Source: Candidatus Oleimmundimicrobium americanum (GTDB lineage Bacteria > Actinomycetota > Aquicultoria > UBA3085 > Oleimmundimicrobiaceae). Taken from it: a stretch of DNA of 64,000 nucleotides. The number at the start of each line of letters is the position of its first letter. Position 1 is the first letter of the stretch. A model generated the notes under the pieces. That model was given only the letters and a program-made list of their open reading frames with translations, was not told where the DNA came from and searched no databases. Location: contig DFBH01000074.1 of assembly GCA_002366545.1 (NCBI GenBank), forward strand, positions 1,033 to 65,032, written 5' to 3'. Of the stretch, positions 1 to 64,000 are shown one piece after another. A program made the translations under genes and the position numbers.

Positions 1-1
1 T

Positions 2-454
2 TATCTCTGGATTTTTGGCAACAATATTGAGGATATTTTGGGACATGGAAGATTTTTTATCTTTTATCTTTTATGTGGATTAGGGGGAGCCGCAGGGCAC
101 ATACTTTCCAATCCAAATTCACACATTCCAAGTTTAGGCGCAAGCGGAGCTATTGCCGGAGCACTTGCCGCTTATCTAATTCTTTATCCCTTAGCCTCAA
201 TCGATGTCGCGGTCCCCATATTCATTTTCATTAAAATAATTAGGTTGCCCGCAATCATAGTCATTGGTTTCTGGTTTATCCTACAACTTGTAAGCAGCTA
301 CACGATAATTACATCACCAACCATACAGTCAAGTGGAGGAGTCGCTTGGTTTGCACATATAGGTGGGTTTATTACCGGCTTTCTTTTAATATTAATTTTT
401 CCTAAAAAACGCAAGCCCAAAAAAAGACGCAAAGCCAACAAGGGCTACTTCTAA
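2..454 (+). CDS. rhomboid family intramembrane serine protease, 5'-truncated at window edge
   Basis: The ORF is open to position 2 in the same frame. It carries the GASGAI active-site serine motif and a downstream AHIGGF histidine motif, with multiple hydrophobic TM segments. Confidence 0.55.
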   Translation, partial: YLWIFGNNIEDILGHGRFFIFYLLCGLGGAAGHILSNPNSHIPSLGASGAIAGALAAYLILYPLASIDVAVPIFIFIKIIRLPAIIVIGFWFILQLVSSYTIITSPTIQSSGGVAWFAHIGGFITGFLLILIFPKKRKPKKRRKANKGYF

Positions 455-591
455 CTTTCCATTATTTGAATCAAAACCTCTTTCTCGCCCGGCTCACCTA
501 TATCAAAAAGAACATCTGCCGCTACATGCCCAAGTAAGCTACCGCACCAGGTCAACCACTTGTTTGTAGCACCAATCACCCATATCTCTCC

Positions 592-1896
592 TTATTTGAC
601 TATAACAACAGGCACTCCGACTGAAACTCTGGGGTAAAGATCAATTACATCGCTTGGACGCATCCTTATGCACCCGTGCGAAGCGGCCCTACCTATCGAC
701 CAAACTTGAGGGGTGCCATGGATTCTTATGCCGGAAGCAGAAATATTTAAAGCCCTCGGCCCAAGAGGATTCCCCGGCCCCGGCGGTATAAATGGCGGCA
801 TATCTTCAGACCACGACTTGTTCGGATTATACCAGGTAGGCTTCATCCTTTTTGCAGTTATTTTGTAATTTCCAAGAGGCGTAGGATGTCTCGGAGACCC
901 TACCGCAACCCCGTAAATTTTTACCACCAATCCCCCTTTGTAAAGATATAACTGTCTCTCGGAAATATCTAAAATCAGCCGAGTGCTGTTAAGTTCAAAC
1001 GACCATTTTCTGCCGTCTTTATTCCCGGCAACGTCAACAATTTCCACCATTACTTCATGCTCACCATTAGCAAGGGGTGGTGGTTTACACTTAAGCATCA
1101 TGATTTTTGGGTCAAATTCATAATCCGTCTTTCCGCCATCAACCCAAACATTAATTGAAGAAATTTTATAATTTTCCTCCAAGTTAACCTGGATTATCGG
1201 AGCATGCTCTCTTACAACCGAATTCTCGTCCGGGAAAACACTCAATATTTTTGGAGGAGATGCATCAAAGATAACCGGAATTTTTTTGCTCCAAGCATTT
1301 CCGGCCTTATCAACTGTTTCTAAAACCAATTCATTTTCTTTCTCAGGCAACCTCCATATATCAAGCACAAAATTTCCGTTGGCATCAACCCCGCCAAACG
1401 GCAATTTTTCGCCATTTAAAAAAACAGCCATTTGAATATCGGGTTCGCTTTTACCTTTAAGATTAACTCTAGAGACCGGCGTAGCTACAACTCCATTAAA
1501 ATTATTGAAAGTTACTTCGGGGGCTATTGTATCAATAACAAAAGACCACTTCAATTTGATCTTTTTAGAAAATAAGCAGCGACACAAAAGATCAACCTCC
1601 GCAACGTGCTCTCCTTCAAACAACCTCTGAGAAGAAGAATAAATAAAACCATTTGGGTCTGTGCCCACAGATGGGATAACGTCCTGATCGTCTATTTCAA
1701 ACCTCACAAGTTCCAAGCTCGTGAAGGGAGCCAAAGTTTTTACAGAGATGGTCGGATTAAAATTGGAAATTACTTTCCCGTCCGAAGGACTAATGTGTAT
1801 AAAAGAACGCCCCAAGCCGTAAAGAAGCGCCCAAACCAAAACCGATAAAACAGTTATTCCGCCAAGCAAATATATTATTAACTTTTTTCTCTCCAT
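592..1896 (-). CDS. L,D-transpeptidase family protein (YkuD domain) with N-terminal signal anchor and Ig-like repeats
   Basis: The C-terminus has 'GIRIHGT...ASHGCIRM', the catalytic His/Cys signature of L,D-transpeptidases. The N-terminus has a hydrophobic TM segment. Confidence 0.7.
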   Translation of the reverse strand: MERKKLIIYLLGGITVLSVLVWALLYGLGRSFIHISPSDGKVISNFNPTISVKTLAPFTSLELVRFEIDDQDVIPSVGTDPNGFIYSSSQRLFEGEHVAEVDLLCRCLFSKKIKLKWSFVIDTIAPEVTFNNFNGVVATPVSRVNLKGKSEPDIQMAVFLNGEKLPFGGVDANGNFVLDIWRLPEKENELVLETVDKAGNAWSKKIPVIFDASPPKILSVFPDENSVVREHAPIIQVNLEENYKISSINVWVDGGKTDYEFDPKIMMLKCKPPPLANGEHEVMVEIVDVAGNKDGRKWSFELNSTRLILDISERQLYLYKGGLVVKIYGVAVGSPRHPTPLGNYKITAKRMKPTWYNPNKSWSEDMPPFIPPGPGNPLGPRALNISASGIRIHGTPQVWSIGRAASHGCIRMRPSDVIDLYPRVSVGVPVVIVK

Positions 1897-2064
1897 AATA
1901 CCTCTGCATAATTAAGATTTTAAAACATTATACCCTTTAATAACCACTTGAAAAGCTTTTATCTTCATTTAAGATTATCGTTCTATTCTGAGAGAAGGAT
2001 TGTTGACCTCAGATGTCGAAATCACAAATTTATATGCATAAATAATTCGGAGGGGGATAACTTT

Positions 2065-4146
2065 ATGGGTATTGAAAAAACAACAACGAGGAAAATTAGG
2101 AATGTCGGTATAACCGCACACGGTGGAACAGGAAAAACTTCCCTCAGTGAGGGAATGCTGTTCAATTCCAAAAACATAAGCCGTTTAGGCAAAGTGGATG
2201 ATGGCTCTACTGTATCCGATTACGACCCCGAGGAAATTAAAAGAAAGATATCAATAAATGCAGCCTTGACGCCGGTGGAATGGGAAGAAAACAAAATTAA
2301 CTTAATTGACACCCCCGGTTATGCTGATTTTATCAGCGAGGTAAAAGCATCTTTACAAATATCCGACGGAGCAATTATTTTAGTAGATGCACTTATGGGT
2401 GTCGAAACCCAAACCGAAATAGTCTGGAAAATGGCTAATGAAAGAAATCTGCCAAGATTGATATTCGTCAACAAAATGGATAAGGAAGATGCCAATTTTG
2501 AGAAAGACCTGGAAAGTTTGAAAAGCACATTAGACAACTCGGTAACAGCCGTTCAGCTTCCGCTTGGCACAGACAAAGAATTTAAAGGCGTAATTGACTT
2601 GGTTAAAATGAGAGCATTAACCTTCAATAACGGGAAAATAATCGAAGAAGCCATTCCCGAAGAACTTCAACCAACTGTAGAAAAATATCTAAAAATCCTT
2701 ACCGAGGCAATTGCGGAAACAGACGATGACCTCTTAACCAAATATTTAGAAGAGGAACCCTTAACGCCTGAGGAAATCATTTCGGGCTTAAAAAAAGCTG
2801 TAAAGAAGGGTAAAATTATTCCCGTTTTTTGCGGTTCCGCTCTTAAAAATATAGGCATACAACCTCTGCTCGACGCAGTAATTGATTATCTTCCGTCCCC
2901 CGATGAAATGCCTGAAGTAAAGGGCAAAAATCCAAAAACCAATGAAGAAGAAGTGCGAAAACCCATTGAGGATGAACCGTTTTGCGCTCTGGTATTTAAG
3001 ACAATATCAGACCCTTATATCGGCAAACTTAATTTTGTCAGGGTCTACTCGGGGACACTAAAAACCGATAGTCATATATATAACGCAACCAATAAAAACA
3101 AAGAAAAGGTTGGTCACTTATTCCAAATGCAGGGGAAAGAACAAAAAGAAATAAAAGAAGCGGGAGCAGGAGATATCGTAGCCATCCCCAAACTTTCCCA
3201 CACCCATACAGGAGATACTCTTTGCGATGAATCAAGGCCGATTGTTTTAAAGAAAATCGATTTTCCTGAGCCTATTTTCTCAATCGCAATAGATACAAAA
3301 AGAAAAGAGGATGAAGAAAAACTCGCCACTTCACTAACAAAACTAGCGGAGGAAGACCCAACGTTTACGATAAGAAGAGATCACGATGTTGGCCAGACAA
3401 TTATCTCTGGCATGGGGAATGTTCATTTAGAAGTAAAAATAAACAAACTTAAGCAAAAGTTCGGCGTGGAAACAATAAAAGAGGAGCTAAAAATAGCGTA
3501 TAAAGAGACGATTCGTAAAACATCAAAGGTACAAGGAAAATACAAAAAACAGTCGGGCGGTCACGGTCAATATGGAGATGTATGGATAGAGTTTCGACCT
3601 CTTCCCCATAGAGGAGGATTTGAATTCGAAGATAAAATCTTCGGTGGTTCAGTTCCCAGACAATACATTCCCGCCGTCGAAAAGGGGCTTAAAGAAGCCC
3701 TTAATGAAGGCATACTGGCCGGTTATCCGGTTGTCGACATAAAAACAATACTTTACGATGGCTCATACCACCCGGTTGACTCATCCGAAATGGCCTTTAA
3801 AATAGCAGCCTCGATGGCCTTTAAGAAGGGCTTGCTTGAAGCCAATCCGGTAATTTTAGAACCCATTTTAAACGTCGAGGTCATCGTGCCTGAAAGTGAT
3901 ATGGGAACTATCATGGGAGATTTAAACAGCAAGCGAGGAAAGATTCTTGGCATGGAGCCCATCGGAAACGGCTACGAAAGTGTAAGAGCCCAGGTTCCGG
4001 AAGCAGAAATGAAAAGATACGCGGCCGAGCTTCGCTCGATGGCCCATGGACGCGCCACTTTCTCCGTTAAATTCGCCAACTACGAAGAGGCCCCTCATGA
4101 CATACAGGAAAAAATAATTGCAGAGGCAAGGGCGGAAAAGAAGTAG
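2065..4146 (+). CDS. elongation factor G family GTPase (EF-G paralogue)
   Basis: 'GITAHGGTGKTSLSE' G1 motif, DTPG and NKMD G-motifs, and an EF-G domain IV/V-like C-terminus. GGAGGGGG lies 7 nt upstream of the ATG at 2065, so the ORF-track start at 1948 is probably too long. Confidence 0.8.
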   Translation: MGIEKTTTRKIRNVGITAHGGTGKTSLSEGMLFNSKNISRLGKVDDGSTVSDYDPEEIKRKISINAALTPVEWEENKINLIDTPGYADFISEVKASLQISDGAIILVDALMGVETQTEIVWKMANERNLPRLIFVNKMDKEDANFEKDLESLKSTLDNSVTAVQLPLGTDKEFKGVIDLVKMRALTFNNGKIIEEAIPEELQPTVEKYLKILTEAIAETDDDLLTKYLEEEPLTPEEIISGLKKAVKKGKIIPVFCGSALKNIGIQPLLDAVIDYLPSPDEMPEVKGKNPKTNEEEVRKPIEDEPFCALVFKTISDPYIGKLNFVRVYSGTLKTDSHIYNATNKNKEKVGHLFQMQGKEQKEIKEAGAGDIVAIPKLSHTHTGDTLCDESRPIVLKKIDFPEPIFSIAIDTKRKEDEEKLATSLTKLAEEDPTFTIRRDHDVGQTIISGMGNVHLEVKINKLKQKFGVETIKEELKIAYKETIRKTSKVQGKYKKQSGGHGQYGDVWIEFRPLPHRGGFEFEDKIFGGSVPRQYIPAVEKGLKEALNEGILAGYPVVDIKTILYDGSYHPVDSSEMAFKIAASMAFKKGLLEANPVILEPILNVEVIVPESDMGTIMGDLNSKRGKILGMEPIGNGYESVRAQVPEAEMKRYAAELRSMAHGRATFSVKFANYEEAPHDIQEKIIAEARAEKK

Positions 4147-4289
4147 GTAGTTGCCAGGAAAATAAAAGTAAAAGCTTTCATTGATTTTGGTTTTTTAAAT
4201 CCCGGGTGGGTTGTTCAAAAGCGACGTATGAGAACACTGTTTTGCTTGACCACTGCTCTTTTTAAGAGTATTTTTCTTGGTTTTTTACA

Positions 4290-4470
4290 CCTCGTGGCTC
4301 TCGCTTAGAGCGACTCTGAGCACGCCGTCAAACGAGTGAAACTCGAGTAGCAGCGGCAAATCGCGTGCCCGAAGGGTAAATAGCGATTCCGCTCTGCGAG
4401 AGTGAGCGAGTAGGCGCGCGCAAGCAGAGTCTCTGGTGAGAGCCACAAAAAAAGAAGTTCTTGGGCACGC
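4290..4470. ncRNA. candidate structured ncRNA of unknown family (GC-rich island between convergent genes)
   Basis: GC content is locally elevated in an AT-rich genome. There is nested long-range complementarity: GTGGCTCTC...GAGAGCCAC and GACTCT...AGAGTC. Internal GNRA-type hairpins are present: CGAGT-GAAA-CTCG and GCCC-GAA-GGG. The only ORFs are short overlapping ones on the opposite strand. Confidence 0.25.
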
Positions 4471-4582
4471 AAGAAAATGAAGGAGAATAAAGTTTCGCAC
4501 TGTGAGAGTCGAATGAATAGGGAAGCAAACCAGAGCCTAAGGGTAATCCACAAAAAGAAATGAGAATGGATTTTACTTAAAG

Positions 4583-4615
4583 GAGCTTAAAAACTCTTCT
4601 CGAGTTTTAAGCTCC
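4583..4615. terminator. hairpin overlapping the stop of the lysE-like gene (weak terminator candidate)
   Basis: GGAGCTTAAAAACTC / GAGTTTTAAGCTCC form a roughly 14-bp stem. No clean U-tract follows on either strand. Confidence 0.3.
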
Positions 4616-5248
4616 CAGAAAAAACCTCAATCCGGAAAAAACAAAATAAGCCGCAAGCAAGATGAGGAAAATGCCGCAGGCAAAAATCGTACCTCTGTAA
4701 ACCTTCTCGCCAAAAAATCTCTTCCCCGTTACAACCATGAGTGATACCGCACTATACCAGATTAAATCGGCGAGAATGTGAGCAGTAAAGAAAAAGATGA
4801 GGCCCAAAACACCGAACTTTAAAGCCGCCAGAACATAGGCAACCCCAATCGTGGCCCACCAGATGGTCCAATACGGATTTGAGAGACTAACAAAGATTCC
4901 CGCCGCAACCGGCCCTATTTTAGTCTTTGAAAAGGAACTTATTTCAAAAGACATGGTTTTTTTGATGGCTCCTCTTAGCATATCCGAACCCATCCACAAC
5001 AAAAAAAGTCCACCCAAAAAGCCAATTATGCCGACAAACGTGTGATTTGTAAAAATTCCTTTGAAGCCAAGAACTAAGGCTACAACCAAGGCAAGCTCTA
5101 ATATCGCATGCCCAAGAATAATGAGTGGCCCCGCCCAAAACCCCCTCTGGTGGGACTCGCTTATGGTAACCGTAAGAAGCGGACCGGGAATCATTGCTCC
5201 GGAAAAAGCAACCATTAATGATGTAATAAAAATTCCTAACAATTCCAT
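4607..5248 (-). CDS. LysE/RhtB family amino-acid exporter
   Basis: N-terminal 'PGPLLTVTISESHQRGFWAGPLIILGHAILE' matches the LysE translocator signature. The protein is about 210 aa with 6 TM segments. Confidence 0.6.
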   Translation of the reverse strand: MELLGIFITSLMVAFSGAMIPGPLLTVTISESHQRGFWAGPLIILGHAILELALVVALVLGFKGIFTNHTFVGIIGFLGGLFLLWMGSDMLRGAIKKTMSFEISSFSKTKIGPVAAGIFVSLSNPYWTIWWATIGVAYVLAALKFGVLGLIFFFTAHILADLIWYSAVSLMVVTGKRFFGEKVYRGTIFACGIFLILLAAYFVFSGLRFFLGA

Positions 5249-5496
5249 TTCAAATCACATCCACATTATATCTAATTAAAAAAATTCTTTTGCGAGTATT
5301 TGGGTCGCAATGAATCCCGAGACATCGAACGAAAGTGAGAAAAAATCTCGACAACAACATTTTGGATACCATCATCGTTTGTATTTTTTATTAAAATTTT
5401 GCTCATCTCTTGCCCACTCGAAAAATAAATGTAATAATTCGTTGTTCAAAACAAACATCTAATCTAAAATTATAATGTTTGTAAATTTAAATAAGG

Positions 5497-6831
5497 ATGA
5501 ATGCATTGATTAAAATTAAACCATTTAAAGGCATTACTTACAATATTAATAAGGTTAATCTGAGCAATGTTACAACCCCTCCCTATGACATAATTTCTCC
5601 TGAAGAAAAAGAGAATTTCTACAAAAAAAGCGAGTACAGCATAATTCGTCTTGTCCTTGGTAAAAACGAGCTGAGTGACAATAAATTGAATAATAAGTAT
5701 AGTCGCGCCGCCAACTACTTAAAAAATTGGTTAGACCGAGAGATTCTAATCCCTTCAAAAAAACCCGGAATCTACATTTACGAACAAGGGTATGAACTAA
5801 AAGGTAAGAAAAAGAAGCGCATCGGCTTCATAGCCCTCCTAAAACTCGAGGATTTTGAAAGCGGTAAAGTTTTACCCCACGAAAAAACTTTTCCCAAAGC
5901 CAAAATCGACCGCTTTAATTTATTAAGTGCGTGCAAAACTAATTTTAGTCAGGTCTTCTCGTTGTATTCTGACCCGGAAGGAAAGATAGACAGCATCTTA
6001 AGAAAATTTTCCAGTGATGAATCAACTCTTAAAGTAACCGACAGCGACAAAGTAAGCCACACCTTACACCCCATCACAGATAAAGAAACCAGCGAGGAAA
6101 TTGCAAACCTTATGAAAGATAAGACCATATTTATAGCTGACGGTCACCACCGCTACGAAACCGCCCTGAATTATCGAAACGAGATGAGGCAAAAAATTGA
6201 AAGCTTTACCGGAGAAGAAGGATTCAATTACGTGATGATGATGTTTGTAAATATGGACGATGAGGGTTTATCTGTTCTGCCGGTTCATCGAGTGATAAAA
6301 AACATCCCATCGCCAAATGAAGATGAAATTTTAAAAAAAGCTTCCAACCTCTTTAAAATCAAATCCTTTGAATTTGATAAAGACAGTAAGGAAGAGGTAA
6401 AGAACACTTTAAATAAAAAACTATCCGCGGAATTCGGCAAATCTCATACCTTTGGAATGTATCTTGGCACAAACAAATACCATCTGCTCACTTTGAAAGA
6501 CGAAGATGTAATGAATGAAATGGTTTTAACCGAGCATTCTTCCAACTGGAAAAAATTAGACATAACCATACTTCACGCTTTACTCATCGACAAGATCCTC
6601 GACGTAAAAAGCAAGAACTTAATTAAACATGGGTCAATAAAATTTACACCTGACGAAAATGTAGCTCTTGGTCTTGTCGATAAAAAAGACTATCAAATTG
6701 CATTATTAGTCAATCAAACCAAGGTCGAAGAGGTGAAGGCCATTGCAAGCAACCGCGAGAAAATGCCACAAAAATCAACTTACTTCTATCCTAAATTGCT
6801 TACGGGCATGGTTATAAACAAGCATGACTAA
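5497..6831 (+). CDS. DUF1015 family protein
   Basis: N-terminal 'PF...TPPYDIISPEE' and overall size and composition are typical of DUF1015. Confidence 0.55.
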   Translation: MNALIKIKPFKGITYNINKVNLSNVTTPPYDIISPEEKENFYKKSEYSIIRLVLGKNELSDNKLNNKYSRAANYLKNWLDREILIPSKKPGIYIYEQGYELKGKKKKRIGFIALLKLEDFESGKVLPHEKTFPKAKIDRFNLLSACKTNFSQVFSLYSDPEGKIDSILRKFSSDESTLKVTDSDKVSHTLHPITDKETSEEIANLMKDKTIFIADGHHRYETALNYRNEMRQKIESFTGEEGFNYVMMMFVNMDDEGLSVLPVHRVIKNIPSPNEDEILKKASNLFKIKSFEFDKDSKEEVKNTLNKKLSAEFGKSHTFGMYLGTNKYHLLTLKDEDVMNEMVLTEHSSNWKKLDITILHALLIDKILDVKSKNLIKHGSIKFTPDENVALGLVDKKDYQIALLVNQTKVEEVKAIASNREKMPQKSTYFYPKLLTGMVINKHD

Positions 6832-7084
6832 CAAAGTGCAGAGTATAGAATATGGAGTATGGATTATAGAAAAAACCAATAAACTACCGCTTGCCCGCAG
6901 GCGCGGTAATTAAAAATTAAGAAAGCTTTTATTCAGAGGATAATTCTTTGAATTGAAAGCAACTTAGAATTTTATCTTTTAGGGTTTGGTTTTAAATTTT
7001 AAATTTTAAATTTTTCTATATAGTTTTTCTTTTTTATATCTTAGTTCTTCATTTTGACTTACTACCGACTGTAAGGAGGATATT

Positions 7085-7276
7085 ATGGAGTGCACATTTG
7101 AAGAAAATAAAAAAAGTTGCCCTTGCACATACGAGCCCTGCAGCAGAAAGGGTAAGTGCTGCGAGTGCGTGGCTTATCATAGAAATAGAGGAGAGCTTCC
7201 CGGTTGCTTTTTCCCACCCGAGATTGAGTGCATCTATGATAGATCGATAGAGAGATTTGTTTCGCTCTATAAGTAA
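7085..7276 (+). CDS. small cysteine-rich protein (8 Cys in 63 aa), function unknown
   Basis: Strong SD: AAGGAGG 7 nt upstream of the ATG. Cys pattern is CxC-x4-C-x6-CCxC...C...C. Confidence 0.5.
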
Positions 7277-7365
7277 ACTGGCTGATAGCTTATAGCATAT
7301 GGCTGATGCCTGCCCGCCTCTGGCGGGGCTTATGACGTATGACAAATGGCTGGTAGTTAAGAATG

Positions 7366-7460
7366 AAGGGTAACGGGTAGAAAGGAAAGAGAGCTGGCGA
7401 CATAATAACATAGCGGCTTAGAAACCAAGTAGCCACGTAGCCAAGAAACTAAGGAATCAA
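7366..7460 (+). repeat. dispersed ~100-nt intergenic repeat element, copy 1 (sense relative to the upstream gene)
   Basis: GGGTAACGGGTAGAAAGGAAAGAGAGCTGGCGACATAATAACATAGCGGCTTAGAAACCAAGTAGCCACGTAGCCAAGAAACTAAGGAATC. Near-identical copies lie at 28764-28863, 53721-53813 and 61291-61395 on the opposite strand. Confidence 0.7.
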
Positions 7461-7687
7461 AGTAGAGACATGGTTAAAAATTGGGAGCACGGAGCTTGGA
7501 GTATGAAAAAACAAATCAACCAACTAGCGAACTACCGACTGGCAGACAGGTACAATAGACACGGAAATTTAAAATGTCTTTAAGAATTTTAAACTTTTTC
7601 ATTTTTATATATCGTTTTTAACTTTTATTTTTTAATTTTTAATTCGAACTTGCTCCCGACTGTCAACTAACAAACTACCGACTAATA

Positions 7688-9589
7688 TTAGCCGGCACCT
7701 CCGCCGCTACCACCGCCACCTCCACCACCGCCGGAGAACCCGCCTCCGCCGCCACTTGCTGAGCTCATGGTGCTTGAGGCAACAGCCGAAACCGAGGCAA
7801 AGCTGTTGCTGAGCGACTCCAAACCGCTCAATCCCCCAACACCGCGACTTGATTCAAACCAAGCAGGTCCGGCGTATGTTGCCGCGACCCCCTCGCCCAT
7901 CGTGGGGATAACGATTTTTAACTGTTCGATTGCCTCTTTTGCCACACCCAAACCAACGGCGTAAACAAGATAGTGCTCCCAAATTACCATGGAGCTCGGA
8001 AGCGCCTCTTTTATCTGCGAGAAATGTAATAGAAATTTCCGGAAAGCGGCCCACTGACGAAATTGTAATGCAGCTTTATATGAACGTCTTCTCAGCAGAA
8101 ACGAAAGGGTGGCTTGCAAAACACCAGAGATAATCGCTATAAAGCCCCACAGAATCTCCCATTTCACTAAGATTAATATGCCAAACACAATTACCGTCAC
8201 CGAAACAAAAACATTTAATCCAATTGTAGACCCCTTCCTCTCCAAAAACTTCTGTTTTTTAGCATCTGAAACAACCTCCTTTTTCCAGCTGTTAAATGAA
8301 CTTTGAAAAGAAGAGGGGTGTTTTTTTGCATACTCTTTAATCTCTTCCATGCCAACCTTTTGCCCATCTCCTATCTTATTAAAAAGGAGACTTAAAAGAG
8401 TTTTCTCAAATTTTTTCAAGCCCTCCGGAGACTTATCCATCTTCTCAATCGTATAATCATAATCTTCTTTCTTTCTAAAAAGCCCTTTTCTTATAACCAT
8501 CTCTTCCTTTATTTTCATATAACCGCGTCTGGCTAAATCCATCATGGTTGAAACCATATCCTCTGTATTTACGCTTCCAAAGTGCCATAAATAACCCATT
8601 ACCGCGGGAGGATAGTCCGCCGGTAACTCGCGATAGTATTCTCCCTCGAAATTAGTCTCGTACTCTTTACCGTACATGAGCCACATAAACAAAAAGAAGA
8701 TGAGACCCACGAGCGCAACTATAATGGAGGCCACCATACCCATTTGACTTAACTTCTCTCTCCTTTGCAGTTCCCCCTTCGCTTTTTCCCTCGCCTCGTT
8801 CGCTTCTTTTGCCCACTTCGCCTCTTCTACCAAAGCATCTTCGAGTATCGGCTCATCAAAATCAATTTCCCCTTGGGGAATCAGTAGGGTAGGAAAAAGT
8901 ATTCGGCCCTCCACAAAAGTTTCGGGCGGTAAGTTTGCAACCTCATACTTAACCGTCTGACTATCTAAAATGGTCACTTCACCGTACAAGGGACCGTGTC
9001 CCCAAGCCCTAATCTCCTCTTTGGATACCCCTTCGGGCAGGTTCACCGTTGCCGCAAAGTTACCAATTCCCTTCTCCCAGCCGGTCCCTATAAACTCCCA
9101 GTAAAACTGGGCCAAATCGGAATAAACGTCGATACCGTTACCAACCCTGTACTTTATTGTAAAAGTCCTCTGCTCATCGCTTGCGGAAAAGAACCATTTG
9201 GCCGAAATTCCCTCGCCGCTTCTCATAATTTGAGCCGTCCCCGGCTCCGAGGAAGCAGACTCCTCATAAATAACATCTCCCTCCGAAACCAGAAAACTCG
9301 TAACATCGTAAAACTTCTCCCTCTCTTTATTATAGAAAGGTAGGTTATATGCGGCCCAACTAAAATCGCCGTCAAAGTCGAAAATTCTGTTCTCAACAAC
9401 ATCGAAAGAACCGTCCGGATTTACCGTCACATCAATATTAACGCTCGGAAAATAATAATCCTTGGCCGAAGCTCCAATCGGAAGGATAAATATAAAGATA
9501 AGAATAGAAATTAAAAAATAAATCCTTCTTCCAAAAAACCTTGAAGATACTGACACAAAAATCACCTCATTAACTTCTTCTACATCCAT
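7688..9589 (-). CDS. DUF2207-like membrane protein with Gly-rich C-terminal tail
   Basis: N-terminal signal/TM segment, an extracytoplasmic domain, central TM helices, and a 'SGGGGGFSGGGGGGGGSGGG' tail typical of DUF2207 proteins. Confidence 0.5.
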   Translation of the reverse strand: MDVEEVNEVIFVSVSSRFFGRRIYFLISILIFIFILPIGASAKDYYFPSVNIDVTVNPDGSFDVVENRIFDFDGDFSWAAYNLPFYNKEREKFYDVTSFLVSEGDVIYEESASSEPGTAQIMRSGEGISAKWFFSASDEQRTFTIKYRVGNGIDVYSDLAQFYWEFIGTGWEKGIGNFAATVNLPEGVSKEEIRAWGHGPLYGEVTILDSQTVKYEVANLPPETFVEGRILFPTLLIPQGEIDFDEPILEDALVEEAKWAKEANEAREKAKGELQRREKLSQMGMVASIIVALVGLIFFLFMWLMYGKEYETNFEGEYYRELPADYPPAVMGYLWHFGSVNTEDMVSTMMDLARRGYMKIKEEMVIRKGLFRKKEDYDYTIEKMDKSPEGLKKFEKTLLSLLFNKIGDGQKVGMEEIKEYAKKHPSSFQSSFNSWKKEVVSDAKKQKFLERKGSTIGLNVFVSVTVIVFGILILVKWEILWGFIAIISGVLQATLSFLLRRRSYKAALQFRQWAAFRKFLLHFSQIKEALPSSMVIWEHYLVYAVGLGVAKEAIEQLKIVIPTMGEGVAATYAGPAWFESSRGVGGLSGLESLSNSFASVSAVASSTMSSASGGGGGFSGGGGGGGGSGGGAG

Positions 9590-9681
9590 CCAATTTTCCC
9601 TACAATTTCGCTGTTCTAAACAAAGGAGGACTTTTTATCCCCTTTATTGAATCCATTTGACAGTTATTTCATTTTAAAGGA

Positions 9682-10596
9682 ATGCAAATGAAGTTTAAAA
9701 GAGCAAAAATTATTGTAAACCCGGCTTCAAACCACGGTGAAACCAAAAAGGTCTTCGGTAGAGTTAACGATTTTTTCAAGGGGAAGCTCGACTTCGACTT
9801 GGAGTTAACCGAAAAACCTAAACAGGCCATAGAGATGGCCAAAAAACTTCCCGACTACGATCTCGTCATAGCAGTGGGTGGCGACGGAACAATCTTTGAA
9901 ATAGTTAACGGTTTGGCATTAAGCAATAATCGAGAGACCGCTTTGGGGATTATCCCCACAGGCTCAGGTAACGATTTGGCAAGAATTTTAGGAACGCCAA
10001 AAGACATTACAAGAGCGTGCAATGAAATTTTGAACGGCCACACAAAAATGATCGACCTGGGGCTGGTAAATGGCGTATATTACGCAAATTCTCTCGGCAT
10101 TGGCTTCGACGCTCAAGTGGCTCACACGGCAAATAAGATAAAGGATGAGGTCAAGCGCTCAGGACTTCCTCTCTATTTGACGGCTTTGTTCAAGATACTT
10201 TTTAAAAATTATCACCCTTTTAAAATCTCAATAAAAATTGAGGAGGAGGATTTCTTCACGAAAAAGATCGTCCTGATTGTGGCGAATAATGGGATAAGTT
10301 ATGGTGGGGGCTTTAAAATCACGCCAAAAGCCAGAAACGATGACGGCCTGCTAAATGTTTGTTTGATTGATGAACTTCCGGCCTGGAAAGTCGTCCCCCG
10401 ATTACCCTTCGTGATAATCGGAAAACATGAGTGGATGAAATGCGCTCATACCTACCGAGCAAAAAAAATTATTGTGAGAGCTGAGGAGGAGGTCCTCCCC
10501 GCTCAACTGGATGGGGAATTGATAACGGACAATAACTTTTTAATTGAAATCGTGCCAAGAGCGCTTAAGGTCATCGTATCCAAGGAGGATGGATAA
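9682..10596 (+). CDS. YegS/BmrU-family lipid kinase (diacylglycerol kinase catalytic domain)
   Basis: 'AVGGDGTIFEIVNGL' and 'PTGSGNDLAR' DAGK_cat motifs. The stop overlaps the plsY start (TAATG). Confidence 0.75.
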   Translation: MQMKFKRAKIIVNPASNHGETKKVFGRVNDFFKGKLDFDLELTEKPKQAIEMAKKLPDYDLVIAVGGDGTIFEIVNGLALSNNRETALGIIPTGSGNDLARILGTPKDITRACNEILNGHTKMIDLGLVNGVYYANSLGIGFDAQVAHTANKIKDEVKRSGLPLYLTALFKILFKNYHPFKISIKIEEEDFFTKKIVLIVANNGISYGGGFKITPKARNDDGLLNVCLIDELPAWKVVPRLPFVIIGKHEWMKCAHTYRAKKIIVRAEEEVLPAQLDGELITDNNFLIEIVPRALKVIVSKEDG

Positions 10597-11240
10597 TGAT
10601 GCCAAAATATCTAATCTTTGCTATGGCAAGTTATTTAATCGGGTCCATCCCATTCGCTTACATTTTGGTAAAAAAAATAACCGGGGAGGATATAACGAAG
10701 CATGGTACAGGAAACATAGGAGCAATGAATGTAAAAAGAACGACCGGCTCCTGGGGATGGTTCGCGCTCGATGTTCTCCTGGATGGCCACAAGGGAATTA
10801 TTCCTGTCGTGCTGGCAAAATTTTTCGCGCCAATCGTGGGATTGGACGTCAATTTAACATGTTACGTGGCAATCTTCTTTGCAATTCTGGGGCACAATTA
10901 TTCAATTTATATGTTACCGATTAAAGGCAGGATAGTGGGAGGGAAAGGGCTAGCCACAGCGGGTGGTGCTATTCTGGCTTATAACTGGACATTCCTCGCT
11001 ATTGCTCTTTTCATCGCCCTTTTAGTTATATTTGCAACAAAATATCTTCTCGCAGGACAAATTGCGGTAACAATAGCCATGCCGATATATGTATGGTTTA
11101 TCTCTCCCAAAGATTTCTGGTTCATAGCCCTAATTTGTTTAATTATTTTCGTCAAACACGAACCTAGACTTCCCGGATTGCTTTCAGGTAAGGAACCTAA
11201 ATGGAATATCAAGGACCATCATCAGGTGAAAGAAGATTAA
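10596..11240 (+). CDS. plsY: glycerol-3-phosphate acyltransferase PlsY
   Basis: 'LIGSIPFAYILVK...HGTGNIGAMNVKRT' is the PlsY signature. The protein is about 210 aa and polytopic. Confidence 0.8.
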   Translation: MMPKYLIFAMASYLIGSIPFAYILVKKITGEDITKHGTGNIGAMNVKRTTGSWGWFALDVLLDGHKGIIPVVLAKFFAPIVGLDVNLTCYVAIFFAILGHNYSIYMLPIKGRIVGGKGLATAGGAILAYNWTFLAIALFIALLVIFATKYLLAGQIAVTIAMPIYVWFISPKDFWFIALICLIIFVKHEPRLPGLLSGKEPKWNIKDHHQVKED

Positions 11241-11360
11241 AAATATATCGAGAACACAAAAGTTAAAGGCGAGGATTATGCCATTTTCCTATCCTTAATA
11301 GATTGAATCCTACTCTTACTTCTAAAACCGGAGCCCAAACTATTCAGCTTGCAAGATCGA

Positions 11361-11768
11361 CTATTTACCGCCGCACTTTTTAGCCATCTCTTTAATTATA
11401 TCACTAGCTGCTAAAACACCTACAGGTCTATGCAAAGGGGGCTCGCTCATAATGACCAGGTGATGGATGTGTTTCTCCTGCATAATGGCAACAGCTTCAG
11501 AAACAAGCGCGTCGGGATTAACAATAATGGCACTGCCTCCCAGCACGTCTTCAGCAGTCACCTTATCGACATTTTTTCCATAAGCCTTCAATAAACCCAG
11601 GTCTGAGATGACACCACAAGCCTCACCGACTTCATCTACCACAACGACGCAGTGAACATCGTTTTCAGCCATCGTTTGAGCTATCTCGGAAACAAGTGCT
11701 TCAACATCGCAAGTAACAACGCCCCTATGCATGAGATCCCTCGCTAATAAACTTTCCATTTTTCCCAT
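11361..11768 (-). CDS. CBS domain pair protein
   Basis: Two CBS-like repeats in a 135-aa protein. Confidence 0.55.
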   Translation of the reverse strand: MGKMESLLARDLMHRGVVTCDVEALVSEIAQTMAENDVHCVVVVDEVGEACGVISDLGLLKAYGKNVDKVTAEDVLGGSAIIVNPDALVSEAVAIMQEKHIHHLVIMSEPPLHRPVGVLAASDIIKEMAKKCGGK

Positions 11769-12161
11769 CCCCTTTAAAAAATATCAGGTTTATATGATTA
11801 TTCTATCTTTAAAAAAATAAAATGTCATTAACATAACGGCGCCATAACATACCAAATTTCTGAGAATCAAAATAATATTATCTTAATAACTCTTAGAGAC
11901 GGCCACTTTGTGAAGCTTTTCCCCATTTCCACAGTTTTATCCACAACATATTGAGGATAAAATCTAAAAATCACTATATATCGTACGTTGCTCGTAAGTG
12001 ACTTTCTAGTAAATAAATGCACAAAAGTAATATTATTAGCAATGGACCCGGAATATAAATACAAAGCATATAACTTCCTAATAGATAATTCCAAGACCTA
12101 CCGGTTCTTAAATATCAGTAGCCGAAATATAGGACCAAGAACGACCGGCAACCGCTCCCGG

Positions 12162-14858
12162 CTATTTACTCCCAACCTTATCTATTCTCACTGCACATAC
12201 CTTAAACTCGGGAATCTTTGATACCGGATCGAGTGCGGGGTTGGTGAGCATATTTATTGGAGATTCCTTGAAGTGGAAGGGCACAAATATGGTCCCCTTG
12301 GGTATGTGTGAAGTTATACGTGCTTTAACTTTTACTTTTCCTCGGCGCGAGGAAAGTTCGACCCAATCATTATCTTTTATTTTAAGTTTTTTAGCATCTA
12401 CAAAATTTATCTCAACTCTGGCTTCCTTGCAAACCTCATTAAGACCCATGGAACGCCTGGTCATCGTGCCGGTGTGAAAGTGATACAGAAGTCTTCCTGT
12501 GATTAGGATAAACGGATAATCTTTATCGGGCTGCTCAGCAGGTGCTTTGTATTCAACGGCATGAAACTTGCCCAGTCCCCGCGTAAATTTCGCTGTATGA
12601 AGAATCGGTGTCCCCTGATGCGTTGCATCCGGACACGGCCACTGAACACTTTCCTCGCTTACCCTTTCAAATATTATTCCACCATAGGTTGGGGTAATAC
12701 TTGCAATCTCATTGGTAATCTCACCAACCGCAGCGTAATTCATATCATAACCCATGGCCTTCGCCAAATTGGAGATTATCAGCCAATCCGGTCGGGAGTT
12801 GCCAACCGGGGCAATGGCCCTTCTTACTCTCTGAACTCTTCTTTCGGTATTTGTAAACGTTCCATCCTTCTCAGCAAAAGTAACTCCCGGCAACACAACG
12901 TCGGCAAATTCAGCCGTCTCAGTTAAAAACACATCCTGAACAACCAAAAAATCCAACTTCTTAAAAGCCTCTTTCACGTGGTTTAAATCGGGGTCCGAAA
13001 GCATCGGGTTTTCGCCCATAACATACATCGCTTTAACTTCGCCACGCAAAACAGCATCCATCATCTCGGTGGCAACTAACCCGGGCTTTTCTGGAAGCTT
13101 TACTCCCCAAACATCTTTACATTTCTTAATAATCCCCAAATCACAGATGTTTTGATATCCGCTCACACAACCGGGAAGTGCCCCCATATCACAAGCACCC
13201 TGAACGTTGTTTTGTCCGCGAAGCGGATTTACCCCCGTTCCCGGCCTCCCAATATTTCCGGTAAGCATCGCCAAATTGGCAACGGAGAGAACATTGTCTG
13301 TACCCGTAGTATGCTGAGTGATGCCCATGGAATAAAAGATTGCTCCTTTTTCGGCCGAAGCGAATAATCTTGCTGCCTCCCTTAAAGAATCAGCGGGAAT
13401 ACCTGAAATATTCTCAACTTCCTCGGGCGTATATTTTGAAACCGTCTTCTTTAACTCTTTATAATCTTCCGTTCGTTTATCGATAAAATCCTTATCTTCC
13501 AAGCCCTCTTCGATTATCACGTTCATAAGCCCGTTTAAGACGGCAACATCGGTTCCCGGTTTTTGTGAAAGCCACATATCAGCATACTCCGTCAGTCGAA
13601 TCTCTCTGGGATCAATTACGATAAGCTTTACCTCAAAATCGGAGACCGCCCTCTTCATCTCAAGAGCAACTATGGGATGATTTTCGGTGGTATTTGAGCC
13701 AATAACAAGAATCACATTGGCCTCGTGTATATCGGCGATAGAATTCGTCATCGCTCCGCTTCCAAATGCTTTGACCAGACCGGCCACGGTTGGAGCGTGT
13801 CACAAGCGAGCACAGTGGTCGATATTGTTTGTGCCAATCACCGCCCTCATAAATTTCTGCATCAGATAATTTTCTTCGTTGGTACACTTTGCTGAGGAAA
13901 GACCGGCAATCGCGTCAGCGCCGTGTTTTTTCTTTATCTTTGAAAACTTGTCTGCAACAGTTTTAATCGCCTCATCCCAAGAAACTTCAACAAGTTTCCC
14001 GTCCTTTCGAACCAACGGAGAAGTAAGCCTGTCGGGATGGTTCACAAAGTCATAACCAAAACGGCCTTTTACACAAGTATTCCCCTTATTCACACCGCTC
14101 TCGACATCGGCTGAAACACAAATAATCTCTCCGTTTTTGATTTGGAGTTCCAACTCACACCCACAACCACAATAAGGACAGACTGTCTTAACTTTCTCTG
14201 TCTCCCAAACTCGCCCCTTGTATCTGCTCATCTTCTCGGTTAAAGCACCGGTGGGGCAGGTTGATATACACTGTCCGCAAAGTTCACATTTTGTTTCAAT
14301 AAGTGACTTGTCATAAGGAGTTGTTACTACCGAATCAAAACCTCGATTTGCGAAAGTATACACTTTATTCTGTTGAATCTCTTCACAAATGCGAACGCAG
14401 CGACCGCAAAGGATGCACTTGTTTGGGTCTCTTTCAATCAAGGGATTATAGTCTTCTATGGTGTAGATATGTTTTTCACCTTTAAACCGATTCTCTTCTA
14501 TTCCCAATTCGTAAGCTAAATCTTGAAGTTGACATTGGCCGGCGCTCTCACAAGTCAAGCAACTTAACTCATGATCGGAAAGTAAAAGCTCAACTATCGT
14601 TCTCCGTATTTTATAGAGAGGAATGGTATTTGTCCTAACAGCCATTCCATCGCCAACCTTGGTTGCGCAGGCAGGCAAAAAATTCCTCGCCCCCTCAACT
14701 TCGACGAGACAAACTCTGCAGGCTCCATAAGACTTGAGCCGCGGATCGTGGCAGAGCGTTGGGATTTTTATTCCATTTTCTTTAGCAACCTCAAGTATGG
14801 TTTGACCTGGTTCAGCTTCAATTTTTTCTCCATTTATTGTCAAATTAATTTTAGACAT
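12162..14858 (-). CDS. fdhA: formate dehydrogenase alpha subunit, selenocysteine-containing (in-frame UGA at 13800-13802)
   Basis: The N-terminal ORF (13800..14858) ends '...[11 protein letters not shown]' at a TGA. The same frame continues '[21 protein letters not shown]...', which matches the FdhF-type 'CARV-U-HGPSVAGL' Sec active-site motif. The N-terminus has a NuoG-type 2Fe-2S plus 4Fe-4S region. The C-terminus has a molybdopterin oxidoreductase domain. Confidence 0.85.
13750..13799 (-). promoter_or_regulatory. putative bacterial SECIS element immediately 3' of the UGA-Sec codon
   Basis: The mRNA after UGA reads CACGCUCCAACCGUGGCCGGUCUGGUCAAAGCAUUUGGAAGCGGAGCG. It has CGCUCC/GGAGCG complementarity and a GGUCUG core resembling the fdhF SECIS apical region (from memory). 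The fold has not been computed. Confidence 0.4.
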
Positions 14859-14873
14859 ACATGTTTCCCCCGT

Positions 14874-15302
14874 TTATTTTTCCTTCTTCTTTGCAACTCT
14901 CGCCCCAACCTCAATTAAGACACAGTCAATAAAGTCTTTAATAAAATTGGCTATGTCAGATGTAGAGACAATTCCTACAACTTTTCCATCGACCGTAACC
15001 GGCAAATATCTTATTTCAAGCTCCTCAAGCAAATGAGCAGCTTTTGTTGCCTCCATCTCAGGAGAAACAGAAACCATGCTCTCATACATAAAATCATTTA
15101 CTTTGGTCTTTTCAACATTTAAACCGGCACCAACAACCTCAACGCCTATCATCCTATCGGTAATTATTCCAAGAAGTTTTTCGTTGTCGACAACCAAGAG
15201 CGAGCCAACCTTTCTTTCTCTCATCATGGTCGCCGCTTCCTTCACCGTAGCGCCGGGGGAAATCGATACAGCGCCCCTGGTCATTATGTCTTTAACTAAC
15301 AT
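14874..15302 (-). CDS. CBS domain pair protein
   Basis: Two CBS repeats in a 142-aa protein. Confidence 0.55.
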   Translation of the reverse strand: MLVKDIMTRGAVSISPGATVKEAATMMRERKVGSLLVVDNEKLLGIITDRMIGVEVVGAGLNVEKTKVNDFMYESMVSVSPEMEATKAAHLLEELEIRYLPVTVDGKVVGIVSTSDIANFIKDFIDCVLIEVGARVAKKKEK

Positions 15303-15324
15303 AGGAAACTCCTTTCATTAAAAC

Positions 15325-17142
15325 CTACTTAGCAATATATATAGCATCGAACGGACAGTGCTGCATACAAATGCCACATTTTACACATTTGGTCACATCT
15401 ATTTCGTGTGGCTGTTTCTTTTCCCCGGTAATCGCTCCCATTGGACAATGTTTCTTACAAACTCCACATCCTCTGCACACATTCTCTTTAATTACATAGG
15501 CAATGAGCTCAGAACATACCCCCGCGCGACATCTTCCCTCTTTAACATGCTCCTCAAACTCTTCTTGAAAATACTCAAGCATCGTAAGAATTGGGTTGGG
15601 AGCAGTTTGCCCTAAACCACAAAGCGATGCGACCTTAACATCTCGAGCTAATTCTTCTAAAAGAACCAATTCCTTTTCGTCGCTCTCCCCCTTGGTCATC
15701 CTTTCAAGCATCTCGAGCATCCGTTTGGTTCCAACCCGACAAGGAACACATTTCCCACAGGATTCCTTCTGGGTAAAAGTCAAAAAGTATTTTGCTAAAT
15801 CAACTACACAGGAGCTTTCATCCATAACAACCATTCCGCCTGAGCCCACAATGGCTCCCGTTTGAGTCAAGGACTCATAGTCTATTGGCGTATCAAGAAA
15901 CTCAGTCGGGAGACACCCGCCGGATGGCCCGCCTATTTGAACCGCTTTGAACTTTTTATCGTCCTTTATCCCACCACAAATATCAAATATCACTTTTCTA
16001 AGAGTGGTACCCATGGGCACCTCGACCAATCCGCCGTTTTTGACCTTTCCTGTAACCGCAAAAATTTTGGTACCCTTGCTTTTCTCCGTCCCAATGGCAG
16101 CAAACTTGTCAGCACCGTTCGTTATTATCCAGGCAATATTTGCAAGCGTTTCAACGTTGTTAATGTTGGTGGGCTTACCCCAAAGCCCGGACTGTGCCGG
16201 GAAAGGCGGACGAATCCGAGGCATGCCTCTTTTACCCTCAATTGAAGCCATGAGGGCCGTCTCTTCTCCACAGACGAAAGCCCCGGCTCCTTCCTTCATT
16301 TTAATTTCAAAATCAAAAGAGCTGCCAAGAATGTTTTTGCCCAAAAAGCCCTTCTTTTTAGCATGCTCAACCGCAATCTTAAGTCGCTTAACAGCCAAAG
16401 GATATTCGGCCCTAACATATATATATCCCTCGGACGCACCAATAGCGTAAGCAGCTATCATCATTCCTTCAAGCACGCTGTGAGGATCGCCCTCCAAGAC
16501 ACTCCTATCCATAAATGCTCCGGGATCTCCTTCATCAGCATTACAAATAACATACTTCACAGCCCCGGGGGCTTTTTGGGCAAAACTCCACTTAAGACCG
16601 GTGGGAAATCCTGCCCCACCGCGACCCCTTAAGCCAGAGGCTTTAACTTCTTCAACAACCTCTTCGGGGGACATCTTGTTTAAAACCTTCTCAAGCGCTT
16701 TATATCCGCCACTCTCGATATAGTCATCGATTTCTTCGGGATTAATTTGTCCGCAGTTTCTAAGAACTATCCTATTCTGTTTTTGATAAAAGTTTATATC
16801 CTTATAAAGAGAAATCTTTTTACCGGTCCGCGAATCTTCATAGAGCAAATCCTCTACAACCTCGCCGCCAATTAAATGCTCCTCGACGATTCGAGACACG
16901 TTCTCCGCGGAAACCGTAGGATAAAAAACTCCCTCGGGCTGAATAACAACGATCGGACCCTGCTGACAAAAACCGTGACACCCGGTTTGAACAATATCAA
17001 TTTCAGAAATTTTCCGCTTTTTAAACTCCTCTTTAAAAGCGGATTTCACTTTTTCAGAGCCACTTAAAACACAGCCGGTCCCCGTACAAATAAAAACCTT
17101 GTTTTGCTTTTCTTTAACTTTTACTTTGACCACAATTTTCAC
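15325..17142 (-). CDS. NuoF-like NAD(P)H-binding flavoprotein subunit with C-terminal 2x[4Fe-4S] (HydB/HndC/FdhB type)
   Basis: 'GLRGRGGAGFPTGLKW' FMN/NADH motif, 'ESCGKCVPCRVGT' N3 cluster motif, an N-terminal thioredoxin-like Cys4, and two CxxCxxCxxxCP motifs at the C-terminus. Confidence 0.8.
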   Translation of the reverse strand: MKIVVKVKVKEKQNKVFICTGTGCVLSGSEKVKSAFKEEFKKRKISEIDIVQTGCHGFCQQGPIVVIQPEGVFYPTVSAENVSRIVEEHLIGGEVVEDLLYEDSRTGKKISLYKDINFYQKQNRIVLRNCGQINPEEIDDYIESGGYKALEKVLNKMSPEEVVEEVKASGLRGRGGAGFPTGLKWSFAQKAPGAVKYVICNADEGDPGAFMDRSVLEGDPHSVLEGMMIAAYAIGASEGYIYVRAEYPLAVKRLKIAVEHAKKKGFLGKNILGSSFDFEIKMKEGAGAFVCGEETALMASIEGKRGMPRIRPPFPAQSGLWGKPTNINNVETLANIAWIITNGADKFAAIGTEKSKGTKIFAVTGKVKNGGLVEVPMGTTLRKVIFDICGGIKDDKKFKAVQIGGPSGGCLPTEFLDTPIDYESLTQTGAIVGSGGMVVMDESSCVVDLAKYFLTFTQKESCGKCVPCRVGTKRMLEMLERMTKGESDEKELVLLEELARDVKVASLCGLGQTAPNPILTMLEYFQEEFEEHVKEGRCRAGVCSELIAYVIKENVCRGCGVCKKHCPMGAITGEKKQPHEIDVTKCVKCGICMQHCPFDAIYIAK

Positions 17143-17922
17143 CTATTTTAGATAAGAATGACAATAAAGTACTTCATTTCTCAACACTCTGACGGTCTTT
17201 ACAACATCCATTAATTCTTTATCAAAAGGATTCGCGATAACGGCATCCAAACCAACGGTTGCAAGCATGGCAAGATACGTTCTATCCAGAAGCGGTTTAG
17301 TCTCAGCGGGTGCTCCATTTGAAATATTGCTTAATCCGACGACCGTCTTAAGCGGAGGGTCATTTAATTGCCTGAACATCTTTATCGCCTCAATTGCCTC
17401 CTGAGCTTGTTCTTGAGCAACGGCGATCGGAAGGATTAACGGATCGAGATAGAGATTTTCCATCGGAACCCCTTTCTCCGCCATCTTCGCCATGATATCA
17501 ACCGCTATCGCCATCCTTTCATTGGCGTCACGCGGTATCCCTGTTTCAGTCATGGTCAATCCGATGACTTTTGCATTATATTTTGCGGCTAAACCCATCA
17601 TCGTCTCAAGCCGGTTTGGTTCCCCTGAAGCAGAGTTTATAATTGGCTGTTTCTTGCAAACCTTTAACCCCGCTTCCATGGCTTCAGCATTAGTGGTATC
17701 CAAACAAAGTGTTACATCAGCCACCTCTTGAACAGCATTTACAATCCACTCCATCATCTCCGTACCATTTTTGCGAGCCGGTCCTATGTTTATGTCTAAA
17801 ACGTTCGCTCCGGCCTCAATCTGAGCAACAGCTAAATCCTGAATCGGTTTTGGATCACGATCTTTCATCGCAGAACCGATTACTTTTGAAATAACATTAA
17901 TTTTCTCACCAATAATTAACAT
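17143..17922 (-). CDS. acsE: methyltetrahydrofolate:corrinoid iron-sulfur protein methyltransferase AcsE (pterin-binding)
   Basis: 'MLIIGEKINV...RDP.PIQ...LDINIGPA...LCLDTTN...INSAS...LYLDPLILP' is near-colinear with Moorella AcsE (from memory). Length is 259 aa. Confidence 0.75.
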   Translation of the reverse strand: MLIIGEKINVISKVIGSAMKDRDPKPIQDLAVAQIEAGANVLDINIGPARKNGTEMMEWIVNAVQEVADVTLCLDTTNAEAMEAGLKVCKKQPIINSASGEPNRLETMMGLAAKYNAKVIGLTMTETGIPRDANERMAIAVDIMAKMAEKGVPMENLYLDPLILPIAVAQEQAQEAIEAIKMFRQLNDPPLKTVVGLSNISNGAPAETKPLLDRTYLAMLATVGLDAVIANPFDKELMDVVKTVRVLRNEVLYCHSYLK

Positions 17923-17937
17923 TTAAACCTCCTGTTT

Positions 17938-18453
17938 TTAATTAAGTTTTTTCTCTTTAGCTCTTGTGTTACGTATAATTTCTCGAGCTTTTTTGGGCGT
18001 CAAACGCCCATGCGTTTCGTCATTTATCCTCATAACAGGGGCAAGACTACAAGCTCCCAAACATGCAACCGACCTTAAAGTAAATTGACGATCATGAGTT
18101 GTTTCCCCTTCTTCAATGCCTAATTCATCAGCCAACGCTTCCGTTATTCTTTTTGCGCCACTTACATAACAAGCCGTCCCATGACACACAGAAATCACGT
18201 TTTTGCCGACCGGAACAAGAGAGAACTGCGAATAAAAAGTGGCTACACCGTAAAGCTGGCTTAATGGAATCCCTGTCGCCTCCGAGACGCAGTCCAAAAC
18301 ATCTTCGGAAAGATAACCGAATTTTTTCTGTATCTCCTGAAGTAGTGGAATGGTTGCTCCAGCATAATTTTTGTACTTTTCAACGATATCTAAAATTTCA
18401 GAGTTATTAAATTCTCCACCATTTAATTTTTCACACTTACATAGACACGCCAT
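17938..18453 (-). CDS. NuoE-like [2Fe-2S] thioredoxin-like subunit (HydC/HndA type) with extra N-terminal Cys cluster
   Basis: 'CHGTACYVSGA...VACLGACSLAPV' is the NuoE 2Fe-2S motif. The N-terminus carries 'MACLCKCEK'. Confidence 0.75.
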   Translation of the reverse strand: MACLCKCEKLNGGEFNNSEILDIVEKYKNYAGATIPLLQEIQKKFGYLSEDVLDCVSEATGIPLSQLYGVATFYSQFSLVPVGKNVISVCHGTACYVSGAKRITEALADELGIEEGETTHDRQFTLRSVACLGACSLAPVMRINDETHGRLTPKKAREIIRNTRAKEKKLN

Positions 18454-18480
18454 TCAATCCCTTCTTTCCTAAAATTTAAT

Positions 18481-19266
18481 TTAACTTACAGCTTTTCCAA
18501 GTTCTTCCTTAAGAGAATTAATTTTCTCTACAAATATCTTATCCAAATCATAGGACGACTTACCTTCTATGTCAGCCAAACGAACCTTTTGGCTTTCATT
18601 TATCCAGCCAATTACGGGAGCATTGGGAATTATGCTCCTTGCTTTCTCCTCCATACATCTCTTCTCGCCCTTTCGAACTTTATTTAACACTAAAAAAATC
18701 TTTTCAATGCCTATGTCCTTTGCAAGTTTATTTATGGACTTTGCTGTTTCCAAACTGCGAAGGCCGGGCTCAACCACTATGACGAAGACATCAACCGATT
18801 CAGCCGTTCCTCTTCCCAAATGCTCGATGCCCGCCTCCATGTCCATGATGACCACTTCATCGCGTTCCACAAGCAAACTCTTAATCAAACTCCGCAAGAG
18901 AGTACTTTCCGGACAGATACAACCGCTTCCACCTTTTTCTACGCCACCTAAGACCAAAAGCTTTATCCCCAAAAGTTCTATTCCCAACTTTTCGGGAAGA
19001 TCGTCCACTTTAGGATTTATGCGAAAAAAACTGCCCACGGTACCCGGCTTCGCCCCGGTGCGCTCTTCAATCAGCTTCTTCATCTGTGAAATTGGCACAA
19101 TCTCCTGCTGTATTTTGGAAACACCGGCGATGGCAGAAGCAAGATTAGCATCAGGGTCTGCATCAACCGCTAAAACTTTATAACCCTTGTCTTTATACAG
19201 TCTGGCAAGCGCTCCTGCAATGGTCGTCTTTCCGACACCGCCCTTGCCCGTAATTGCTATCTTCAT
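18481..19266 (-). CDS. cooC: CooC-type nickel-insertion accessory ATPase (second copy)
   Basis: 'MKIAITGKGGVGKTT' deviant Walker A, a MinD/ParA-like fold, and an internal Cys motif. Confidence 0.75.
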   Translation of the reverse strand: MKIAITGKGGVGKTTIAGALARLYKDKGYKVLAVDADPDANLASAIAGVSKIQQEIVPISQMKKLIEERTGAKPGTVGSFFRINPKVDDLPEKLGIELLGIKLLVLGGVEKGGSGCICPESTLLRSLIKSLLVERDEVVIMDMEAGIEHLGRGTAESVDVFVIVVEPGLRSLETAKSINKLAKDIGIEKIFLVLNKVRKGEKRCMEEKARSIIPNAPVIGWINESQKVRLADIEGKSSYDLDKIFVEKINSLKEELGKAVS

Positions 19267-19289
19267 TTAAATCCTCACATTCATTGATA

Positions 19290-19530
19290 TACAACCCGGC
19301 CTTACGGCCTTGATAGCTGATGGCCCAAACTATAGACAATCAGCAAATTAAAAAATAAAAGTGAAAAAAGAAAAACTATAGATAAAAATTTAAAATTGAA
19401 AACCCAGCCCTAAAGGGCAGCCCTTTAAACCAGCTTTCAAAATCAGCCCTTAAAGCAGCCCCTATCCGTTAGCCAAAAGCTAAAACATAAAGACCAATAA
19501 CTAATAGCCATCTGCTATATGCCATCAGCC
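19290..19530. repeat. low-complexity intergenic block with 5 tandem ~13-nt CAGCCCTTAAAG-like units
   Basis: CCCAGCCCTAAAGGG/CAGCCCTTTAAAC/CAGCTTTCAAAAT/CAGCCCTTAAAG/CAGCCCCTATCCG at about 19397-19460, flanked by GCTGATGGCC / GCCATCAGCCATTAGCC words. Confidence 0.5.
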
Positions 19531-19531
19531 A

Positions 19532-20590
19532 TTAGCCAAAATACTTCTCTCTCAAAGCCGAAGAAAGCTCTGACGTTAATCTGATGCTCTTTTCCGCCAA
19601 TTCTTCGATCATTGAGCCTGTACCACAATTTGGTGTAATTAAGCTCGCTTCAAGAAGCTTTGTTTTATTTATTCCCTTGTCGACCAGCAACTGGACTTTA
19701 TCTTCAAACTTATCGAGAATGCCCTCCAAGGTTTCATTCGCTATCGCATCGGGGCTTGGGTAGGTGGATGGGACTATCCCCCAGGCAAGAATTCCACCCC
19801 TATCTAAAAATTTATTTAGTTCCTGTGGGTAAAGGGACATGCTTTCAGTATGATCATATGCATCAAAACTTATAATGTTAACGGTAGTTTCCATTAAAAG
19901 GCTCCAGTCGGTGCGACCGCAACAATGAACGCCGCAAAGACCATCAACCGCATAAAAACACTCATTTAAATAGGAGATAACCTCTTCTTTATTTAATTTT
20001 ATATACGACGAACCGTAAGACTGAAGATAGGGTTCATCAAAAAAGATAACCGTTTTAACATCGGGAACCAATTTTTTAAATTCCCTCTCCTGCCATTTTG
20101 CCTTCATGGTAAGCGTTTTTATTATGGCGTCCCTTAAAAGGTCGTTGTAAAGAACCGCTTGTTTATTTTGGTCCGTAACGGTTAAGCCAAAACTAATCGG
20201 TCCGGTTAACTGGCCCTTGAGCATAACCAAATCACTTGGCAGATGTTTCCTCAATATATCCAACATGGTGTGAAGCCCTCGAGCATAATCAGCAGATATC
20301 GCGAAATAATCCAAATCTTCAGCCAGAAATCTATCGTAGAACTTCTCAAGCTCCCAAACCAAATTTTCTCTTGCTTCCAAATGAATTTTCTTCTTTTCTT
20401 CATCTATCCTTACCCCAGGCATGCCCTCTGAAATCTGAACACACATACTCTCCTTAAAAGAGAGGTTGGGGAGTTGAGGCCACACCGGAATCTGCGGAGT
20501 ATTTTTAAGAACCACTTCACAAGCTTTAACTGCATCGATATGTGGCATGCTACCAACGGTCATCGGAAGACAACGAGGTTTAAACTCCAT
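19532..20590 (-). CDS. MetE C-terminal-domain-like / URO-D superfamily zinc methyltransferase-like protein
   Basis: Candidate Zn ligand pattern His/Cys/Glu/Cys: 'GVHCCG', 'FFDEPYL', 'TPNCGTG'. Length is 352 aa. It lies last in the hdrC-hdrB operon. Confidence 0.45.
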   Translation of the reverse strand: MEFKPRCLPMTVGSMPHIDAVKACEVVLKNTPQIPVWPQLPNLSFKESMCVQISEGMPGVRIDEEKKKIHLEARENLVWELEKFYDRFLAEDLDYFAISADYARGLHTMLDILRKHLPSDLVMLKGQLTGPISFGLTVTDQNKQAVLYNDLLRDAIIKTLTMKAKWQEREFKKLVPDVKTVIFFDEPYLQSYGSSYIKLNKEEVISYLNECFYAVDGLCGVHCCGRTDWSLLMETTVNIISFDAYDHTESMSLYPQELNKFLDRGGILAWGIVPSTYPSPDAIANETLEGILDKFEDKVQLLVDKGINKTKLLEASLITPNCGTGSMIEELAEKSIRLTSELSSALREKYFG

Positions 20591-21463
20591 TTACAAAATC
20601 CCCCTTTTTCTCAAAGCCGGAAAGGGGCTGACCGTAAGACGTTGCAAACCAACGTCTTTGGAGCTCCCTCCCAAAGCGAGGCCCATAAGCTGACTAAAAT
20701 ACACTATGGGTACACCATATTTAGCATTATATTTCTTTTCAATCTCCTTTTGTCTCATATCAAGATTAGTCTGGCAGAGAGGGCAAGCCACAACAACCAT
20801 GTCCGCCTCAAGCTTTTTTATCTCCTCCAACAAATCATGACAGAGCTTGACGACAACATCTGTTCTGCTTAACGCAAAACTTACCCCGCAACATTCGGTT
20901 TTATAAGGCCAGTCTAAACTTTTGGCTCCTAAGGACTCCATTATGTTATCCATACTCTGTGGATCTTCAACCACGTCAAAATTAGCAACCCCGGGCGGTC
21001 TGGTTAGCATACAACCATAATAGCAAACGACCTTAAGTCGTTTTAAAAATTTATTTGTCACTTCCTCTATTTTTTTAAGACCAATTTCTTTGATAAAAAA
21101 TTCAACTATATTAAAAACTTCAATCCCGTCATCATATTTCTCACCCACAACCTCCTCGGCCCTCACCTTAAGCTCTTCATTCTCCCTCATTTCCTTGATA
21201 GCGGTTTTAAGCCGCCATGAACAAGCAATGCACGGTACCAACAATTTCTCAAAACCAGCTTTACGTGCAGAAATTAAAGTATGCAGAGGCAAGGATGTCG
21301 CTAAAAGATGTGAGGTGTTGTGAGCAGAAGATGCGCCGCAACAAATCCAGTCGTCGAGCTCTTGCAATTCAATGCCCAATTTATTGCAAACAAAATTTAT
21401 TGATTCTCCAAACTCTTTTGCGGTTCCATTATAAGAACAACCGGGATATAGACCATATCTCAT
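20591..21463 (-). CDS. hdrB: heterodisulfide reductase subunit B-like (two CCG domains)
   Basis: Two Cys-rich CCG motifs: 'CCGAS...C...C' and 'CYYGC...CCG...CPLCQ'. Confidence 0.75.
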   Translation of the reverse strand: MRYGLYPGCSYNGTAKEFGESINFVCNKLGIELQELDDWICCGASSAHNTSHLLATSLPLHTLISARKAGFEKLLVPCIACSWRLKTAIKEMRENEELKVRAEEVVGEKYDDGIEVFNIVEFFIKEIGLKKIEEVTNKFLKRLKVVCYYGCMLTRPPGVANFDVVEDPQSMDNIMESLGAKSLDWPYKTECCGVSFALSRTDVVVKLCHDLLEEIKKLEADMVVVACPLCQTNLDMRQKEIEKKYNAKYGVPIVYFSQLMGLALGGSSKDVGLQRLTVSPFPALRKRGIL

Positions 21464-22014
21464 TTTGACTCCAACTCTTTCACCTTGGCAAAGATTCGTT
21501 GTACTTCGTTTACGTTTTTAACTTTATGAGGCAGAAGACCAAACTTACCTTTAAAAAACAAAGGCAACCCCGTCACCACATCCTTCATAATTTGTTTGGT
21601 TTTCAGCTTAATTAACATCACCAAACCAATCTCATAAATTCGCCCAAACTTTTCAACTAAGAACAAAAAAGATTCGTTAAAAGCGGCTATTTCCGGTATA
21701 GGATTTTTATACTTTTCCCGGCCGCCAATTGTCCTTGCGGCATCGGCCACCTTAACAAAATCGAGGTTTTGAGGACATCGCGTCATACAGGTTTGGCAAG
21801 AAAGACAAAACCATATCGATTGATCTTTTAACACTAAATCCTTCTGCCCCAACTGAATAGTCCTAATCAACTGATGCGGCTTGTATCTCATTGCATACGC
21901 CGTAGGACAACCAAGCGAGCATTTCTTGCACTGGTAGCACAGGTAAACATCCTCACCACACTCTTCTTTTATCTGTTCCGCAAATGTTTTATTTATCTTT
22001 GCTATTTCTCTCAT
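21460..22014 (-). CDS. hdrC: heterodisulfide reductase subunit C-like (2x[4Fe-4S])
   Basis: 'CYQCKKCSLGCP' and 'CLSCQTCMTRCP' motifs. The start is most likely the ATG at 22014, with AAAGAGG 5 nt upstream. The TTG start at 22050 in the ORF track lies inside an intergenic repeat motif. Confidence 0.65.
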   Translation of the reverse strand: MREIAKINKTFAEQIKEECGEDVYLCYQCKKCSLGCPTAYAMRYKPHQLIRTIQLGQKDLVLKDQSIWFCLSCQTCMTRCPQNLDFVKVADAARTIGGREKYKNPIPEIAAFNESFLFLVEKFGRIYEIGLVMLIKLKTKQIMKDVVTGLPLFFKGKFGLLPHKVKNVNEVQRIFAKVKELESK

Positions 22015-22055
22015 AAAAACCTCTTTAGTCGGTAGTCTGTTTTTAGTCAAATTAA

Positions 22056-22300
22056 AAAATAAAAATTTATAACGATATAGAAAAATTTAAAATTTAAAAC
22101 CAAATCACAAAAGATAAACTTCTTAAAATGTTTTTAAAAACTTTTTTAATTTTTATCTATAGTTTTTCGTTTTTCATTCTCCATTTTTCACTTAACTCTA
22201 CCCCATACCCGTTTTTGCTCTCTGCTCTAACTATATTTTTCCTGGCAGCTGACAGCTGGTGGCTGTTTTTACCCTATACCCTTATACCCGTTACCTTTAT
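22056..22300. repeat. low-complexity AT-rich intergenic block upstream of hdrC with shared word modules
   Basis: TTAAAATTTAAAA words, CTCTCTGCTCTAAC, CCCTATACCCTTATACCCGTTACC (shared with other blocks), and the GTCGGTAGTC module at the hdrC 5' end. Confidence 0.45.
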
Positions 22301-23218
22301 TTAGGGTCTGGGCAAAAGGCCCGCCTTCTCAACTATCTCCGGCACAATCTCTTCCCACTCAATAGCCATAATGTGTACGCCCGCCACACCTTTTATCTCT
22401 TTAACTTGATCGATAATATCTATACAAATGTTTACGCCTTCTTCTTTAGCTTTTTCTTTTCCGGCAACAGTCATCCGCTCAACAATTTTGTCGGGAACAT
22501 CCATCCCCGGCACATTGTTCTTCATATATTTAGCCATACCTGCAGATTTCAAAGGAGCAACACCGGCAAGTATGAAAACTTTCTCGTGGAGACCAAGCTC
22601 CCGAACCATTTCCATCCACTTTGAAAACTTTTCAACGTTATAAACAACTTGCGTCTGAACAAAGTCAATACCGGCTTTGACTTTTTTTGCAAGACGTAAC
22701 ACTCTGAATTCAAAAGGCTCGGAAAAGGGATTTTCAGCCGCCCCTATAAAGAAGTGAGGCTCTACTTTTATCTCCTCGCCACATTGAAATTTCTTTTCAT
22801 CCCTCATGTCCTTAACCATCTTAATAAGCTGAATGGAATCCAAATCAAAAACATTTTTTGACTGGGGATGATTGCCAAATTTTTGATGGTCCCCCGTGAG
22901 ACAGAGAAGATTCTTTACCCCCAAAGCCGAAGCCCCTAAAAGATCACTTTGTATCGCTATCCGATTCCTGTCGCGACAGGTCATTTGAATTATGGGCTCG
23001 ATACCCCTCGATGCCAACATGCTACCGGCAGCAATTGAAGACATCCGGACAATTGCCGTCTGACAGTCGGTTATGTTAACCGCATCAGCATAGCCTTTTA
23101 AAGTTTCAGCCTTCTTATAAACAACTTCAGCACTGACACTTTTGGGGGGACCGAGCTCAGCGGTTACCGCAAAATGTCCCGCACATAAAATTTTCTCAAG
23201 ATTGCTTCCCGATTTCAC
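22301..23218 (-). CDS. metF: 5,10-methylenetetrahydrofolate reductase MetF
   Basis: TIM-barrel MTHFR family signature: 'ELGPPK...ADAVNITD...MTCRDRN...LLGA..LGVKNLLCLTGD'. Confidence 0.85.
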   Translation of the reverse strand: MKSGSNLEKILCAGHFAVTAELGPPKSVSAEVVYKKAETLKGYADAVNITDCQTAIVRMSSIAAGSMLASRGIEPIIQMTCRDRNRIAIQSDLLGASALGVKNLLCLTGDHQKFGNHPQSKNVFDLDSIQLIKMVKDMRDEKKFQCGEEIKVEPHFFIGAAENPFSEPFEFRVLRLAKKVKAGIDFVQTQVVYNVEKFSKWMEMVRELGLHEKVFILAGVAPLKSAGMAKYMKNNVPGMDVPDKIVERMTVAGKEKAKEEGVNICIDIIDQVKEIKGVAGVHIMAIEWEEIVPEIVEKAGLLPRP

Positions 23219-23883
23219 AGCTTCATATCCTCCCTTACAATCTTTCTTGGTCCACCGTCACGACCGGTTGACCAATCTTTTGGCGGTAATATCTCAGTTA
23301 AATCATCGAGTTTCCCAAGCGTTTTCAACCTATCGTAAATAAGTTGCCAAGCGCAATCTACCTCGGGGTCAACTTCACATTTTCCATCTTGGGAACCGCC
23401 ACACGGTCCGTTCAAAAGACTCTTGGAGCATCTAACAATGGGACAAATTCCACCGGTTTTATCAAGTACACAATTACCACAAGCTCCACACCGTTCAGAC
23501 CAAACCCCTTGTTCCTCAGGTAAACCTAAAAAAGTGGTATTGACAGCAGGATACACGATAACTTTCGGGAAACGTTCCACAAGAGTTTGGACGCCAATTC
23601 CACAAGCCATCGAGAGAACCGCCTCACAAGCTTCAATTTTATCCTTCAGCTCGTCGACAAATTCCCACTCACACTGACGAAGGGGAGTTTGTTCCAGTAT
23701 CTCAATTGGCTTATTTTCCTTATTTCTCGCCATCTTTATTGCTGATGAGAGGATGCTTACCTCCTTATCCCCGCCCGCCATACAGACAGCAACACAGGTG
23801 CCACATCCGGCGATGAAAATCTTCTTGTGGTCAGCAATCATATCAAGGATCTCTTGCATCGGTTTTCTTTCTCCAACAATCAT
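23215..23883 (-). CDS. metV: MetV (MTHFR C-terminal-like zinc-ribbon/FeS partner of MetF)
   Basis: 'AGCGTCVAVCMAGG' and a C-terminal Cys cluster 'CGACGNC...CPIVRC...CGGSQDGKCEV'. It is coupled to metF by a 4-nt overlap. Confidence 0.7.
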   Translation of the reverse strand: MIVGERKPMQEILDMIADHKKIFIAGCGTCVAVCMAGGDKEVSILSSAIKMARNKENKPIEILEQTPLRQCEWEFVDELKDKIEACEAVLSMACGIGVQTLVERFPKVIVYPAVNTTFLGLPEEQGVWSERCGACGNCVLDKTGGICPIVRCSKSLLNGPCGGSQDGKCEVDPEVDCAWQLIYDRLKTLGKLDDLTEILPPKDWSTGRDGGPRKIVREDMKL

Positions 23884-24299
23884 TCTTCCGCCCTCCCGGC
23901 ATTGGGTCCCAAACTTTTTAAATCTTCATAAAAAGTAGATAGTGTTCGTGTAAACTTAACCCCATTGGAAGGAGATAGGTAATACATCTGCACTCTTTCT
24001 TCTTCAATACTAATTTCTTTCAAAATATTTTTTATATAAGCTAACCTTGCTTCAGCTCTTAAGTTTCCCCTTAAAAATTGACAAGCTTCCTTGTGACAAG
24101 CATAAATTACAACACCATCGCCTTCTTCCAATGCCCTCATGATGTGAATGCTTTCAATCTTTCCTGAGCATGGAACCTTTATCATGCGCACGCTCTCCGG
24201 ATAAACAAACCCAGACTTAATTGCCATATCAGCCGATAGTAATCCAGAGTGCTCACAATAAAAAACGGTTATTTTTGGCTTAAAATCTCTCTTCGTCAA
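23880..24299 (-). CDS. mvhD: MvhD/FlpD-like hydrogenase iron-sulfur subunit
   Basis: 'ITVFYCEHSG...VPCSGKIE...VIYACHKEAC' is the MvhD family Cys pattern. Confidence 0.75.
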   Translation of the reverse strand: MTKRDFKPKITVFYCEHSGLLSADMAIKSGFVYPESVRMIKVPCSGKIESIHIMRALEEGDGVVIYACHKEACQFLRGNLRAEARLAYIKNILKEISIEEERVQMYYLSPSNGVKFTRTLSTFYEDLKSLGPNAGRAEE

Positions 24300-25927
24300 C
24301 CCGCTTCACCTACCACATCACTTAACTGCCCGATAATTTGAGCATTGGTATAAAGAGGAAGCTCTATGGCCATAACGGGGCATTCACTTGCGCATATCCC
24401 ACACGATTGGCACGCTATCGGCACCACTTTTGCCGTCCCTTCCTCCTGGTCAATAATTATCGCCCCATGAGGGCACGTTCTAACACAAGTAAGACAGAGA
24501 ATACACCTATCCGAATTTATTTTTGCGGACGTTAAATCCAGCTCAATTTCTCCTTTTGATAAAAACGAGAGAATCTCTCCCGCCGTACCCCTTGCTTCGG
24601 AAAGTGTTTCATCAATATTTTGCGGCAGCCGACATCCCCCAACAAAAAATATCCCCTTTCTGGATGATTTAGTCGGCAAAATCTTGACATTATCCTCTTG
24701 AAAAAACCCATTTAAATCAAGGTCTACTGAAAGCAATTTAGCTAACCCTTCAAAACTTTTGCCGGGCATCATCTTCTCGCCTACAACCAATAAATCACTT
24801 TCAAAAACCAATTCTTCGTGAGGATAATCTTCATTTATTAAAAGAATTTCAACGGCGTTGTTTAAAAACTTAATTTCCGGTTTTTCAGCGTACTTGAAAA
24901 ATAAAATACCCGCCTCACGAGCCCTCTTATACAACAACTCTCCCCCGTTGAAGGAAACTTTCAAATCTTTACAAAAACAAATCACATCGGAGCTAAACTT
25001 TTCTTTTATAAGCAAAGCCTGCCTTAAAAGAGCTCGCGTTGATATTTTTAAATCCTCATCGACCAAATCAGCCAAGAAACATATGCGTTGAGACAACTTC
25101 TCATCTGAAACCAATCTTTTTTCCAATTCTTTTTGTCCAATAATCAAGGATTTGGAATTTTCGCCAAGCTTCCAAACGGGAAGAACAAACTCATATCCCA
25201 CAGCAACAACAATTGCCCCAACTTCCAAGGTCAATTCCTGCGCGCCTTCAATTTTAACGGTAAACCCTCCCGCGTTTCCTCTTAAGTCAACTAAATTTGA
25301 GGAAAGAATAACCTTTATTCTTTCATTTTTTTTCAAGGTCTCAACCTTATCTCTTGTCCAATTCTTTAAATTTCCAACCTCAGCGGCCCCACCGCCTAAA
25401 TGGGACTTCTCCTCCACCAAAATTACGCTCAAGCCTCCCTCGGCCAAAGTAAGAGCTGTTTCAATTCCGGCAATACCTCCCCCGAGAACAAGAACTTCTC
25501 GTTTTAATGACACTTTTTGGATTTCAACCGGTTCTTGCGTTTCAACCCACTTTGCCGCCTTAATTATTAAAGCAACCGCCTTTTTTGTAGCCTCCGATTT
25601 ATCTCCACAGGCGACAACCGCTTCATTAAGATTTGCAAAAGTAATTAAATACGGATTTAATCCCATCTTTTTTAAAGAATCTCTAAAAACCGGTTCTTTT
25701 ATCCTTAAACCACAACCGGCAACAACCACCTTAGATAGTTTGTTCTTCTTTAAAAATTTTTCAAAATCGTTCATTTCCCCGGGGAAAAACGAGGAAGGAC
25801 ATTTAAAACAAACAAACCCCAAGGCACCGAGACTTGAGCACGCTTCATCGAGACCCAAAACTTTCCCCGGTTTACCTTCGAAACCATATATAAATATGCC
25901 CGTTTTAGAAATCTTCTTTGTCATCAA
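24296..25927 (-). CDS. hdrA: HdrA-like FAD-dependent oxidoreductase with C-terminal 2x[4Fe-4S] ferredoxin domain
   Basis: Central 'VLVLGGGIAGIETAL' FAD motif and C-terminal 'CILCLTCVRTCP...CQSCGICASECP'. The ATG follows a GAGG RBS. Confidence 0.7.
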   Translation of the reverse strand: MMTKKISKTGIFIYGFEGKPGKVLGLDEACSSLGALGFVCFKCPSSFFPGEMNDFEKFLKKNKLSKVVVAGCGLRIKEPVFRDSLKKMGLNPYLITFANLNEAVVACGDKSEATKKAVALIIKAAKWVETQEPVEIQKVSLKREVLVLGGGIAGIETALTLAEGGLSVILVEEKSHLGGGAAEVGNLKNWTRDKVETLKKNERIKVILSSNLVDLRGNAGGFTVKIEGAQELTLEVGAIVVAVGYEFVLPVWKLGENSKSLIIGQKELEKRLVSDEKLSQRICFLADLVDEDLKISTRALLRQALLIKEKFSSDVICFCKDLKVSFNGGELLYKRAREAGILFFKYAEKPEIKFLNNAVEILLINEDYPHEELVFESDLLVVGEKMMPGKSFEGLAKLLSVDLDLNGFFQEDNVKILPTKSSRKGIFFVGGCRLPQNIDETLSEARGTAGEILSFLSKGEIELDLTSAKINSDRCILCLTCVRTCPHGAIIIDQEEGTAKVVPIACQSCGICASECPVMAIELPLYTNAQIIGQLSDVVGEAG

Positions 25928-25980
25928 AACCTCATGTGTCCCTGTTTTTGATTTCCATGTTCTTCTCTGCTCGAAAAACT

Positions 25981-27054
25981 TTAACTAAAACTCGCAAACA
26001 TCTTTGTAACTTCTGCAACCGCTGCCTTTCCGTGAACCATCGATTCCCCAATATCTTTTGGCCCCTGGCAAGTCCCCGCTAAAAAAACACCGGGAACATT
26101 TGAAAGGTTTGAAAAATAATCTCGTCCCTTATAAAAACCGTACTCATCCTGATCGATTCCAAAAAGGTCAGCCAGAAATTTTGCATCATCTCGGGGAGAC
26201 ATCCCAACGGATAAAACTACGAGGTCAAACTCCCTCTGAACAACCTCGCCCGTCTCATTGTCCAAACATTTAACATGTAAAACACCAGAGTCGGAATATC
26301 CGTAAACCTTTGATGGCAAATTTCTTGCAAACTTTATCCCCATCTCCTCACAACTTTTGCGAAGACCCGAAAAATCTTTGCCGGTTGGCTGAATATCCAT
26401 ATAAAAAATCGTGATATTTGAATCGGGAATTTCAGACTTAATTAGTTTTGATAGTCTAAGCGCATAGGGGCAGCATACCTTGGAACAATAGCCCCGACCT
26501 ATACTCTCATCTCTACTCCCGACGCACTGAAAAAAAGCAATTTTCTTTGGAATTGCTCCATCAGTTAACCGTCTAATTTTCCCGTCTACCCGGAAAGCTC
26601 TCTCGAGATCAATAGCGGTAATGACATTTTTATACTTTCCGTATCCATATTCTTTTTTTTCTTCTGCGTTAAAGAACGTATAACCCGTTGCAATTACTAT
26701 CGCTCCAGCCTTTAACGTCAATTCCTCAAAAGATGATTCCTTCCCGGTAGTATGAGATATTCGCAGTTCAAAATCCCCCGGCTTGCCCGAGAAAGAAACA
26801 ACTTTAGAGCCCATCCAGACTTTTATCTTGGGGTGTTGATAAGCCTTCAAGGTATCTTCATCGGCCAAGCACACCAAACATTTATTGCACTTCTCCGTGG
26901 CTTTACACGCAAAGTTTACTGCGTGTCCCCCAAGTTGAGTCTCCCTCTCGATAACGTGAACTGCAAAACCCGCATCAGCCAGAGTTATCGCGACATTTAT
27001 GCCGGCAATTCCGCCACCGATGATGACTACTTCTTTTGAGCCCATTTTGCCCAT
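25981..27054 (-). CDS. hdrA: HdrA-like FAD-dependent oxidoreductase (short form, N-terminal Cys cluster)
   Basis: 'VVIIGGGIAGINVAI' FAD motif, 'CNKCLVC', 'CSKVCCPYA'. It ends in TAA, 53 nt upstream of the next hdrA-like gene in a different frame. Confidence 0.7.
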   Translation of the reverse strand: MGKMGSKEVVIIGGGIAGINVAITLADAGFAVHVIERETQLGGHAVNFACKATEKCNKCLVCLADEDTLKAYQHPKIKVWMGSKVVSFSGKPGDFELRISHTTGKESSFEELTLKAGAIVIATGYTFFNAEEKKEYGYGKYKNVITAIDLERAFRVDGKIRRLTDGAIPKKIAFFQCVGSRDESIGRGYCSKVCCPYALRLSKLIKSEIPDSNITIFYMDIQPTGKDFSGLRKSCEEMGIKFARNLPSKVYGYSDSGVLHVKCLDNETGEVVQREFDLVVLSVGMSPRDDAKFLADLFGIDQDEYGFYKGRDYFSNLSNVPGVFLAGTCQGPKDIGESMVHGKAAVAEVTKMFASFS

Positions 27055-27072
27055 CCTTTAAGTTTATAAGAC

Positions 27073-28422
27073 TTATGCGCTTCGACTTTTAAGATAAGCG
27101 GGGATATCTCCGGCCTCCCGTGGGCCAACTTCTATTTTCCAATCCGGGAGTTCTTCTTCCAGTTCACCGCTTATTTGAGCTACGCATCCCGGTATTATCA
27201 ATTTTCTGTGTTTAACTTTGTCGGTAATCCCACAACGCTTCATGAACGGCCCGATACTTTCGGGCACAAATTTACCGGCTCCCCAAGCAGTTAAAACCGA
27301 TAATCCTTCCACGTCCATTATGCAAATCCAAGATGGAATTTTGCTCGCCTCAACCTCACCTGAAACGGTGAAATAAGTTAAGGAGAAATTGGTGGTAAGA
27401 AGCACCGGGGAATCCTCATCCGGTTCCCCGATGGGATAGATTCCCTCTTCAACCTGCATTGGCTTCTGTGGATCGGTATAGATATTTTGCCTTAAGACAT
27501 ACAGTGGAAGTGCCTTCCAGGCTTCGAGGTCGCTTAAGACGATAATCCCTGCATATTTCATGATACCAACGCCGGCAGCCACCGCTTCCATGTAAGGATC
27601 ATCATACATCTCACAAGGAAAGGTTATTATCGGATACCCAAGGGGTTTAAATTTTTTCTTCAAAGCCGCACGCCTTATAAAAGTAGCATCTCTTAAACTG
27701 TCTTTTATATTTCTTGAACCGGGGTCCAACACTATATCTTTGATCCCCTGTGCGGTTACTTTTTCTACCAACTCGGAAAGAATGTTTAAATCTTTAGCCG
27801 CAACCGCCAAAGGACAATTCTCCTCTTTGGCAAGGGCAGCCATTTGCTCAAAGTTGCCTTCATTTGCCGCATAAATAAGAGGTTTGGTCTTAGCGCAAAC
27901 CGAAAGAGCAGCCTTCATCATCTCGGAATTGTCGGTTATTAACACCAAAGGAAACTCGGTTCCCATGGCTTTCTTAACAAGCTCGACAAATTTAGCCGAA
28001 TCATTTGAAGACGATTTAACTGCCACCAAATCAGCCCGAAGAAATTGACCTACTCTCTCAAATTGAGAACTCTTTAACTGAGCAAGTTTTTCACCGATTT
28101 CCGACTCGCTCATTCCATCATCTACAAGAACAGCAAAGCCCGGCTGATGATAAAAGGTTTTTTCGTGACGAAAAAGCACCGCCTCCTCACCAATTTTTAA
28201 GGCCTTATCGCCAACACCTATCGTAACAAGGCGGATAGGAGGAGCCGAAGCCTCGGATAGCTCGGCTTTGGTTTCTTCGGATACATAAGGACACGCATCC
28301 AATTGTGCTTTTCCCATCGCAAGTTTCATGGCAAAGGCAAGACAAGTGGGAACACCACATTCCCCGCAATTTTTTTGAGGTAATTTTTTGTAAATATCAA
28401 GTCCGGTTAACGCCATATACAT
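27073..28422 (-). CDS. acsC: corrinoid iron-sulfur protein large subunit AcsC (CdhE-like)
   Basis: N-terminal 'CGECGVPTCLAFAMKLA...CPY' [4Fe-4S] motif characteristic of AcsC. Length is 449 aa. RBS is AAAGGAGAG. Confidence 0.85.
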   Translation of the reverse strand: MYMALTGLDIYKKLPQKNCGECGVPTCLAFAMKLAMGKAQLDACPYVSEETKAELSEASAPPIRLVTIGVGDKALKIGEEAVLFRHEKTFYHQPGFAVLVDDGMSESEIGEKLAQLKSSQFERVGQFLRADLVAVKSSSNDSAKFVELVKKAMGTEFPLVLITDNSEMMKAALSVCAKTKPLIYAANEGNFEQMAALAKEENCPLAVAAKDLNILSELVEKVTAQGIKDIVLDPGSRNIKDSLRDATFIRRAALKKKFKPLGYPIITFPCEMYDDPYMEAVAAGVGIMKYAGIIVLSDLEAWKALPLYVLRQNIYTDPQKPMQVEEGIYPIGEPDEDSPVLLTTNFSLTYFTVSGEVEASKIPSWICIMDVEGLSVLTAWGAGKFVPESIGPFMKRCGITDKVKHRKLIIPGCVAQISGELEEELPDWKIEVGPREAGDIPAYLKSRSA

Positions 28423-28424
28423 CT

Positions 28425-28763
28425 CTCCTTTTAGTCAATTTTAGTTTAAAGTTAAAGGTTTAAAGCTGATAGCTCGTTCCCTTACATTCACTCGATGGCC
28501 AGTGGCCCACTCCCCGCCCATTGGCGGGTTCGCTCAATAGCTGACTCTCTACTCCATCAGTCGGTAGTCTCTTAGTGGGGAGTCGGGAGCTTGTTGGCCA
28601 GATTGCTAGTTTTGCTATACTCTATATTCCATACTCCATATTCTGCTCGCTCTCTGCTCTATGCTCCATGCTCTTTTCACTTTTAAATTTGCAATTTGCA
28701 TTTCTTTTTTACCCTTAACCCGTTACCCTATTAGTCGGGAGTCTCTTAGTTGGGAGTCGGGAG
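28425..28763. repeat. low-complexity modular intergenic block (short tandem 'word' repeats, strongly strand-asymmetric)
   Basis: Contains CAGTCGGTAGTCTCTTAGTGGGGAGTCGGGAG (twice), CCATACTCCATATTC, CTCTATGCTCCATGCTC, GCAATTTGCATTTC, CCCTTAACCCGTTACCC. The plus strand is almost G-free for more than 100 nt. Confidence 0.6.
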
Positions 28764-28863
28764 TTATCTGGTTTCTTAGCTTCTTGGCTACGTAGCTACT
28801 TGGTTTCTAAGTTTCTAAGTCGCTATGTTTCTATGTCACTATGTCGCCAGTTCCCTTTACCCT
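28764..28863 (-). repeat. dispersed intergenic repeat element, copy 2 (between acsB and acsC)
   Basis: Reverse complement of copy 1 with internal word duplications (TTTCTAAG x2, CTATGT x3). GC hairpin at 28885-28906 then abuts the acsB stop. Confidence 0.7.
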
Positions 28864-28916
28864 CTCAACTTTCTATCTGCCATTCGCCCCGCCAGAGGCG
28901 GGCAGGCATCTACTAA

Positions 28917-31118
28917 TTAGAACATCGGTGGCATCTCTAAAGCCGGATGACCCACTTTCTGCAGATAAGCTATAACTTCTTCCTCTGTACTTGCTACAGT
29001 TTCATCCGCTATTTTGTCAAAAAAGTCCGGCATGCCTTCTTCTTTCGCACGTTTCTGAAGCTCAAAGCGAAGAACATCTTTTAGCTCTTTTGGCATCCAG
29101 ACAACCCTCTTTAAACCCCCATCAGCAGAAATAAACTTCTTGCTCGTTATATATTGACGACCTATCCCAATAAACCCGGGGAGCTGAACCCCACCGCCAA
29201 CAGTGCCAGCGAGGGTCGAGAACTTCATTCCGCAGGGTGTCATTCCGGGAAACTCCCTATTTACTATCATCACTCCATTTGCCATCGGAAGAACCGCCAC
29301 CACACACTCAAAACAACCACACGAAGTCATTGGTTCATCCATCATGGAGTAGGCATTAAAATGCTCGATGGCTTGGTTAGATTTTCCATACACAAATTTA
29401 TTGACGTTTTCCCACTGCCCTTTAACCGCATCTATAATCTCACCCTTTTTAACCGGTTGGTTGGGACCCGTTGGATTAATTTCATAAGCCGCCTTGCCAT
29501 CGAGCCAATTGTAAGCCCCACAAAGACCCAACCTTTCAGGGGTAATTATACACACGTGATTTGGGGCAAAGCTCTGACACAATGTGCAGGAATAAAAAGT
29601 ATCGACGCTTTCATCATTCATGCCCCGCACTCTTTCATCTCTGTGACAGTAGGTTTTTCTCGCTTCCTCCATCATCTGGTCAACCTTTTCAGGATCGGTG
29701 TAGATTGTAACTTGAACCTTATCCACAATTGCGGGGTAATCCGCGACAAGTTTTGCGATAAGTATCTTCCCAAAGTGATGAAATTTAAAACCAGCATTCT
29801 TTGCCTTTTTGCTAACTCTTGCCCATATAATGTCACGCTGGCCCATATGAAATATTCCCTCAGCACCATTAATCATGTGATGAACTTGTCTCTCCAGAAC
29901 CGATTCAAAATCCTCTTGCATCTTTCTGCCAGCAACATCTATCACTAAACCTATGGGAAGTCTTTCGCCCTCTTTGATATCATCTATATCTTTACCAACC
30001 ACCTCAACCTTGCCGTTTTCCACCTCATTCATCTCTTTCATCCTCAAGAATTCAAAGGCATGTGTCTTTGTTCCGCCAAATTCTACATAGGTATCTTCTC
30101 TCCTAATTCTCTCTCCCTCGAAAGCAGAGCCAAAAGAAACGGGAATATCAACTTTGGTAACTTGAATCTTAAGTCCCCTTACCTCAATTGCCCTTTCAAC
30201 CAGCTTATCGTGAGGAATGTTTGACACAACGTGCTCATAAGTACAGATGCCTGTTGGAAGAATCTGGGGAATATCGGTATCAGCAATAGTCGGAAAGCCA
30301 TAATTTACAGCCGCTACTGCTTGAGCATATTTTTCATCTTCGACCTCGCCTAAAGCCAGAACAAAGGCAAAAATTCTATTCTTGTTGTAAAGTAATACCT
30401 TTCTAAAGTCTCCGGGCTCAACCCCACCGAAGGAAAGCGCGGCGCGAGTTGCAAAACCCGCGGAAAAAACAGTCGCGGTAATATCCTTGCCGAAGGGAAC
30501 GAGACGGGTTTCCCAGCCCATCTGGATACCTTCCTCTTTGAGTTGCTCAGCCATGCTTTTTCCATCGGCCGAGGCCGACATGAAGACATAAATATTCTTC
30601 TCTTGAAGCTCTCGAGCAATCTTTACCGCTATTTCATTTGTGGGAGCTGCTCCAACGCATGCGGCAAAACCGGGCGCTGAGCCATCAACAAATTCGACAC
30701 CTCTTTCTCTCATTATCACGTCATCAGCCGCACCCAACCAAAGATTATCATCAGTTGGTTCCGATGACATTGTATAAGGAGGCGATTCTACATACTTAAT
30801 TGCTTCAATAATTTCATCCATAAAAAGCGTCGCCATACCGGCATCCAAAGCGGGAGCCAGATACGGTAGCCAGACTTTCTCTGACGGAACAGGAGGAAGT
30901 AAACTCTTGGAATATGCCAAAACCTTCTCCATGTCTCCAAGGGTGGAAACCGCCATCCCGGTAATTGCATAAATCACGGGCAGATAGTACCCTGTGTTTG
31001 GAAACTCCACCTTTTTGTCGGGTCCATATTTCTCTAAAGCTTCTTTAAGATTTTTTTCCGCCCTCATGGCTATCTTGTGGGCGCCCCTTATGGCAGCCGA
31101 AGCAATAATCTTAGACAA
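28917..31118 (-). CDS. acsB: acetyl-CoA synthase AcsB (CODH/ACS beta subunit, CdhC)
   Basis: 'DTFYSCTLCQSFAPNHVCIITPERLGLCGA' and 'MTSCGCFE...' A-cluster ligand motifs. Length is 733 aa. Confidence 0.9.
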   Translation of the reverse strand: MSKIIASAAIRGAHKIAMRAEKNLKEALEKYGPDKKVEFPNTGYYLPVIYAITGMAVSTLGDMEKVLAYSKSLLPPVPSEKVWLPYLAPALDAGMATLFMDEIIEAIKYVESPPYTMSSEPTDDNLWLGAADDVIMRERGVEFVDGSAPGFAACVGAAPTNEIAVKIARELQEKNIYVFMSASADGKSMAEQLKEEGIQMGWETRLVPFGKDITATVFSAGFATRAALSFGGVEPGDFRKVLLYNKNRIFAFVLALGEVEDEKYAQAVAAVNYGFPTIADTDIPQILPTGICTYEHVVSNIPHDKLVERAIEVRGLKIQVTKVDIPVSFGSAFEGERIRREDTYVEFGGTKTHAFEFLRMKEMNEVENGKVEVVGKDIDDIKEGERLPIGLVIDVAGRKMQEDFESVLERQVHHMINGAEGIFHMGQRDIIWARVSKKAKNAGFKFHHFGKILIAKLVADYPAIVDKVQVTIYTDPEKVDQMMEEARKTYCHRDERVRGMNDESVDTFYSCTLCQSFAPNHVCIITPERLGLCGAYNWLDGKAAYEINPTGPNQPVKKGEIIDAVKGQWENVNKFVYGKSNQAIEHFNAYSMMDEPMTSCGCFECVVAVLPMANGVMIVNREFPGMTPCGMKFSTLAGTVGGGVQLPGFIGIGRQYITSKKFISADGGLKRVVWMPKELKDVLRFELQKRAKEEGMPDFFDKIADETVASTEEEVIAYLQKVGHPALEMPPMF

Positions 31119-33072
31119 TTTCCAGATCCCTCCTCATCTCCATGTCGTAAAGCACCCTCTCTTTCTCACGATCTATCCCTAAAGCTTTTCTTTTTGCATC
31201 AATGTGTTTAATTATTGTCTTGGCCATCTTAAAGGGATCGGGTTCATAAAACCACTTGCCACCCGTCATCTCCTTAATATCTTTAAAAAGATAATCCGAC
31301 ACCACCTCACTATTGGCCGTCGGGAAAGAGACACCGAAACCGGTCGGAACTCCGCTGGAAACAAAATATTGACCAATGACTACAGCCTTCTCACTCATCC
31401 ACTCGGGAGCACAACCCGCAGCCGGCACTTCATTTAAATCCTCGCCAAGACCACCTTCTTTAACTATCTCCGAGGCAGCAATAAGAATCCGGCTGTTATC
31501 CACGCACGAACCGCAATGAAGCACGGGAGGAATACCCACTGCCTCGCAGACCTCACGCAAACCGGCACCCGCAAGCTCAGCGGCTTCAGGAATAAGCAAT
31601 CTTTCTTTTGCGCAGCTTATCGCGGCGCACCCGGTCACCAAAACAAGCACATTGTTTGCGATAAGTTCTTTAACTAAAGTAGTGTGAACATAATCATGTT
31701 TAACCCGAGGGTTGTTGCATCCCACAACACCGACAACCCCCTTTATCCTGCCATTGATTATATTATCGTTTAACGGCTTGTAAGAGGCACGGAACCGTCC
31801 ACCAAGCAAATACTTTATGGTCTCGTGAGAAAAACCCGCGATTAGGTCAATTTCTTCCTTAGGAATATCGACCCTCCCTCTTTTGGGATAATTTTTAATT
31901 GCCCGCCTGACGATATCTTTTGCAATTTTAAGAGCGTCGTGATGATTAAACTCTATATGTGTAGCACCCAAAATCTTACCCTTCGCTGAGGTGGTAATTA
32001 CCTCAGTGTGATAACATTTAGCCACAGTGGGCAGAGATTGCATGATACATTGAACATCGACAACCATGACATCAACCGCACCTGTGGCAATAGCCAGTTC
32101 CTGCTGTAAGAAGTTACCGGCTACCGGAACACCTTTGCGCATCAAAAGCTCGTTTGCCGTACAACATATGCCGGCAATATTTATACCCTTAGCGCCCACC
32201 TTTTTAGCCTCTTCGATCAGCTCGGAGTCACTTGCAGCAGCAACTATCATCTCCGAAAGCAACGGCTCATGACCGTGAACTATTACGTTAACTTGATTCT
32301 CTTTAAGAACTCCTAAATTCACCTTTGACCTGACTGGAGCGGGAACACCAAAGAGGATATCCTGTAATTCGGTTGCCATCATAGAGCCACCCCAACCATC
32401 GGCCAAAGAGGTTCGGCAACCATGAAGCAAGATGTTTTTATAGTCCTGGTCAACTCCCATGTGAGTTCGATGCATCGTTTCCACTATTTCGCGATCTACC
32501 CCTCGGGGAGATATGCCTTCTTTTCTCCAACGCTCTTGTCTTTTCTCCGGAGCCTGTTTTACAAAAATTATCTCACCTTGTTGCTTCCCCATCTCAGCAA
32601 GAGCTTTCTCGCCCAACTCCAGAGCTATCTGGTTTTTATCCTTACCCTCCATATTAATATCAAAAATTTTGGCCAACGCATGCAACTTTTCTTCATTCTT
32701 AATTTCATAACCAGGTGCCTCACCCTTCGCGGCAGCAATAAAAGTAAATATGACCTCTCTAGCGTGATCAGAGTGTGCGGCCGCGCCGGCGGCTATCATT
32801 CGAGCAAAATTTCTGGCCGCCACCGTAGAGGCAGTGGCACCACAAACTCCCGTCCTCGTCTCAGTTACCCTGCAAGGACCCATTGAGCACACTCTGCAAC
32901 AAGTCCCACCGGCGCCAAATGAACATGGCTTAAGGGAAGCAACCCTTTCAAAGACGGTCTCTGCCCCATCCTTTCTGGCCTTATCTATCATTTTGGCGCT
33001 TGCCGTGCAGCTGGTTTGCGTGCTTGCCGCAGGGTAAAATTTACTTTCTCCTTTTTTGCTTTGCTTTTTCAT
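31111..33072 (-). CDS. acsA: Ni-dependent carbon monoxide dehydrogenase catalytic subunit AcsA/CooS
   Basis: 'CSFGAGGTCCRVCSMGPCRV' B/D-cluster motif and overall CooS family architecture. Length is 653 aa. It overlaps acsB by 8 nt. Confidence 0.9.
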   Translation of the reverse strand: MKKQSKKGESKFYPAASTQTSCTASAKMIDKARKDGAETVFERVASLKPCSFGAGGTCCRVCSMGPCRVTETRTGVCGATASTVAARNFARMIAAGAAAHSDHAREVIFTFIAAAKGEAPGYEIKNEEKLHALAKIFDINMEGKDKNQIALELGEKALAEMGKQQGEIIFVKQAPEKRQERWRKEGISPRGVDREIVETMHRTHMGVDQDYKNILLHGCRTSLADGWGGSMMATELQDILFGVPAPVRSKVNLGVLKENQVNVIVHGHEPLLSEMIVAAASDSELIEEAKKVGAKGINIAGICCTANELLMRKGVPVAGNFLQQELAIATGAVDVMVVDVQCIMQSLPTVAKCYHTEVITTSAKGKILGATHIEFNHHDALKIAKDIVRRAIKNYPKRGRVDIPKEEIDLIAGFSHETIKYLLGGRFRASYKPLNDNIINGRIKGVVGVVGCNNPRVKHDYVHTTLVKELIANNVLVLVTGCAAISCAKERLLIPEAAELAGAGLREVCEAVGIPPVLHCGSCVDNSRILIAASEIVKEGGLGEDLNEVPAAGCAPEWMSEKAVVIGQYFVSSGVPTGFGVSFPTANSEVVSDYLFKDIKEMTGGKWFYEPDPFKMAKTIIKHIDAKRKALGIDREKERVLYDMEMRRDLEIV

Positions 33073-35618
33073 TTGGCGACTCCTTCTTTTGAAACACTCA
33101 CAGCAATTAACCGATCTTGCGGGCTCTTTAATTTTAAATCTATGCCATCGCTCGATAGAACACCTTGTTTATTGTGGCAACTGGGCATAAAAAACATCCC
33201 CTTGGGCAAGAAATCAAGTATCTTCGCCGAGGTTATAACCTTGCCCCGTCTCGATTTAACCGTGACTTTGCAGCCATCCTCAAGCCCCAAAGACGCAGCA
33301 TCATCTGAATTAAAAACAACATAATCTCCCATGTTTGGTTCAAGCTCAGATAGTTTGGAATTTTTTGTTCTAACTCCATCATAGAACCCAAACGTTGTTT
33401 CTCCAACAATTAAAGTATAAGGATATTTTTTATCAGGCTCTTCACCGGAAATCTTGGGCTCCACTAAGGTGAACTTATATGTATTTTTTTCGATTTTCTT
33501 TGGGATAGAAACCAGAGACTTTATTTCCTTGGCAATCTCCTTTTCAGAAGAGTAGTCCATGGTGTAATTTACTTTTTTGGACAAGGCGACTACCGTTTCC
33601 CAATCAGCTTGGACCAAAGGTTCAATGGCTGTCCTAACTTCTTTTGTCCGATATTCCATATTAACAATGGTCCCATTGCTTTCAGCTAAAGTTACGCCCG
33701 GCAACACAACATCGGCCAATTTTGCAGTTTCCGTCAAAAAGGTATCTTGAACCACCAGGAAATCTAAGGATGAAAACGACTTAGCCACGCTGGAAGAGTT
33801 GGGAAGTTGAGCAACCGGATCTGCCCCAATTATATACATTCCAAGAATGGATGAACCCATTCCGTCCAGCATCTCCTTAATAGAAAGTCCGGCTTCTTTG
33901 GAAAGCTTTACTCCCCAGGCCTTTTCAAAATCGCTCCCGGCTTCATCCGCTTTTCTTACACCCGGATAAAATTCAGCCAACGCTCCCATGTAAACCGTGC
34001 CCCACAGATTAGAAGAGAGAAGGCACGGAAGAACGCTCGCTTTGGTTTTACCTGTTAAAAGAGAGATGTCGGCAATCAATTCCATGGTTTGAGGGCTTAC
34101 CGTCTCGGCCCCAAAGATTATAACCGTCTTCTTCCCTTCGCCATAGAGCTTTGCGGCTTCCTTTAAAACATCTTTAGAAATTCCCGACTCTCTTTCCACC
34201 GTTTCCATCTTCAATTTGCCAAGAGATTTCTTTAAGTCCTCAAATTTACCGCATTTCTTGGCAAATTCTTCATCATAAACCTTACCGTCAAGTAACTCTT
34301 TCAAAAGCCCGCTTAAAACAAACTCATTGGAGCCGGCCATTGACTGAATGTGTATATCAGCTTTCTCAGAAATTTTTGTCCTTCCGGCATCTACAACTAC
34401 CAGCTTTGCCCCGTTTGAAAGCGCTCTTTTTACTGCTACACCCACGCGAGGATAGGCCACTGTAACATCCGCGTTTACGAGCAAGAGAGCATCGGCTTCT
34501 TCAATGTTTTCCATTGAAACAACGGCTCCATCTCCCAGCGCTTCGTATAAATCAACCAAAGCGGGAAAACCGAGAAGTCTGGCGGAACTATCAATGTTAT
34601 TCGTCCCAATCCCGGCCCTTAAAAACTTTTGGAATAAGTAAGCAACCTCGTTTGTGTTCCCCGCACCAATAAAACCACCAATCCTATTTGCCCCATGGGC
34701 TTTTCTTATATCAAGAAGACGCTCTGCCGCAAACTCAAAGGCCTCTTCGTAGGTGCTCTCAGTTAAAACCCCGTTCTTTTTAATTAAAGGCTTGGTAATT
34801 CGCTTGGAGCTTTCCACAAAATCCCATCCAAATCTGCCCTTTGCGCAAAGAAAATCTCCGAGGCTCTCGCCGGTTGCTCTCATAATCTGCCCATCTACGG
34901 TACCAAATACGAGGTCACAGCCACAACCGCAATAAGAGCAGACCGTTTTAGTCTCTTCCATCTCCCATTCTCGCCCACGAAAACGCCTATCAACTTCAAG
35001 CAGCGCACCAACGGGACAAACCGCAAGACAACTGCCGCAGAAATCACAGCCCGATTCCTGCAGGGGCTTATCCATTGGTGTCGCCACTTTGGTAACCATA
35101 CCCCGCTTTACAAAATCGATAACATCTGCCCCCTGTGTTTTGCAAATTCCCACACATCGTCCGCACAAAATACAGAGATTGTAATTCCTCTCTATAAAAG
35201 GATTGCTTCTGTCAATCTCGTAACCGGGATCCTTCATTGAAAAAGCGGTTTTCTCAATCCCAAGCTCATAAGCATACTTCTGAAGCTCACAAGCCCCGTT
35301 TTTATCACAACTCATACAATCACCGGGATGATTTGAAAGTATCAGCTCCAGAACAAAACGTCTGGCTTCCCGAACTTTCTCGGTATCAGTATCAATCACC
35401 ATTCCATCCTTAACTTTCCGAGCGCATGAGGCCACGAGCCCTTTGGCCCCCTCAATCTCGACCAAACAAACTCTACACGACCCCGTACTGGGCAAGCATT
35501 CACAATAACAGAGATGGGGGATGTCTATCCCCGCCATCTTGGCCGCCTGAATGATGAGTATCCCTTCAGGAACCTTTGCTTCTTTTCCATTTATCATTAC
35601 GGTGATTTGCTCACTCAA
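33069..35618 (-). CDS. NuoG/FdhA-like molybdopterin-oxidoreductase-family subunit lacking the catalytic Sec/Cys (Leu at that position)
   Basis: The N-terminus has 2Fe-2S plus 4Fe-4S motifs like fdhA. The central motif is 'GTNNIDSSARL-L-GFPALVDL', where fdhA has 'CARL-U-HAPTVAGL'. It overlaps acsA by 4 nt (ATGA). Confidence 0.7.
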   Translation of the reverse strand: MSEQITVMINGKEAKVPEGILIIQAAKMAGIDIPHLCYCECLPSTGSCRVCLVEIEGAKGLVASCARKVKDGMVIDTDTEKVREARRFVLELILSNHPGDCMSCDKNGACELQKYAYELGIEKTAFSMKDPGYEIDRSNPFIERNYNLCILCGRCVGICKTQGADVIDFVKRGMVTKVATPMDKPLQESGCDFCGSCLAVCPVGALLEVDRRFRGREWEMEETKTVCSYCGCGCDLVFGTVDGQIMRATGESLGDFLCAKGRFGWDFVESSKRITKPLIKKNGVLTESTYEEAFEFAAERLLDIRKAHGANRIGGFIGAGNTNEVAYLFQKFLRAGIGTNNIDSSARLLGFPALVDLYEALGDGAVVSMENIEEADALLLVNADVTVAYPRVGVAVKRALSNGAKLVVVDAGRTKISEKADIHIQSMAGSNEFVLSGLLKELLDGKVYDEEFAKKCGKFEDLKKSLGKLKMETVERESGISKDVLKEAAKLYGEGKKTVIIFGAETVSPQTMELIADISLLTGKTKASVLPCLLSSNLWGTVYMGALAEFYPGVRKADEAGSDFEKAWGVKLSKEAGLSIKEMLDGMGSSILGMYIIGADPVAQLPNSSSVAKSFSSLDFLVVQDTFLTETAKLADVVLPGVTLAESNGTIVNMEYRTKEVRTAIEPLVQADWETVVALSKKVNYTMDYSSEKEIAKEIKSLVSIPKKIEKNTYKFTLVEPKISGEEPDKKYPYTLIVGETTFGFYDGVRTKNSKLSELEPNMGDYVVFNSDDAASLGLEDGCKVTVKSRRGKVITSAKILDFLPKGMFFMPSCHNKQGVLSSDGIDLKLKSPQDRLIAVSVSKEGVAK

Positions 35619-35635
35619 CTCTTCTCCTCCTTTAG

Positions 35636-36157
35636 TTAAACGATTTCTATGGCATCGGCTTCACATACGGCCAAACACTCGCCACATTTGGTGCACTTTT
35701 TATTCTTAATGTAGTAGGGTTTATTGTCCGAAAGATACGAAACCATCTTCTCTCCCACAATTGCATCCTCAGGACAAACCTCTTTACAAGCTCCGCAAAT
35801 CGTACATTTCTCGGAATTTATCTGGTAACTCACAATAGTTTCACAAGATTTTTGAGCGCAATACTTGTCCTTTATGTGTTCTTCGTATTCATTTTTAGAT
35901 GAGGACAATGAGTCCTTTACAAAAGTAGCCGCGTCCTTACCCAGTTTGCATCGAGCAGTATCCACGATATAAGAAGATATTTCATCGAGCAAAACAATGT
36001 CTTCTTCTTCTCCTTTTCCATTTGTAATTCTCTCTAAAACATCGATCATTCGCACCGTTCCAAGCATACAGGGCAGGCACTTACCGCACATCTTATCCTT
36101 GGCAAATCCCTTTAAGAATTCAAGTACTATCAAGACCGGGCAACCATCGCTGCTCAT
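35636..36157 (-). CDS. stand-alone NuoF C-terminal-like FeS protein (N3-type 'CGKCLPC' motif + 2x[4Fe-4S] ferredoxin)
   Basis: 'MCGKCLPCMLGT' plus 'CTICGACKEVCP' and 'CTKCGECLAVCE'. It is colinear with the C-terminal 170 aa of the adjacent NuoF-like protein. Confidence 0.6.
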   Translation of the reverse strand: MSSDGCPVLIVLEFLKGFAKDKMCGKCLPCMLGTVRMIDVLERITNGKGEEEDIVLLDEISSYIVDTARCKLGKDAATFVKDSLSSSKNEYEEHIKDKYCAQKSCETIVSYQINSEKCTICGACKEVCPEDAIVGEKMVSYLSDNKPYYIKNKKCTKCGECLAVCEADAIEIV

Positions 36158-38052
36158 GTAGCCACCTCCTGCTTACCGGTAGGAGTAGATTTTCGTTCAA
36201 ACTGCCTCACAACACAACCGGTCGGGCATACTCCTATACAAGCCCCGCACTTTTCACAATATGATAAATCGATATAGAATCTGTCTCGCTCTTCCACAAT
36301 CGCGTCAAAAGCACACGCCTCCTTGCAAAGGCCGCAAAGAAGACAATCCTCCTCGTTTATCCGGTAATGGCCAAGTGCCGCACATTGCCCAGCCGGACAA
36401 TATTTATCCCTTATGTGAGCTTCATACTCATCTCTAAAATATTTAATGGTTGAAAGCACGGGATTGGGTGCACTCTTACCTAAACCACATAGAGCAGTTT
36501 CTTGAATATGTTTGCCGATGCTTTCCAAACGCTCAATATCTCCTTCTTCACCCTTGCCTTCGACAATTCTACTTAAAATCTCAAGCATCTCATGTGTCCC
36601 AATCCTGCAAGGCGGACATTTCCCGCAGGATTCCACCTGCGTGAAAGAGAGAAAATATCTTGCTAATTCAACCATGCAGTCGGACTCATCCATCACGACA
36701 AGTCCACCGGAGCCCATCATAGCCCCAGCTTCTGTTAATGAATCAAAGTCAACGAATAAATCCAAATATTCTTTTGGAAGACAACCGCCGCTAGGCCCTC
36801 CTGTCTGAACAGCTTTAAACTCTTTATCTCCCAAGATGCCACCGCCTATATCATAGACAATTTCCCGAATGGTTATTCCCATGGGAACCTCAATAAGACC
36901 AGTGTTCTTCACTTTTCCGGTAAGAGCAAATATTTTGGTTCCCGGAGAACCCTTCGTGCCTATGGAAGTGTACCAATCCGCTCCCTTAATTATTATTGGG
37001 GGAACATTAGCAAAGGTTTCAACATTATTTAACACGGTGGGTTTATCCCATAGCCCTCTCTCCACAGAACGAGGAGGAGTGGTTCGAGGCATTCCCCTTT
37101 TGCCCTCGATAGAAAACATGAGTGCCGTCGATTCTCCACAAATGAAAGCTCCCGCCCCACGTTTTATTTCCAAATCGAAATCAAAACCACTCCCAAGGAT
37201 ATTTTCACCCAAAAGACCAATCTCTCTCGCTTGGTTAATGGCTATTGTTAGATTATCAACCGCCAAGGGATATTCTTGTCTTACATATATAAATCCCTCT
37301 TTGCAATTGCCCAGAGCATAGGCTCCTATTATCATGCCTTCGATGACAGAATGAGGATCACCCTCCAAAACACTTCTATCCATAAAGGCCCCCGGGTCAC
37401 CTTCGTCACCGTTGCAAACAATATACTTTACGTCACCTTTTGTTCTTCGACCGCCTTCCCACTTTCTTCCCGCAGGAAAACCTGCCCCACCTCGACCTCT
37501 TAAATTAGATTTTTTAACCTCTTTTATCACTTCTTCCGGGGTCATATCATTTAAAACTTTTGCCAACGCTTCATAGCCACTGGCCACTATGTAATCTTCT
37601 ATATTGATAGGATCAACATGGCCACAATTCCTTAAAACTATCCTATGCTGTTTACCATAAAAGGAAATTTCCTCTTCTTTAACAGCAAGTTCGCCGATGA
37701 CAGGATCAACCACTTGCAACCGATCAACGACCTTGCCGCGATTTATTGTAAGGTCAACTATTTTCGCCGCATCAAATGGATCAACCTTTTGATAAAAAAC
37801 ATCTAAGGGCTCCACAATTACAACAGGACCTTTTTCGCACAATCCCTGGCAACCCGTGGGTCTTATCTCAAAATCGATGCCTTGTTTGACGGCTTCCGCT
37901 TTGAAGGCCTCAACAACCTTTTGTGCACCGGAAGCGCGGCATCCTGTCCCGCTGCAGACCCGAACTATCGTCTTTTTCTGCTTCGCTCTTTCGCTACATA
38001 TTTTTTTTCTCAAGACACTTAGTTCATTAGGGCTTTTAAACTTACTCATCAT
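36154..38052 (-). CDS. NuoF-like NAD(P)H-binding flavoprotein subunit with C-terminal 2x[4Fe-4S]
   Basis: 'NLRGRGGAGFPAGRKW', 'ESCGKCPPCRIGT', two C-terminal ferredoxin motifs. The probable start is ATG 38052 (RBS AAGGAAG, 8-nt overlap with the upstream nuoE-like stop) rather than 38082. Confidence 0.8.
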   Translation of the reverse strand: MMSKFKSPNELSVLRKKICSERAKQKKTIVRVCSGTGCRASGAQKVVEAFKAEAVKQGIDFEIRPTGCQGLCEKGPVVIVEPLDVFYQKVDPFDAAKIVDLTINRGKVVDRLQVVDPVIGELAVKEEEISFYGKQHRIVLRNCGHVDPINIEDYIVASGYEALAKVLNDMTPEEVIKEVKKSNLRGRGGAGFPAGRKWEGGRRTKGDVKYIVCNGDEGDPGAFMDRSVLEGDPHSVIEGMIIGAYALGNCKEGFIYVRQEYPLAVDNLTIAINQAREIGLLGENILGSGFDFDLEIKRGAGAFICGESTALMFSIEGKRGMPRTTPPRSVERGLWDKPTVLNNVETFANVPPIIIKGADWYTSIGTKGSPGTKIFALTGKVKNTGLIEVPMGITIREIVYDIGGGILGDKEFKAVQTGGPSGGCLPKEYLDLFVDFDSLTEAGAMMGSGGLVVMDESDCMVELARYFLSFTQVESCGKCPPCRIGTHEMLEILSRIVEGKGEEGDIERLESIGKHIQETALCGLGKSAPNPVLSTIKYFRDEYEAHIRDKYCPAGQCAALGHYRINEEDCLLCGLCKEACAFDAIVEERDRFYIDLSYCEKCGACIGVCPTGCVVRQFERKSTPTGKQEVAT

Positions 38053-38557
38053 TCTCTTCCTTTTTATTTTTAAGAATTGCAATTATCTTCTTCGGATTTT
38101 TCTCTCTTGAAACTTCTTCGTTTACCACCACAACAGGGGCAAGGGCACAACACCCCACACAACTTACCGTTTCAAGCGTGAACTCAAAGTCGTCGGTCGT
38201 CTCGCCGGCTTTTATGCCAAGCTCTTCTTCTAGTCCTTCAAGAATTATCTTTGAACCGCGAACGTGACAAGCCGTGCCCGTGCAAACTTTAATTATATTT
38301 TTGCCTCGCGGAGTGAAATAAAAATGCGCGTAAAACGAGGCCACTCCATAAACGTGAGCCAGAGATAAATCAAATTCATCAGCGATGACTCCAATCGCTT
38401 CTCCGGGCAAAAAACCAAATTCTTTCTGAACATCTTGAAGAGCGTGTACAAGCACCCCTCTTCTGCCTTTATATTTTTTTAAAAGCTCACAAACGCGACC
38501 CGTATCTACTTGAACTTTTACATCTTCCTTCTTGGTATTGCATGCGCAACCGCACAT
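38042..38557 (-). CDS. NuoE-like [2Fe-2S] subunit with N-terminal 'MCGCAC' Cys cluster
   Basis: 'CTGTACHVRGS...VSCVGCCALAPV' is the NuoE motif. Confidence 0.75.
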   Translation of the reverse strand: MCGCACNTKKEDVKVQVDTGRVCELLKKYKGRRGVLVHALQDVQKEFGFLPGEAIGVIADEFDLSLAHVYGVASFYAHFYFTPRGKNIIKVCTGTACHVRGSKIILEGLEEELGIKAGETTDDFEFTLETVSCVGCCALAPVVVVNEEVSREKNPKKIIAILKNKKEENDE

Positions 38558-38572
38558 CGCTATCCCTCCAAA

Positions 38573-39511
38573 TTAGCCCATGAGCTCGTCTATGAGTTTT
38601 TTTGTTAGTTTAACTGCTTCCGGATGTCTCATTACCAGGATATCGCCTCCAGCGATTAACATGCTGGCAGCGGTCATAAACTCCCAGAGAATTCCCCTCT
38701 TTTCAGGATCCCCCCAGCTTGGTTCATCTTCGGTCTTTGCTTCTTTAGCCTTCCAAACTTCTCTGCCAAAATCGCAAAACATCGGCATTTGAGTCATCTC
38801 ATCATTTTGCTGAAGAGCTGCAAGCCTTAACCTTTCCATGATTGAATAGACATACTCCAACCCATAGCCCAGGGCTGCACCGCTGGGATCCATTACCAAA
38901 TGATCGGCATCCAATCCCAACTGCGTCATTAAAATGTTCAACTGTTTGGCCATGTTTACATCTATTGGAGAAAGCCCTGAAACATTGTGTTTATAACCAA
39001 TGGCCGCAGCCGTAATTTGTTTATAGTTATCTTCCTGAGAGGGGCCCAATATAACCTTGTGCCCTTCCGCAACCTCGGCAACTTTTTTCAAAAGTTCCCC
39101 GTCTTTCTCAATGTTTCCACTACCATAAATACATATGGGAATGGAAACAGCCTCGATGACCGCCTTGACGGTTTCAGCAGCTTTTGCCGAATCTCTGTTT
39201 TCACCGTTTGGATCGGTGCTTATAAGCCGCAAAGAAATCATCTCTGCCCCATATTCATCCTGGCATTTTTTGGCCCAAGCAACGGGGTCGTTTAACACAT
39301 CCTTAAATGGCTCAAGAACAACGCTCGACCAATTATCCGGAGCTACATCATAAACTTCCATAGCAATAATCGGCTTTTTGGGCATCTCGCCTTCGAAAAA
39401 ATGAAATGGGAGCGTGGTTTCCCCACCAACCGCAACTTGATTGCCTTCCTTGCCCACAACAACCTCACGAATTTTTCCTTGATATGTATCTACTGGTGCC
39501 TGAAATGCCAT
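38573..39511 (-). CDS. acsD: corrinoid iron-sulfur protein small subunit AcsD (CdhD-like)
   Basis: TIM-barrel CFeSP delta signature. The start is the ATG at 39511, preceded by AAAGGAGATAGAA. The ORF-track start at 39553 is an unsupported extension. Confidence 0.8.
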   Translation of the reverse strand: MAFQAPVDTYQGKIREVVVGKEGNQVAVGGETTLPFHFFEGEMPKKPIIAMEVYDVAPDNWSSVVLEPFKDVLNDPVAWAKKCQDEYGAEMISLRLISTDPNGENRDSAKAAETVKAVIEAVSIPICIYGSGNIEKDGELLKKVAEVAEGHKVILGPSQEDNYKQITAAAIGYKHNVSGLSPIDVNMAKQLNILMTQLGLDADHLVMDPSGAALGYGLEYVYSIMERLRLAALQQNDEMTQMPMFCDFGREVWKAKEAKTEDEPSWGDPEKRGILWEFMTAASMLIAGGDILVMRHPEAVKLTKKLIDELMG

Positions 39512-39555
39512 TTCTATCTCCTTTCGAAACCAAATTTTTATATCTTTCCGCAACT

Positions 39556-40404
39556 TTATGCCTGCATTCTAGCCGCTTTAATTGTATTCTTTAAAAGCAT
39601 TGTTATCGTCATCGGCCCAACACCACCCGGAACGGGCGTTATGGCAAACGCTTTCTTGCTCGCACTTTCAAACTCTACATCACCCGCAAGCTTTCCGTTT
39701 TCAAGACGGTTTACGCCAACATCAATGACAACAGCTCCCTCTTTGAGCATATCTCCCTTTATCATCTCCGGTCTTCCCACAGCCGCAATAACGACATCGG
39801 CCCTTCTTGTATGAAAGCTCAAGTCCTTCGTCTTCGAATGGCAAATGGTAACCGTCGCGCTCTTAGATAACAACATCAGCGATATCGGTTTGCCAACAAT
39901 ATTGCTCCTGCCGACCACCACCGCCTCTTTCCCCTTCAAATCTATTCCTGAATGCTCAAGCAAAACCATTATTCCGTGCGGAGTGCAGGGAAGAAACGTA
40001 TCTTCTCCTATAACCAGCTTCCCAATATTTTCTGGATGGAAACCATCCACATCCTTGGCGGAGTCTATGGCATAAAGAACTTTTTTCTCATCAATTTGTT
40101 TGGGCAATGGAAGTTGCACCAGTATTCCATTTATTTTGTCATCTTTATTTAGCCTCGCCATTAAATTTAGCAATTCTTCCTCGGAGGTGTCTTCCGGCAA
40201 ATCATATTTCTCCGAATAAATACCAACTTGAGCACATCCTTTTTCTTTTTGACCAACGTAAACTTTGGAGGCAGGATCTTTCCCAACAATAACAACCGCC
40301 AAACCGGGCACAATGCCTTCTTTTTTCAATTGTGCTACCTCATCTACCATCTTTTGTCGTATCGAGGCAGCAATGGCCTTCCCATCGATAATCTTTGCCG
40401 ACAT
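39556..40404 (-). CDS. folD: bifunctional methylene-THF dehydrogenase / methenyl-THF cyclohydrolase FolD
   Basis: 'IIDGKAIA...GLAVVIVG.DPAS.VYV..K...C...GI...LP' is a classic FolD N-terminus. Confidence 0.9.
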   Translation of the reverse strand: MSAKIIDGKAIAASIRQKMVDEVAQLKKEGIVPGLAVVIVGKDPASKVYVGQKEKGCAQVGIYSEKYDLPEDTSEEELLNLMARLNKDDKINGILVQLPLPKQIDEKKVLYAIDSAKDVDGFHPENIGKLVIGEDTFLPCTPHGIMVLLEHSGIDLKGKEAVVVGRSNIVGKPISLMLLSKSATVTICHSKTKDLSFHTRRADVVIAAVGRPEMIKGDMLKEGAVVIDVGVNRLENGKLAGDVEFESASKKAFAITPVPGGVGPMTITMLLKNTIKAARMQA

Positions 40405-40425
40405 TTCGTTGCTCCTTTCAAATTT

Positions 40426-41184
40426 TTAAAGCTTAAGCTCACCCATTAAATTCGAGATTGCTCGAAAAGCGCCGGAGTCATCGGGCAATTCAAAAATCGG
40501 CCCTTTTTCCAAATCTATCTCCAAAATCCGCTCGTCCAGAGGCACAATCCCCAGAAGCTCAAGGTTTAATCTCTCAATTTCATGTTTTAAAACCGGATTC
40601 AGCTCAATATCAGGAACACGATTTATTATTAAATGTGTTTTTTTGACTTTAAGCTCAAGTTCTCTGGCCAAATCCTTAATTTTAGCAGCCGCCCGAATTG
40701 CTCGTGGACTCGTATCCGAAACCAGCAAAAGGTGATCAACTTCATAGGTCGTTCGTCTGCTTAAGTGCTCCATTCCCGCCTCGTTATCCATAATCACGTA
40801 GCGGTAATTTTTCGCCAATATATCCATATACTTTCTTAAAATATTGTTTACGTAGCAATAACAACCGGGCCCTTCTGGCCGGCCCATAACCAATAAATCA
40901 AAACCATTCGCCTCAACCAAAATTTCTTGAACTTTAAGCTCTAAATAAGCATCCTTGGGCATCCCCGGTGGAATTGAGCCAACATTTTTGGTTATATCTT
41001 CTCTCACGCCCCCGATTGAATTTTCCACTTCTACACCGAGAACCTCATTTAAATTGGAATTCGCATCCGCATCCACAGCCAAAATTGGAGTCATCTTTTT
41101 CTCCAGCAAATACTTAATTATCAAGCCGCTTACGGTTGTTTTCCCGGTGCCACCTTTACCCGCAACCGCTATAGTAGAAGTCAT
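40426..41184 (-). CDS. cooC: CooC/AcsF-type nickel-insertion ATPase
   Basis: 'IAVAGKGGTGKTT' deviant Walker A. Length is 252 aa. Confidence 0.8.
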   Translation of the reverse strand: MTSTIAVAGKGGTGKTTVSGLIIKYLLEKKMTPILAVDADANSNLNEVLGVEVENSIGGVREDITKNVGSIPPGMPKDAYLELKVQEILVEANGFDLLVMGRPEGPGCYCYVNNILRKYMDILAKNYRYVIMDNEAGMEHLSRRTTYEVDHLLLVSDTSPRAIRAAAKIKDLARELELKVKKTHLIINRVPDIELNPVLKHEIERLNLELLGIVPLDERILEIDLEKGPIFELPDDSGAFRAISNLMGELKL

Positions 41185-41198
41185 AAATTCACCACTTA

Positions 41199-43118
41199 TT
41201 ATTTATTTTCTAACTTTTTCATCACCATTGGGAACAATTCAATATTCGTGTGGGGTAAGAACAAAGCTGAGATATATTTATCCATAAAGTTTACGTCGGC
41301 ACTTAATTCCAGATAGGTCATCTTCTCCGCCACCTTTTTTGCTTCATTTAAAATCTCTTTCGATAAGGAGCCAATGCTTGCTCCGGCAAGAGAACCGTTA
41401 CCCACAAACTTTACCTTCTCAAATGAATATTCGGGCAAAAGACCTATCATTTGAACCCGCTCAATTTCCAGATAATTGCCAAAGGCCCCAGCGATGAAAA
41501 TTTCCTCAACATTTGACATATCTACATTAACACTCTCAAGTAAGATACTTATCCCGGCAAAAATAGCTGCTTTGGCTCTTATTAAATTATCAATATCCAC
41601 TTCAGCAACAACTATGTCCTGACCGTTGACTGCCTCGCCGGCCCACGCTAAAACGTACTCGAGACCGTGCTCGCCTTCCCTTATCCGTGGACTATCTATT
41701 CCTGGATTTATCTTTCCCCTTTGGTCAACTATCCGGCTTAAAAACATCTCGGCTAAAGCATCGATAAGCCCTGAGCCACAGATACCGGCTGGTTTTGACT
41801 GACCAATGGTTAAAATCATTGGCTCGTAATTGTTTCGATCGATACGAATCTGCTCAATCGCACCCTTGGTTGCCCTCATACCATGTTTAACTCCTCCACC
41901 TTCAAAGGCGGGGCCAGCTGAGCAAGAACAGGCAACTAACCAATCAGCATTTCCAAGAACAATCTCCCCGTTGGTTCCAATATCTATATACAACGTTAGT
42001 TTATCGGAACGAGACATTCCTGAAGCAAGAACACCCGCTACAATGTCCCCGCCAACATAGCTGGCAACACAAGGAAAACAGTGCGCGTAAGTATCTTCTA
42101 AAACATCTATCCCAAATTCTTTCGCCTTAATCCAAGAAAAATTGGTCGTCGTGGGAACATAGGGTGCTTCTCTTATATGTTTGGGAGTCAATCCCAGAAG
42201 CAAGTGAGTCATGATGGTATTCCCCGCAAGAACCAAGCAAGAAATATCGGAAAATTCAACCCCTGACCGGCTCACCAACTTCGCTATAAGCTCATTTATT
42301 GTACCGACAACCAACGACTGTAATTTAACAAGCCCGTCCTTCTTATTGGAAAATACCATTCTTGAAATTACATCTTCGCCACAGCTAACTTGAGCATTGT
42401 AATCAGACTCCTGAGACAAAACCACACACTCATTTAAGTCTATTAAGCGAGCTCCTATGGTAGTGGTCCCAACATCAATGGCCACGGCGTAATTCTTTTT
42501 GGCGGTATCGCCCGGTTCAATCTTGACAATCTTCGCCCTCAAATCTGATTCAAGCAAAGTCACCGTAACTCGCCAATCTGCTTCCCTAAGAATCCGGGCC
42601 ATGTACTTTAAAACTGAAAGGTCAGCATCTACCGCCGCTCTCAAACCATGATCTTTACTTAAAGTGCGTCTTATTCTTCGCAGGTCATCCATGTTATCAC
42701 TTAGTACCGGCGGAACCATTTCGATATAGAACTTTCTAATCGGCGGATGTCTTTGCCAACTTGAAAGGTACTCTTTCCAACCACGCGCGGATAATATATG
42801 TGACTCAGGAAGCTTCTCCCTCTCAACAAACTTTCCCGGACGAGACTCGGGAGGAATCCTTACCTCTAAATCGCTCTTAATTTCAGAGAGACAAGCCAAA
42901 ACATAACCCTGCTCGATTTCTTTAGTTGTCAATCTGCTTGTTGGTTTTTGCTCAACAACGCCTTTTTCGATAATTACCCGGCATTTTCCGCAAGTTCCAT
43001 CTCCACCGCAAGAGGCGCTGATGCTAACTTCGGCGGCCATAGCAGCACGTAAAAGATTTTCTCCTTCTTCCACTTCAACCTGTTTATTATCCGGATAGAA
43101 AACCACCTTGTGTTTCAT
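41199..43118 (-). CDS. acsV: corrinoid activation/regeneration protein (RACo/AcsV-like; 2Fe-2S ferredoxin + ASKHA ATPase)
   Basis: N-terminal plant-type ferredoxin 'CGGDGTCGKCRV' and a large ASKHA/DUF4445 domain. Length is 639 aa. Confidence 0.7.
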   Translation of the reverse strand: MKHKVVFYPDNKQVEVEEGENLLRAAMAAEVSISASCGGDGTCGKCRVIIEKGVVEQKPTSRLTTKEIEQGYVLACLSEIKSDLEVRIPPESRPGKFVEREKLPESHILSARGWKEYLSSWQRHPPIRKFYIEMVPPVLSDNMDDLRRIRRTLSKDHGLRAAVDADLSVLKYMARILREADWRVTVTLLESDLRAKIVKIEPGDTAKKNYAVAIDVGTTTIGARLIDLNECVVLSQESDYNAQVSCGEDVISRMVFSNKKDGLVKLQSLVVGTINELIAKLVSRSGVEFSDISCLVLAGNTIMTHLLLGLTPKHIREAPYVPTTTNFSWIKAKEFGIDVLEDTYAHCFPCVASYVGGDIVAGVLASGMSRSDKLTLYIDIGTNGEIVLGNADWLVACSCSAGPAFEGGGVKHGMRATKGAIEQIRIDRNNYEPMILTIGQSKPAGICGSGLIDALAEMFLSRIVDQRGKINPGIDSPRIREGEHGLEYVLAWAGEAVNGQDIVVAEVDIDNLIRAKAAIFAGISILLESVNVDMSNVEEIFIAGAFGNYLEIERVQMIGLLPEYSFEKVKFVGNGSLAGASIGSLSKEILNEAKKVAEKMTYLELSADVNFMDKYISALFLPHTNIELFPMVMKKLENK

Positions 43119-43136
43119 TTAAATACTCTTTTCTTT

Positions 43137-44831
43137 TTAAAATAAGCCAACTATCTTCCCGTTTTCATCTATGTCAATCTTTGTGCCGGCGGGCACAGAG
43201 GGAAGCCCAGGCATTGTCCTCATATCACCACACAGCGGGTACAAGAAACCAGCACCAATCGATGGACGAATATCCCGGACGGGTAAACGAAAGTTGCGCG
43301 GCCTTCCTTTCAATTTAGGATCGTGAGAAATTGAGAGGTGAGTCTTGGCCATACAAATCGGAAGTTTGTCCCATCCATACTCGGTATATAGCTTGATTTT
43401 CTTCTCAGCCGTAGGAGAAAAATCGACGCCATCCGCGCCATATATTTTGGTTGCAATGGCCTCAATCTTTTCTTTAACTGGAGCATCATCAGGATAGAGA
43501 AATTTAAAGTTAGACGGCTTATCGCATGCTTTGACAACCGCTTCCGCAAGCTCTTTTCCGCCCTCTCCTCCTTTGGCCCAAACTTCACTTTTAACAGCGC
43601 CTTCCGCTCCAGCGGCAAGCGCGCGCTCACGTATTAAATCTATCTCTTTGTCAGTATCAGTAGTAAACCTGTTGACCGCCACAACAACGGGCACGCCAAA
43701 GAGTTTCATGTTCTCGATGTGTTTCTCTAAATTCTCGATACCCATAGAGAGAGAATCTAAATCTTCTTGGATAAGCGCAGGGTCTAATGGTCTTCCAGCA
43801 ACCACCGTAAACCTCCCGCTATGCATCTTAAGAGCACGAACGGTTGCGACAATCACAACACAGTCCGGTTTTAAGCCGCTTACGCGACATTTTATGTTCA
43901 TAAACTTCTCAGCACCACAATCCGCACCGAAGCCGCTTTCCGTTACCACATAATCGGCAAGCTTCAATGCAATTTCATCTGCAATTATTGAATTGTTGCC
44001 ATGCGCAATGTTTGCAAAAGGCCCGGCGTGCACAAAGCAAGGTGTATTCTCTGTGGTCTGAATCAAATTTGGCTTAACCGCCTCTTTCATAAGAGCTGTC
44101 ATTGCCCCCGCACACTGTAGATCCTCAGCTGTTATGGGTTTCCCGTCATAAGTAAAAGCAACGACTATTCGCCCAAGACGTTCTCGCAAATCCTCTAAAC
44201 CGCTGGTGAGAGCAAGTATTGCCATAACTTCAGAGGCAACCGTAATATCAAAACCGGCTTCCCTTGGAATTCCGTTTGCCTTTCCGCCCAACCCAATAAC
44301 TATATTTCGAAGAGCCCTGTCGCTCACATCAAGAACTCTATTCCAGCTTATGGTGTTCGGATCAATATTTAACTTGTTTCTTTTGAGAATATGATTATCT
44401 ATAAAGGCTGCAAGCAAATTGTTGGCGAGACCCACGGCATGAACATCGCCGGTAAAGTGGAGATTGAAATCTTCCATGGGCAAAACCTGAGAATAACCAC
44501 CACCGGCCGCGCCACCCTTGATGCCAAAAACAGGGCCCAGAGAAGGTTGCCTCAAACACGTAGCCACTTTCTTCCCGATTTTATTTAAACCAAGCGAAAG
44601 CCCAATGGTAGTTACGGTCTTACCTTCTCCCAGCGGGGTTGGCGTAATAGCAGTAACATCAATGTACTTACCGTTGGGTTTACTTTTTAACTTATCTAAA
44701 ACATCGAGGTTTATCTTCGCCTTATATTTACCATACAGCTCAATTTCGTCTTTTTCCAAACCTAAACCCGCAGCAATGTTCTCAATTGGCTCAAGTTTTG
44801 CTTCCTGGGCAATTTCTAAATCGGTCTTCAC
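43137..44831 (-). CDS. fhs: formate--tetrahydrofolate ligase
   Basis: 'TPTPLGEGKTVTTIGL' P-loop and overall FTHFS family colinearity. Length is 564 aa. Confidence 0.9.
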   Translation of the reverse strand: MKTDLEIAQEAKLEPIENIAAGLGLEKDEIELYGKYKAKINLDVLDKLKSKPNGKYIDVTAITPTPLGEGKTVTTIGLSLGLNKIGKKVATCLRQPSLGPVFGIKGGAAGGGYSQVLPMEDFNLHFTGDVHAVGLANNLLAAFIDNHILKRNKLNIDPNTISWNRVLDVSDRALRNIVIGLGGKANGIPREAGFDITVASEVMAILALTSGLEDLRERLGRIVVAFTYDGKPITAEDLQCAGAMTALMKEAVKPNLIQTTENTPCFVHAGPFANIAHGNNSIIADEIALKLADYVVTESGFGADCGAEKFMNIKCRVSGLKPDCVVIVATVRALKMHSGRFTVVAGRPLDPALIQEDLDSLSMGIENLEKHIENMKLFGVPVVVAVNRFTTDTDKEIDLIRERALAAGAEGAVKSEVWAKGGEGGKELAEAVVKACDKPSNFKFLYPDDAPVKEKIEAIATKIYGADGVDFSPTAEKKIKLYTEYGWDKLPICMAKTHLSISHDPKLKGRPRNFRLPVRDIRPSIGAGFLYPLCGDMRTMPGLPSVPAGTKIDIDENGKIVGLF

Positions 44832-44944
44832 AATAAAACCCCTCCCCCGGTTGTTGAGATAAACGTGAACATGAATAAATTTATTTTAGTTTGACTACTC
44901 AAGAATAACAACAATTTTGCCTTCAACGATAATAATTTAAAGGT

Positions 44945-44976
44945 AACTGGCAAAAATAGCTAAATAACTGGCAAAA
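44945..44976. promoter_or_regulatory. direct repeat AACTGGCAAAA x2 with 21-bp periodicity upstream of fhs; candidate LytTR-regulator binding site
   Basis: Two exact 11-mers sit 21 nt start-to-start, between lytR and the fhs promoter region. LytTR proteins typically bind 9-10-bp direct repeats with about 12-bp spacers. Confidence 0.3.
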
Positions 44977-44984
44977 TTTGAGGA

Positions 44985-45725
44985 TTACATACCCAAGAGC
45001 AATTTTAGTTCGGAAGCCTTTCTTCGACTTACCGGAACCTCGATTTCCCCGGAAAGACGAAGGATAAAGCTTCCATGAAACATTGGCACAACTTCTTTTG
45101 CTTTGTGAATATTAACTAAGTAGCTGCGGTGAGTTCTAAAAAAACCCTTATTTACGAGACGTGATTCCAAATCTTTTAAATTAAACGAAGCGTAATATAC
45201 TCCACCAACCGCATGAACAAAAACCCGTTCATTTTGCGCATGGATATAGGCTATCTTATCAATTGGTAACAATATGGTCTTCCCCTTCTCTTGCACCGGC
45301 AAAAGATCTATGCCGGTCTCTTCTCCTCTGATTTTCCTACGCTCAAGTTTTTTAAATTTCGCTTTGCGTCGAGAGATTTTATCTATAGTTTGAGCTAAGC
45401 GCCCCTCCTCAAATGGCTTAACCAGATAGTCTACGGCGTCAAGCTCAAATGCTTTTACTGCATGCTCCCCGTAAGCAGTAACGAAAACAACCATCGGTGA
45501 CGATGGAAGCTCTTTAACAATCTCAGCCACTTGAAGTCCGCTTAATCCCTGCATCTGTATATCCATAAAAACCACATCATAATTTAAGGCTTTTATGAGT
45601 TTGATGGCCTCGTTTGCGTTCGTCGCCTCACCAACAACTTCAACATCTCTTATCTCTTGCAACATATACCTAAGTTCCGAGCGAGCAGGTGCTTCATCAT
45701 CAACTATCAAGGCTCTAAGCTTCAT
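44985..45725 (-). CDS. LytR/AlgR-family response regulator (REC + LytTR DNA-binding domain)
   Basis: 'ALIVDDE...DVVFMDIQM' receiver domain and a C-terminal LytTR domain: 'FRTHRSYLVNI'. Confidence 0.8.
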   Translation of the reverse strand: MKLRALIVDDEAPARSELRYMLQEIRDVEVVGEATNANEAIKLIKALNYDVVFMDIQMQGLSGLQVAEIVKELPSSPMVVFVTAYGEHAVKAFELDAVDYLVKPFEEGRLAQTIDKISRRKAKFKKLERRKIRGEETGIDLLPVQEKGKTILLPIDKIAYIHAQNERVFVHAVGGVYYASFNLKDLESRLVNKGFFRTHRSYLVNIHKAKEVVPMFHGSFILRLSGEIEVPVSRRKASELKLLLGM

Positions 45726-47037
45726 CTTCTTCTCCTATCGGGATTCGCATTGTAATCTTCGTACCTTCATCTCTTACACTTAAAATATCCAATGCATGTT
45801 CTTTACCATAAAGGCTCTTTAGTCTTTCGTTCACATTACTTAAACCTATCCCCATCCCCTTGCCGAAACCCGGGGACAAGACCCTCTTCATATCTTCTGA
45901 TTTGATACCTTTCCCGTTATCACACACTTGAATTACCATTTCAGAATCATAAATTTTTGTTGCTATTCTTATTTTGACGTGTCCCTCCGGTGTTCCTCCA
46001 TGCTTAACCGCGTTTTCAACCAAAGGCTGAACAATCAAAGCAGGTATTTTTACTCCAAAAGTTTTTTCATCTATCTCTTTGAGCACTTGAAGATTTTTTC
46101 CAAAACGCGCTTTTTCAAGTAAGAGATACAAGCTAATGTAGTCGATTTCCTCTTCCACGGTTACTAAGTCTGATTCCCGCTCAAGCGACCGCCTGAAAAA
46201 ATCAGCAAACTGGATTGTGAGCCTCCTGGCTTTTTTTGGTTCAGTTCGACACAAGCTGGCAATAGTATTTAGAATATTGAAGAGAAAGTGTGGGTTTATC
46301 TGGGCTTGTAATGCTTTGAGCTCAGCTTCGCAAGCAAGCCCCTCTTGCCTGTCAATCTCCGAGAGCTCAAGTTGAGTACTCAACAATTTAGCCAGCCCTT
46401 CGGCCAACATTATTCTACTCTCAGTCAATTTTTCTTTATTAGGATAGTAAAACTTTAAAGTACCGGCGACTTTACCCCTGAGCTCTAAAGGAACTACTAT
46501 GGCCGCCCTTAAAGGACAGCTCGCAATGGGACAGCCAATTTCTTCTTTACTTTCCAAAATTCTAAACTCATTGTGACTTAAAGCCTCTTTGGTCGCCTCC
46601 GTTAAAATCGGCGATCCCGTTTTGTGGTGATCCTCCCCCACACCGGAAAAAGCCAACACTGTCGTCAGACTCGTGAGCGCCACAGCCATCGCATCGGTAC
46701 TTTTTATTAATATTTTTGCAACCTCGTTGGCCGATTTTTCGTTGAGACCCATTCGAAGGTGAGGCAACGTAGCATTTGCTATCTCGAAAACCCAATGGGA
46801 ATATTCGGCTTTGAGATGTTCGGGCTCACTTTTTATTGCAAAGAGTTTTAGAACCATAAATATCGCAAATGATACGAACAACCCCATCAAGATTAAGCCC
46901 CATCCTTTGGAAATTGTTCCAAAGAAGGACAAAATCCACCCAAAAATTACAGTAGCAAGCCCCGCAACCACACCCAATACTATTTTTTGGTGTTTAAATC
47001 TATTTGTATCAAAATATTTCCCGTGCTTAACAACCAT
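45715..47037 (-). CDS. LytS/YehU-family sensor histidine kinase (TM + GAF-like + His_kinase/HATPase)
   Basis: 'INPHFLFNILNTIASL' is the PF06580 signature, with a C-terminal HATPase_c. It overlaps the response regulator by 11 nt. Confidence 0.75.
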   Translation of the reverse strand: MVVKHGKYFDTNRFKHQKIVLGVVAGLATVIFGWILSFFGTISKGWGLILMGLFVSFAIFMVLKLFAIKSEPEHLKAEYSHWVFEIANATLPHLRMGLNEKSANEVAKILIKSTDAMAVALTSLTTVLAFSGVGEDHHKTGSPILTEATKEALSHNEFRILESKEEIGCPIASCPLRAAIVVPLELRGKVAGTLKFYYPNKEKLTESRIMLAEGLAKLLSTQLELSEIDRQEGLACEAELKALQAQINPHFLFNILNTIASLCRTEPKKARRLTIQFADFFRRSLERESDLVTVEEEIDYISLYLLLEKARFGKNLQVLKEIDEKTFGVKIPALIVQPLVENAVKHGGTPEGHVKIRIATKIYDSEMVIQVCDNGKGIKSEDMKRVLSPGFGKGMGIGLSNVNERLKSLYGKEHALDILSVRDEGTKITMRIPIGEEDEA

Positions 47038-47105
47038 GCTTTATCCTCGAATTATAAATAGTATTATTATACAATATTTCATATCTATCTGCTCGGAGGT
47101 AAATC

Positions 47106-47666
47106 TTGGGTATTGGGCTAAAAAATATTTTCAAATCATTTTTCAAAATCGGTTTCGGCGCTTTTGGCGGAATGATTGCCATTGCACACATTGAAGAAAC
47201 GCTGGTAAAAAAGAAAAAAATAATATCGAGAAACCAATTTAATGAGGGTCTCGCTTTAGCACAAATTATGCCCGGGTCAACGAGTACATCTTTGGTCGTC
47301 TATATAGGATACAACTTAGGGGGATTGGCCGGGGCAATTATTGCTATATCGGCTTTCATCTTGCCGGCCTTCACTCTTATGATATTCCTCGCGATAGGAT
47401 ACCTTCACTTCCAAGAAGTTTCCTTCATAAGCTCAATTTTAAAGGGGCTGAACGCTGTAGTTGTAGCCCTAATCATAGATGCCTTGATAAATTTATCAAA
47501 ATCCACAATAAAAAGAAAAAGGGAAGCGGTTATCGCCTTGTTCACCTTCTTTGCCCTTTATTTTCTAAAAACCGATTTGTTTTTGCTTATATTCCTGGCG
47601 GGAATGCTGGGTTTGATATTTTACGTGTTGGAGGAGAAGCCATGTCCACCGGCAAACAAAAGTTGA
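47106..47666 (+). CDS. chromate transporter ChrA family, N-terminal-half homologue (short-chain CHR)
   Basis: 'FFKIGFGAFGGMIAIAHIEE...LALAQIMPGSTS' is the ChrA signature. Confidence 0.65.
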   Translation: MGIGLKNIFKSFFKIGFGAFGGMIAIAHIEETLVKKKKIISRNQFNEGLALAQIMPGSTSTSLVVYIGYNLGGLAGAIIAISAFILPAFTLMIFLAIGYLHFQEVSFISSILKGLNAVVVALIIDALINLSKSTIKRKREAVIALFTFFALYFLKTDLFLLIFLAGMLGLIFYVLEEKPCPPANKS

Positions 47667-48247
47667 GAAAAAAGTTAAAAATTATAACGGCTGTTATCAG
47701 CTTGGTTCTTATCATTTTAGGATTCTCTACACCCTTACTGGCTAAATTAAATTTTACGTTCCTAAAGATTGGGGCCATAGTTTTTGGAAACGGCTACACC
47801 GTCATACCATTCATACAAAAAGAAGTGGTTGAGGGATGCAATTGGCTCACCCCGGCACAATTTGCAGCGGCCATCGTTTTTGCACAGGTAACTCCGGGTC
47901 CGGTGATAATCTTGGCCACTTTTGTGGGATTTCTGGTTGCGGGAATTCCGGGGGCGTTTTTTGCAACTATCTCAATGCTTTTGCCATCCGCTTTTTTAAT
48001 AATCATCCTCGCCAAACAACACCAGCGAGTAAAAAATTTAAAACCTCTGCAAGCTTTTTTTGGAGGCGTAGTCGCATCAGTGATTGGAATGCTGGCTGCA
48101 ATTGCCTTGAATTTTAGCAAAACAAACTTGGTTGATATTAAAACGGGGAGCATCTTTGGCGGTTCGCTTATAGCTTTGACTTGTTTCGACGTAGAACCCA
48201 TCTATGTTGTTCTCCTAAGCTGCATAATCTCGTTATTTCTCTTTTGA
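47642..48247 (+). CDS. chromate transporter ChrA family, C-terminal-half homologue (short-chain CHR)
   Basis: 'FLKIGAIVFGNGYTVIPFIQ...FAQVTPGP' is the second ChrA repeat. It overlaps the previous gene by 25 nt. Confidence 0.65.
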   Translation: MSTGKQKLRKKLKIITAVISLVLIILGFSTPLLAKLNFTFLKIGAIVFGNGYTVIPFIQKEVVEGCNWLTPAQFAAAIVFAQVTPGPVIILATFVGFLVAGIPGAFFATISMLLPSAFLIIILAKQHQRVKNLKPLQAFFGGVVASVIGMLAAIALNFSKTNLVDIKTGSIFGGSLIALTCFDVEPIYVVLLSCIISLFLF

Positions 48248-48439
48248 TATACTAAAAAAATGTGTGGCTTGCCCACAAGAAAAATTATTTTAACATTCCC
48301 TTTTTTTAGTTAAAATAATCTCGGCCTTTTTGATTACCTCAATTTCGAGTCTAACTCGCTTCTCGTCCCTCATTTCGCTAACTTGAGGGAAACAAAAGAA
48401 TTACCTTGCACCAAGGAAATTTAAACGACCTTTATCTTG

Positions 48440-48607
48440 GAAGGATGTAAATTACAGAACTTTGTGGGCTTGACTCTCCGTTTTCAAAAAATTCATCCTT
48501 CCAATGTTGGTTGCTCTTACTATGCTCTATACCCCATCTGCCATCTGTTATTTGCCACCTGCCATCAGCCACCTGCAATCCGCCCCGCCAGCGGCGGGCA
48601 GGCATCA
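48440..48607. repeat. low-complexity intergenic block ending in a GC hairpin, 3' of the HydS-GGDEF gene
   Basis: CCCCATCTGCCATCTG, TTGCCACCTGCCATCAGCCACCTGC, then CCGCCCCGCCAGCGGCGGGCAGGCATC abutting the stop codon. Confidence 0.5.
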
Positions 48608-50386
48608 TCAAACACCCTTCGCTATGCATGTTTTGTTACGGCCACCCTTCTTGGCTTGATACATTGCTTGATCCGCTCTATCAAATAAAAGCGGAGAATC
48701 CTTTATCCCCAAGGAAAAAGAGGCAATCCCCAAACTCAAAGTTATCGGAATGCGTTTTCCTTCAAAAATAAAATCAAATTCTTCCGTCTTGCTGCGTAAC
48801 TTTTCCGCAACCGCAAAAGCTTCCGTTTTTGTAATTTGAGGTAAAATTATCGCAAATTCGTCCCCTCCTTGACGAGCGGGCATGTCGGCCTCGCGCAAAT
48901 TCTTGAGCAATATTTTGGCAACCATTTTTAAAACCTCATCACCTCTTAGATGCCCATACGTATCGTTTATTAACTTAAATCGGTCGACATCGAAAACTAT
49001 AACGGAGAGCGCTGAGCCATAGCGTTTAGCTCTATTTACTTCCCTCTCAAGGGAGTAGGTAAAACCATAATGGTTTAACAATCCAGTAAGTGTATCTCTC
49101 ATGGACATTTTTTTTGCATCTTCTTTTATTCGGCTCATAAGCTTTTTTTGATAGGGAAAACATGTGCTCCAATCCGTCATTCCTTTGTAGATTGCAAGCG
49201 CATTTTCGCTACAGGTTTTATGACCACAAGCACCGCAATTGAGCTCGTCTTCTGGAGAAGAAATTTCTGCCTTTACCATCAATTCCCTTAACTCCTCTTT
49301 TGTCGGAGAAACCGTATCAACCGCTTTATTTGCAAAAGTTCTCCTCAGCCCAATTTCAGGCAAATTGGGAACTATCTCAGAAAAATCAGACCATTTAATT
49401 TTTCTTCTTTCTTTACTGTAATTTTGTTGTATTTGTTTTTTCAAAGCATACAAACTTCGTCCTCCGGCAAGCCCATTTCTCATAATAGGTCCATCAATAC
49501 AGCCGTTACAGCCCAAAGCGTCCACAAAGCATGCTCGGACTTCGTTTGTATTTAAGGCTTCCGCTAGAGCCTGAACACTATCTGCTCCTCTAGCCACCTT
49601 AAAATTACGACTAATTGTATTTATTTTTTTCATAAACTGCTTAGGCAGTCCCCCCGGCAAAGAATTTACACGGGGAACTCGTTCAACCGGCTCCAGTTTT
49701 GCTCCCGTCAACGACCGAAGATCTATTTCCGAGTCTTCAAACATCTTTTTTAGTTCGGAAAAGGTTATAACTACATCAATAGCACCCTTAGCAGATTCAT
49801 CCATCGCTTCGGCTCTTTGAGCAACACAAGAGGTTATATACATAGTGTGAGCTTCTTCATACAACGCCTTACAGAGACGCCCCTGCGCAATCATAGGAGA
49901 TACAATCGGCGCCAGGATAGAGACGAGATCGGGAAAATACTTTTCTATAAAACTCACAACAACAGGACAGGTGGAACGAATTATCGGGAAATCCTCGTCT
50001 TGGCTCAAAATCCTCATATACTCGGCGGCTACAAGCTCTTCCCCCAAGATTGTTCCCTCAACAACATCGAAGCCAAGTTTGATAAGACCGGCAGCAATTT
50101 CGGTTGAGCCAAACGGCTGAAAAGCAACGAGATATTCAGGGGCCAAAATTGCAATAGCTTTACCTCTTTTTTTAGCAAGACGATATGCTCTTTTTGTGTT
50201 GTCTTTAAGTTTCAATGCCCCCCGAGAACAAGCTAAAACACACTCACCACAATATATACACGTTTCGTGCATAACCTCAACGTGTCCATCATTTACCTTT
50301 ATGCTCTTAACAGGACAAGCACGAACACAACTATAGCACTCTTTGCATTTATCAAAACTACCTTCTACAACTTCTATGAGCTCCAT
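48608..50386 (-). CDS. sensory-type [FeFe]-hydrogenase-like domain (HydS-like) fused to a C-terminal GGDEF diguanylate cyclase domain
   Basis: N-terminal 2x[4Fe-4S] ferredoxin. Degenerate H-cluster motifs: L1 'RSTCPVV' (single Cys), L2 'TSCVAQRAE', L3 'DALGCNGCIDGP'. An exact Cx2Cx4Cx16C accessory motif ('CGACGHKTC...16...C'). A C-terminal GGDEF domain: 'RQGGDEFAI', 'RYGG', 'DRFK'. Confidence 0.7.
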   Translation of the reverse strand: MELIEVVEGSFDKCKECYSCVRACPVKSIKVNDGHVEVMHETCIYCGECVLACSRGALKLKDNTKRAYRLAKKRGKAIAILAPEYLVAFQPFGSTEIAAGLIKLGFDVVEGTILGEELVAAEYMRILSQDEDFPIIRSTCPVVVSFIEKYFPDLVSILAPIVSPMIAQGRLCKALYEEAHTMYITSCVAQRAEAMDESAKGAIDVVITFSELKKMFEDSEIDLRSLTGAKLEPVERVPRVNSLPGGLPKQFMKKINTISRNFKVARGADSVQALAEALNTNEVRACFVDALGCNGCIDGPIMRNGLAGGRSLYALKKQIQQNYSKERRKIKWSDFSEIVPNLPEIGLRRTFANKAVDTVSPTKEELRELMVKAEISSPEDELNCGACGHKTCSENALAIYKGMTDWSTCFPYQKKLMSRIKEDAKKMSMRDTLTGLLNHYGFTYSLEREVNRAKRYGSALSVIVFDVDRFKLINDTYGHLRGDEVLKMVAKILLKNLREADMPARQGGDEFAIILPQITKTEAFAVAEKLRSKTEEFDFIFEGKRIPITLSLGIASFSLGIKDSPLLFDRADQAMYQAKKGGRNKTCIAKGV

Positions 50387-50480
50387 AATACTTCTTTCGG
50401 CAAATTTTAATTATTTATTAATGTTTGCTGGTAACCAAAGATGCGTAAAAAATATCGTACCCCTCCCAGATTTCTGAAAC

Positions 50481-50948
50481 CTAATCTCCGGTTAAATCAA
50501 AACCTTGAGCACAAACTGCCTTTTCTAAATCCAAGGTTCTTATTTTAAGAACGACGTTGAACTCACCCGCACTAGTATAAACAACATTTTGCGTCCTTAA
50601 ATTTGCATCCATAACAGTGCAAAGCGAAACCTTGTGAGCAAGGGGAGGCGTTGCACCAAGCATGTACCCCGTAAAATCCACCACTTCTTCACGAGTTGCC
50701 AGTCTCAAATTTGATATCTTAAGAGCCTTTCTCAATTTTTTGTAACAAACCCTTTTATCCCCGGATAGAATAATTAACATGGGTTTACCGTCAGCAATGA
50801 AAAGAATTGATTTAATAACTTCGGAGAGAGAAAGGTTTAGAGCCGCTGCCATCTCTCGGGTAGATGTTACCGCACGGGAAAGAGGAACAACTTCATGAGG
50901 AATATTTTTCTCACTAAGGACATTATGAACATCTACGCTTGTCTTCAT
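50481..50948 (-). CDS. YbaK/ProX-family aminoacyl-tRNA deacylase-like protein
   Basis: Size and composition fit the YbaK/EbsC fold, including a conserved Lys/Gly region. Confidence 0.5.
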   Translation of the reverse strand: MKTSVDVHNVLSEKNIPHEVVPLSRAVTSTREMAAALNLSLSEVIKSILFIADGKPMLIILSGDKRVCYKKLRKALKISNLRLATREEVVDFTGYMLGATPPLAHKVSLCTVMDANLRTQNVVYTSAGEFNVVLKIRTLDLEKAVCAQGFDLTGD

Positions 50949-51047
50949 GCACTTCCCTCCCGACTACAAATAAAGGAGCGGCAAAACAAAACCGATTTTA
51001 TTATACCACGAGAAAAACTTGAAAATAATAAGAGGGGCAATCCTTCT

Positions 51048-51512
51048 TTAACGAATGGAATGCAAGGCTCTCTCGACAGCCTCAGCGGGATTTTTAGCTA
51101 AGATAATTGTTTCGACTAATTTTCCTTTCTTGCTAAACTCCCAGGTATCTATCCCCACAATGAGCTTGCCCGTTTTTAGAGCGAGCCCAATCTCCGAAAG
51201 AGTGCCAAACGCTCCTCCGATGGCTATAATCACATCCGAAGCACCAACCACAAGGGCGTTGCGCGCCTCAGCCATTCCCGTGGGAATGGCCACGTCCACA
51301 AAAGGATTTGCATATTTTCTCGTCTTAGAGGGCAAAATGCCAACCGTTAAACCTCCGGCATCCTTGGCGCCCTTGCAAGCAGCCTCCATAACACCACCCA
51401 ACCCTCCGCAAATGAGAATGGCACCTTTCTGAGCTACATTTTTCCCAACTTTATAAGCAATCTCGGCCATTTCGCTGTCACATTGCCCTGAGCCTATTAC
51501 ACCAATATACAT
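51048..51512 (-). CDS. TIGR00725/LOG-like Rossmann-fold protein
   Basis: 'IGVIGSG...ILICGGLGGVMEAA..GA..AGG.TVGILP' is the SLOG/LOG family signature. Confidence 0.5.
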   Translation of the reverse strand: MYIGVIGSGQCDSEMAEIAYKVGKNVAQKGAILICGGLGGVMEAACKGAKDAGGLTVGILPSKTRKYANPFVDVAIPTGMAEARNALVVGASDVIIAIGGAFGTLSEIGLALKTGKLIVGIDTWEFSKKGKLVETIILAKNPAEAVERALHSIR

Positions 51513-51548
51513 TTAAGTTCCTCATACCTCCCTTATCCCAAAAAACAG

Positions 51549-52457
51549 TCAATCCGTCGTGCCCGGGTGACCATGTGGATGATGTTCTACATGCGGATTA
51601 ACATGTACCAGAACATCGGCAACATCGTCCATGTTTTCAATTATTTTTCTTTTTACCCTCCCTGCTATATCGTGTCCTTCGGCCACGGTAATTTCGGGAT
51701 CGGTCTCAATCTTTATATCTATAAGCAAAAACTGACCTGCATAGCGTGCCCTGACCTCATGAACATGCTCAACGCCCCCAACTTTTTCGGCAATCAAAGT
51801 AATCCCTCTTAAGGTGGACTCTTCCGGTAAGGTATCCATAAGCTGACGACAAGCATTCGATGTAGTGTGATAGCCAATTCTTACTATAAAAAAAGAGACG
51901 ACACAAGCAGCGATGGGATCGAATACAGGATATCCCACCATAGCAGCGGATACACCTATTAAAACCGCTGATGAAGCGAAAACATCGGAACGATGATCGC
52001 ACGCTTTGGCTATAATGGCCGGACTGTTTATTTTTTTGCCCACAATATGCACATAACGAAACATTCCCTCTTTAACCAAGATGGTTAAAAACGCAGCGAG
52101 CAATGCAATTAATTCGGGCTTTACGTAGGAACGGATAATAACCGAGTGAATTGCAGAGAAAAAAACAAAAATGCCCGTCCCGATGATAAATACGCCAACA
52201 AGGAGCGCGGAAATCGACTCCGCTTTCCCGTGGCCATAAGGATGCTCAATATCAACCGGCTTCTTTGCAACCTTTAAGCTGGAAATGGTCACAAGGTCGG
52301 TAAAAACATCTGCAAACGAATTTACGGCATCAGCTATAATTGCCTGGCTTCTGCCTGCAATTCCAGCAAACAACTTTATTAAAGCAAGCCCCACATTGCC
52401 CCATATCCCCAAACGTGCAGCTCGTTCAGCTATAAGAAATCTTTCTTTGCGTTGCAT
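51549..52457 (-). CDS. cation diffusion facilitator (CDF) family metal efflux transporter
   Basis: 6 TM segments, 'HRSDVFAS' and 'DH' motifs, and a His-rich C-terminus 'HVNPHVEHHPHGHPG'. Confidence 0.8.
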   Translation of the reverse strand: MQRKERFLIAERAARLGIWGNVGLALIKLFAGIAGRSQAIIADAVNSFADVFTDLVTISSLKVAKKPVDIEHPYGHGKAESISALLVGVFIIGTGIFVFFSAIHSVIIRSYVKPELIALLAAFLTILVKEGMFRYVHIVGKKINSPAIIAKACDHRSDVFASSAVLIGVSAAMVGYPVFDPIAACVVSFFIVRIGYHTTSNACRQLMDTLPEESTLRGITLIAEKVGGVEHVHEVRARYAGQFLLIDIKIETDPEITVAEGHDIAGRVKRKIIENMDDVADVLVHVNPHVEHHPHGHPGTTD

Positions 52458-52480
52458 GCTAATCAGACCTTAAAGAAAAA

Positions 52481-53497
52481 TCAGAGAAGATTGCGTTCCA
52501 ATAAAAGCTCCGCAATTTGAACAGCATTTAAAGCAGCTCCTTTGCGCAGGTTATCCGAAACAACCCAGAGATTAAGTCCATTTTCAACCGATTTGTCCTC
52601 ACGGATACGCCCAACATAGCAGGCATCCGTACCCGCTGCAAAGACGGGCATGGGATAAACACACTTTTCCGGATCATCAATTACTTTAACTCCGGGAGCA
52701 TTTCCCAAAATCTTTCTGACCTCAGAGAGGGTTATCTTCTTCTCGGTTTCAATATTCACCGCTTCAGAATGCGACACTAAGATGGGAACTCGAACACAGG
52801 TTGCCGATATTCCAATTTCCGAATCTCCCATAATCTTTCGAGTTTCATTTACCATCTTCATCTCTTCTTTGGTGTAACCATTCTCAATAAAAACATCTAT
52901 TTGAGGAAGAAGATTGAAGGCTATCTGATAAGGATAGACATTTGCCTCCACTTTTCTTTCTCCAGAAAGCACCCGCCCGGACTGGCTCAAAAGTTCTTCG
53001 ACAGCATCTTTGCCGGTACCGGAAACAGCTTGATAAGTTGAGACAACTATCCTCTTAATCCTCGACTTATCATAAAGAGGCTTAAGAACGACAACCATCT
53101 GTATGGTGGAGCAGTTCGGATTGGCAATGATTCCACTATGAGAGTTTATGTCGTTCGGATTCACTTCAGGAACTACCAAGGGGACGTTCTCATCCATCCG
53201 AAAAGCACTGCTGTTATCTATAACTATCGCGCCCGCTTTTACGGCATGGGGAGCAAACTCTTTACTTACAGAAGCCCCGGCAGAAAACAAAGCGATGTCA
53301 ACCCCTCGAAAGGAGTCTTTAGTTAACTTTTCAACCGTCACACCCGTTCTTTTGAAAGTTAGGCGACGGCCGGCAGACTTGGCTGAGGCAAGTAATTTAA
53401 GTTTATTTATAGGGAAATCCCTCTGCTCAAGCACCTTGCGCATCTCTTTGCCCACCACACCGGTAGCCCCCACTATCGCGACGTTATATTCTTTCAC
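52481..53497 (-). CDS. asd: aspartate-semialdehyde dehydrogenase
   Basis: 'VAIVGATGVVGKEM' NAD motif and a catalytic Cys region. GTG start with GGGGGT RBS. Confidence 0.9.
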   Translation of the reverse strand: MKEYNVAIVGATGVVGKEMRKVLEQRDFPINKLKLLASAKSAGRRLTFKRTGVTVEKLTKDSFRGVDIALFSAGASVSKEFAPHAVKAGAIVIDNSSAFRMDENVPLVVPEVNPNDINSHSGIIANPNCSTIQMVVVLKPLYDKSRIKRIVVSTYQAVSGTGKDAVEELLSQSGRVLSGERKVEANVYPYQIAFNLLPQIDVFIENGYTKEEMKMVNETRKIMGDSEIGISATCVRVPILVSHSEAVNIETEKKITLSEVRKILGNAPGVKVIDDPEKCVYPMPVFAAGTDACYVGRIREDKSVENGLNLWVVSDNLRKGAALNAVQIAELLLERNLL

Positions 53498-53720
53498 TTT
53501 TACTTACCCCCGATTTAGTTATTGGCCCTTCTCAAATTATCATTCTCCATTTTTCATTTAACTATACCCTTTATCCATTACCCTTATTTTGCCATCTGCC
53601 ATAAGCTGCTTTGCAGCTAATTGTAAAATGCAAATTGCAAATATTAAATTGCAAAATTGTTTTCCTTTTTGGTTTTAAAACTTTAAAATCTCCAATTTCC
53701 CTGCCTGCCGGCAGTCGGAA

Positions 53721-53813
53721 GTTATCTGGTTCCTTAGTTTCTTGGCTACGTGGCTACTTGGTTTCTAAGTCGCTATGTCACTATGTTGCCAGCTTCTCGT
53801 TACCCTATACTCA
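53721..53813 (-). repeat. dispersed intergenic repeat element, copy 3 (between lysC and asd)
   Basis: TTATCTGGTTCCTTAGTTTCTTGGCTACGTGGCTACTTGGTTTCTAAGTCGCTATGTCACTATGTTGCCAG plus a GGGTAA-type flank. About 90% identical to the other copies. Confidence 0.7.
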
Positions 53814-55052
53814 TTACCCTCTATTACTGCCCAGGCCAAACTTATCGTGCAATGCTCTCACGGCCACACCAACATCTTTTTCATCGATAACACACGATAT
53901 TTTTATCGAAGATGTGCTTATCATCTCAATGTTTATATTGTTTCCAGCCAAAGCTGAGAACATATCGGCAGCAACCCCGGGGTGGGTTATCATACCCGCC
54001 CCAATCAAGGAAATTTTTGCGATATTTTCATCACACAGAGAGCCCCTGGCTCCAAGCTCAACAACTATCTTGTCAACCACATCTTTGGCTTTAATCAAAT
54101 CATCTTTCGTCACGGTAAAGGATATATCCGTAAAACCCTTTTCGCTAACGTTTTGGATAATCATATCGACATTTGCATTGGCATCAGATAGAGCTCTAAA
54201 AACCCTCGCTGCGATACCCGGTTTATCCGGCACACCTAAAATTGTAATCTTAGCTTCATCGATGTCGTGTGTAACTCCTCTTATTACAGCTTTTTCCATT
54301 ACTTTATCAGCCTCCTTAATCAGCGTCCCCGGCTCTTCCGAAAAACTCGATCTAACATGGATGTAAACACCATAATTTTGACCAAATTCCACGGATCTTA
54401 CTTGCAAAACCTTGGCACCGGTCGCTGCCATCTCCAACATTTCATCGAAAGATATCTCGTCAATTTTCTTGGCATCGGAAACCATACGAGGATCAGCGGT
54501 GTAGACCCCGTCAACATCGGTATAAATTTCACAGACATCCGCCTTTAGTTTTGCGGCAAGAGCAACAGCTGTAGTATCAGAACCGCCCCTGCCCAAAGTG
54601 GTTATATCGTTGTCTATGGTAACCCCCTGGAAGCCAGCGACAATGACTACTTTGTCTTTTTTAATCTCTTCCATAATACGTTTGGAACGAACGTCTAAAA
54701 TCTTTGCTTTAGTGTGAACTGCGTCGGTCACGATACCAACCTGTTGGCCGGTAAAGGATATAGCTTCGTATCCCAAAGAATAAATGGCCATACCGAGAAG
54801 CGCAACCGATACTTGCTCTCCCGTTGCCAAAAGCATATCCAGTTCTCTTTCGGGAGGTGAGGGGGTTATCTCGTGAGCCATCTTTAAAAGATTATCAGTG
54901 GTATCACCCAAAGCAGAAACGACAACAATCACGGAGTTTCCCTGATTCTTGGTTTTAACTATGCGCTTAGCCACATTTTTTATCCGTTCGGCGTTGGCAA
55001 TGGAGCTTCCACCGTACTTTTGAACAATTATACCCAAAAAAACATCCCTCAT
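53814..55052 (-). CDS. lysC: aspartate kinase (with C-terminal ACT domains)
   Basis: 'VQKYGGSS' and 'VVVSA' kinase motifs, with tandem ACT domains. Confidence 0.9.
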   Translation of the reverse strand: MRDVFLGIIVQKYGGSSIANAERIKNVAKRIVKTKNQGNSVIVVVSALGDTTDNLLKMAHEITPSPPERELDMLLATGEQVSVALLGMAIYSLGYEAISFTGQQVGIVTDAVHTKAKILDVRSKRIMEEIKKDKVVIVAGFQGVTIDNDITTLGRGGSDTTAVALAAKLKADVCEIYTDVDGVYTADPRMVSDAKKIDEISFDEMLEMAATGAKVLQVRSVEFGQNYGVYIHVRSSFSEEPGTLIKEADKVMEKAVIRGVTHDIDEAKITILGVPDKPGIAARVFRALSDANANVDMIIQNVSEKGFTDISFTVTKDDLIKAKDVVDKIVVELGARGSLCDENIAKISLIGAGMITHPGVAADMFSALAGNNINIEMISTSSIKISCVIDEKDVGVAVRALHDKFGLGSNRG

Positions 55053-55095
55053 TTAGACTTACCCTATTTTAACAGCCAAATATTTAGGGAGCAAG

Positions 55096-57381
55096 CTAAC
55101 TTTCACCTGACAGACAATCAAAAGAATGGTGGTTTGCAACAAGTTTGAGCCTATCGCTTAGGTTACCGAGACTAACCGATAGAAAATTGCTTAAAAGATG
55201 CTCGCCGGTCATCTGTTTGATTAGAGAAGTTAAGGCCGAAAGAAATTTCTTATAAACTTTTATCTCTTCATCAAAAGACACGTGGTCATCTTCTGCAATT
55301 TCAACTCTGCCATTATTAATTTTCAAATTGAGCTCTTCTCTTAATACAAGCTTTTTAATTTCAATGTCTAGATTTCGCATCATCTTCTGTCCGCCTATCT
55401 TGGCATATTGTTCCAATAAAGAATTAGCAATGTTTAAAAAAGTTTCCCTTACCGCTCGCTTTTCGGCCTCTTTGCCCGCCAACAAGTCTTTATATAAATC
55501 ATCATTAGAAAAAATTTTAATTTTGCCTTTCTCAAAAACCGAAAGAAAAGCCTTCGCTACATCCGGGCTAAACTGAGAACCCGACCCACTTTTTACCTCC
55601 TCCATAGCCTCAACAGCCATTTTGGCTTTATGATAAGGCCTATCTGATACCATTGCTTCAAAGCTATCGGCCACCGTAAGAATTCGAGCACCCAATGGTA
55701 TTTCATCACCTGCTAATCCGCCAGGGTAGCCCAAGCCATCATAACGTTCGTGGTGATGACGCACAAGGGATACAATGTCCCAAGGAAATTCAATCGGAGA
55801 TAGTATATTAGCTCCGATTAAAGAATGTGTTTGCATAATTATCATCTCATCAAAAGTAAACTTGCCCGGCTTAAGAAGTATCTTCTCGCTGATGCCAATT
55901 TTCCCGATATCATGTAACGTCGCCGCCACCCGGATTCTTTCCTTTTCAAAATCACTCAATCTCATCTCTTCAGCAACCACAACTGCGTAATCTGTAACCC
56001 TTTCCGAATGACCTCGAGTGTACATATCCTTAGCATCCACCGCCTCAGCCAGAGCGCTTATAACGCCAAAGAAATTGTTTTTAATTCCTTGGTAAAACCT
56101 TGAATTTTCGAGAGCCATCGCTGCTTCGTTTGCCATTGCTACAAGGAGTTCAAGGTCATCTTGGTCAAAAGTTTCACTGCCAATTTTGTTTGTCACATTA
56201 AGCACGCCGATTATCTTGCCCTTTACTTTTAAGGGGGCAACAATTGCATCTTTTACCTCTTCCTTTGCATAAATTGGTTTAAAACGAGGATCATTTATCC
56301 CATCGATAAGAAGAAGTGGCTCACCTCTTTTGGCCACCCAACCGGCGATTCCATCTCCCAATTTAAGCTTCGTACTTTTTATAACCTCCTCGCTTAAATC
56401 ATGTGCCGCTTTGACAACCAACTCGCCCTTTTTCTCATCAAGCATCATCAAGGAGGCCCTCTCGGCTCCCATAATGCTAGTAGCCGCATCCAAAATTGTT
56501 TTCGAAAGTTTCCTTTCGTTAAGGGAAGAGCCAAGCGCTCTTCCCACACTTGTAACGCAGGCTTTTGCTTGACGCTGGGAAGCGTCAAGCTGACTTATTA
56601 ATGAAGAAAGTTTCTCGGTCATCATATTGCACGTTTCAAACAACTCGCCGAACTCATCCTTGGATAAAATTTTTGCCCTCTTTTTGAAGTCGCCTTTTGC
56701 CACCTGTTGAGCGGTACCCCTTAGAATATCAATTGGACGATATACAAACTTTGATAAAGCTACCCAGTACAAAAGAAAACTCACTAAAGTAGCTACAAAT
56801 GCCAGCAATAAATTTCGCAAATAAACTGCATCTATGGCTTTAGCTAACTCGCTGAGGTTAGAATATATGTGAATAGCTCCCAGCAATTTTCCTTCGCCAA
56901 AAAGTGGCATCACAATCTCTTGAGCCCTGGGCCTTCTGTCGAAAAAACTAAAGGACTCAACTATTTCGCCTTCTTCTTCCCCTTTAGTTCTAAAAGCCCA
57001 AACATGTTCGATAACTTTTCTATCTTTTATAGCGTAAACTAAGCATTCATCTTCATCTTGCTTACCTGTCTCTTCGGAATCAAGAGAGGTAAGTATTTTC
57101 CCATCCCGGCCGACCACCCGAAAAAAAACAAAATCTTGATTAAAAGAATCAATGAAATTAATTAAGTGTCTCTTCTCGGAAGAGGAAAGCTCCTCATCTT
57201 TGAGAAAATCCTCAGTATGATGCTTAATAGAATTTGCGATAATAAGATTTTTCTCTTTTACATCTTTCAGCCAGCTATTTTTTTGCCATTGTATTGAAAA
57301 ATAAGTTAGGGTAGCAGTAAGCATAAAAATTAATCCCGCCATCACCAAACCGAGCTTCCAGCGCAGCTTTAATTTAAGCAT
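55096..57381 (-). CDS. membrane signalling protein with HAMP, GAF and HD-GYP (c-di-GMP phosphodiesterase) domains
   Basis: N-terminal TM plus a periplasmic domain and a second TM/HAMP. A GAF domain. 'LHDIGK' plus 'HHERYDGLGYPGGL' give the HD-GYP signature. Confidence 0.75.
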   Translation of the reverse strand: MLKLKLRWKLGLVMAGLIFMLTATLTYFSIQWQKNSWLKDVKEKNLIIANSIKHHTEDFLKDEELSSSEKRHLINFIDSFNQDFVFFRVVGRDGKILTSLDSEETGKQDEDECLVYAIKDRKVIEHVWAFRTKGEEEGEIVESFSFFDRRPRAQEIVMPLFGEGKLLGAIHIYSNLSELAKAIDAVYLRNLLLAFVATLVSFLLYWVALSKFVYRPIDILRGTAQQVAKGDFKKRAKILSKDEFGELFETCNMMTEKLSSLISQLDASQRQAKACVTSVGRALGSSLNERKLSKTILDAATSIMGAERASLMMLDEKKGELVVKAAHDLSEEVIKSTKLKLGDGIAGWVAKRGEPLLLIDGINDPRFKPIYAKEEVKDAIVAPLKVKGKIIGVLNVTNKIGSETFDQDDLELLVAMANEAAMALENSRFYQGIKNNFFGVISALAEAVDAKDMYTRGHSERVTDYAVVVAEEMRLSDFEKERIRVAATLHDIGKIGISEKILLKPGKFTFDEMIIMQTHSLIGANILSPIEFPWDIVSLVRHHHERYDGLGYPGGLAGDEIPLGARILTVADSFEAMVSDRPYHKAKMAVEAMEEVKSGSGSQFSPDVAKAFLSVFEKGKIKIFSNDDLYKDLLAGKEAEKRAVRETFLNIANSLLEQYAKIGGQKMMRNLDIEIKKLVLREELNLKINNGRVEIAEDDHVSFDEEIKVYKKFLSALTSLIKQMTGEHLLSNFLSVSLGNLSDRLKLVANHHSFDCLSGES

Positions 57382-57460
57382 ATTTACCTCTAATGTATTT
57401 ACACCATAGTTTATTTATCGGCAATTTCTCAAAAAAAATAAGCTGTGCAGGGGATTTCTT

Positions 57461-57498
57461 TTTTATAAAACAAAACCCCCGACATTTAGTACGGGGGT
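57461..57498 (-). terminator. rho-independent terminator after porB (bidirectional-looking)
   Basis: CCCCCG-N10-CGGGGG stem. On the minus strand it is followed by TTTTGTTTT. A T-run also follows on the plus strand. Confidence 0.5.
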
Positions 57499-57532
57499 TT
57501 TGTTAATGTTTTTATTAATTTATACGTGTAAC

Positions 57533-58453
57533 TTATACTTCCCCGCAAAGCTTAAGAAGCCGTTCCCAATCTTTGTCCACTTTTTCCTGAAGTTCCTCAA
57601 GAAGATGCTCGTTTTCAGGTTTAAAGAGATGTTTAAATCTCCCTTGAGTCTTAAACCATTCAACCAAGGGCTTTTTCTCTTTAGGTTTATAGGTTAGCTT
57701 CCACTCACCATTTTCAACCTCGTATAGAGGCCAAAAACAAGTCTCCACGGCAAGCTTTGCAATTCGAAGAGTTTGGTCGGAAGGATGACGCCATCCGCGC
57801 GGGCAAGGGGCAATCACATTTAAAAATGCCGGACCATCAGCTTCAAAAGCCTTTGTTGATTTCCTTACTAAATCCTTCCAAAAAGCGGGAGATGCCTGAG
57901 CTACATAAGGAATATCGTGCGCAGCAATACAAGCGGTCAAATTTTTGCGATTTTGCTTCTTGCCCGGTTGAACCTTTCCTACCTCAGAAGTAGTGGTCCA
58001 TGCCCCCCTTGGGGTTGCACTTGAACGTTGAATACCCGTGTTCATGTAAGCACCGTTGTCATAGCATACATAAACTATATTGTGACCGCGCTCTATCACC
58101 CCCGAAAGGGATTGAAAACCGATATCGTAAGTCCCTCCGTCGCCGCCAAAGGCGATAAACTTTATCTCTTTATCCAGTTTTCCCCGACGTTTTAGCGACC
58201 GATAAGCGGCCTCTACGCCACCAATTGTCGCACCTGCATTTTCAAAAGCAGAGTGAATATATGGTGCATCCCATGCAGTTGAAGGATATATTGTGGTTGA
58301 CACTTCAAGACACCCGGTGGCGCAAGCAACGACTACCGGTTCATCTGTTCCCATAAGAATTTGCCTTGCCACAATTGGCGCCCCACAACCCGCACAGAGC
58401 CTATGCCCGCAAGTGAGTTTTTCTTTCTTTGCCGCCAAGTCTTTTATCTTCAT
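57533..58453 (-). CDS. porB: 2-oxoacid:ferredoxin oxidoreductase beta subunit (TPP-binding)
   Basis: 'GCGAPIVARQ' and 'GDGG..DIG' TPP-binding motifs. Confidence 0.85.
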   Translation of the reverse strand: MKIKDLAAKKEKLTCGHRLCAGCGAPIVARQILMGTDEPVVVACATGCLEVSTTIYPSTAWDAPYIHSAFENAGATIGGVEAAYRSLKRRGKLDKEIKFIAFGGDGGTYDIGFQSLSGVIERGHNIVYVCYDNGAYMNTGIQRSSATPRGAWTTTSEVGKVQPGKKQNRKNLTACIAAHDIPYVAQASPAFWKDLVRKSTKAFEADGPAFLNVIAPCPRGWRHPSDQTLRIAKLAVETCFWPLYEVENGEWKLTYKPKEKKPLVEWFKTQGRFKHLFKPENEHLLEELQEKVDKDWERLLKLCGEV

Positions 58454-59661
58454 GTTAATACCTCCACTTCTTTAAGCCCAAGGTAATCAAAAGTCTTCTT
58501 AACTTTTCCGGTCTTTGCAACATCCATTAATACATCAAATGCTCTCTTTGCATCCTGTAACGTATACTCCCTACCTCCAAGACCGTATATAAAATTAATC
58601 ACCTTTGGTCTAACCTCTAAATCAAAAAGAGTGGCTTTAACTTCACTAAAGAGTGGCCCGACTGACCCAAAAGATAGTGCTCTATCCAGAACAGCCACCG
58701 CTTTTAAGTGTTTTAGAGCGTTGACAAGCTCTTCTGCCGGGAAAGGTCTGAAAACTCTGAGCTTAAGTAATCCCACCGGAACCCCTTTGGCTCGAAGCTC
58801 GTCTACCACGTGTCTCGTGGTGCCAGCCGAGGAATTCAACGTAACGATGGCAACCTCCGCATCATCTAACATATACTCCTCGAAGAATCCATATTTTCTG
58901 CCGGAAATTTTGGCAAATTCATCGGCCACCTCTAAAATAACGCTCTTTGCTCTTTCCATTGCATCGGCCTGATTTTTTTTGTGCTCCATAAAAAAACCTC
59001 CGAGACCGTCAAACGGCCCGTAGGTTACAGGGTTATCAATATCTAAGAGAGGCATAAATGGTTCGCGCTCTCCAACAAAATTCTTAACCTTCTCATCTTC
59101 GATAAACTCGGCCTTCTGAATCCCGTGGCTTATAATAAAGCCATCCATATTTACCATCACAGGAAGCAAAACCTTCCTGTTTTCAGCGATACGTATCGCT
59201 TGGATAGTATTATCATACGCCTCTTGAGCATCCTCGGAATAAAGCTGTATCCAGCTCGTGTCTCTTGCTCCCATGCTATCGCTGTGGTCACAGTGAATGT
59301 TAATTGGAGCACTCAAAGCCCTGTTGACGTTAAACATCGCAATTGGAAGCCTCATCCCGGATGCAATATAGAGCATCTCATGCATCAAGGCTAACCCCTG
59401 AGAAGAAGTCGCCGTCATGACGCGAGCCCCCGCAGCAGAAGCGCCTATACAGTTGCTCATGGATGAATGTTCGCTTTCCACGGTCACACACTCCGTATCA
59501 ACCAAACCATTGGCGGCAAACTTTGAAAAACCCTCAACGATGGCAGTTTGGGGAGTTATGGGATAAATACTAAGGATATCTGGATTTATTTGCCTCATCG
59601 CTTCAGCTACAGCTCCATTGCCCGTCGTGGCCACAATTCTTTTTTTGCTCATAATCTTCAC
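58450..59661 (-). CDS. porA: 2-oxoacid:ferredoxin oxidoreductase alpha subunit
   Basis: PFOR alpha domain I/II architecture with a 4-nt overlap with porB. Confidence 0.85.
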   Translation of the reverse strand: MKIMSKKRIVATTGNGAVAEAMRQINPDILSIYPITPQTAIVEGFSKFAANGLVDTECVTVESEHSSMSNCIGASAAGARVMTATSSQGLALMHEMLYIASGMRLPIAMFNVNRALSAPINIHCDHSDSMGARDTSWIQLYSEDAQEAYDNTIQAIRIAENRKVLLPVMVNMDGFIISHGIQKAEFIEDEKVKNFVGEREPFMPLLDIDNPVTYGPFDGLGGFFMEHKKNQADAMERAKSVILEVADEFAKISGRKYGFFEEYMLDDAEVAIVTLNSSAGTTRHVVDELRAKGVPVGLLKLRVFRPFPAEELVNALKHLKAVAVLDRALSFGSVGPLFSEVKATLFDLEVRPKVINFIYGLGGREYTLQDAKRAFDVLMDVAKTGKVKKTFDYLGLKEVEVLT

Positions 59662-59937
59662 CTACCCTTCCACCATTTTAATCACGTCGAAAGGGCACTC
59701 CGTGGCGCAAATTCCGCACCCTTTGCAATAATCCATATCAATCCCTCTCACCTTACCGTCTTTTACTAAAATCGCGCCTTCAGGACAAGATATCCAACAA
59801 ATTAAACACTGCTTGCATTTTTCTTCATTCCACTTAGGAGCTTTCGAGCGCCAGCCACCTGTTTTATACTCCCTCGCTGTACCGCTTTTAGGAATAATTG
59901 CACCTGGCATAAGTTTGTTTGCCTGCCAATCTTTCAT
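59662..59937 (-). CDS. porD: 2-oxoacid:ferredoxin oxidoreductase delta subunit (2x[4Fe-4S] ferredoxin)
   Basis: 'CKQCLICWISCP' and 'CKGCGICATECP'. Confidence 0.85.
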   Translation of the reverse strand: MKDWQANKLMPGAIIPKSGTAREYKTGGWRSKAPKWNEEKCKQCLICWISCPEGAILVKDGKVRGIDMDYCKGCGICATECPFDVIKMVEG

Positions 59938-60506
59938 TCGCCCCTCACCCTCTCATAGGCTCGCCTAATCGCTTCTATATTCCCTTCGAGAATCTTTTGA
60001 TTAAACTTTTTGCCAAAAGTCTTAGCAAAATGACTGGTCACATCCTCAAGAGGAGCCATACCTGTAATTTTTATAAGCGCACCGATCATTGGAGTATTGG
60101 GGATTGGTCTGCCCAATGTATCTATTGCAATTGAAGTTGCATTGATGGCGTAGACCTTTCCTTTTTTTATGCCCAGTCTTTTTCTTACATCTGTAGGATC
60201 ATCATCAGTATTTACCAAAATTACGCCATCATCCGATAGCCCTTTAGCAACCTTAACAACATCCAACAAGGTTTCATCTAAAACCACAACTATATCGGGA
60301 TTTTTGACTCCACAGTAAATACTGATTGGAGCGGATGATATTCTTGTAAAGGCCTTAATGGGGGCTCCCATTCTTTCTGGGCCATATTCTGGAAAAGCCT
60401 GGATGTCTTTCCCGCTGGCAAGTGCCACTTCTGCCAAAAACTTAGCGGCCGTAACCGCACCTTGGCCTCCACGCGCATGCCACCGAATTTCGGTACATTT
60501 CTCCAC
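59934..60506 (-). CDS. porG: 2-oxoacid:ferredoxin oxidoreductase gamma subunit
   Basis: 'IRWHARGGQG' is the gamma signature. The probable GTG start at 60506 is preceded by AAAGGGG. The TTG start at 60584 in the ORF track would read through the recR terminator. Confidence 0.7.
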   Translation of the reverse strand: MEKCTEIRWHARGGQGAVTAAKFLAEVALASGKDIQAFPEYGPERMGAPIKAFTRISSAPISIYCGVKNPDIVVVLDETLLDVVKVAKGLSDDGVILVNTDDDPTDVRKRLGIKKGKVYAINATSIAIDTLGRPIPNTPMIGALIKITGMAPLEDVTSHFAKTFGKKFNQKILEGNIEAIRRAYERVRGE

Positions 60507-60562
60507 TTCTGCACCCCTTTCTCTCTTTTTAAGACAACAAAAAAAATATACTCCAAACAAAA

Positions 60563-60614
60563 GAAAAAAACCGTTGATTTTCAATAAGTGGTCAGTTTAC
60601 GGCAATCAACGGTT
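60563..60614 (-). terminator. rho-independent terminator after recR
   Basis: Perfect 11-bp inverted repeat AACCGTTGATT...AATCAACGGTT, followed on the minus strand by TTTTTTTC. Confidence 0.55.
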
Positions 60615-60634
60615 AATTTTTCAACCCGTTTGGT

Positions 60635-61258
60635 TTACATTTCCCTTCTTCCTTCTAACGCCTTGCCGAGAGTAACCTCATCCGCATATTCTAAATCTCC
60701 CCCAACCGGCAAGCCACTCGCTATTCTGGTAACCATAATTCCAAGCGGCTTAACCAGTCTAGCAATATACATCGCTGTAGCTTCGCCTTCAATGTTGGGA
60801 TTTGTCGCAAGGATTATTTCTCTAACCTTATCATCTTTAAGACGATCTAAAAGTTCCTTTATTCTCAAATCGCCGGGGCCAATCCCATCAATAGGGGAAA
60901 CAACACCTTCCAGAACGTGATAGCGTCCCCTATAGTTACCCGCCCTCTCCAGAGCAATAATGTCACGCGGTTCCCCAACCACACAGAGCAACGAATCATC
61001 TCTGTTGGTGTCGCGGCACAATTCACACACATCCCCTTCGGTAATATTGAAACAAATCTTGCAAAACTTTATCTTGTTTTTAACATCAACAATAGCATCA
61101 GATAATTTTTTGGCCTCCTCCGGAGAAACTTTTAAAAGATGAAAAGCCAATCTTTGAGCAGATTTAGGACCAATGCTCGGAAGTTTTGTTAGCTCCTCAA
61201 TTAAAACCGCAACAGGTGCTGCGTAATACACAAAATCACTCCTTTGGCTGTTGGCCAT
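60635..61258 (-). CDS. recR: recombination protein RecR
   Basis: C4 zinc finger '[16 protein letters not shown]', a Toprim domain, and an HhH N-terminus. Confidence 0.9.
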
Positions 61259-61290
61259 TAGTCATTTAGTCGGTAGTCTCTTAGTGGGGA

Positions 61291-61395
61291 GTTATCTGGT
61301 TCTTTAGTTTCTTGGCTACGTGGCTACGTGGTTTCTAAGTCGCTATGTTGCTATGTCGCCAGCTCTCTTCCCCTTTTACCCATCACCCTTATTTG
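61291..61395 (-). repeat. dispersed intergenic repeat element, copy 4 (between ybaB and recR)
   Basis: TTATCTGGTTCTTTAGTTTCTTGGCTACGTGGCTACGTGGTTTCTAAGTCGCTATGTTGCTATGTCGCCAG plus a flank, preceded by the TAGTCGGTAGTCTCTTAGTGGGGAG module. Confidence 0.7.
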
Positions 61396-61414
61396 CTATT
61401 CGCTGTCCGCAATA

Positions 61415-61723
61415 CTACATCAGGCCGGGTATCCCCATGCCACCAGTAACACTATTAAGTCTTTGTGCAGCCAAATCCCTGCTCTGCTGAAGAGCCTCAT
61501 TGGCAGCGGCAAGGACTAAATCTTGAAGCATGCCTACATCATCGGAGTCCACAACCTCGGAGTCGATCTTTACCTCAAGCAATTCTTGCTTTCCGTTCGC
61601 AACAACTTTAACAGCGCCACCTCCTGCACTTGCTTCAATCCGTTCACCGGCCAACTCTTCTTGAATTTTAGCCATTTCTTGCTGCATCTTTTTAGCCTGC
61701 TTCATCAACTTACCAACATCCAT
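61415..61723 (-). CDS. ybaB: YbaB/EbfC nucleoid-associated protein
   Basis: 'KLMKQAKKMQQEM...GGGAVKV...G.QE...I' signature in a 102-aa protein. It lies in the classic dnaX-ybaB-recR arrangement. Confidence 0.9.
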   Translation of the reverse strand: MDVGKLMKQAKKMQQEMAKIQEELAGERIEASAGGGAVKVVANGKQELLEVKIDSEVVDSDDVGMLQDLVLAAANEALQQSRDLAAQRLNSVTGGMGIPGLM

Positions 61724-61775
61724 AAATACATCTCTCCTTCGTTAAATTGGGATATTCTAAAAAATTGCTAACTTC

Positions 61776-63581
61776 TTAATGCTCGCCCGGACTATTTTCT
61801 TCAGTTATCTCCGCATCAAAATCTCGCTGTAACAAATCAACGATTTTCTCTCTATCCAATATTTCGTCGTCATCTTTTTTCTCTTCTTTTTGAATCGACG
61901 GACCGGGCGTACCGCCTTCCTCCAAAACACACTTTATTTTAGCCTTAAACCCCAAGACTTCTTCTAAAGACTTCCTTACAAACTCAAGGTTCTGAGATTT
62001 TTCAATCTCACCCTTGTGAAACCCCGCTCTCCGATTAAACTTAAGCACCAAGTTCGACTCCTCAACCTCAGCAGATTTACACTCGAGCAACAAGGCGTAA
62101 GTGGATATTTTCTTTTCCTTAACTTTGTTTAATATAACCGGCCAAGCACGCTTAACTTTGTCTGTGTTTATCAAGCTGCCATTCCCGCTTGGGCTTGGGC
62201 TTGGGCTTTTAACTTCCCCGTCCTCCATCTTTTTTTTCTCGCTTTTCGGTTTCGTGCCATCGCCCCTCGGTTTTTCACCTTGTTTTTTCTCTTCGTGCTT
62301 CAACTTTTCAGGTTTTTCTTTAGCATTGGAAGTAACTTTCGGGGTTCTCGTCTTCTCCTCCATTATAATTCGGTCAGTAACTTGTCCGCCTTTTAGATTC
62401 CCCGTTTCTTTTTTAATTGTCTTTGATTTCCGATCCACAATTATCCTCTCAAGCTCTTCAACCCGGCAAAGCAATCCTTCTAAAGATGAATCCATTTCAG
62501 GCCTTGTGAGTTTCATTAAAGTCATCTCCAACGCCAACCTTGCATCAGGGTCCCAGCGCATCTGACTGTGGGCAACACTTAAAACATCCAAAAACCGCAT
62601 TAACCCAGATTCTTGGAAACAAGCTGCCTGAGCTCCCATTTTCGCAAAAACTTCAGGTGTTACGTTAACTATCTCGTTTGCCTCATTGGCGTTCTTTATA
62701 ATAAAAAGAGCGCGAACGTATTCAATTAAATCTTTAGTAAACTGCCTTGGGTCCCTACCGTTTTCAACTAACCTCTCGACAAATTCAAAGATAGCGGTGG
62801 CGTCCCTCTTGAGCAAAATTTCTACGGTCTCAAAAAGGAGTTCTGCGTGACTCATACCCAATAAAGAAACTACATCGTCGACTTTTATCTCTTTACCTGT
62901 AAAAGAAGATAGCTGGTCCATCATTCCCAGAGCATCACGCAAACTACCCTGAGCATGTCTGGCAATCAGCGGTAAAGCCCTTTCTTCAACATTAATACCT
63001 TCGGTTTTAGCCACCTGCAACAACCTTACTACCATATCAGATGTATGGATTATCTTGAAGTCAAAACGCTGACAGCGAGAAAGAATCGTAGGCAAAACTT
63101 TGTGCGGCTCGGTTGTAGCTAAAACAAAAATCACGTGGGGAGGAGGTTCTTCCAGCGTTTTAAGAAGCGCGTTGAAGGCTTCACGAGTAAGCATGTGCAC
63201 TTCGTCAATTATATAAACCTTTACCCTGCCATCTGCGGGCAAAAAATGGATCTTTTCTCTTAGATTGCGAATTTCATCAATTCCCCGATTGGAAGCGGCG
63301 TCTATCTCAAAAACATCGACAAAACTTCCACTATTAATTTGAAGGCAAGCGTTGCACTTGTTACAGGGAATTGGCGTGGGGCCCTTTTCACAATTAAGCG
63401 CCTTAGCTAAAATTTTAGCGACGCTTGTCTTTCCTGTTCCCCTCGGACCGCAAAAAAGGTAGGCATGAGATATCATATTTCGCTTCAACGCATTAGATAA
63501 CGTGTGCGTGATATGGTCCTGACCAACCACTTCTTCAAAAGTCTGAGGACGATATTTTCTATAAAGAGAAACGTAAGACAC
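61776..63581 (-). CDS. dnaX: DNA polymerase III subunit gamma/tau
   Basis: 'YRKYRPQTF..VVGQ', 'GPRGTGKTS' Walker A, 'CNKCNAC' Zn module, and 'SRCQRFDF' sensor 2. Confidence 0.9.
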   Translation of the reverse strand: MSYVSLYRKYRPQTFEEVVGQDHITHTLSNALKRNMISHAYLFCGPRGTGKTSVAKILAKALNCEKGPTPIPCNKCNACLQINSGSFVDVFEIDAASNRGIDEIRNLREKIHFLPADGRVKVYIIDEVHMLTREAFNALLKTLEEPPPHVIFVLATTEPHKVLPTILSRCQRFDFKIIHTSDMVVRLLQVAKTEGINVEERALPLIARHAQGSLRDALGMMDQLSSFTGKEIKVDDVVSLLGMSHAELLFETVEILLKRDATAIFEFVERLVENGRDPRQFTKDLIEYVRALFIIKNANEANEIVNVTPEVFAKMGAQAACFQESGLMRFLDVLSVAHSQMRWDPDARLALEMTLMKLTRPEMDSSLEGLLCRVEELERIIVDRKSKTIKKETGNLKGGQVTDRIIMEEKTRTPKVTSNAKEKPEKLKHEEKKQGEKPRGDGTKPKSEKKKMEDGEVKSPSPSPSGNGSLINTDKVKRAWPVILNKVKEKKISTYALLLECKSAEVEESNLVLKFNRRAGFHKGEIEKSQNLEFVRKSLEEVLGFKAKIKCVLEEGGTPGPSIQKEEKKDDDEILDREKIVDLLQRDFDAEITEENSPGEH

Positions 63582-63664
63582 TAAATCTTACACCACCTGA
63601 AAGAGGATATTTTATCAAAAGATAGCACAAATAAAACAAAATTTCACCAATCACATAAAGCAAA

Positions 63665-64000
63665 CTACTCGAGTGGCATGAAAAAGATAAATAGGAGTGC
63701 TGCAAGCAATGCCGTTAACCCACCATAAACAAAAGGCGCCGATGGCCCCACGTATGTCCAGAGCAACCCGGCAATTAAACTAGCCGCAAGTGTTACCAAC
63801 CCCACCGCTGTATGATAAAGGCCGAGCGCCATACCCCTGTTCTCCGGCTCTGCCATATCAGTTACCAAAGCCCGGCTCACACCCTCTGTGGCTGCAATAT
63901 ACACACCGTATATGGCAAAAAGCGGCCAAATGTAAACGGATTTAGATACAAGAGCGAGGGCAAAATAGACCATCGAAAAGATAAGAAACCCGCCAACCAT
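63665..64000 (-). CDS. MFS transporter, C-terminal fragment (N-terminus beyond window)
   Basis: Hydrophobic TM helices with an MFS-like loop 'TDMAEPENRGMALGLY'. The ORF is open to the window edge. Confidence 0.45.
   Translation of the reverse strand: MVGGFLIFSMVYFALALVSKSVYIWPLFAIYGVYIAATEGVSRALVTDMAEPENRGMALGLYHTAVGLVTLAASLIAGLLWTYVGPSAPFVYGGLTALLAALLFIFFMPLE

Follow-up and report, generated by a model that had tools for sequence, protein, structure and literature searches.

A conserved fusion of a HydS-like iron-sulfur module with a GGDEF domain in Wood-Ljungdahl Actinomycetota, a putative hydrogen- or redox-responsive diguanylate cyclase

The window analyzed here, a 64-kb stretch of DNA from the uncultured, acetogen-like actinobacterium Candidatus Oleimmundimicrobium americanum, encodes on its minus strand a protein that combines a ferredoxin domain, an [FeFe]-hydrogenase H-domain, and an accessory iron-sulfur motif with a C-terminal GGDEF domain. 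The gene, its parts, and one neighboring gene are as follows.

48608..50386, minus strand: whole gene of the predicted soluble Fe-S sensor / diguanylate cyclase fusion (592 aa, ATG start; Pfam).
50213..50356, minus strand: N-terminal 2x[4Fe-4S] ferredoxin domain, residues 11-58 (Fer4_10, Fer4, and Fer4_7 matches; CxxCxxCxxxCP and CxxCxxCxxxC).
49487..50158, minus strand: [FeFe]-hydrogenase H-domain, residues 77-300 (PF02906, Fe_hyd_lg_C, E 5.8e-41; Foldseek matches to DdH, CbA5H, and CpI; alignments to CbA5H and HydA1; clade-wise residue tables).
49157..49243, minus strand: accessory [4Fe-4S] motif Cx2Cx4Cx16C, residues 384-409 (PF04060 over 382-410).
49097..49159, minus strand: amphipathic connector helix of 21 residues (410-430), between the last cluster cysteine and the DxLTG motif that opens the GGDEF domain (AlphaFold2 helix at 410-428).
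48632..49102, minus strand: GGDEF diguanylate cyclase domain, residues 429-585 (PF00990, E 6.9e-44; TIGR00254, E 4e-47; 40% identity to 3IGN).
55096..57381, minus strand: HAMP-GAF-HD-GYP protein, probable c-di-GMP phosphodiesterase (Pfam HAMP, GAF, and HD_5/HD; HD...HHERYDGLGYP motif).

The initial annotation had delimited the reading frame exactly, and all motifs quoted there are present: RSTCPVV at residues 137-143, TSCVAQRAE at 185-193, DALGCNGCIDGP at 289-300, CGACGHKTCSENALAIYKGMTDWSTC, which is the Cx2Cx4Cx16C motif, at 384-409, and RQGGDEF at 505-511. The order of ferredoxin domain, H-domain, Cx2Cx4Cx16C motif, and GGDEF domain proposed there was likewise recovered by Pfam and, in agreement, by NCBIfam. 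With 141 bits against a Pfam cut-off of 22 the H-domain belongs to the Fe_hyd_lg_C superfamily, and the PF04060 FeS match scores 28.3 bits against a cut-off of 23. An AlphaFold2 model of the monomer (pLDDT 91.7, pTM 0.79) matched both expected folds, as its hydrogenase part resembles DdH, CbA5H, and CpI (Foldseek E about 1e-19) and its GGDEF part superimposes on 3IGN with a TM score of 0.95 and an rmsd of 1.4 Å. The protein contains no membrane segment (max KD19 1.48), and Pfam gave no match to a PAS domain even at E<=1. Rfam and repeat scans around the gene yielded nothing relevant. A 58-aa ORF at 48432-48608, which overlaps the stop codon of the fusion gene, is probably no gene; it has no family match, and relatives carry a NUDIX gene in its place. 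Public metagenome contigs encode a protein 100% identical to the fusion, and family members are annotated simply as 'diguanylate cyclase'.

The surroundings of the gene were recognized correctly in the initial annotation, although one orientation needs correction. Modules for CODH/ACS, FTHFS, MetF/V, Hdr-like proteins, and NuoEF-FDH are located at 12-44 kb. The HD-GYP gene is indeed close, at 4.7 kb, but, given the minus-strand orientation of the genes, lies upstream instead of downstream. It occupies the same relative position in two further fusion loci (L007 and L008), is present as a fragmented copy in a third (L009), and is absent from three others (L004, L005, and L006). The HD-GYP gene is a recurrent neighbor, and its product may be a partner of the fusion protein.

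At the output end, the PF00990 match covers positions 2-161 of 161, and the GGDEF domain thus is full-length. The protein has the motifs DVDRFKLINDTYGHLRGD, GGDEF, and AKKGGRN, each conserved in 84 of 84 family members, and DxDxFKxxNDxxGHxxGD, RxxD, and GGDEF are invariant in the same set (84/84). The A-site GGDEF comprises residues 507-511. Five residues upstream of it lies the I-site RxxD (R498-E-A-D501), whose R498 and D501 also are invariant (84/84). As the initial annotation had proposed, the domain is intact and, by its motif set, predicted to be catalytically complete: A-site, metal and substrate residues, and the RxxD of product inhibition are all in place. An amphipathic helix of fixed length in front of a canonical GGDEF domain that has both an A-site and an RxxD I-site is also found in the phytochrome-coupled cyclase PadC (5LLW), WspR, DgcR, and PleD, and Foldseek aligned the helix plus GGDEF portion of the model to the coiled-coil-regulated enzymes PadC (5LLW) and GCN4-WspR (3I5C). 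The spacing from C409 to the start of the GGDEF domain is 21 residues. This linker measures exactly 21 aa in 71 of the 80 members and is hydrophobic at positions 1, 8, 12, 15, and 19, a heptad pattern that makes it a helix of three heptads. However, the input of those cyclases is a phytochrome, receiver, or heme domain, whereas a four-cluster Fe-S/hydrogenase-like module takes this place in the fusion.

This architecture is not rare but common to a conserved, syntenic family of about 90 clusters (clustering at 90% identity). Nearly all hosts are deep-branching Wood-Ljungdahl Actinomycetota, in which the gene has a conserved chromosomal position; fusion-bearing MAGs were traced to GCA_030651595.1, GCA_023511485.1, GCA_964521195.1, GCA_900174565.1, GCA_003491635.1, and GCA_014859275.1, and a further fusion lies in the bin with contig k141_599161 of ERZ27237536. 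Six loci (L010-L015) came from a scan of reference genomes with a generic GGDEF peptide pattern and were among the matches listed, most of which were unrelated GGDEF proteins and which did not include the Actinomycetota hosts. All eight cysteines of the ferredoxin domain are conserved family-wide, the four of the Cx2Cx4Cx16C motif are invariant in 84/84 members, and C140, C187, C293, and C296 of the H-domain are invariant in 89/89 members of the main clade. Parts of the protein can nevertheless decay. A nested sub-branch (L010, P0105, and P0113) has lost the H-cluster cysteines while keeping the C-terminal cluster and the GGDEF domain, and a branch around P0081 carries the degenerate motif WTGDRF. 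These cases would fit an N-terminal module that is a signal-blind relic or scaffold of a constitutive cyclase regulated by the I-site or partner proteins only. Such a reading is very improbable and incompatible with the main clade, where all 16 cluster cysteines, the signature of the pocket described below, and the exact linker length are retained down to about 35% identity.

In a neighbor-joining tree of the sensor module, calculated without TmHydS and without group A/B outgroups, the fusion clade (98/100 bootstrap) nests among modules fused directly to His-kinase, MCP, sigma54-activator, or GGDEF outputs. The same input module is found elsewhere joined to HisKA/HATPase, MCPsignal, Sigma54_activat+HTH, PAS, or GAF-HK; as it is fused to many different outputs in other bacteria, it behaves as a portable sensor. 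The sensor module of the fusion shares 31-39% identity with group-C-like HydS modules, which are joined to PAS, HK, MCP, or sigma54 outputs, and 25% with TamHydS of group D. With group C HydS enzymes the fusion has in common the N-terminal 2x[4Fe-4S] domain, an H-domain that retains the four ligand cysteines and lacks the C299 relay, and the C-terminal Cx2Cx4Cx16C motif (PMC8163306; PMC5037454); the initial annotation had rightly named this last motif, which matches exactly, as shared by HydS enzymes (PMC8163306). Its assignment to the HydS type of group C (M2f) is not tenable in the strict sense, because the class-defining PAS domain is absent. HydDB links the group C classes to His-kinase, MCP, or phosphatase only and has no GGDEF-linked class. 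The fusion further differs from group C HydS by Thr instead of Ala at position 299, by the change of APS to AxE, a variable K358 position, a lost F417 aromatic, and the lack of a co-located catalytic hydrogenase; its L3 motif is one residue shorter (Cx2C), a trait also seen in relatives fused to HK, sigma54, and MCP outputs. Membership in group D (M2e) was considered on account of M353->T, M497->L, and the missing PAS domain. TamHydS indeed has no PAS domain, contains the same three accessory clusters, Leu at M497, and a hydroxyl residue at M353 (Thr in the fusion), and its residue numbering through the H-domain is nearly identical. This assignment was rejected, given the 25% identity, the conserved APS, K358, and Cx3C of TamHydS, and the absence of the E252 relay: the proton path E252/S249/D265 exclusive to group D is missing, with GGLPK in our protein and G[FY]PR in the clade in place of SGGE (PMC10407848). 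TamHydS also ends after its C-terminal helix without an output domain. A hydrogenase-type sensor tied to c-di-GMP production is foreshadowed by the [NiFe] group 2c of HydDB, 'diguanylate cyclase-linked (putative)' (PMC5037454). However, that class is uncharacterized, its metallo-center and fold are unrelated, and its link to the cyclase is a genetic association and not a single polypeptide.

Alignments to solved [FeFe]-hydrogenases place C140, C187, C293, and C296 on C300, C355, C499, and C503 of CpI. All H-cluster ligand cysteines are thus retained. T139 aligns with the proton-relay C299, whose loss the initial annotation had noticed. Instead of the canonical TSCCPxW, MPCxxKxxE, and ExMxCxxGCxxG, the L1-L3 motifs read RSTCPVV, TSCVAQRAE, and DALGC-NGCIDG, with the exchanges M353->T, K358->Q, and M497->L and a loop between C499 and C503 that is one residue shorter (Cx2C). 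One reading of this domain is a working catalytic hydrogenase of H2 metabolism with GGDEF as an add-on. The hydrogenase fold and the ligand cysteines would suit this function, but the missing proton-relay Cys and the non-canonical L1-L3 motifs argue against it, as does the very low activity of TmHydS and TamHydS, its closest characterized relatives (PMC8163306). Moreover, the fusion gene is monocistronic or stands amid housekeeping genes, and its operon context lacks NuoEF-type partner subunits. Among the readings weighed here, this one is the least credible.

Calling the L1-L3 motifs degenerate, as the initial annotation did, understates the change, which is systematic. In our protein the pocket comprises A82-P-E84, R137-S-T139-C-P, S242, G246-L-P248-K249, D289-x-L291, and the Cx2C loop. 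Across the clade APS has become AxE, with Glu replacing S232 in 88/88 members, TSCCP has become RSTCP, and the GGV loop has become G[FY]PR (GGLPK in our protein). The position of K358 is occupied by Arg (48 members), Ala (20), Lys (8), or Gln (6, including our protein), whereas Lys is found in 26/26 HK-type and 5/5 PAS-type comparators and in TamHydS. The equivalent of F417 is Leu, Tyr, Ile, or Val in the clade versus 100% Phe or Tyr in the comparators. The clade hence lacks the set of residues that anchors the diiron ligands, namely the S232 region, the cationic K358, and the F417 aromatic. Conservation at the pocket positions is 0.82 compared to an H-domain average of 0.56, which indicates that the site is under selection. 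Judged from these alignments, the diiron pocket of the clade is remodeled while the four H-cluster cysteines stay invariant. GGDEF fusions with a canonical pocket also exist (P0121 and P0069). Since the anchor and packing residues of the diiron subsite are replaced or variable in the clade, a complete H-cluster, and with it direct H2 sensing, is a plausible reading rather than an established one.

Two interpretations of the remodeled pocket have to be weighed. The protein could be a bona fide H2 sensor that houses a complete H-cluster in a re-engineered pocket and whose c-di-GMP synthesis is switched directly when H2 is bound or oxidized; Thr139 would replace the relay Cys, and Glu84, Arg137, Arg/Lys249, and Asp289 would provide new ligand anchors or a proton path. 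We rate this reading slightly below an even chance. It is consistent with the invariance of the four cysteines, with the conservation of P324, the GG loop glycine, and the L3 carboxylate, and with a pocket that is better conserved than any other part of the H-domain. The exchanges M353->S/T/G and M497->L also occur in the active TmHydS and TamHydS (PMC8163306), the K358 position is cationic (Arg or Lys) in 56 of 89 members, and an invariant Arg/Lys has newly appeared in the GGV loop. The closest relatives are HydS-type modules, and H2 would be a relevant signal in a Wood-Ljungdahl host. Alternatively, the fusion may be a hydrogenase-derived, Fe-S-only redox sensor that has lost the diiron site. 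A charged network of Glu84, Arg137, Arg249, and Asp289 would then fill the [2Fe] cavity, and four [4Fe-4S] clusters would signal to the GGDEF domain how far ferredoxin-type carriers are reduced, or that O2 or NO has caused damage. To this alternative we assign the same standing, a little short of even. The two CN-anchor positions and the aromatic residue at F417 were exchanged jointly, and invariant Arg and Glu residues appeared. The S232 region normally hydrogen-bonds the proximal CN-, where the clade has a carboxylate, and the K358 cation sits at the distal CN-; mutating this cationic residue abolishes [2Fe]H in group A enzymes (PMC11376134), and about a third of the members, including our protein with its Gln, have Ala, Gln, or Val in this position. 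Furthermore, the nested branch without the cubane cysteines still has the E84, R137-S-T139, P248, and D289 signature, whose role would therefore seem structural and not tied to an H-cluster. That this branch still keeps the C-terminal cluster and GGDEF also weighs against H2 sensing. However, a bound diiron site is the simplest explanation for the strict conservation of P324 and of Thr at the adt-facing position, and a bacterial apo-type H-domain sensor has no characterized precedent. The conserved cysteine set is expected under both interpretations and therefore is not decisive.

The genomic context favors the Fe-S-only reading. Neither the 64-kb window nor any of ten other loci of 20 kb contains a gene for HydE, HydF, or HydG. 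A radical-SAM gene directly downstream of the fusion in Coriobacteriia-like loci was considered as HydE/HydG and rejected, because NCBIfam identifies its product as an AmmeMemoRadiSam enzyme. A second H-domain gene within 10 kb, typical of classical HydS loci, was found in 0 of 11 fusion loci versus 4 of 5 PAS/HK-type comparator loci. A survey of related Wood-Ljungdahl Actinobacteria reported [FeFe]-hydrogenase together with HydEFG in one assembly only (PMC7325909). As the six traced fusion MAGs are not among its genomes, and its supplements contain no hydE/F/G table, the tie of the fusion to an absence of HydEFG stays indirect. The maturase search was confined to the loci named above.

Taken together, the fusion likely is a cytoplasmic diguanylate cyclase with a HydS-like Fe-S input module that transduces its signal to c-di-GMP, and it probably turns hydrogen or redox status into a second-messenger signal. 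As for the input, our expectation is divided equally between H2 at a remodeled H-cluster and Fe-S-only redox, and only a small share goes to any other signal. By analogy, with only the monomer modeled, the protein may act as a parallel homodimer, in which the C-terminal cluster domain would pass the state of the cluster chain, electronic or ligand-related, on to the coiled-coil helix. This state would be set by H2 at the H-cluster if the diiron site is matured, and otherwise by low-potential carriers such as ferredoxin. A shift in the register or geometry of the helix could then join or separate two GTP-loaded GGDEF domains and thereby switch c-di-GMP synthesis. HD-GYP enzymes, for example the one encoded 4.7 kb away, may remove the product. 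In a Wood-Ljungdahl host, reductant supply would thereby be tied to lifestyle decisions.

The literature searched contains no paper describing the fusion and no characterized diguanylate cyclase with a hydrogenase-like Fe-S input; the impression of the initial annotation that no hydrogenase-GGDEF fusion has been characterized was correct for [FeFe]-type sensors within that literature. The field has yet to settle how the signal of putative sensory [FeFe]-hydrogenases is passed on. The two enzymes studied, TmHydS and TamHydS, each carry an H-cluster and are reactive toward H2, and a signaling function has been suggested for their C-terminal cluster (PMC8163306, PMC13104023), though its role is still unsettled (PMC13104023); neither enzyme has an output that can be assayed. 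The present fusion, a natural single chain with a diguanylate cyclase, offers a direct readout, the formation of c-di-GMP, and its rigid 21-residue connector can be mutated, so that the step from cluster state to conformational change becomes testable. Automated surveys should consider that genes of this family may be scored as 'sensory hydrogenases' by HydDB-type classifiers but will escape motif screens. If the diiron site is absent, the family would show clearly that bacteria have converted a hydrogenase domain to Fe-S redox sensing. If it is present, the pocket would represent a new H-cluster environment and the first direct link from H2 to c-di-GMP. Somewhat less probably than not, the RSTCP clade might be an unrecognized class of H2 sensors, which hold the H-cluster in a re-invented pocket with a Thr/Glu relay, Arg cyanide anchors, and a short bridging-Cys loop and convert H2 to c-di-GMP in one polypeptide. 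Should this apply, the field would have for the first time a sensory [FeFe]-hydrogenase whose enzymatic output is easy to assay, and the deep-branching acetogenic Actinomycetota would gain a pathway from H2 to a second messenger.

Domain searches recovered both a hydrogenase H-domain and a GGDEF domain in the fusion protein, with NCBIfam concurring with the Pfam assignments. The position and length of the ORF are exactly those given in the initial annotation, and all motifs quoted there were found.

Gene and domains of the fusion protein
48608-50386, minus strand: fusion ORF, 592 aa
Residues 11-58: two-[4Fe-4S] ferredoxin module (Fer4-type matches)
Residues 77-300: H-domain, Fe_hyd_lg_C (E 5.8e-41)
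Residues 382-410: PF04060 'FeS' domain (28.3 bits, cut-off 23)
Residues 429-585: GGDEF (E 6.9e-44)

The domain search detected no PAS domain in the protein, even at E<=1, and no membrane segment was found. In alignments to solved hydrogenases, C140, C187, C293 and C296 correspond to the H-cluster ligands C300, C355, C499 and C503 of CpI, and T139 occupies the position of the relay residue C299, confirming the proposed loss of this cysteine. An AlphaFold2 model computed from an alignment of 69 family sequences has high confidence (pLDDT 91.7, pTM 0.79) and contains both expected folds: residues 1 to ~420 resemble the hydrogenases DdH, CbA5H and CpI (fold search, E about 1e-19), and the C-terminus resembles GGDEF structures (3IGN, TM 0.95, rmsd 1.4 Å).

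The fusion is not a singleton but represents a family common in metagenomes. Among 5.8 billion proteins, about 90 clusters (at 90% identity) share the Fer4/Fe_hyd_lg_C/FeS/GGDEF architecture and are 30-93% identical to the query. Named sources are Actinomycetota MAGs (Ca. Oleimmundimicrobium, 72%; Ca. Aquicultor; 'Coriobacteriia'), where the proteins are annotated as 'diguanylate cyclase'. Their taxonomy places the host among deep-branching actinobacteria of the Aquicultoria type. In the 84 members with an intact GGDEF domain, there is essentially no variation at any of the 16 cluster cysteines, at the A-site (GGDEF) and I-site (RxxD), or in the substrate/metal motif DxDxFKxxNDxxGHxxGD. Between the last cluster cysteine and the DxLTG start of GGDEF, 71 of 80 members have a connector of exactly 21 residues with hydrophobic positions 1, 8, 12, 15 and 19, which the model shows as one uninterrupted helix. 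By analogy with PadC and WspR, which possess coiled-coil signalling helices with a like signature and were both retrieved by the fold search, it would represent such a helix. In a 'Coriobacteriia' subclade consisting of P0081, P0082, P0084, P0086, P0088, P0099 and P0106 (locus L008), WTGDRF replaces YGGDEF, and the cluster cysteines are all kept, as is the I-site RxxD. Judging from this motif, these proteins probably are unable to make c-di-GMP; they may be c-di-GMP-binding or otherwise altered sensors. A nested branch of the family (L010 9872-11650 from a Gemmatimonadales MAG, P0105 and P0113) has lost H-cluster ligand cysteines (RSTDP; SHEGWLDHP), but its C-terminal Cx2Cx4Cx16C cluster is retained and its GGDEF domain is intact. 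Its H-domain is predicted to be a scaffold only.

For comparison with known sensory hydrogenases, the group D enzyme TamHydS was rebuilt from its coding sequence, given in the PMC13104023 supplement, and agreed with published residue numbers at 20/20 cited positions. PAS-type HydS (Clostridium, Butyrivibrio, others) and a Bacteroidales His-kinase fusion were taken from a genome scan. The query sensor module shares 31-39% identity with PAS-, HK-, MCP- and sigma54-fused modules and 25% with TamHydS, and does not have the E252 relay exclusive to group D (PMC10407848). A census of 1.84 billion cluster representatives yielded 611 relatives of the module at E<=1e-30. In those sampled, the [2xFer4 / H-domain / Cx2Cx4Cx16C] unit is fused directly to HisKA/HATPase, MCPsignal, Sigma54_activat+HTH, PAS, PAS-HK-REC or GAF-HK, and in three more independent cases (P0121, P0069, P0186) to GGDEF. 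A bootstrapped NJ tree rooted with TamHydS resolves the query's family, named the RSTCP clade after its L1 motif, as monophyletic (98/100) and nested inside a radiation of direct-output modules with a shortened L3 (DxLxCxGC, Cx2C instead of Cx3C). This placement, together with the occurrence of the same module on many different outputs, identifies a portable, HydS-type domain for signal input, with GGDEF as one among several outputs. The proposed group C HydS-type affiliation holds for architecture and HydS kinship, but not for strict group C, since PAS is absent. The HydDB sensory [FeFe] classes are His-kinase-, MCP- and phosphatase-linked and do not name GGDEF (PMC5037454). The full-text literature searched yielded no description of a GGDEF fusion with an [FeFe]-type sensor, and the putative DGC-linked [NiFe] group 2c is the only conceptual precedent for such coupling. 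Among the other direct fusions, sigma54 activators from several lineages (P0124, P0135, P0145, P0148) carry the HydS-like module on an NtrC-type AAA+/HTH, an output likewise not named within the group C scheme (PMC5037454); P0127 is an MCP, and P0142 and P0192 are multi-domain PAS/GAF-kinase-receiver proteins.

Around the position of [2Fe]H in group A enzymes, the RSTCP clade departs from every comparator, namely HK-type (26 sequences), PAS-type (5 sequences) and TamHydS.

Diiron pocket: CpI position, RSTCP clade, comparators
A-P-S232: A-x-Glu (88/88); APS
T297-S-C299: Arg-Ser-Thr (88/88, 88/88, 87/88); S/T/A, S/T, and P/A/C/S
K358: variable (R48, A20, K8, Q6; query Gln); invariant Lys
F417: L/Y/I/V; 100% aromatic (HK and PAS types)
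Residue after F417: Ser (89/89); Pro
GG-[LIV]-[LIV] loop: G-[FY]-Pro-Arg; GG-[LIV]-[LIV]

Group A enzymes need a cationic residue beside the distal cyanide to keep [2Fe]H (PMC11376134). Because conservation in the clade is higher at the pocket positions (0.82) than on average in the H-domain (0.56), the site is under selection with a new identity. With slightly less than an even chance, this identity is a re-engineered H-cluster pocket, in which Thr and Glu would form a new proton relay and Arg residues would anchor the cyanides. The strict retention of Thr at the adt-facing position, the conserved P324, GG glycine and L3 carboxylate, and the like substitutions at M353 and M497 in the active TmHydS and TamHydS (PMC8163306) favour this reading. 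Alternatively, and with the same weight, the diiron site was lost and a conserved salt-bridge network fills the cavity. This reading is favoured by the survival of the E84, RST, P248 and D289 signature in the nested derived branch (100/100) without cubane cysteines, which includes the Gemmatimonadales protein. Moreover, the 64-kb window and the ten other loci contain neither HydE/F/G nor another H-domain gene; by contrast, four of five classical HydS loci carry a further H-domain gene at a distance of at most 10 kb. In a published survey of Wood-Ljungdahl Actinobacteria from related clades, a single assembly had [FeFe]-hydrogenase and HydEFG (PMC7325909), which is indirect evidence, as the surveyed genomes are relatives and not known carriers of the fusion. 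Direct H2 sensing is one of these two evenly weighted readings, and the initial interpretation of the protein is partly supported.

The metabolic setting first described for the gene was also recovered: the 12-44 kb part of the window carries CODH/ACS, FTHFS, RACo, FolD, MetF/V and Hdr-like modules together with two of the NuoEF-formate-dehydrogenase type, and the window also encodes an HD-GYP protein.

Further genes in the window
12162-14858, minus strand: formate-dehydrogenase-type gene split into two adjacent ORFs by an in-frame TGA (13800-13802)
15325-17142 and 17938-18453: NuoF- and NuoE-like subunits adjoining the FDH gene
33069-38557, minus strand: second NuoE/NuoF/small Fe-S/NuoG-molybdopterin module, directly upstream of CODH/ACS
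44985-47037, minus strand: LytS-type histidine kinase (GAF_3 + His_kinase + HATPase) and LytTR response regulator pair
55096-57381: HAMP-GAF-HD-GYP protein, recurrent neighbour

The first FDH ORF has a NuoG-like N-terminus and the start of the molybdopterin domain, and the second the remainder. Since the TGA falls within the classic motif IDHCARL-U-HAPTVAGL, the gene very probably encodes a selenocysteine-containing FDH. The second module, with an 849-aa Fer2_4 + NADH-G_4Fe-4S_3 + Molybdopterin protein, resembles the electron-bifurcating HydABC layout, except that a molybdopterin subunit takes the position of the H-domain. The annotated ORFs >=150 aa across the window included no catalytic [FeFe]-hydrogenase. 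PF04060, the domain at the fusion protein's C-terminal cluster site, also forms the N-terminus of the corrinoid Fe-S protein large subunit (CdhD/AcsC; 27073-28422, minus strand; E 3e-14).

The same chromosomal backbone surrounds the fusion gene in ten further loci, down to 35% identity, which indicates an old, vertically inherited core gene. It runs from a 2-oxoacid:ferredoxin oxidoreductase through HD-GYP (some loci), aspartate kinase, asd, LOG-like and YbaK-like (some loci) genes to the fusion gene, followed by a NUDIX or radical-SAM gene, TauE, LytS/LytTR and, in Aquicultor-like genomes, the Wood-Ljungdahl cluster. As these neighbours are mostly housekeeping genes, hints of functional partnership come only from the HD-GYP and LytS/LytTR genes, which recur. 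The LytS/LytTR pair, often accompanied by a TauE-family permease, lies 2-6 kb from the fusion gene at all loci examined (window, L004-L009, L090-L092), down to 35% identity, and a functional link is possible. After the fusion gene the window has 360 non-coding nt (48250-48607), where L004, L005, L006 and L091 have a NUDIX hydrolase gene. This stretch opens with a GC-rich hairpin (GCCCGCCGCTGGCGGGGC) and contains a tandem 21-nt imperfect repeat (48534-48575); a 58-aa ORF in the public gene calls had no family match. In distant members (L007 11834-12901, L008 11798-12823, L009, L092), a radical-SAM gene follows and probably is co-transcribed with the fusion gene, because the gap is only ~10-20 nt. 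It encodes an AmmeMemoRadiSam-system enzyme and not a HydE/HydG maturase.

Established features of the fusion protein are its domain order, its cofactor-binding motifs, an intact cyclase with I-site, a helical connector of fixed length and a modular input domain. It would function as a parallel homodimer, whose cluster-chain state might depend directly on H2 where an H-cluster exists, and on ferredoxin-type carriers or oxidants where it does not. The C-terminal cluster domain would relay this state to the helix of three heptads, whose register or geometry would decide whether the two GGDEF domains meet and form c-di-GMP. Transmission may be conformational rather than involve electron transfer to the C-terminal cluster. 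Output would be limited by the RxxD site, and the signal would be removed by HD-GYP enzymes, one of them the recurrent neighbour. As a single chain with an enzymatic readout, the fusion protein provides a model for how sensory [FeFe]-hydrogenases signal, and it represents either an H-cluster environment of a new kind or a clear exaptation of a hydrogenase as a redox sensor.
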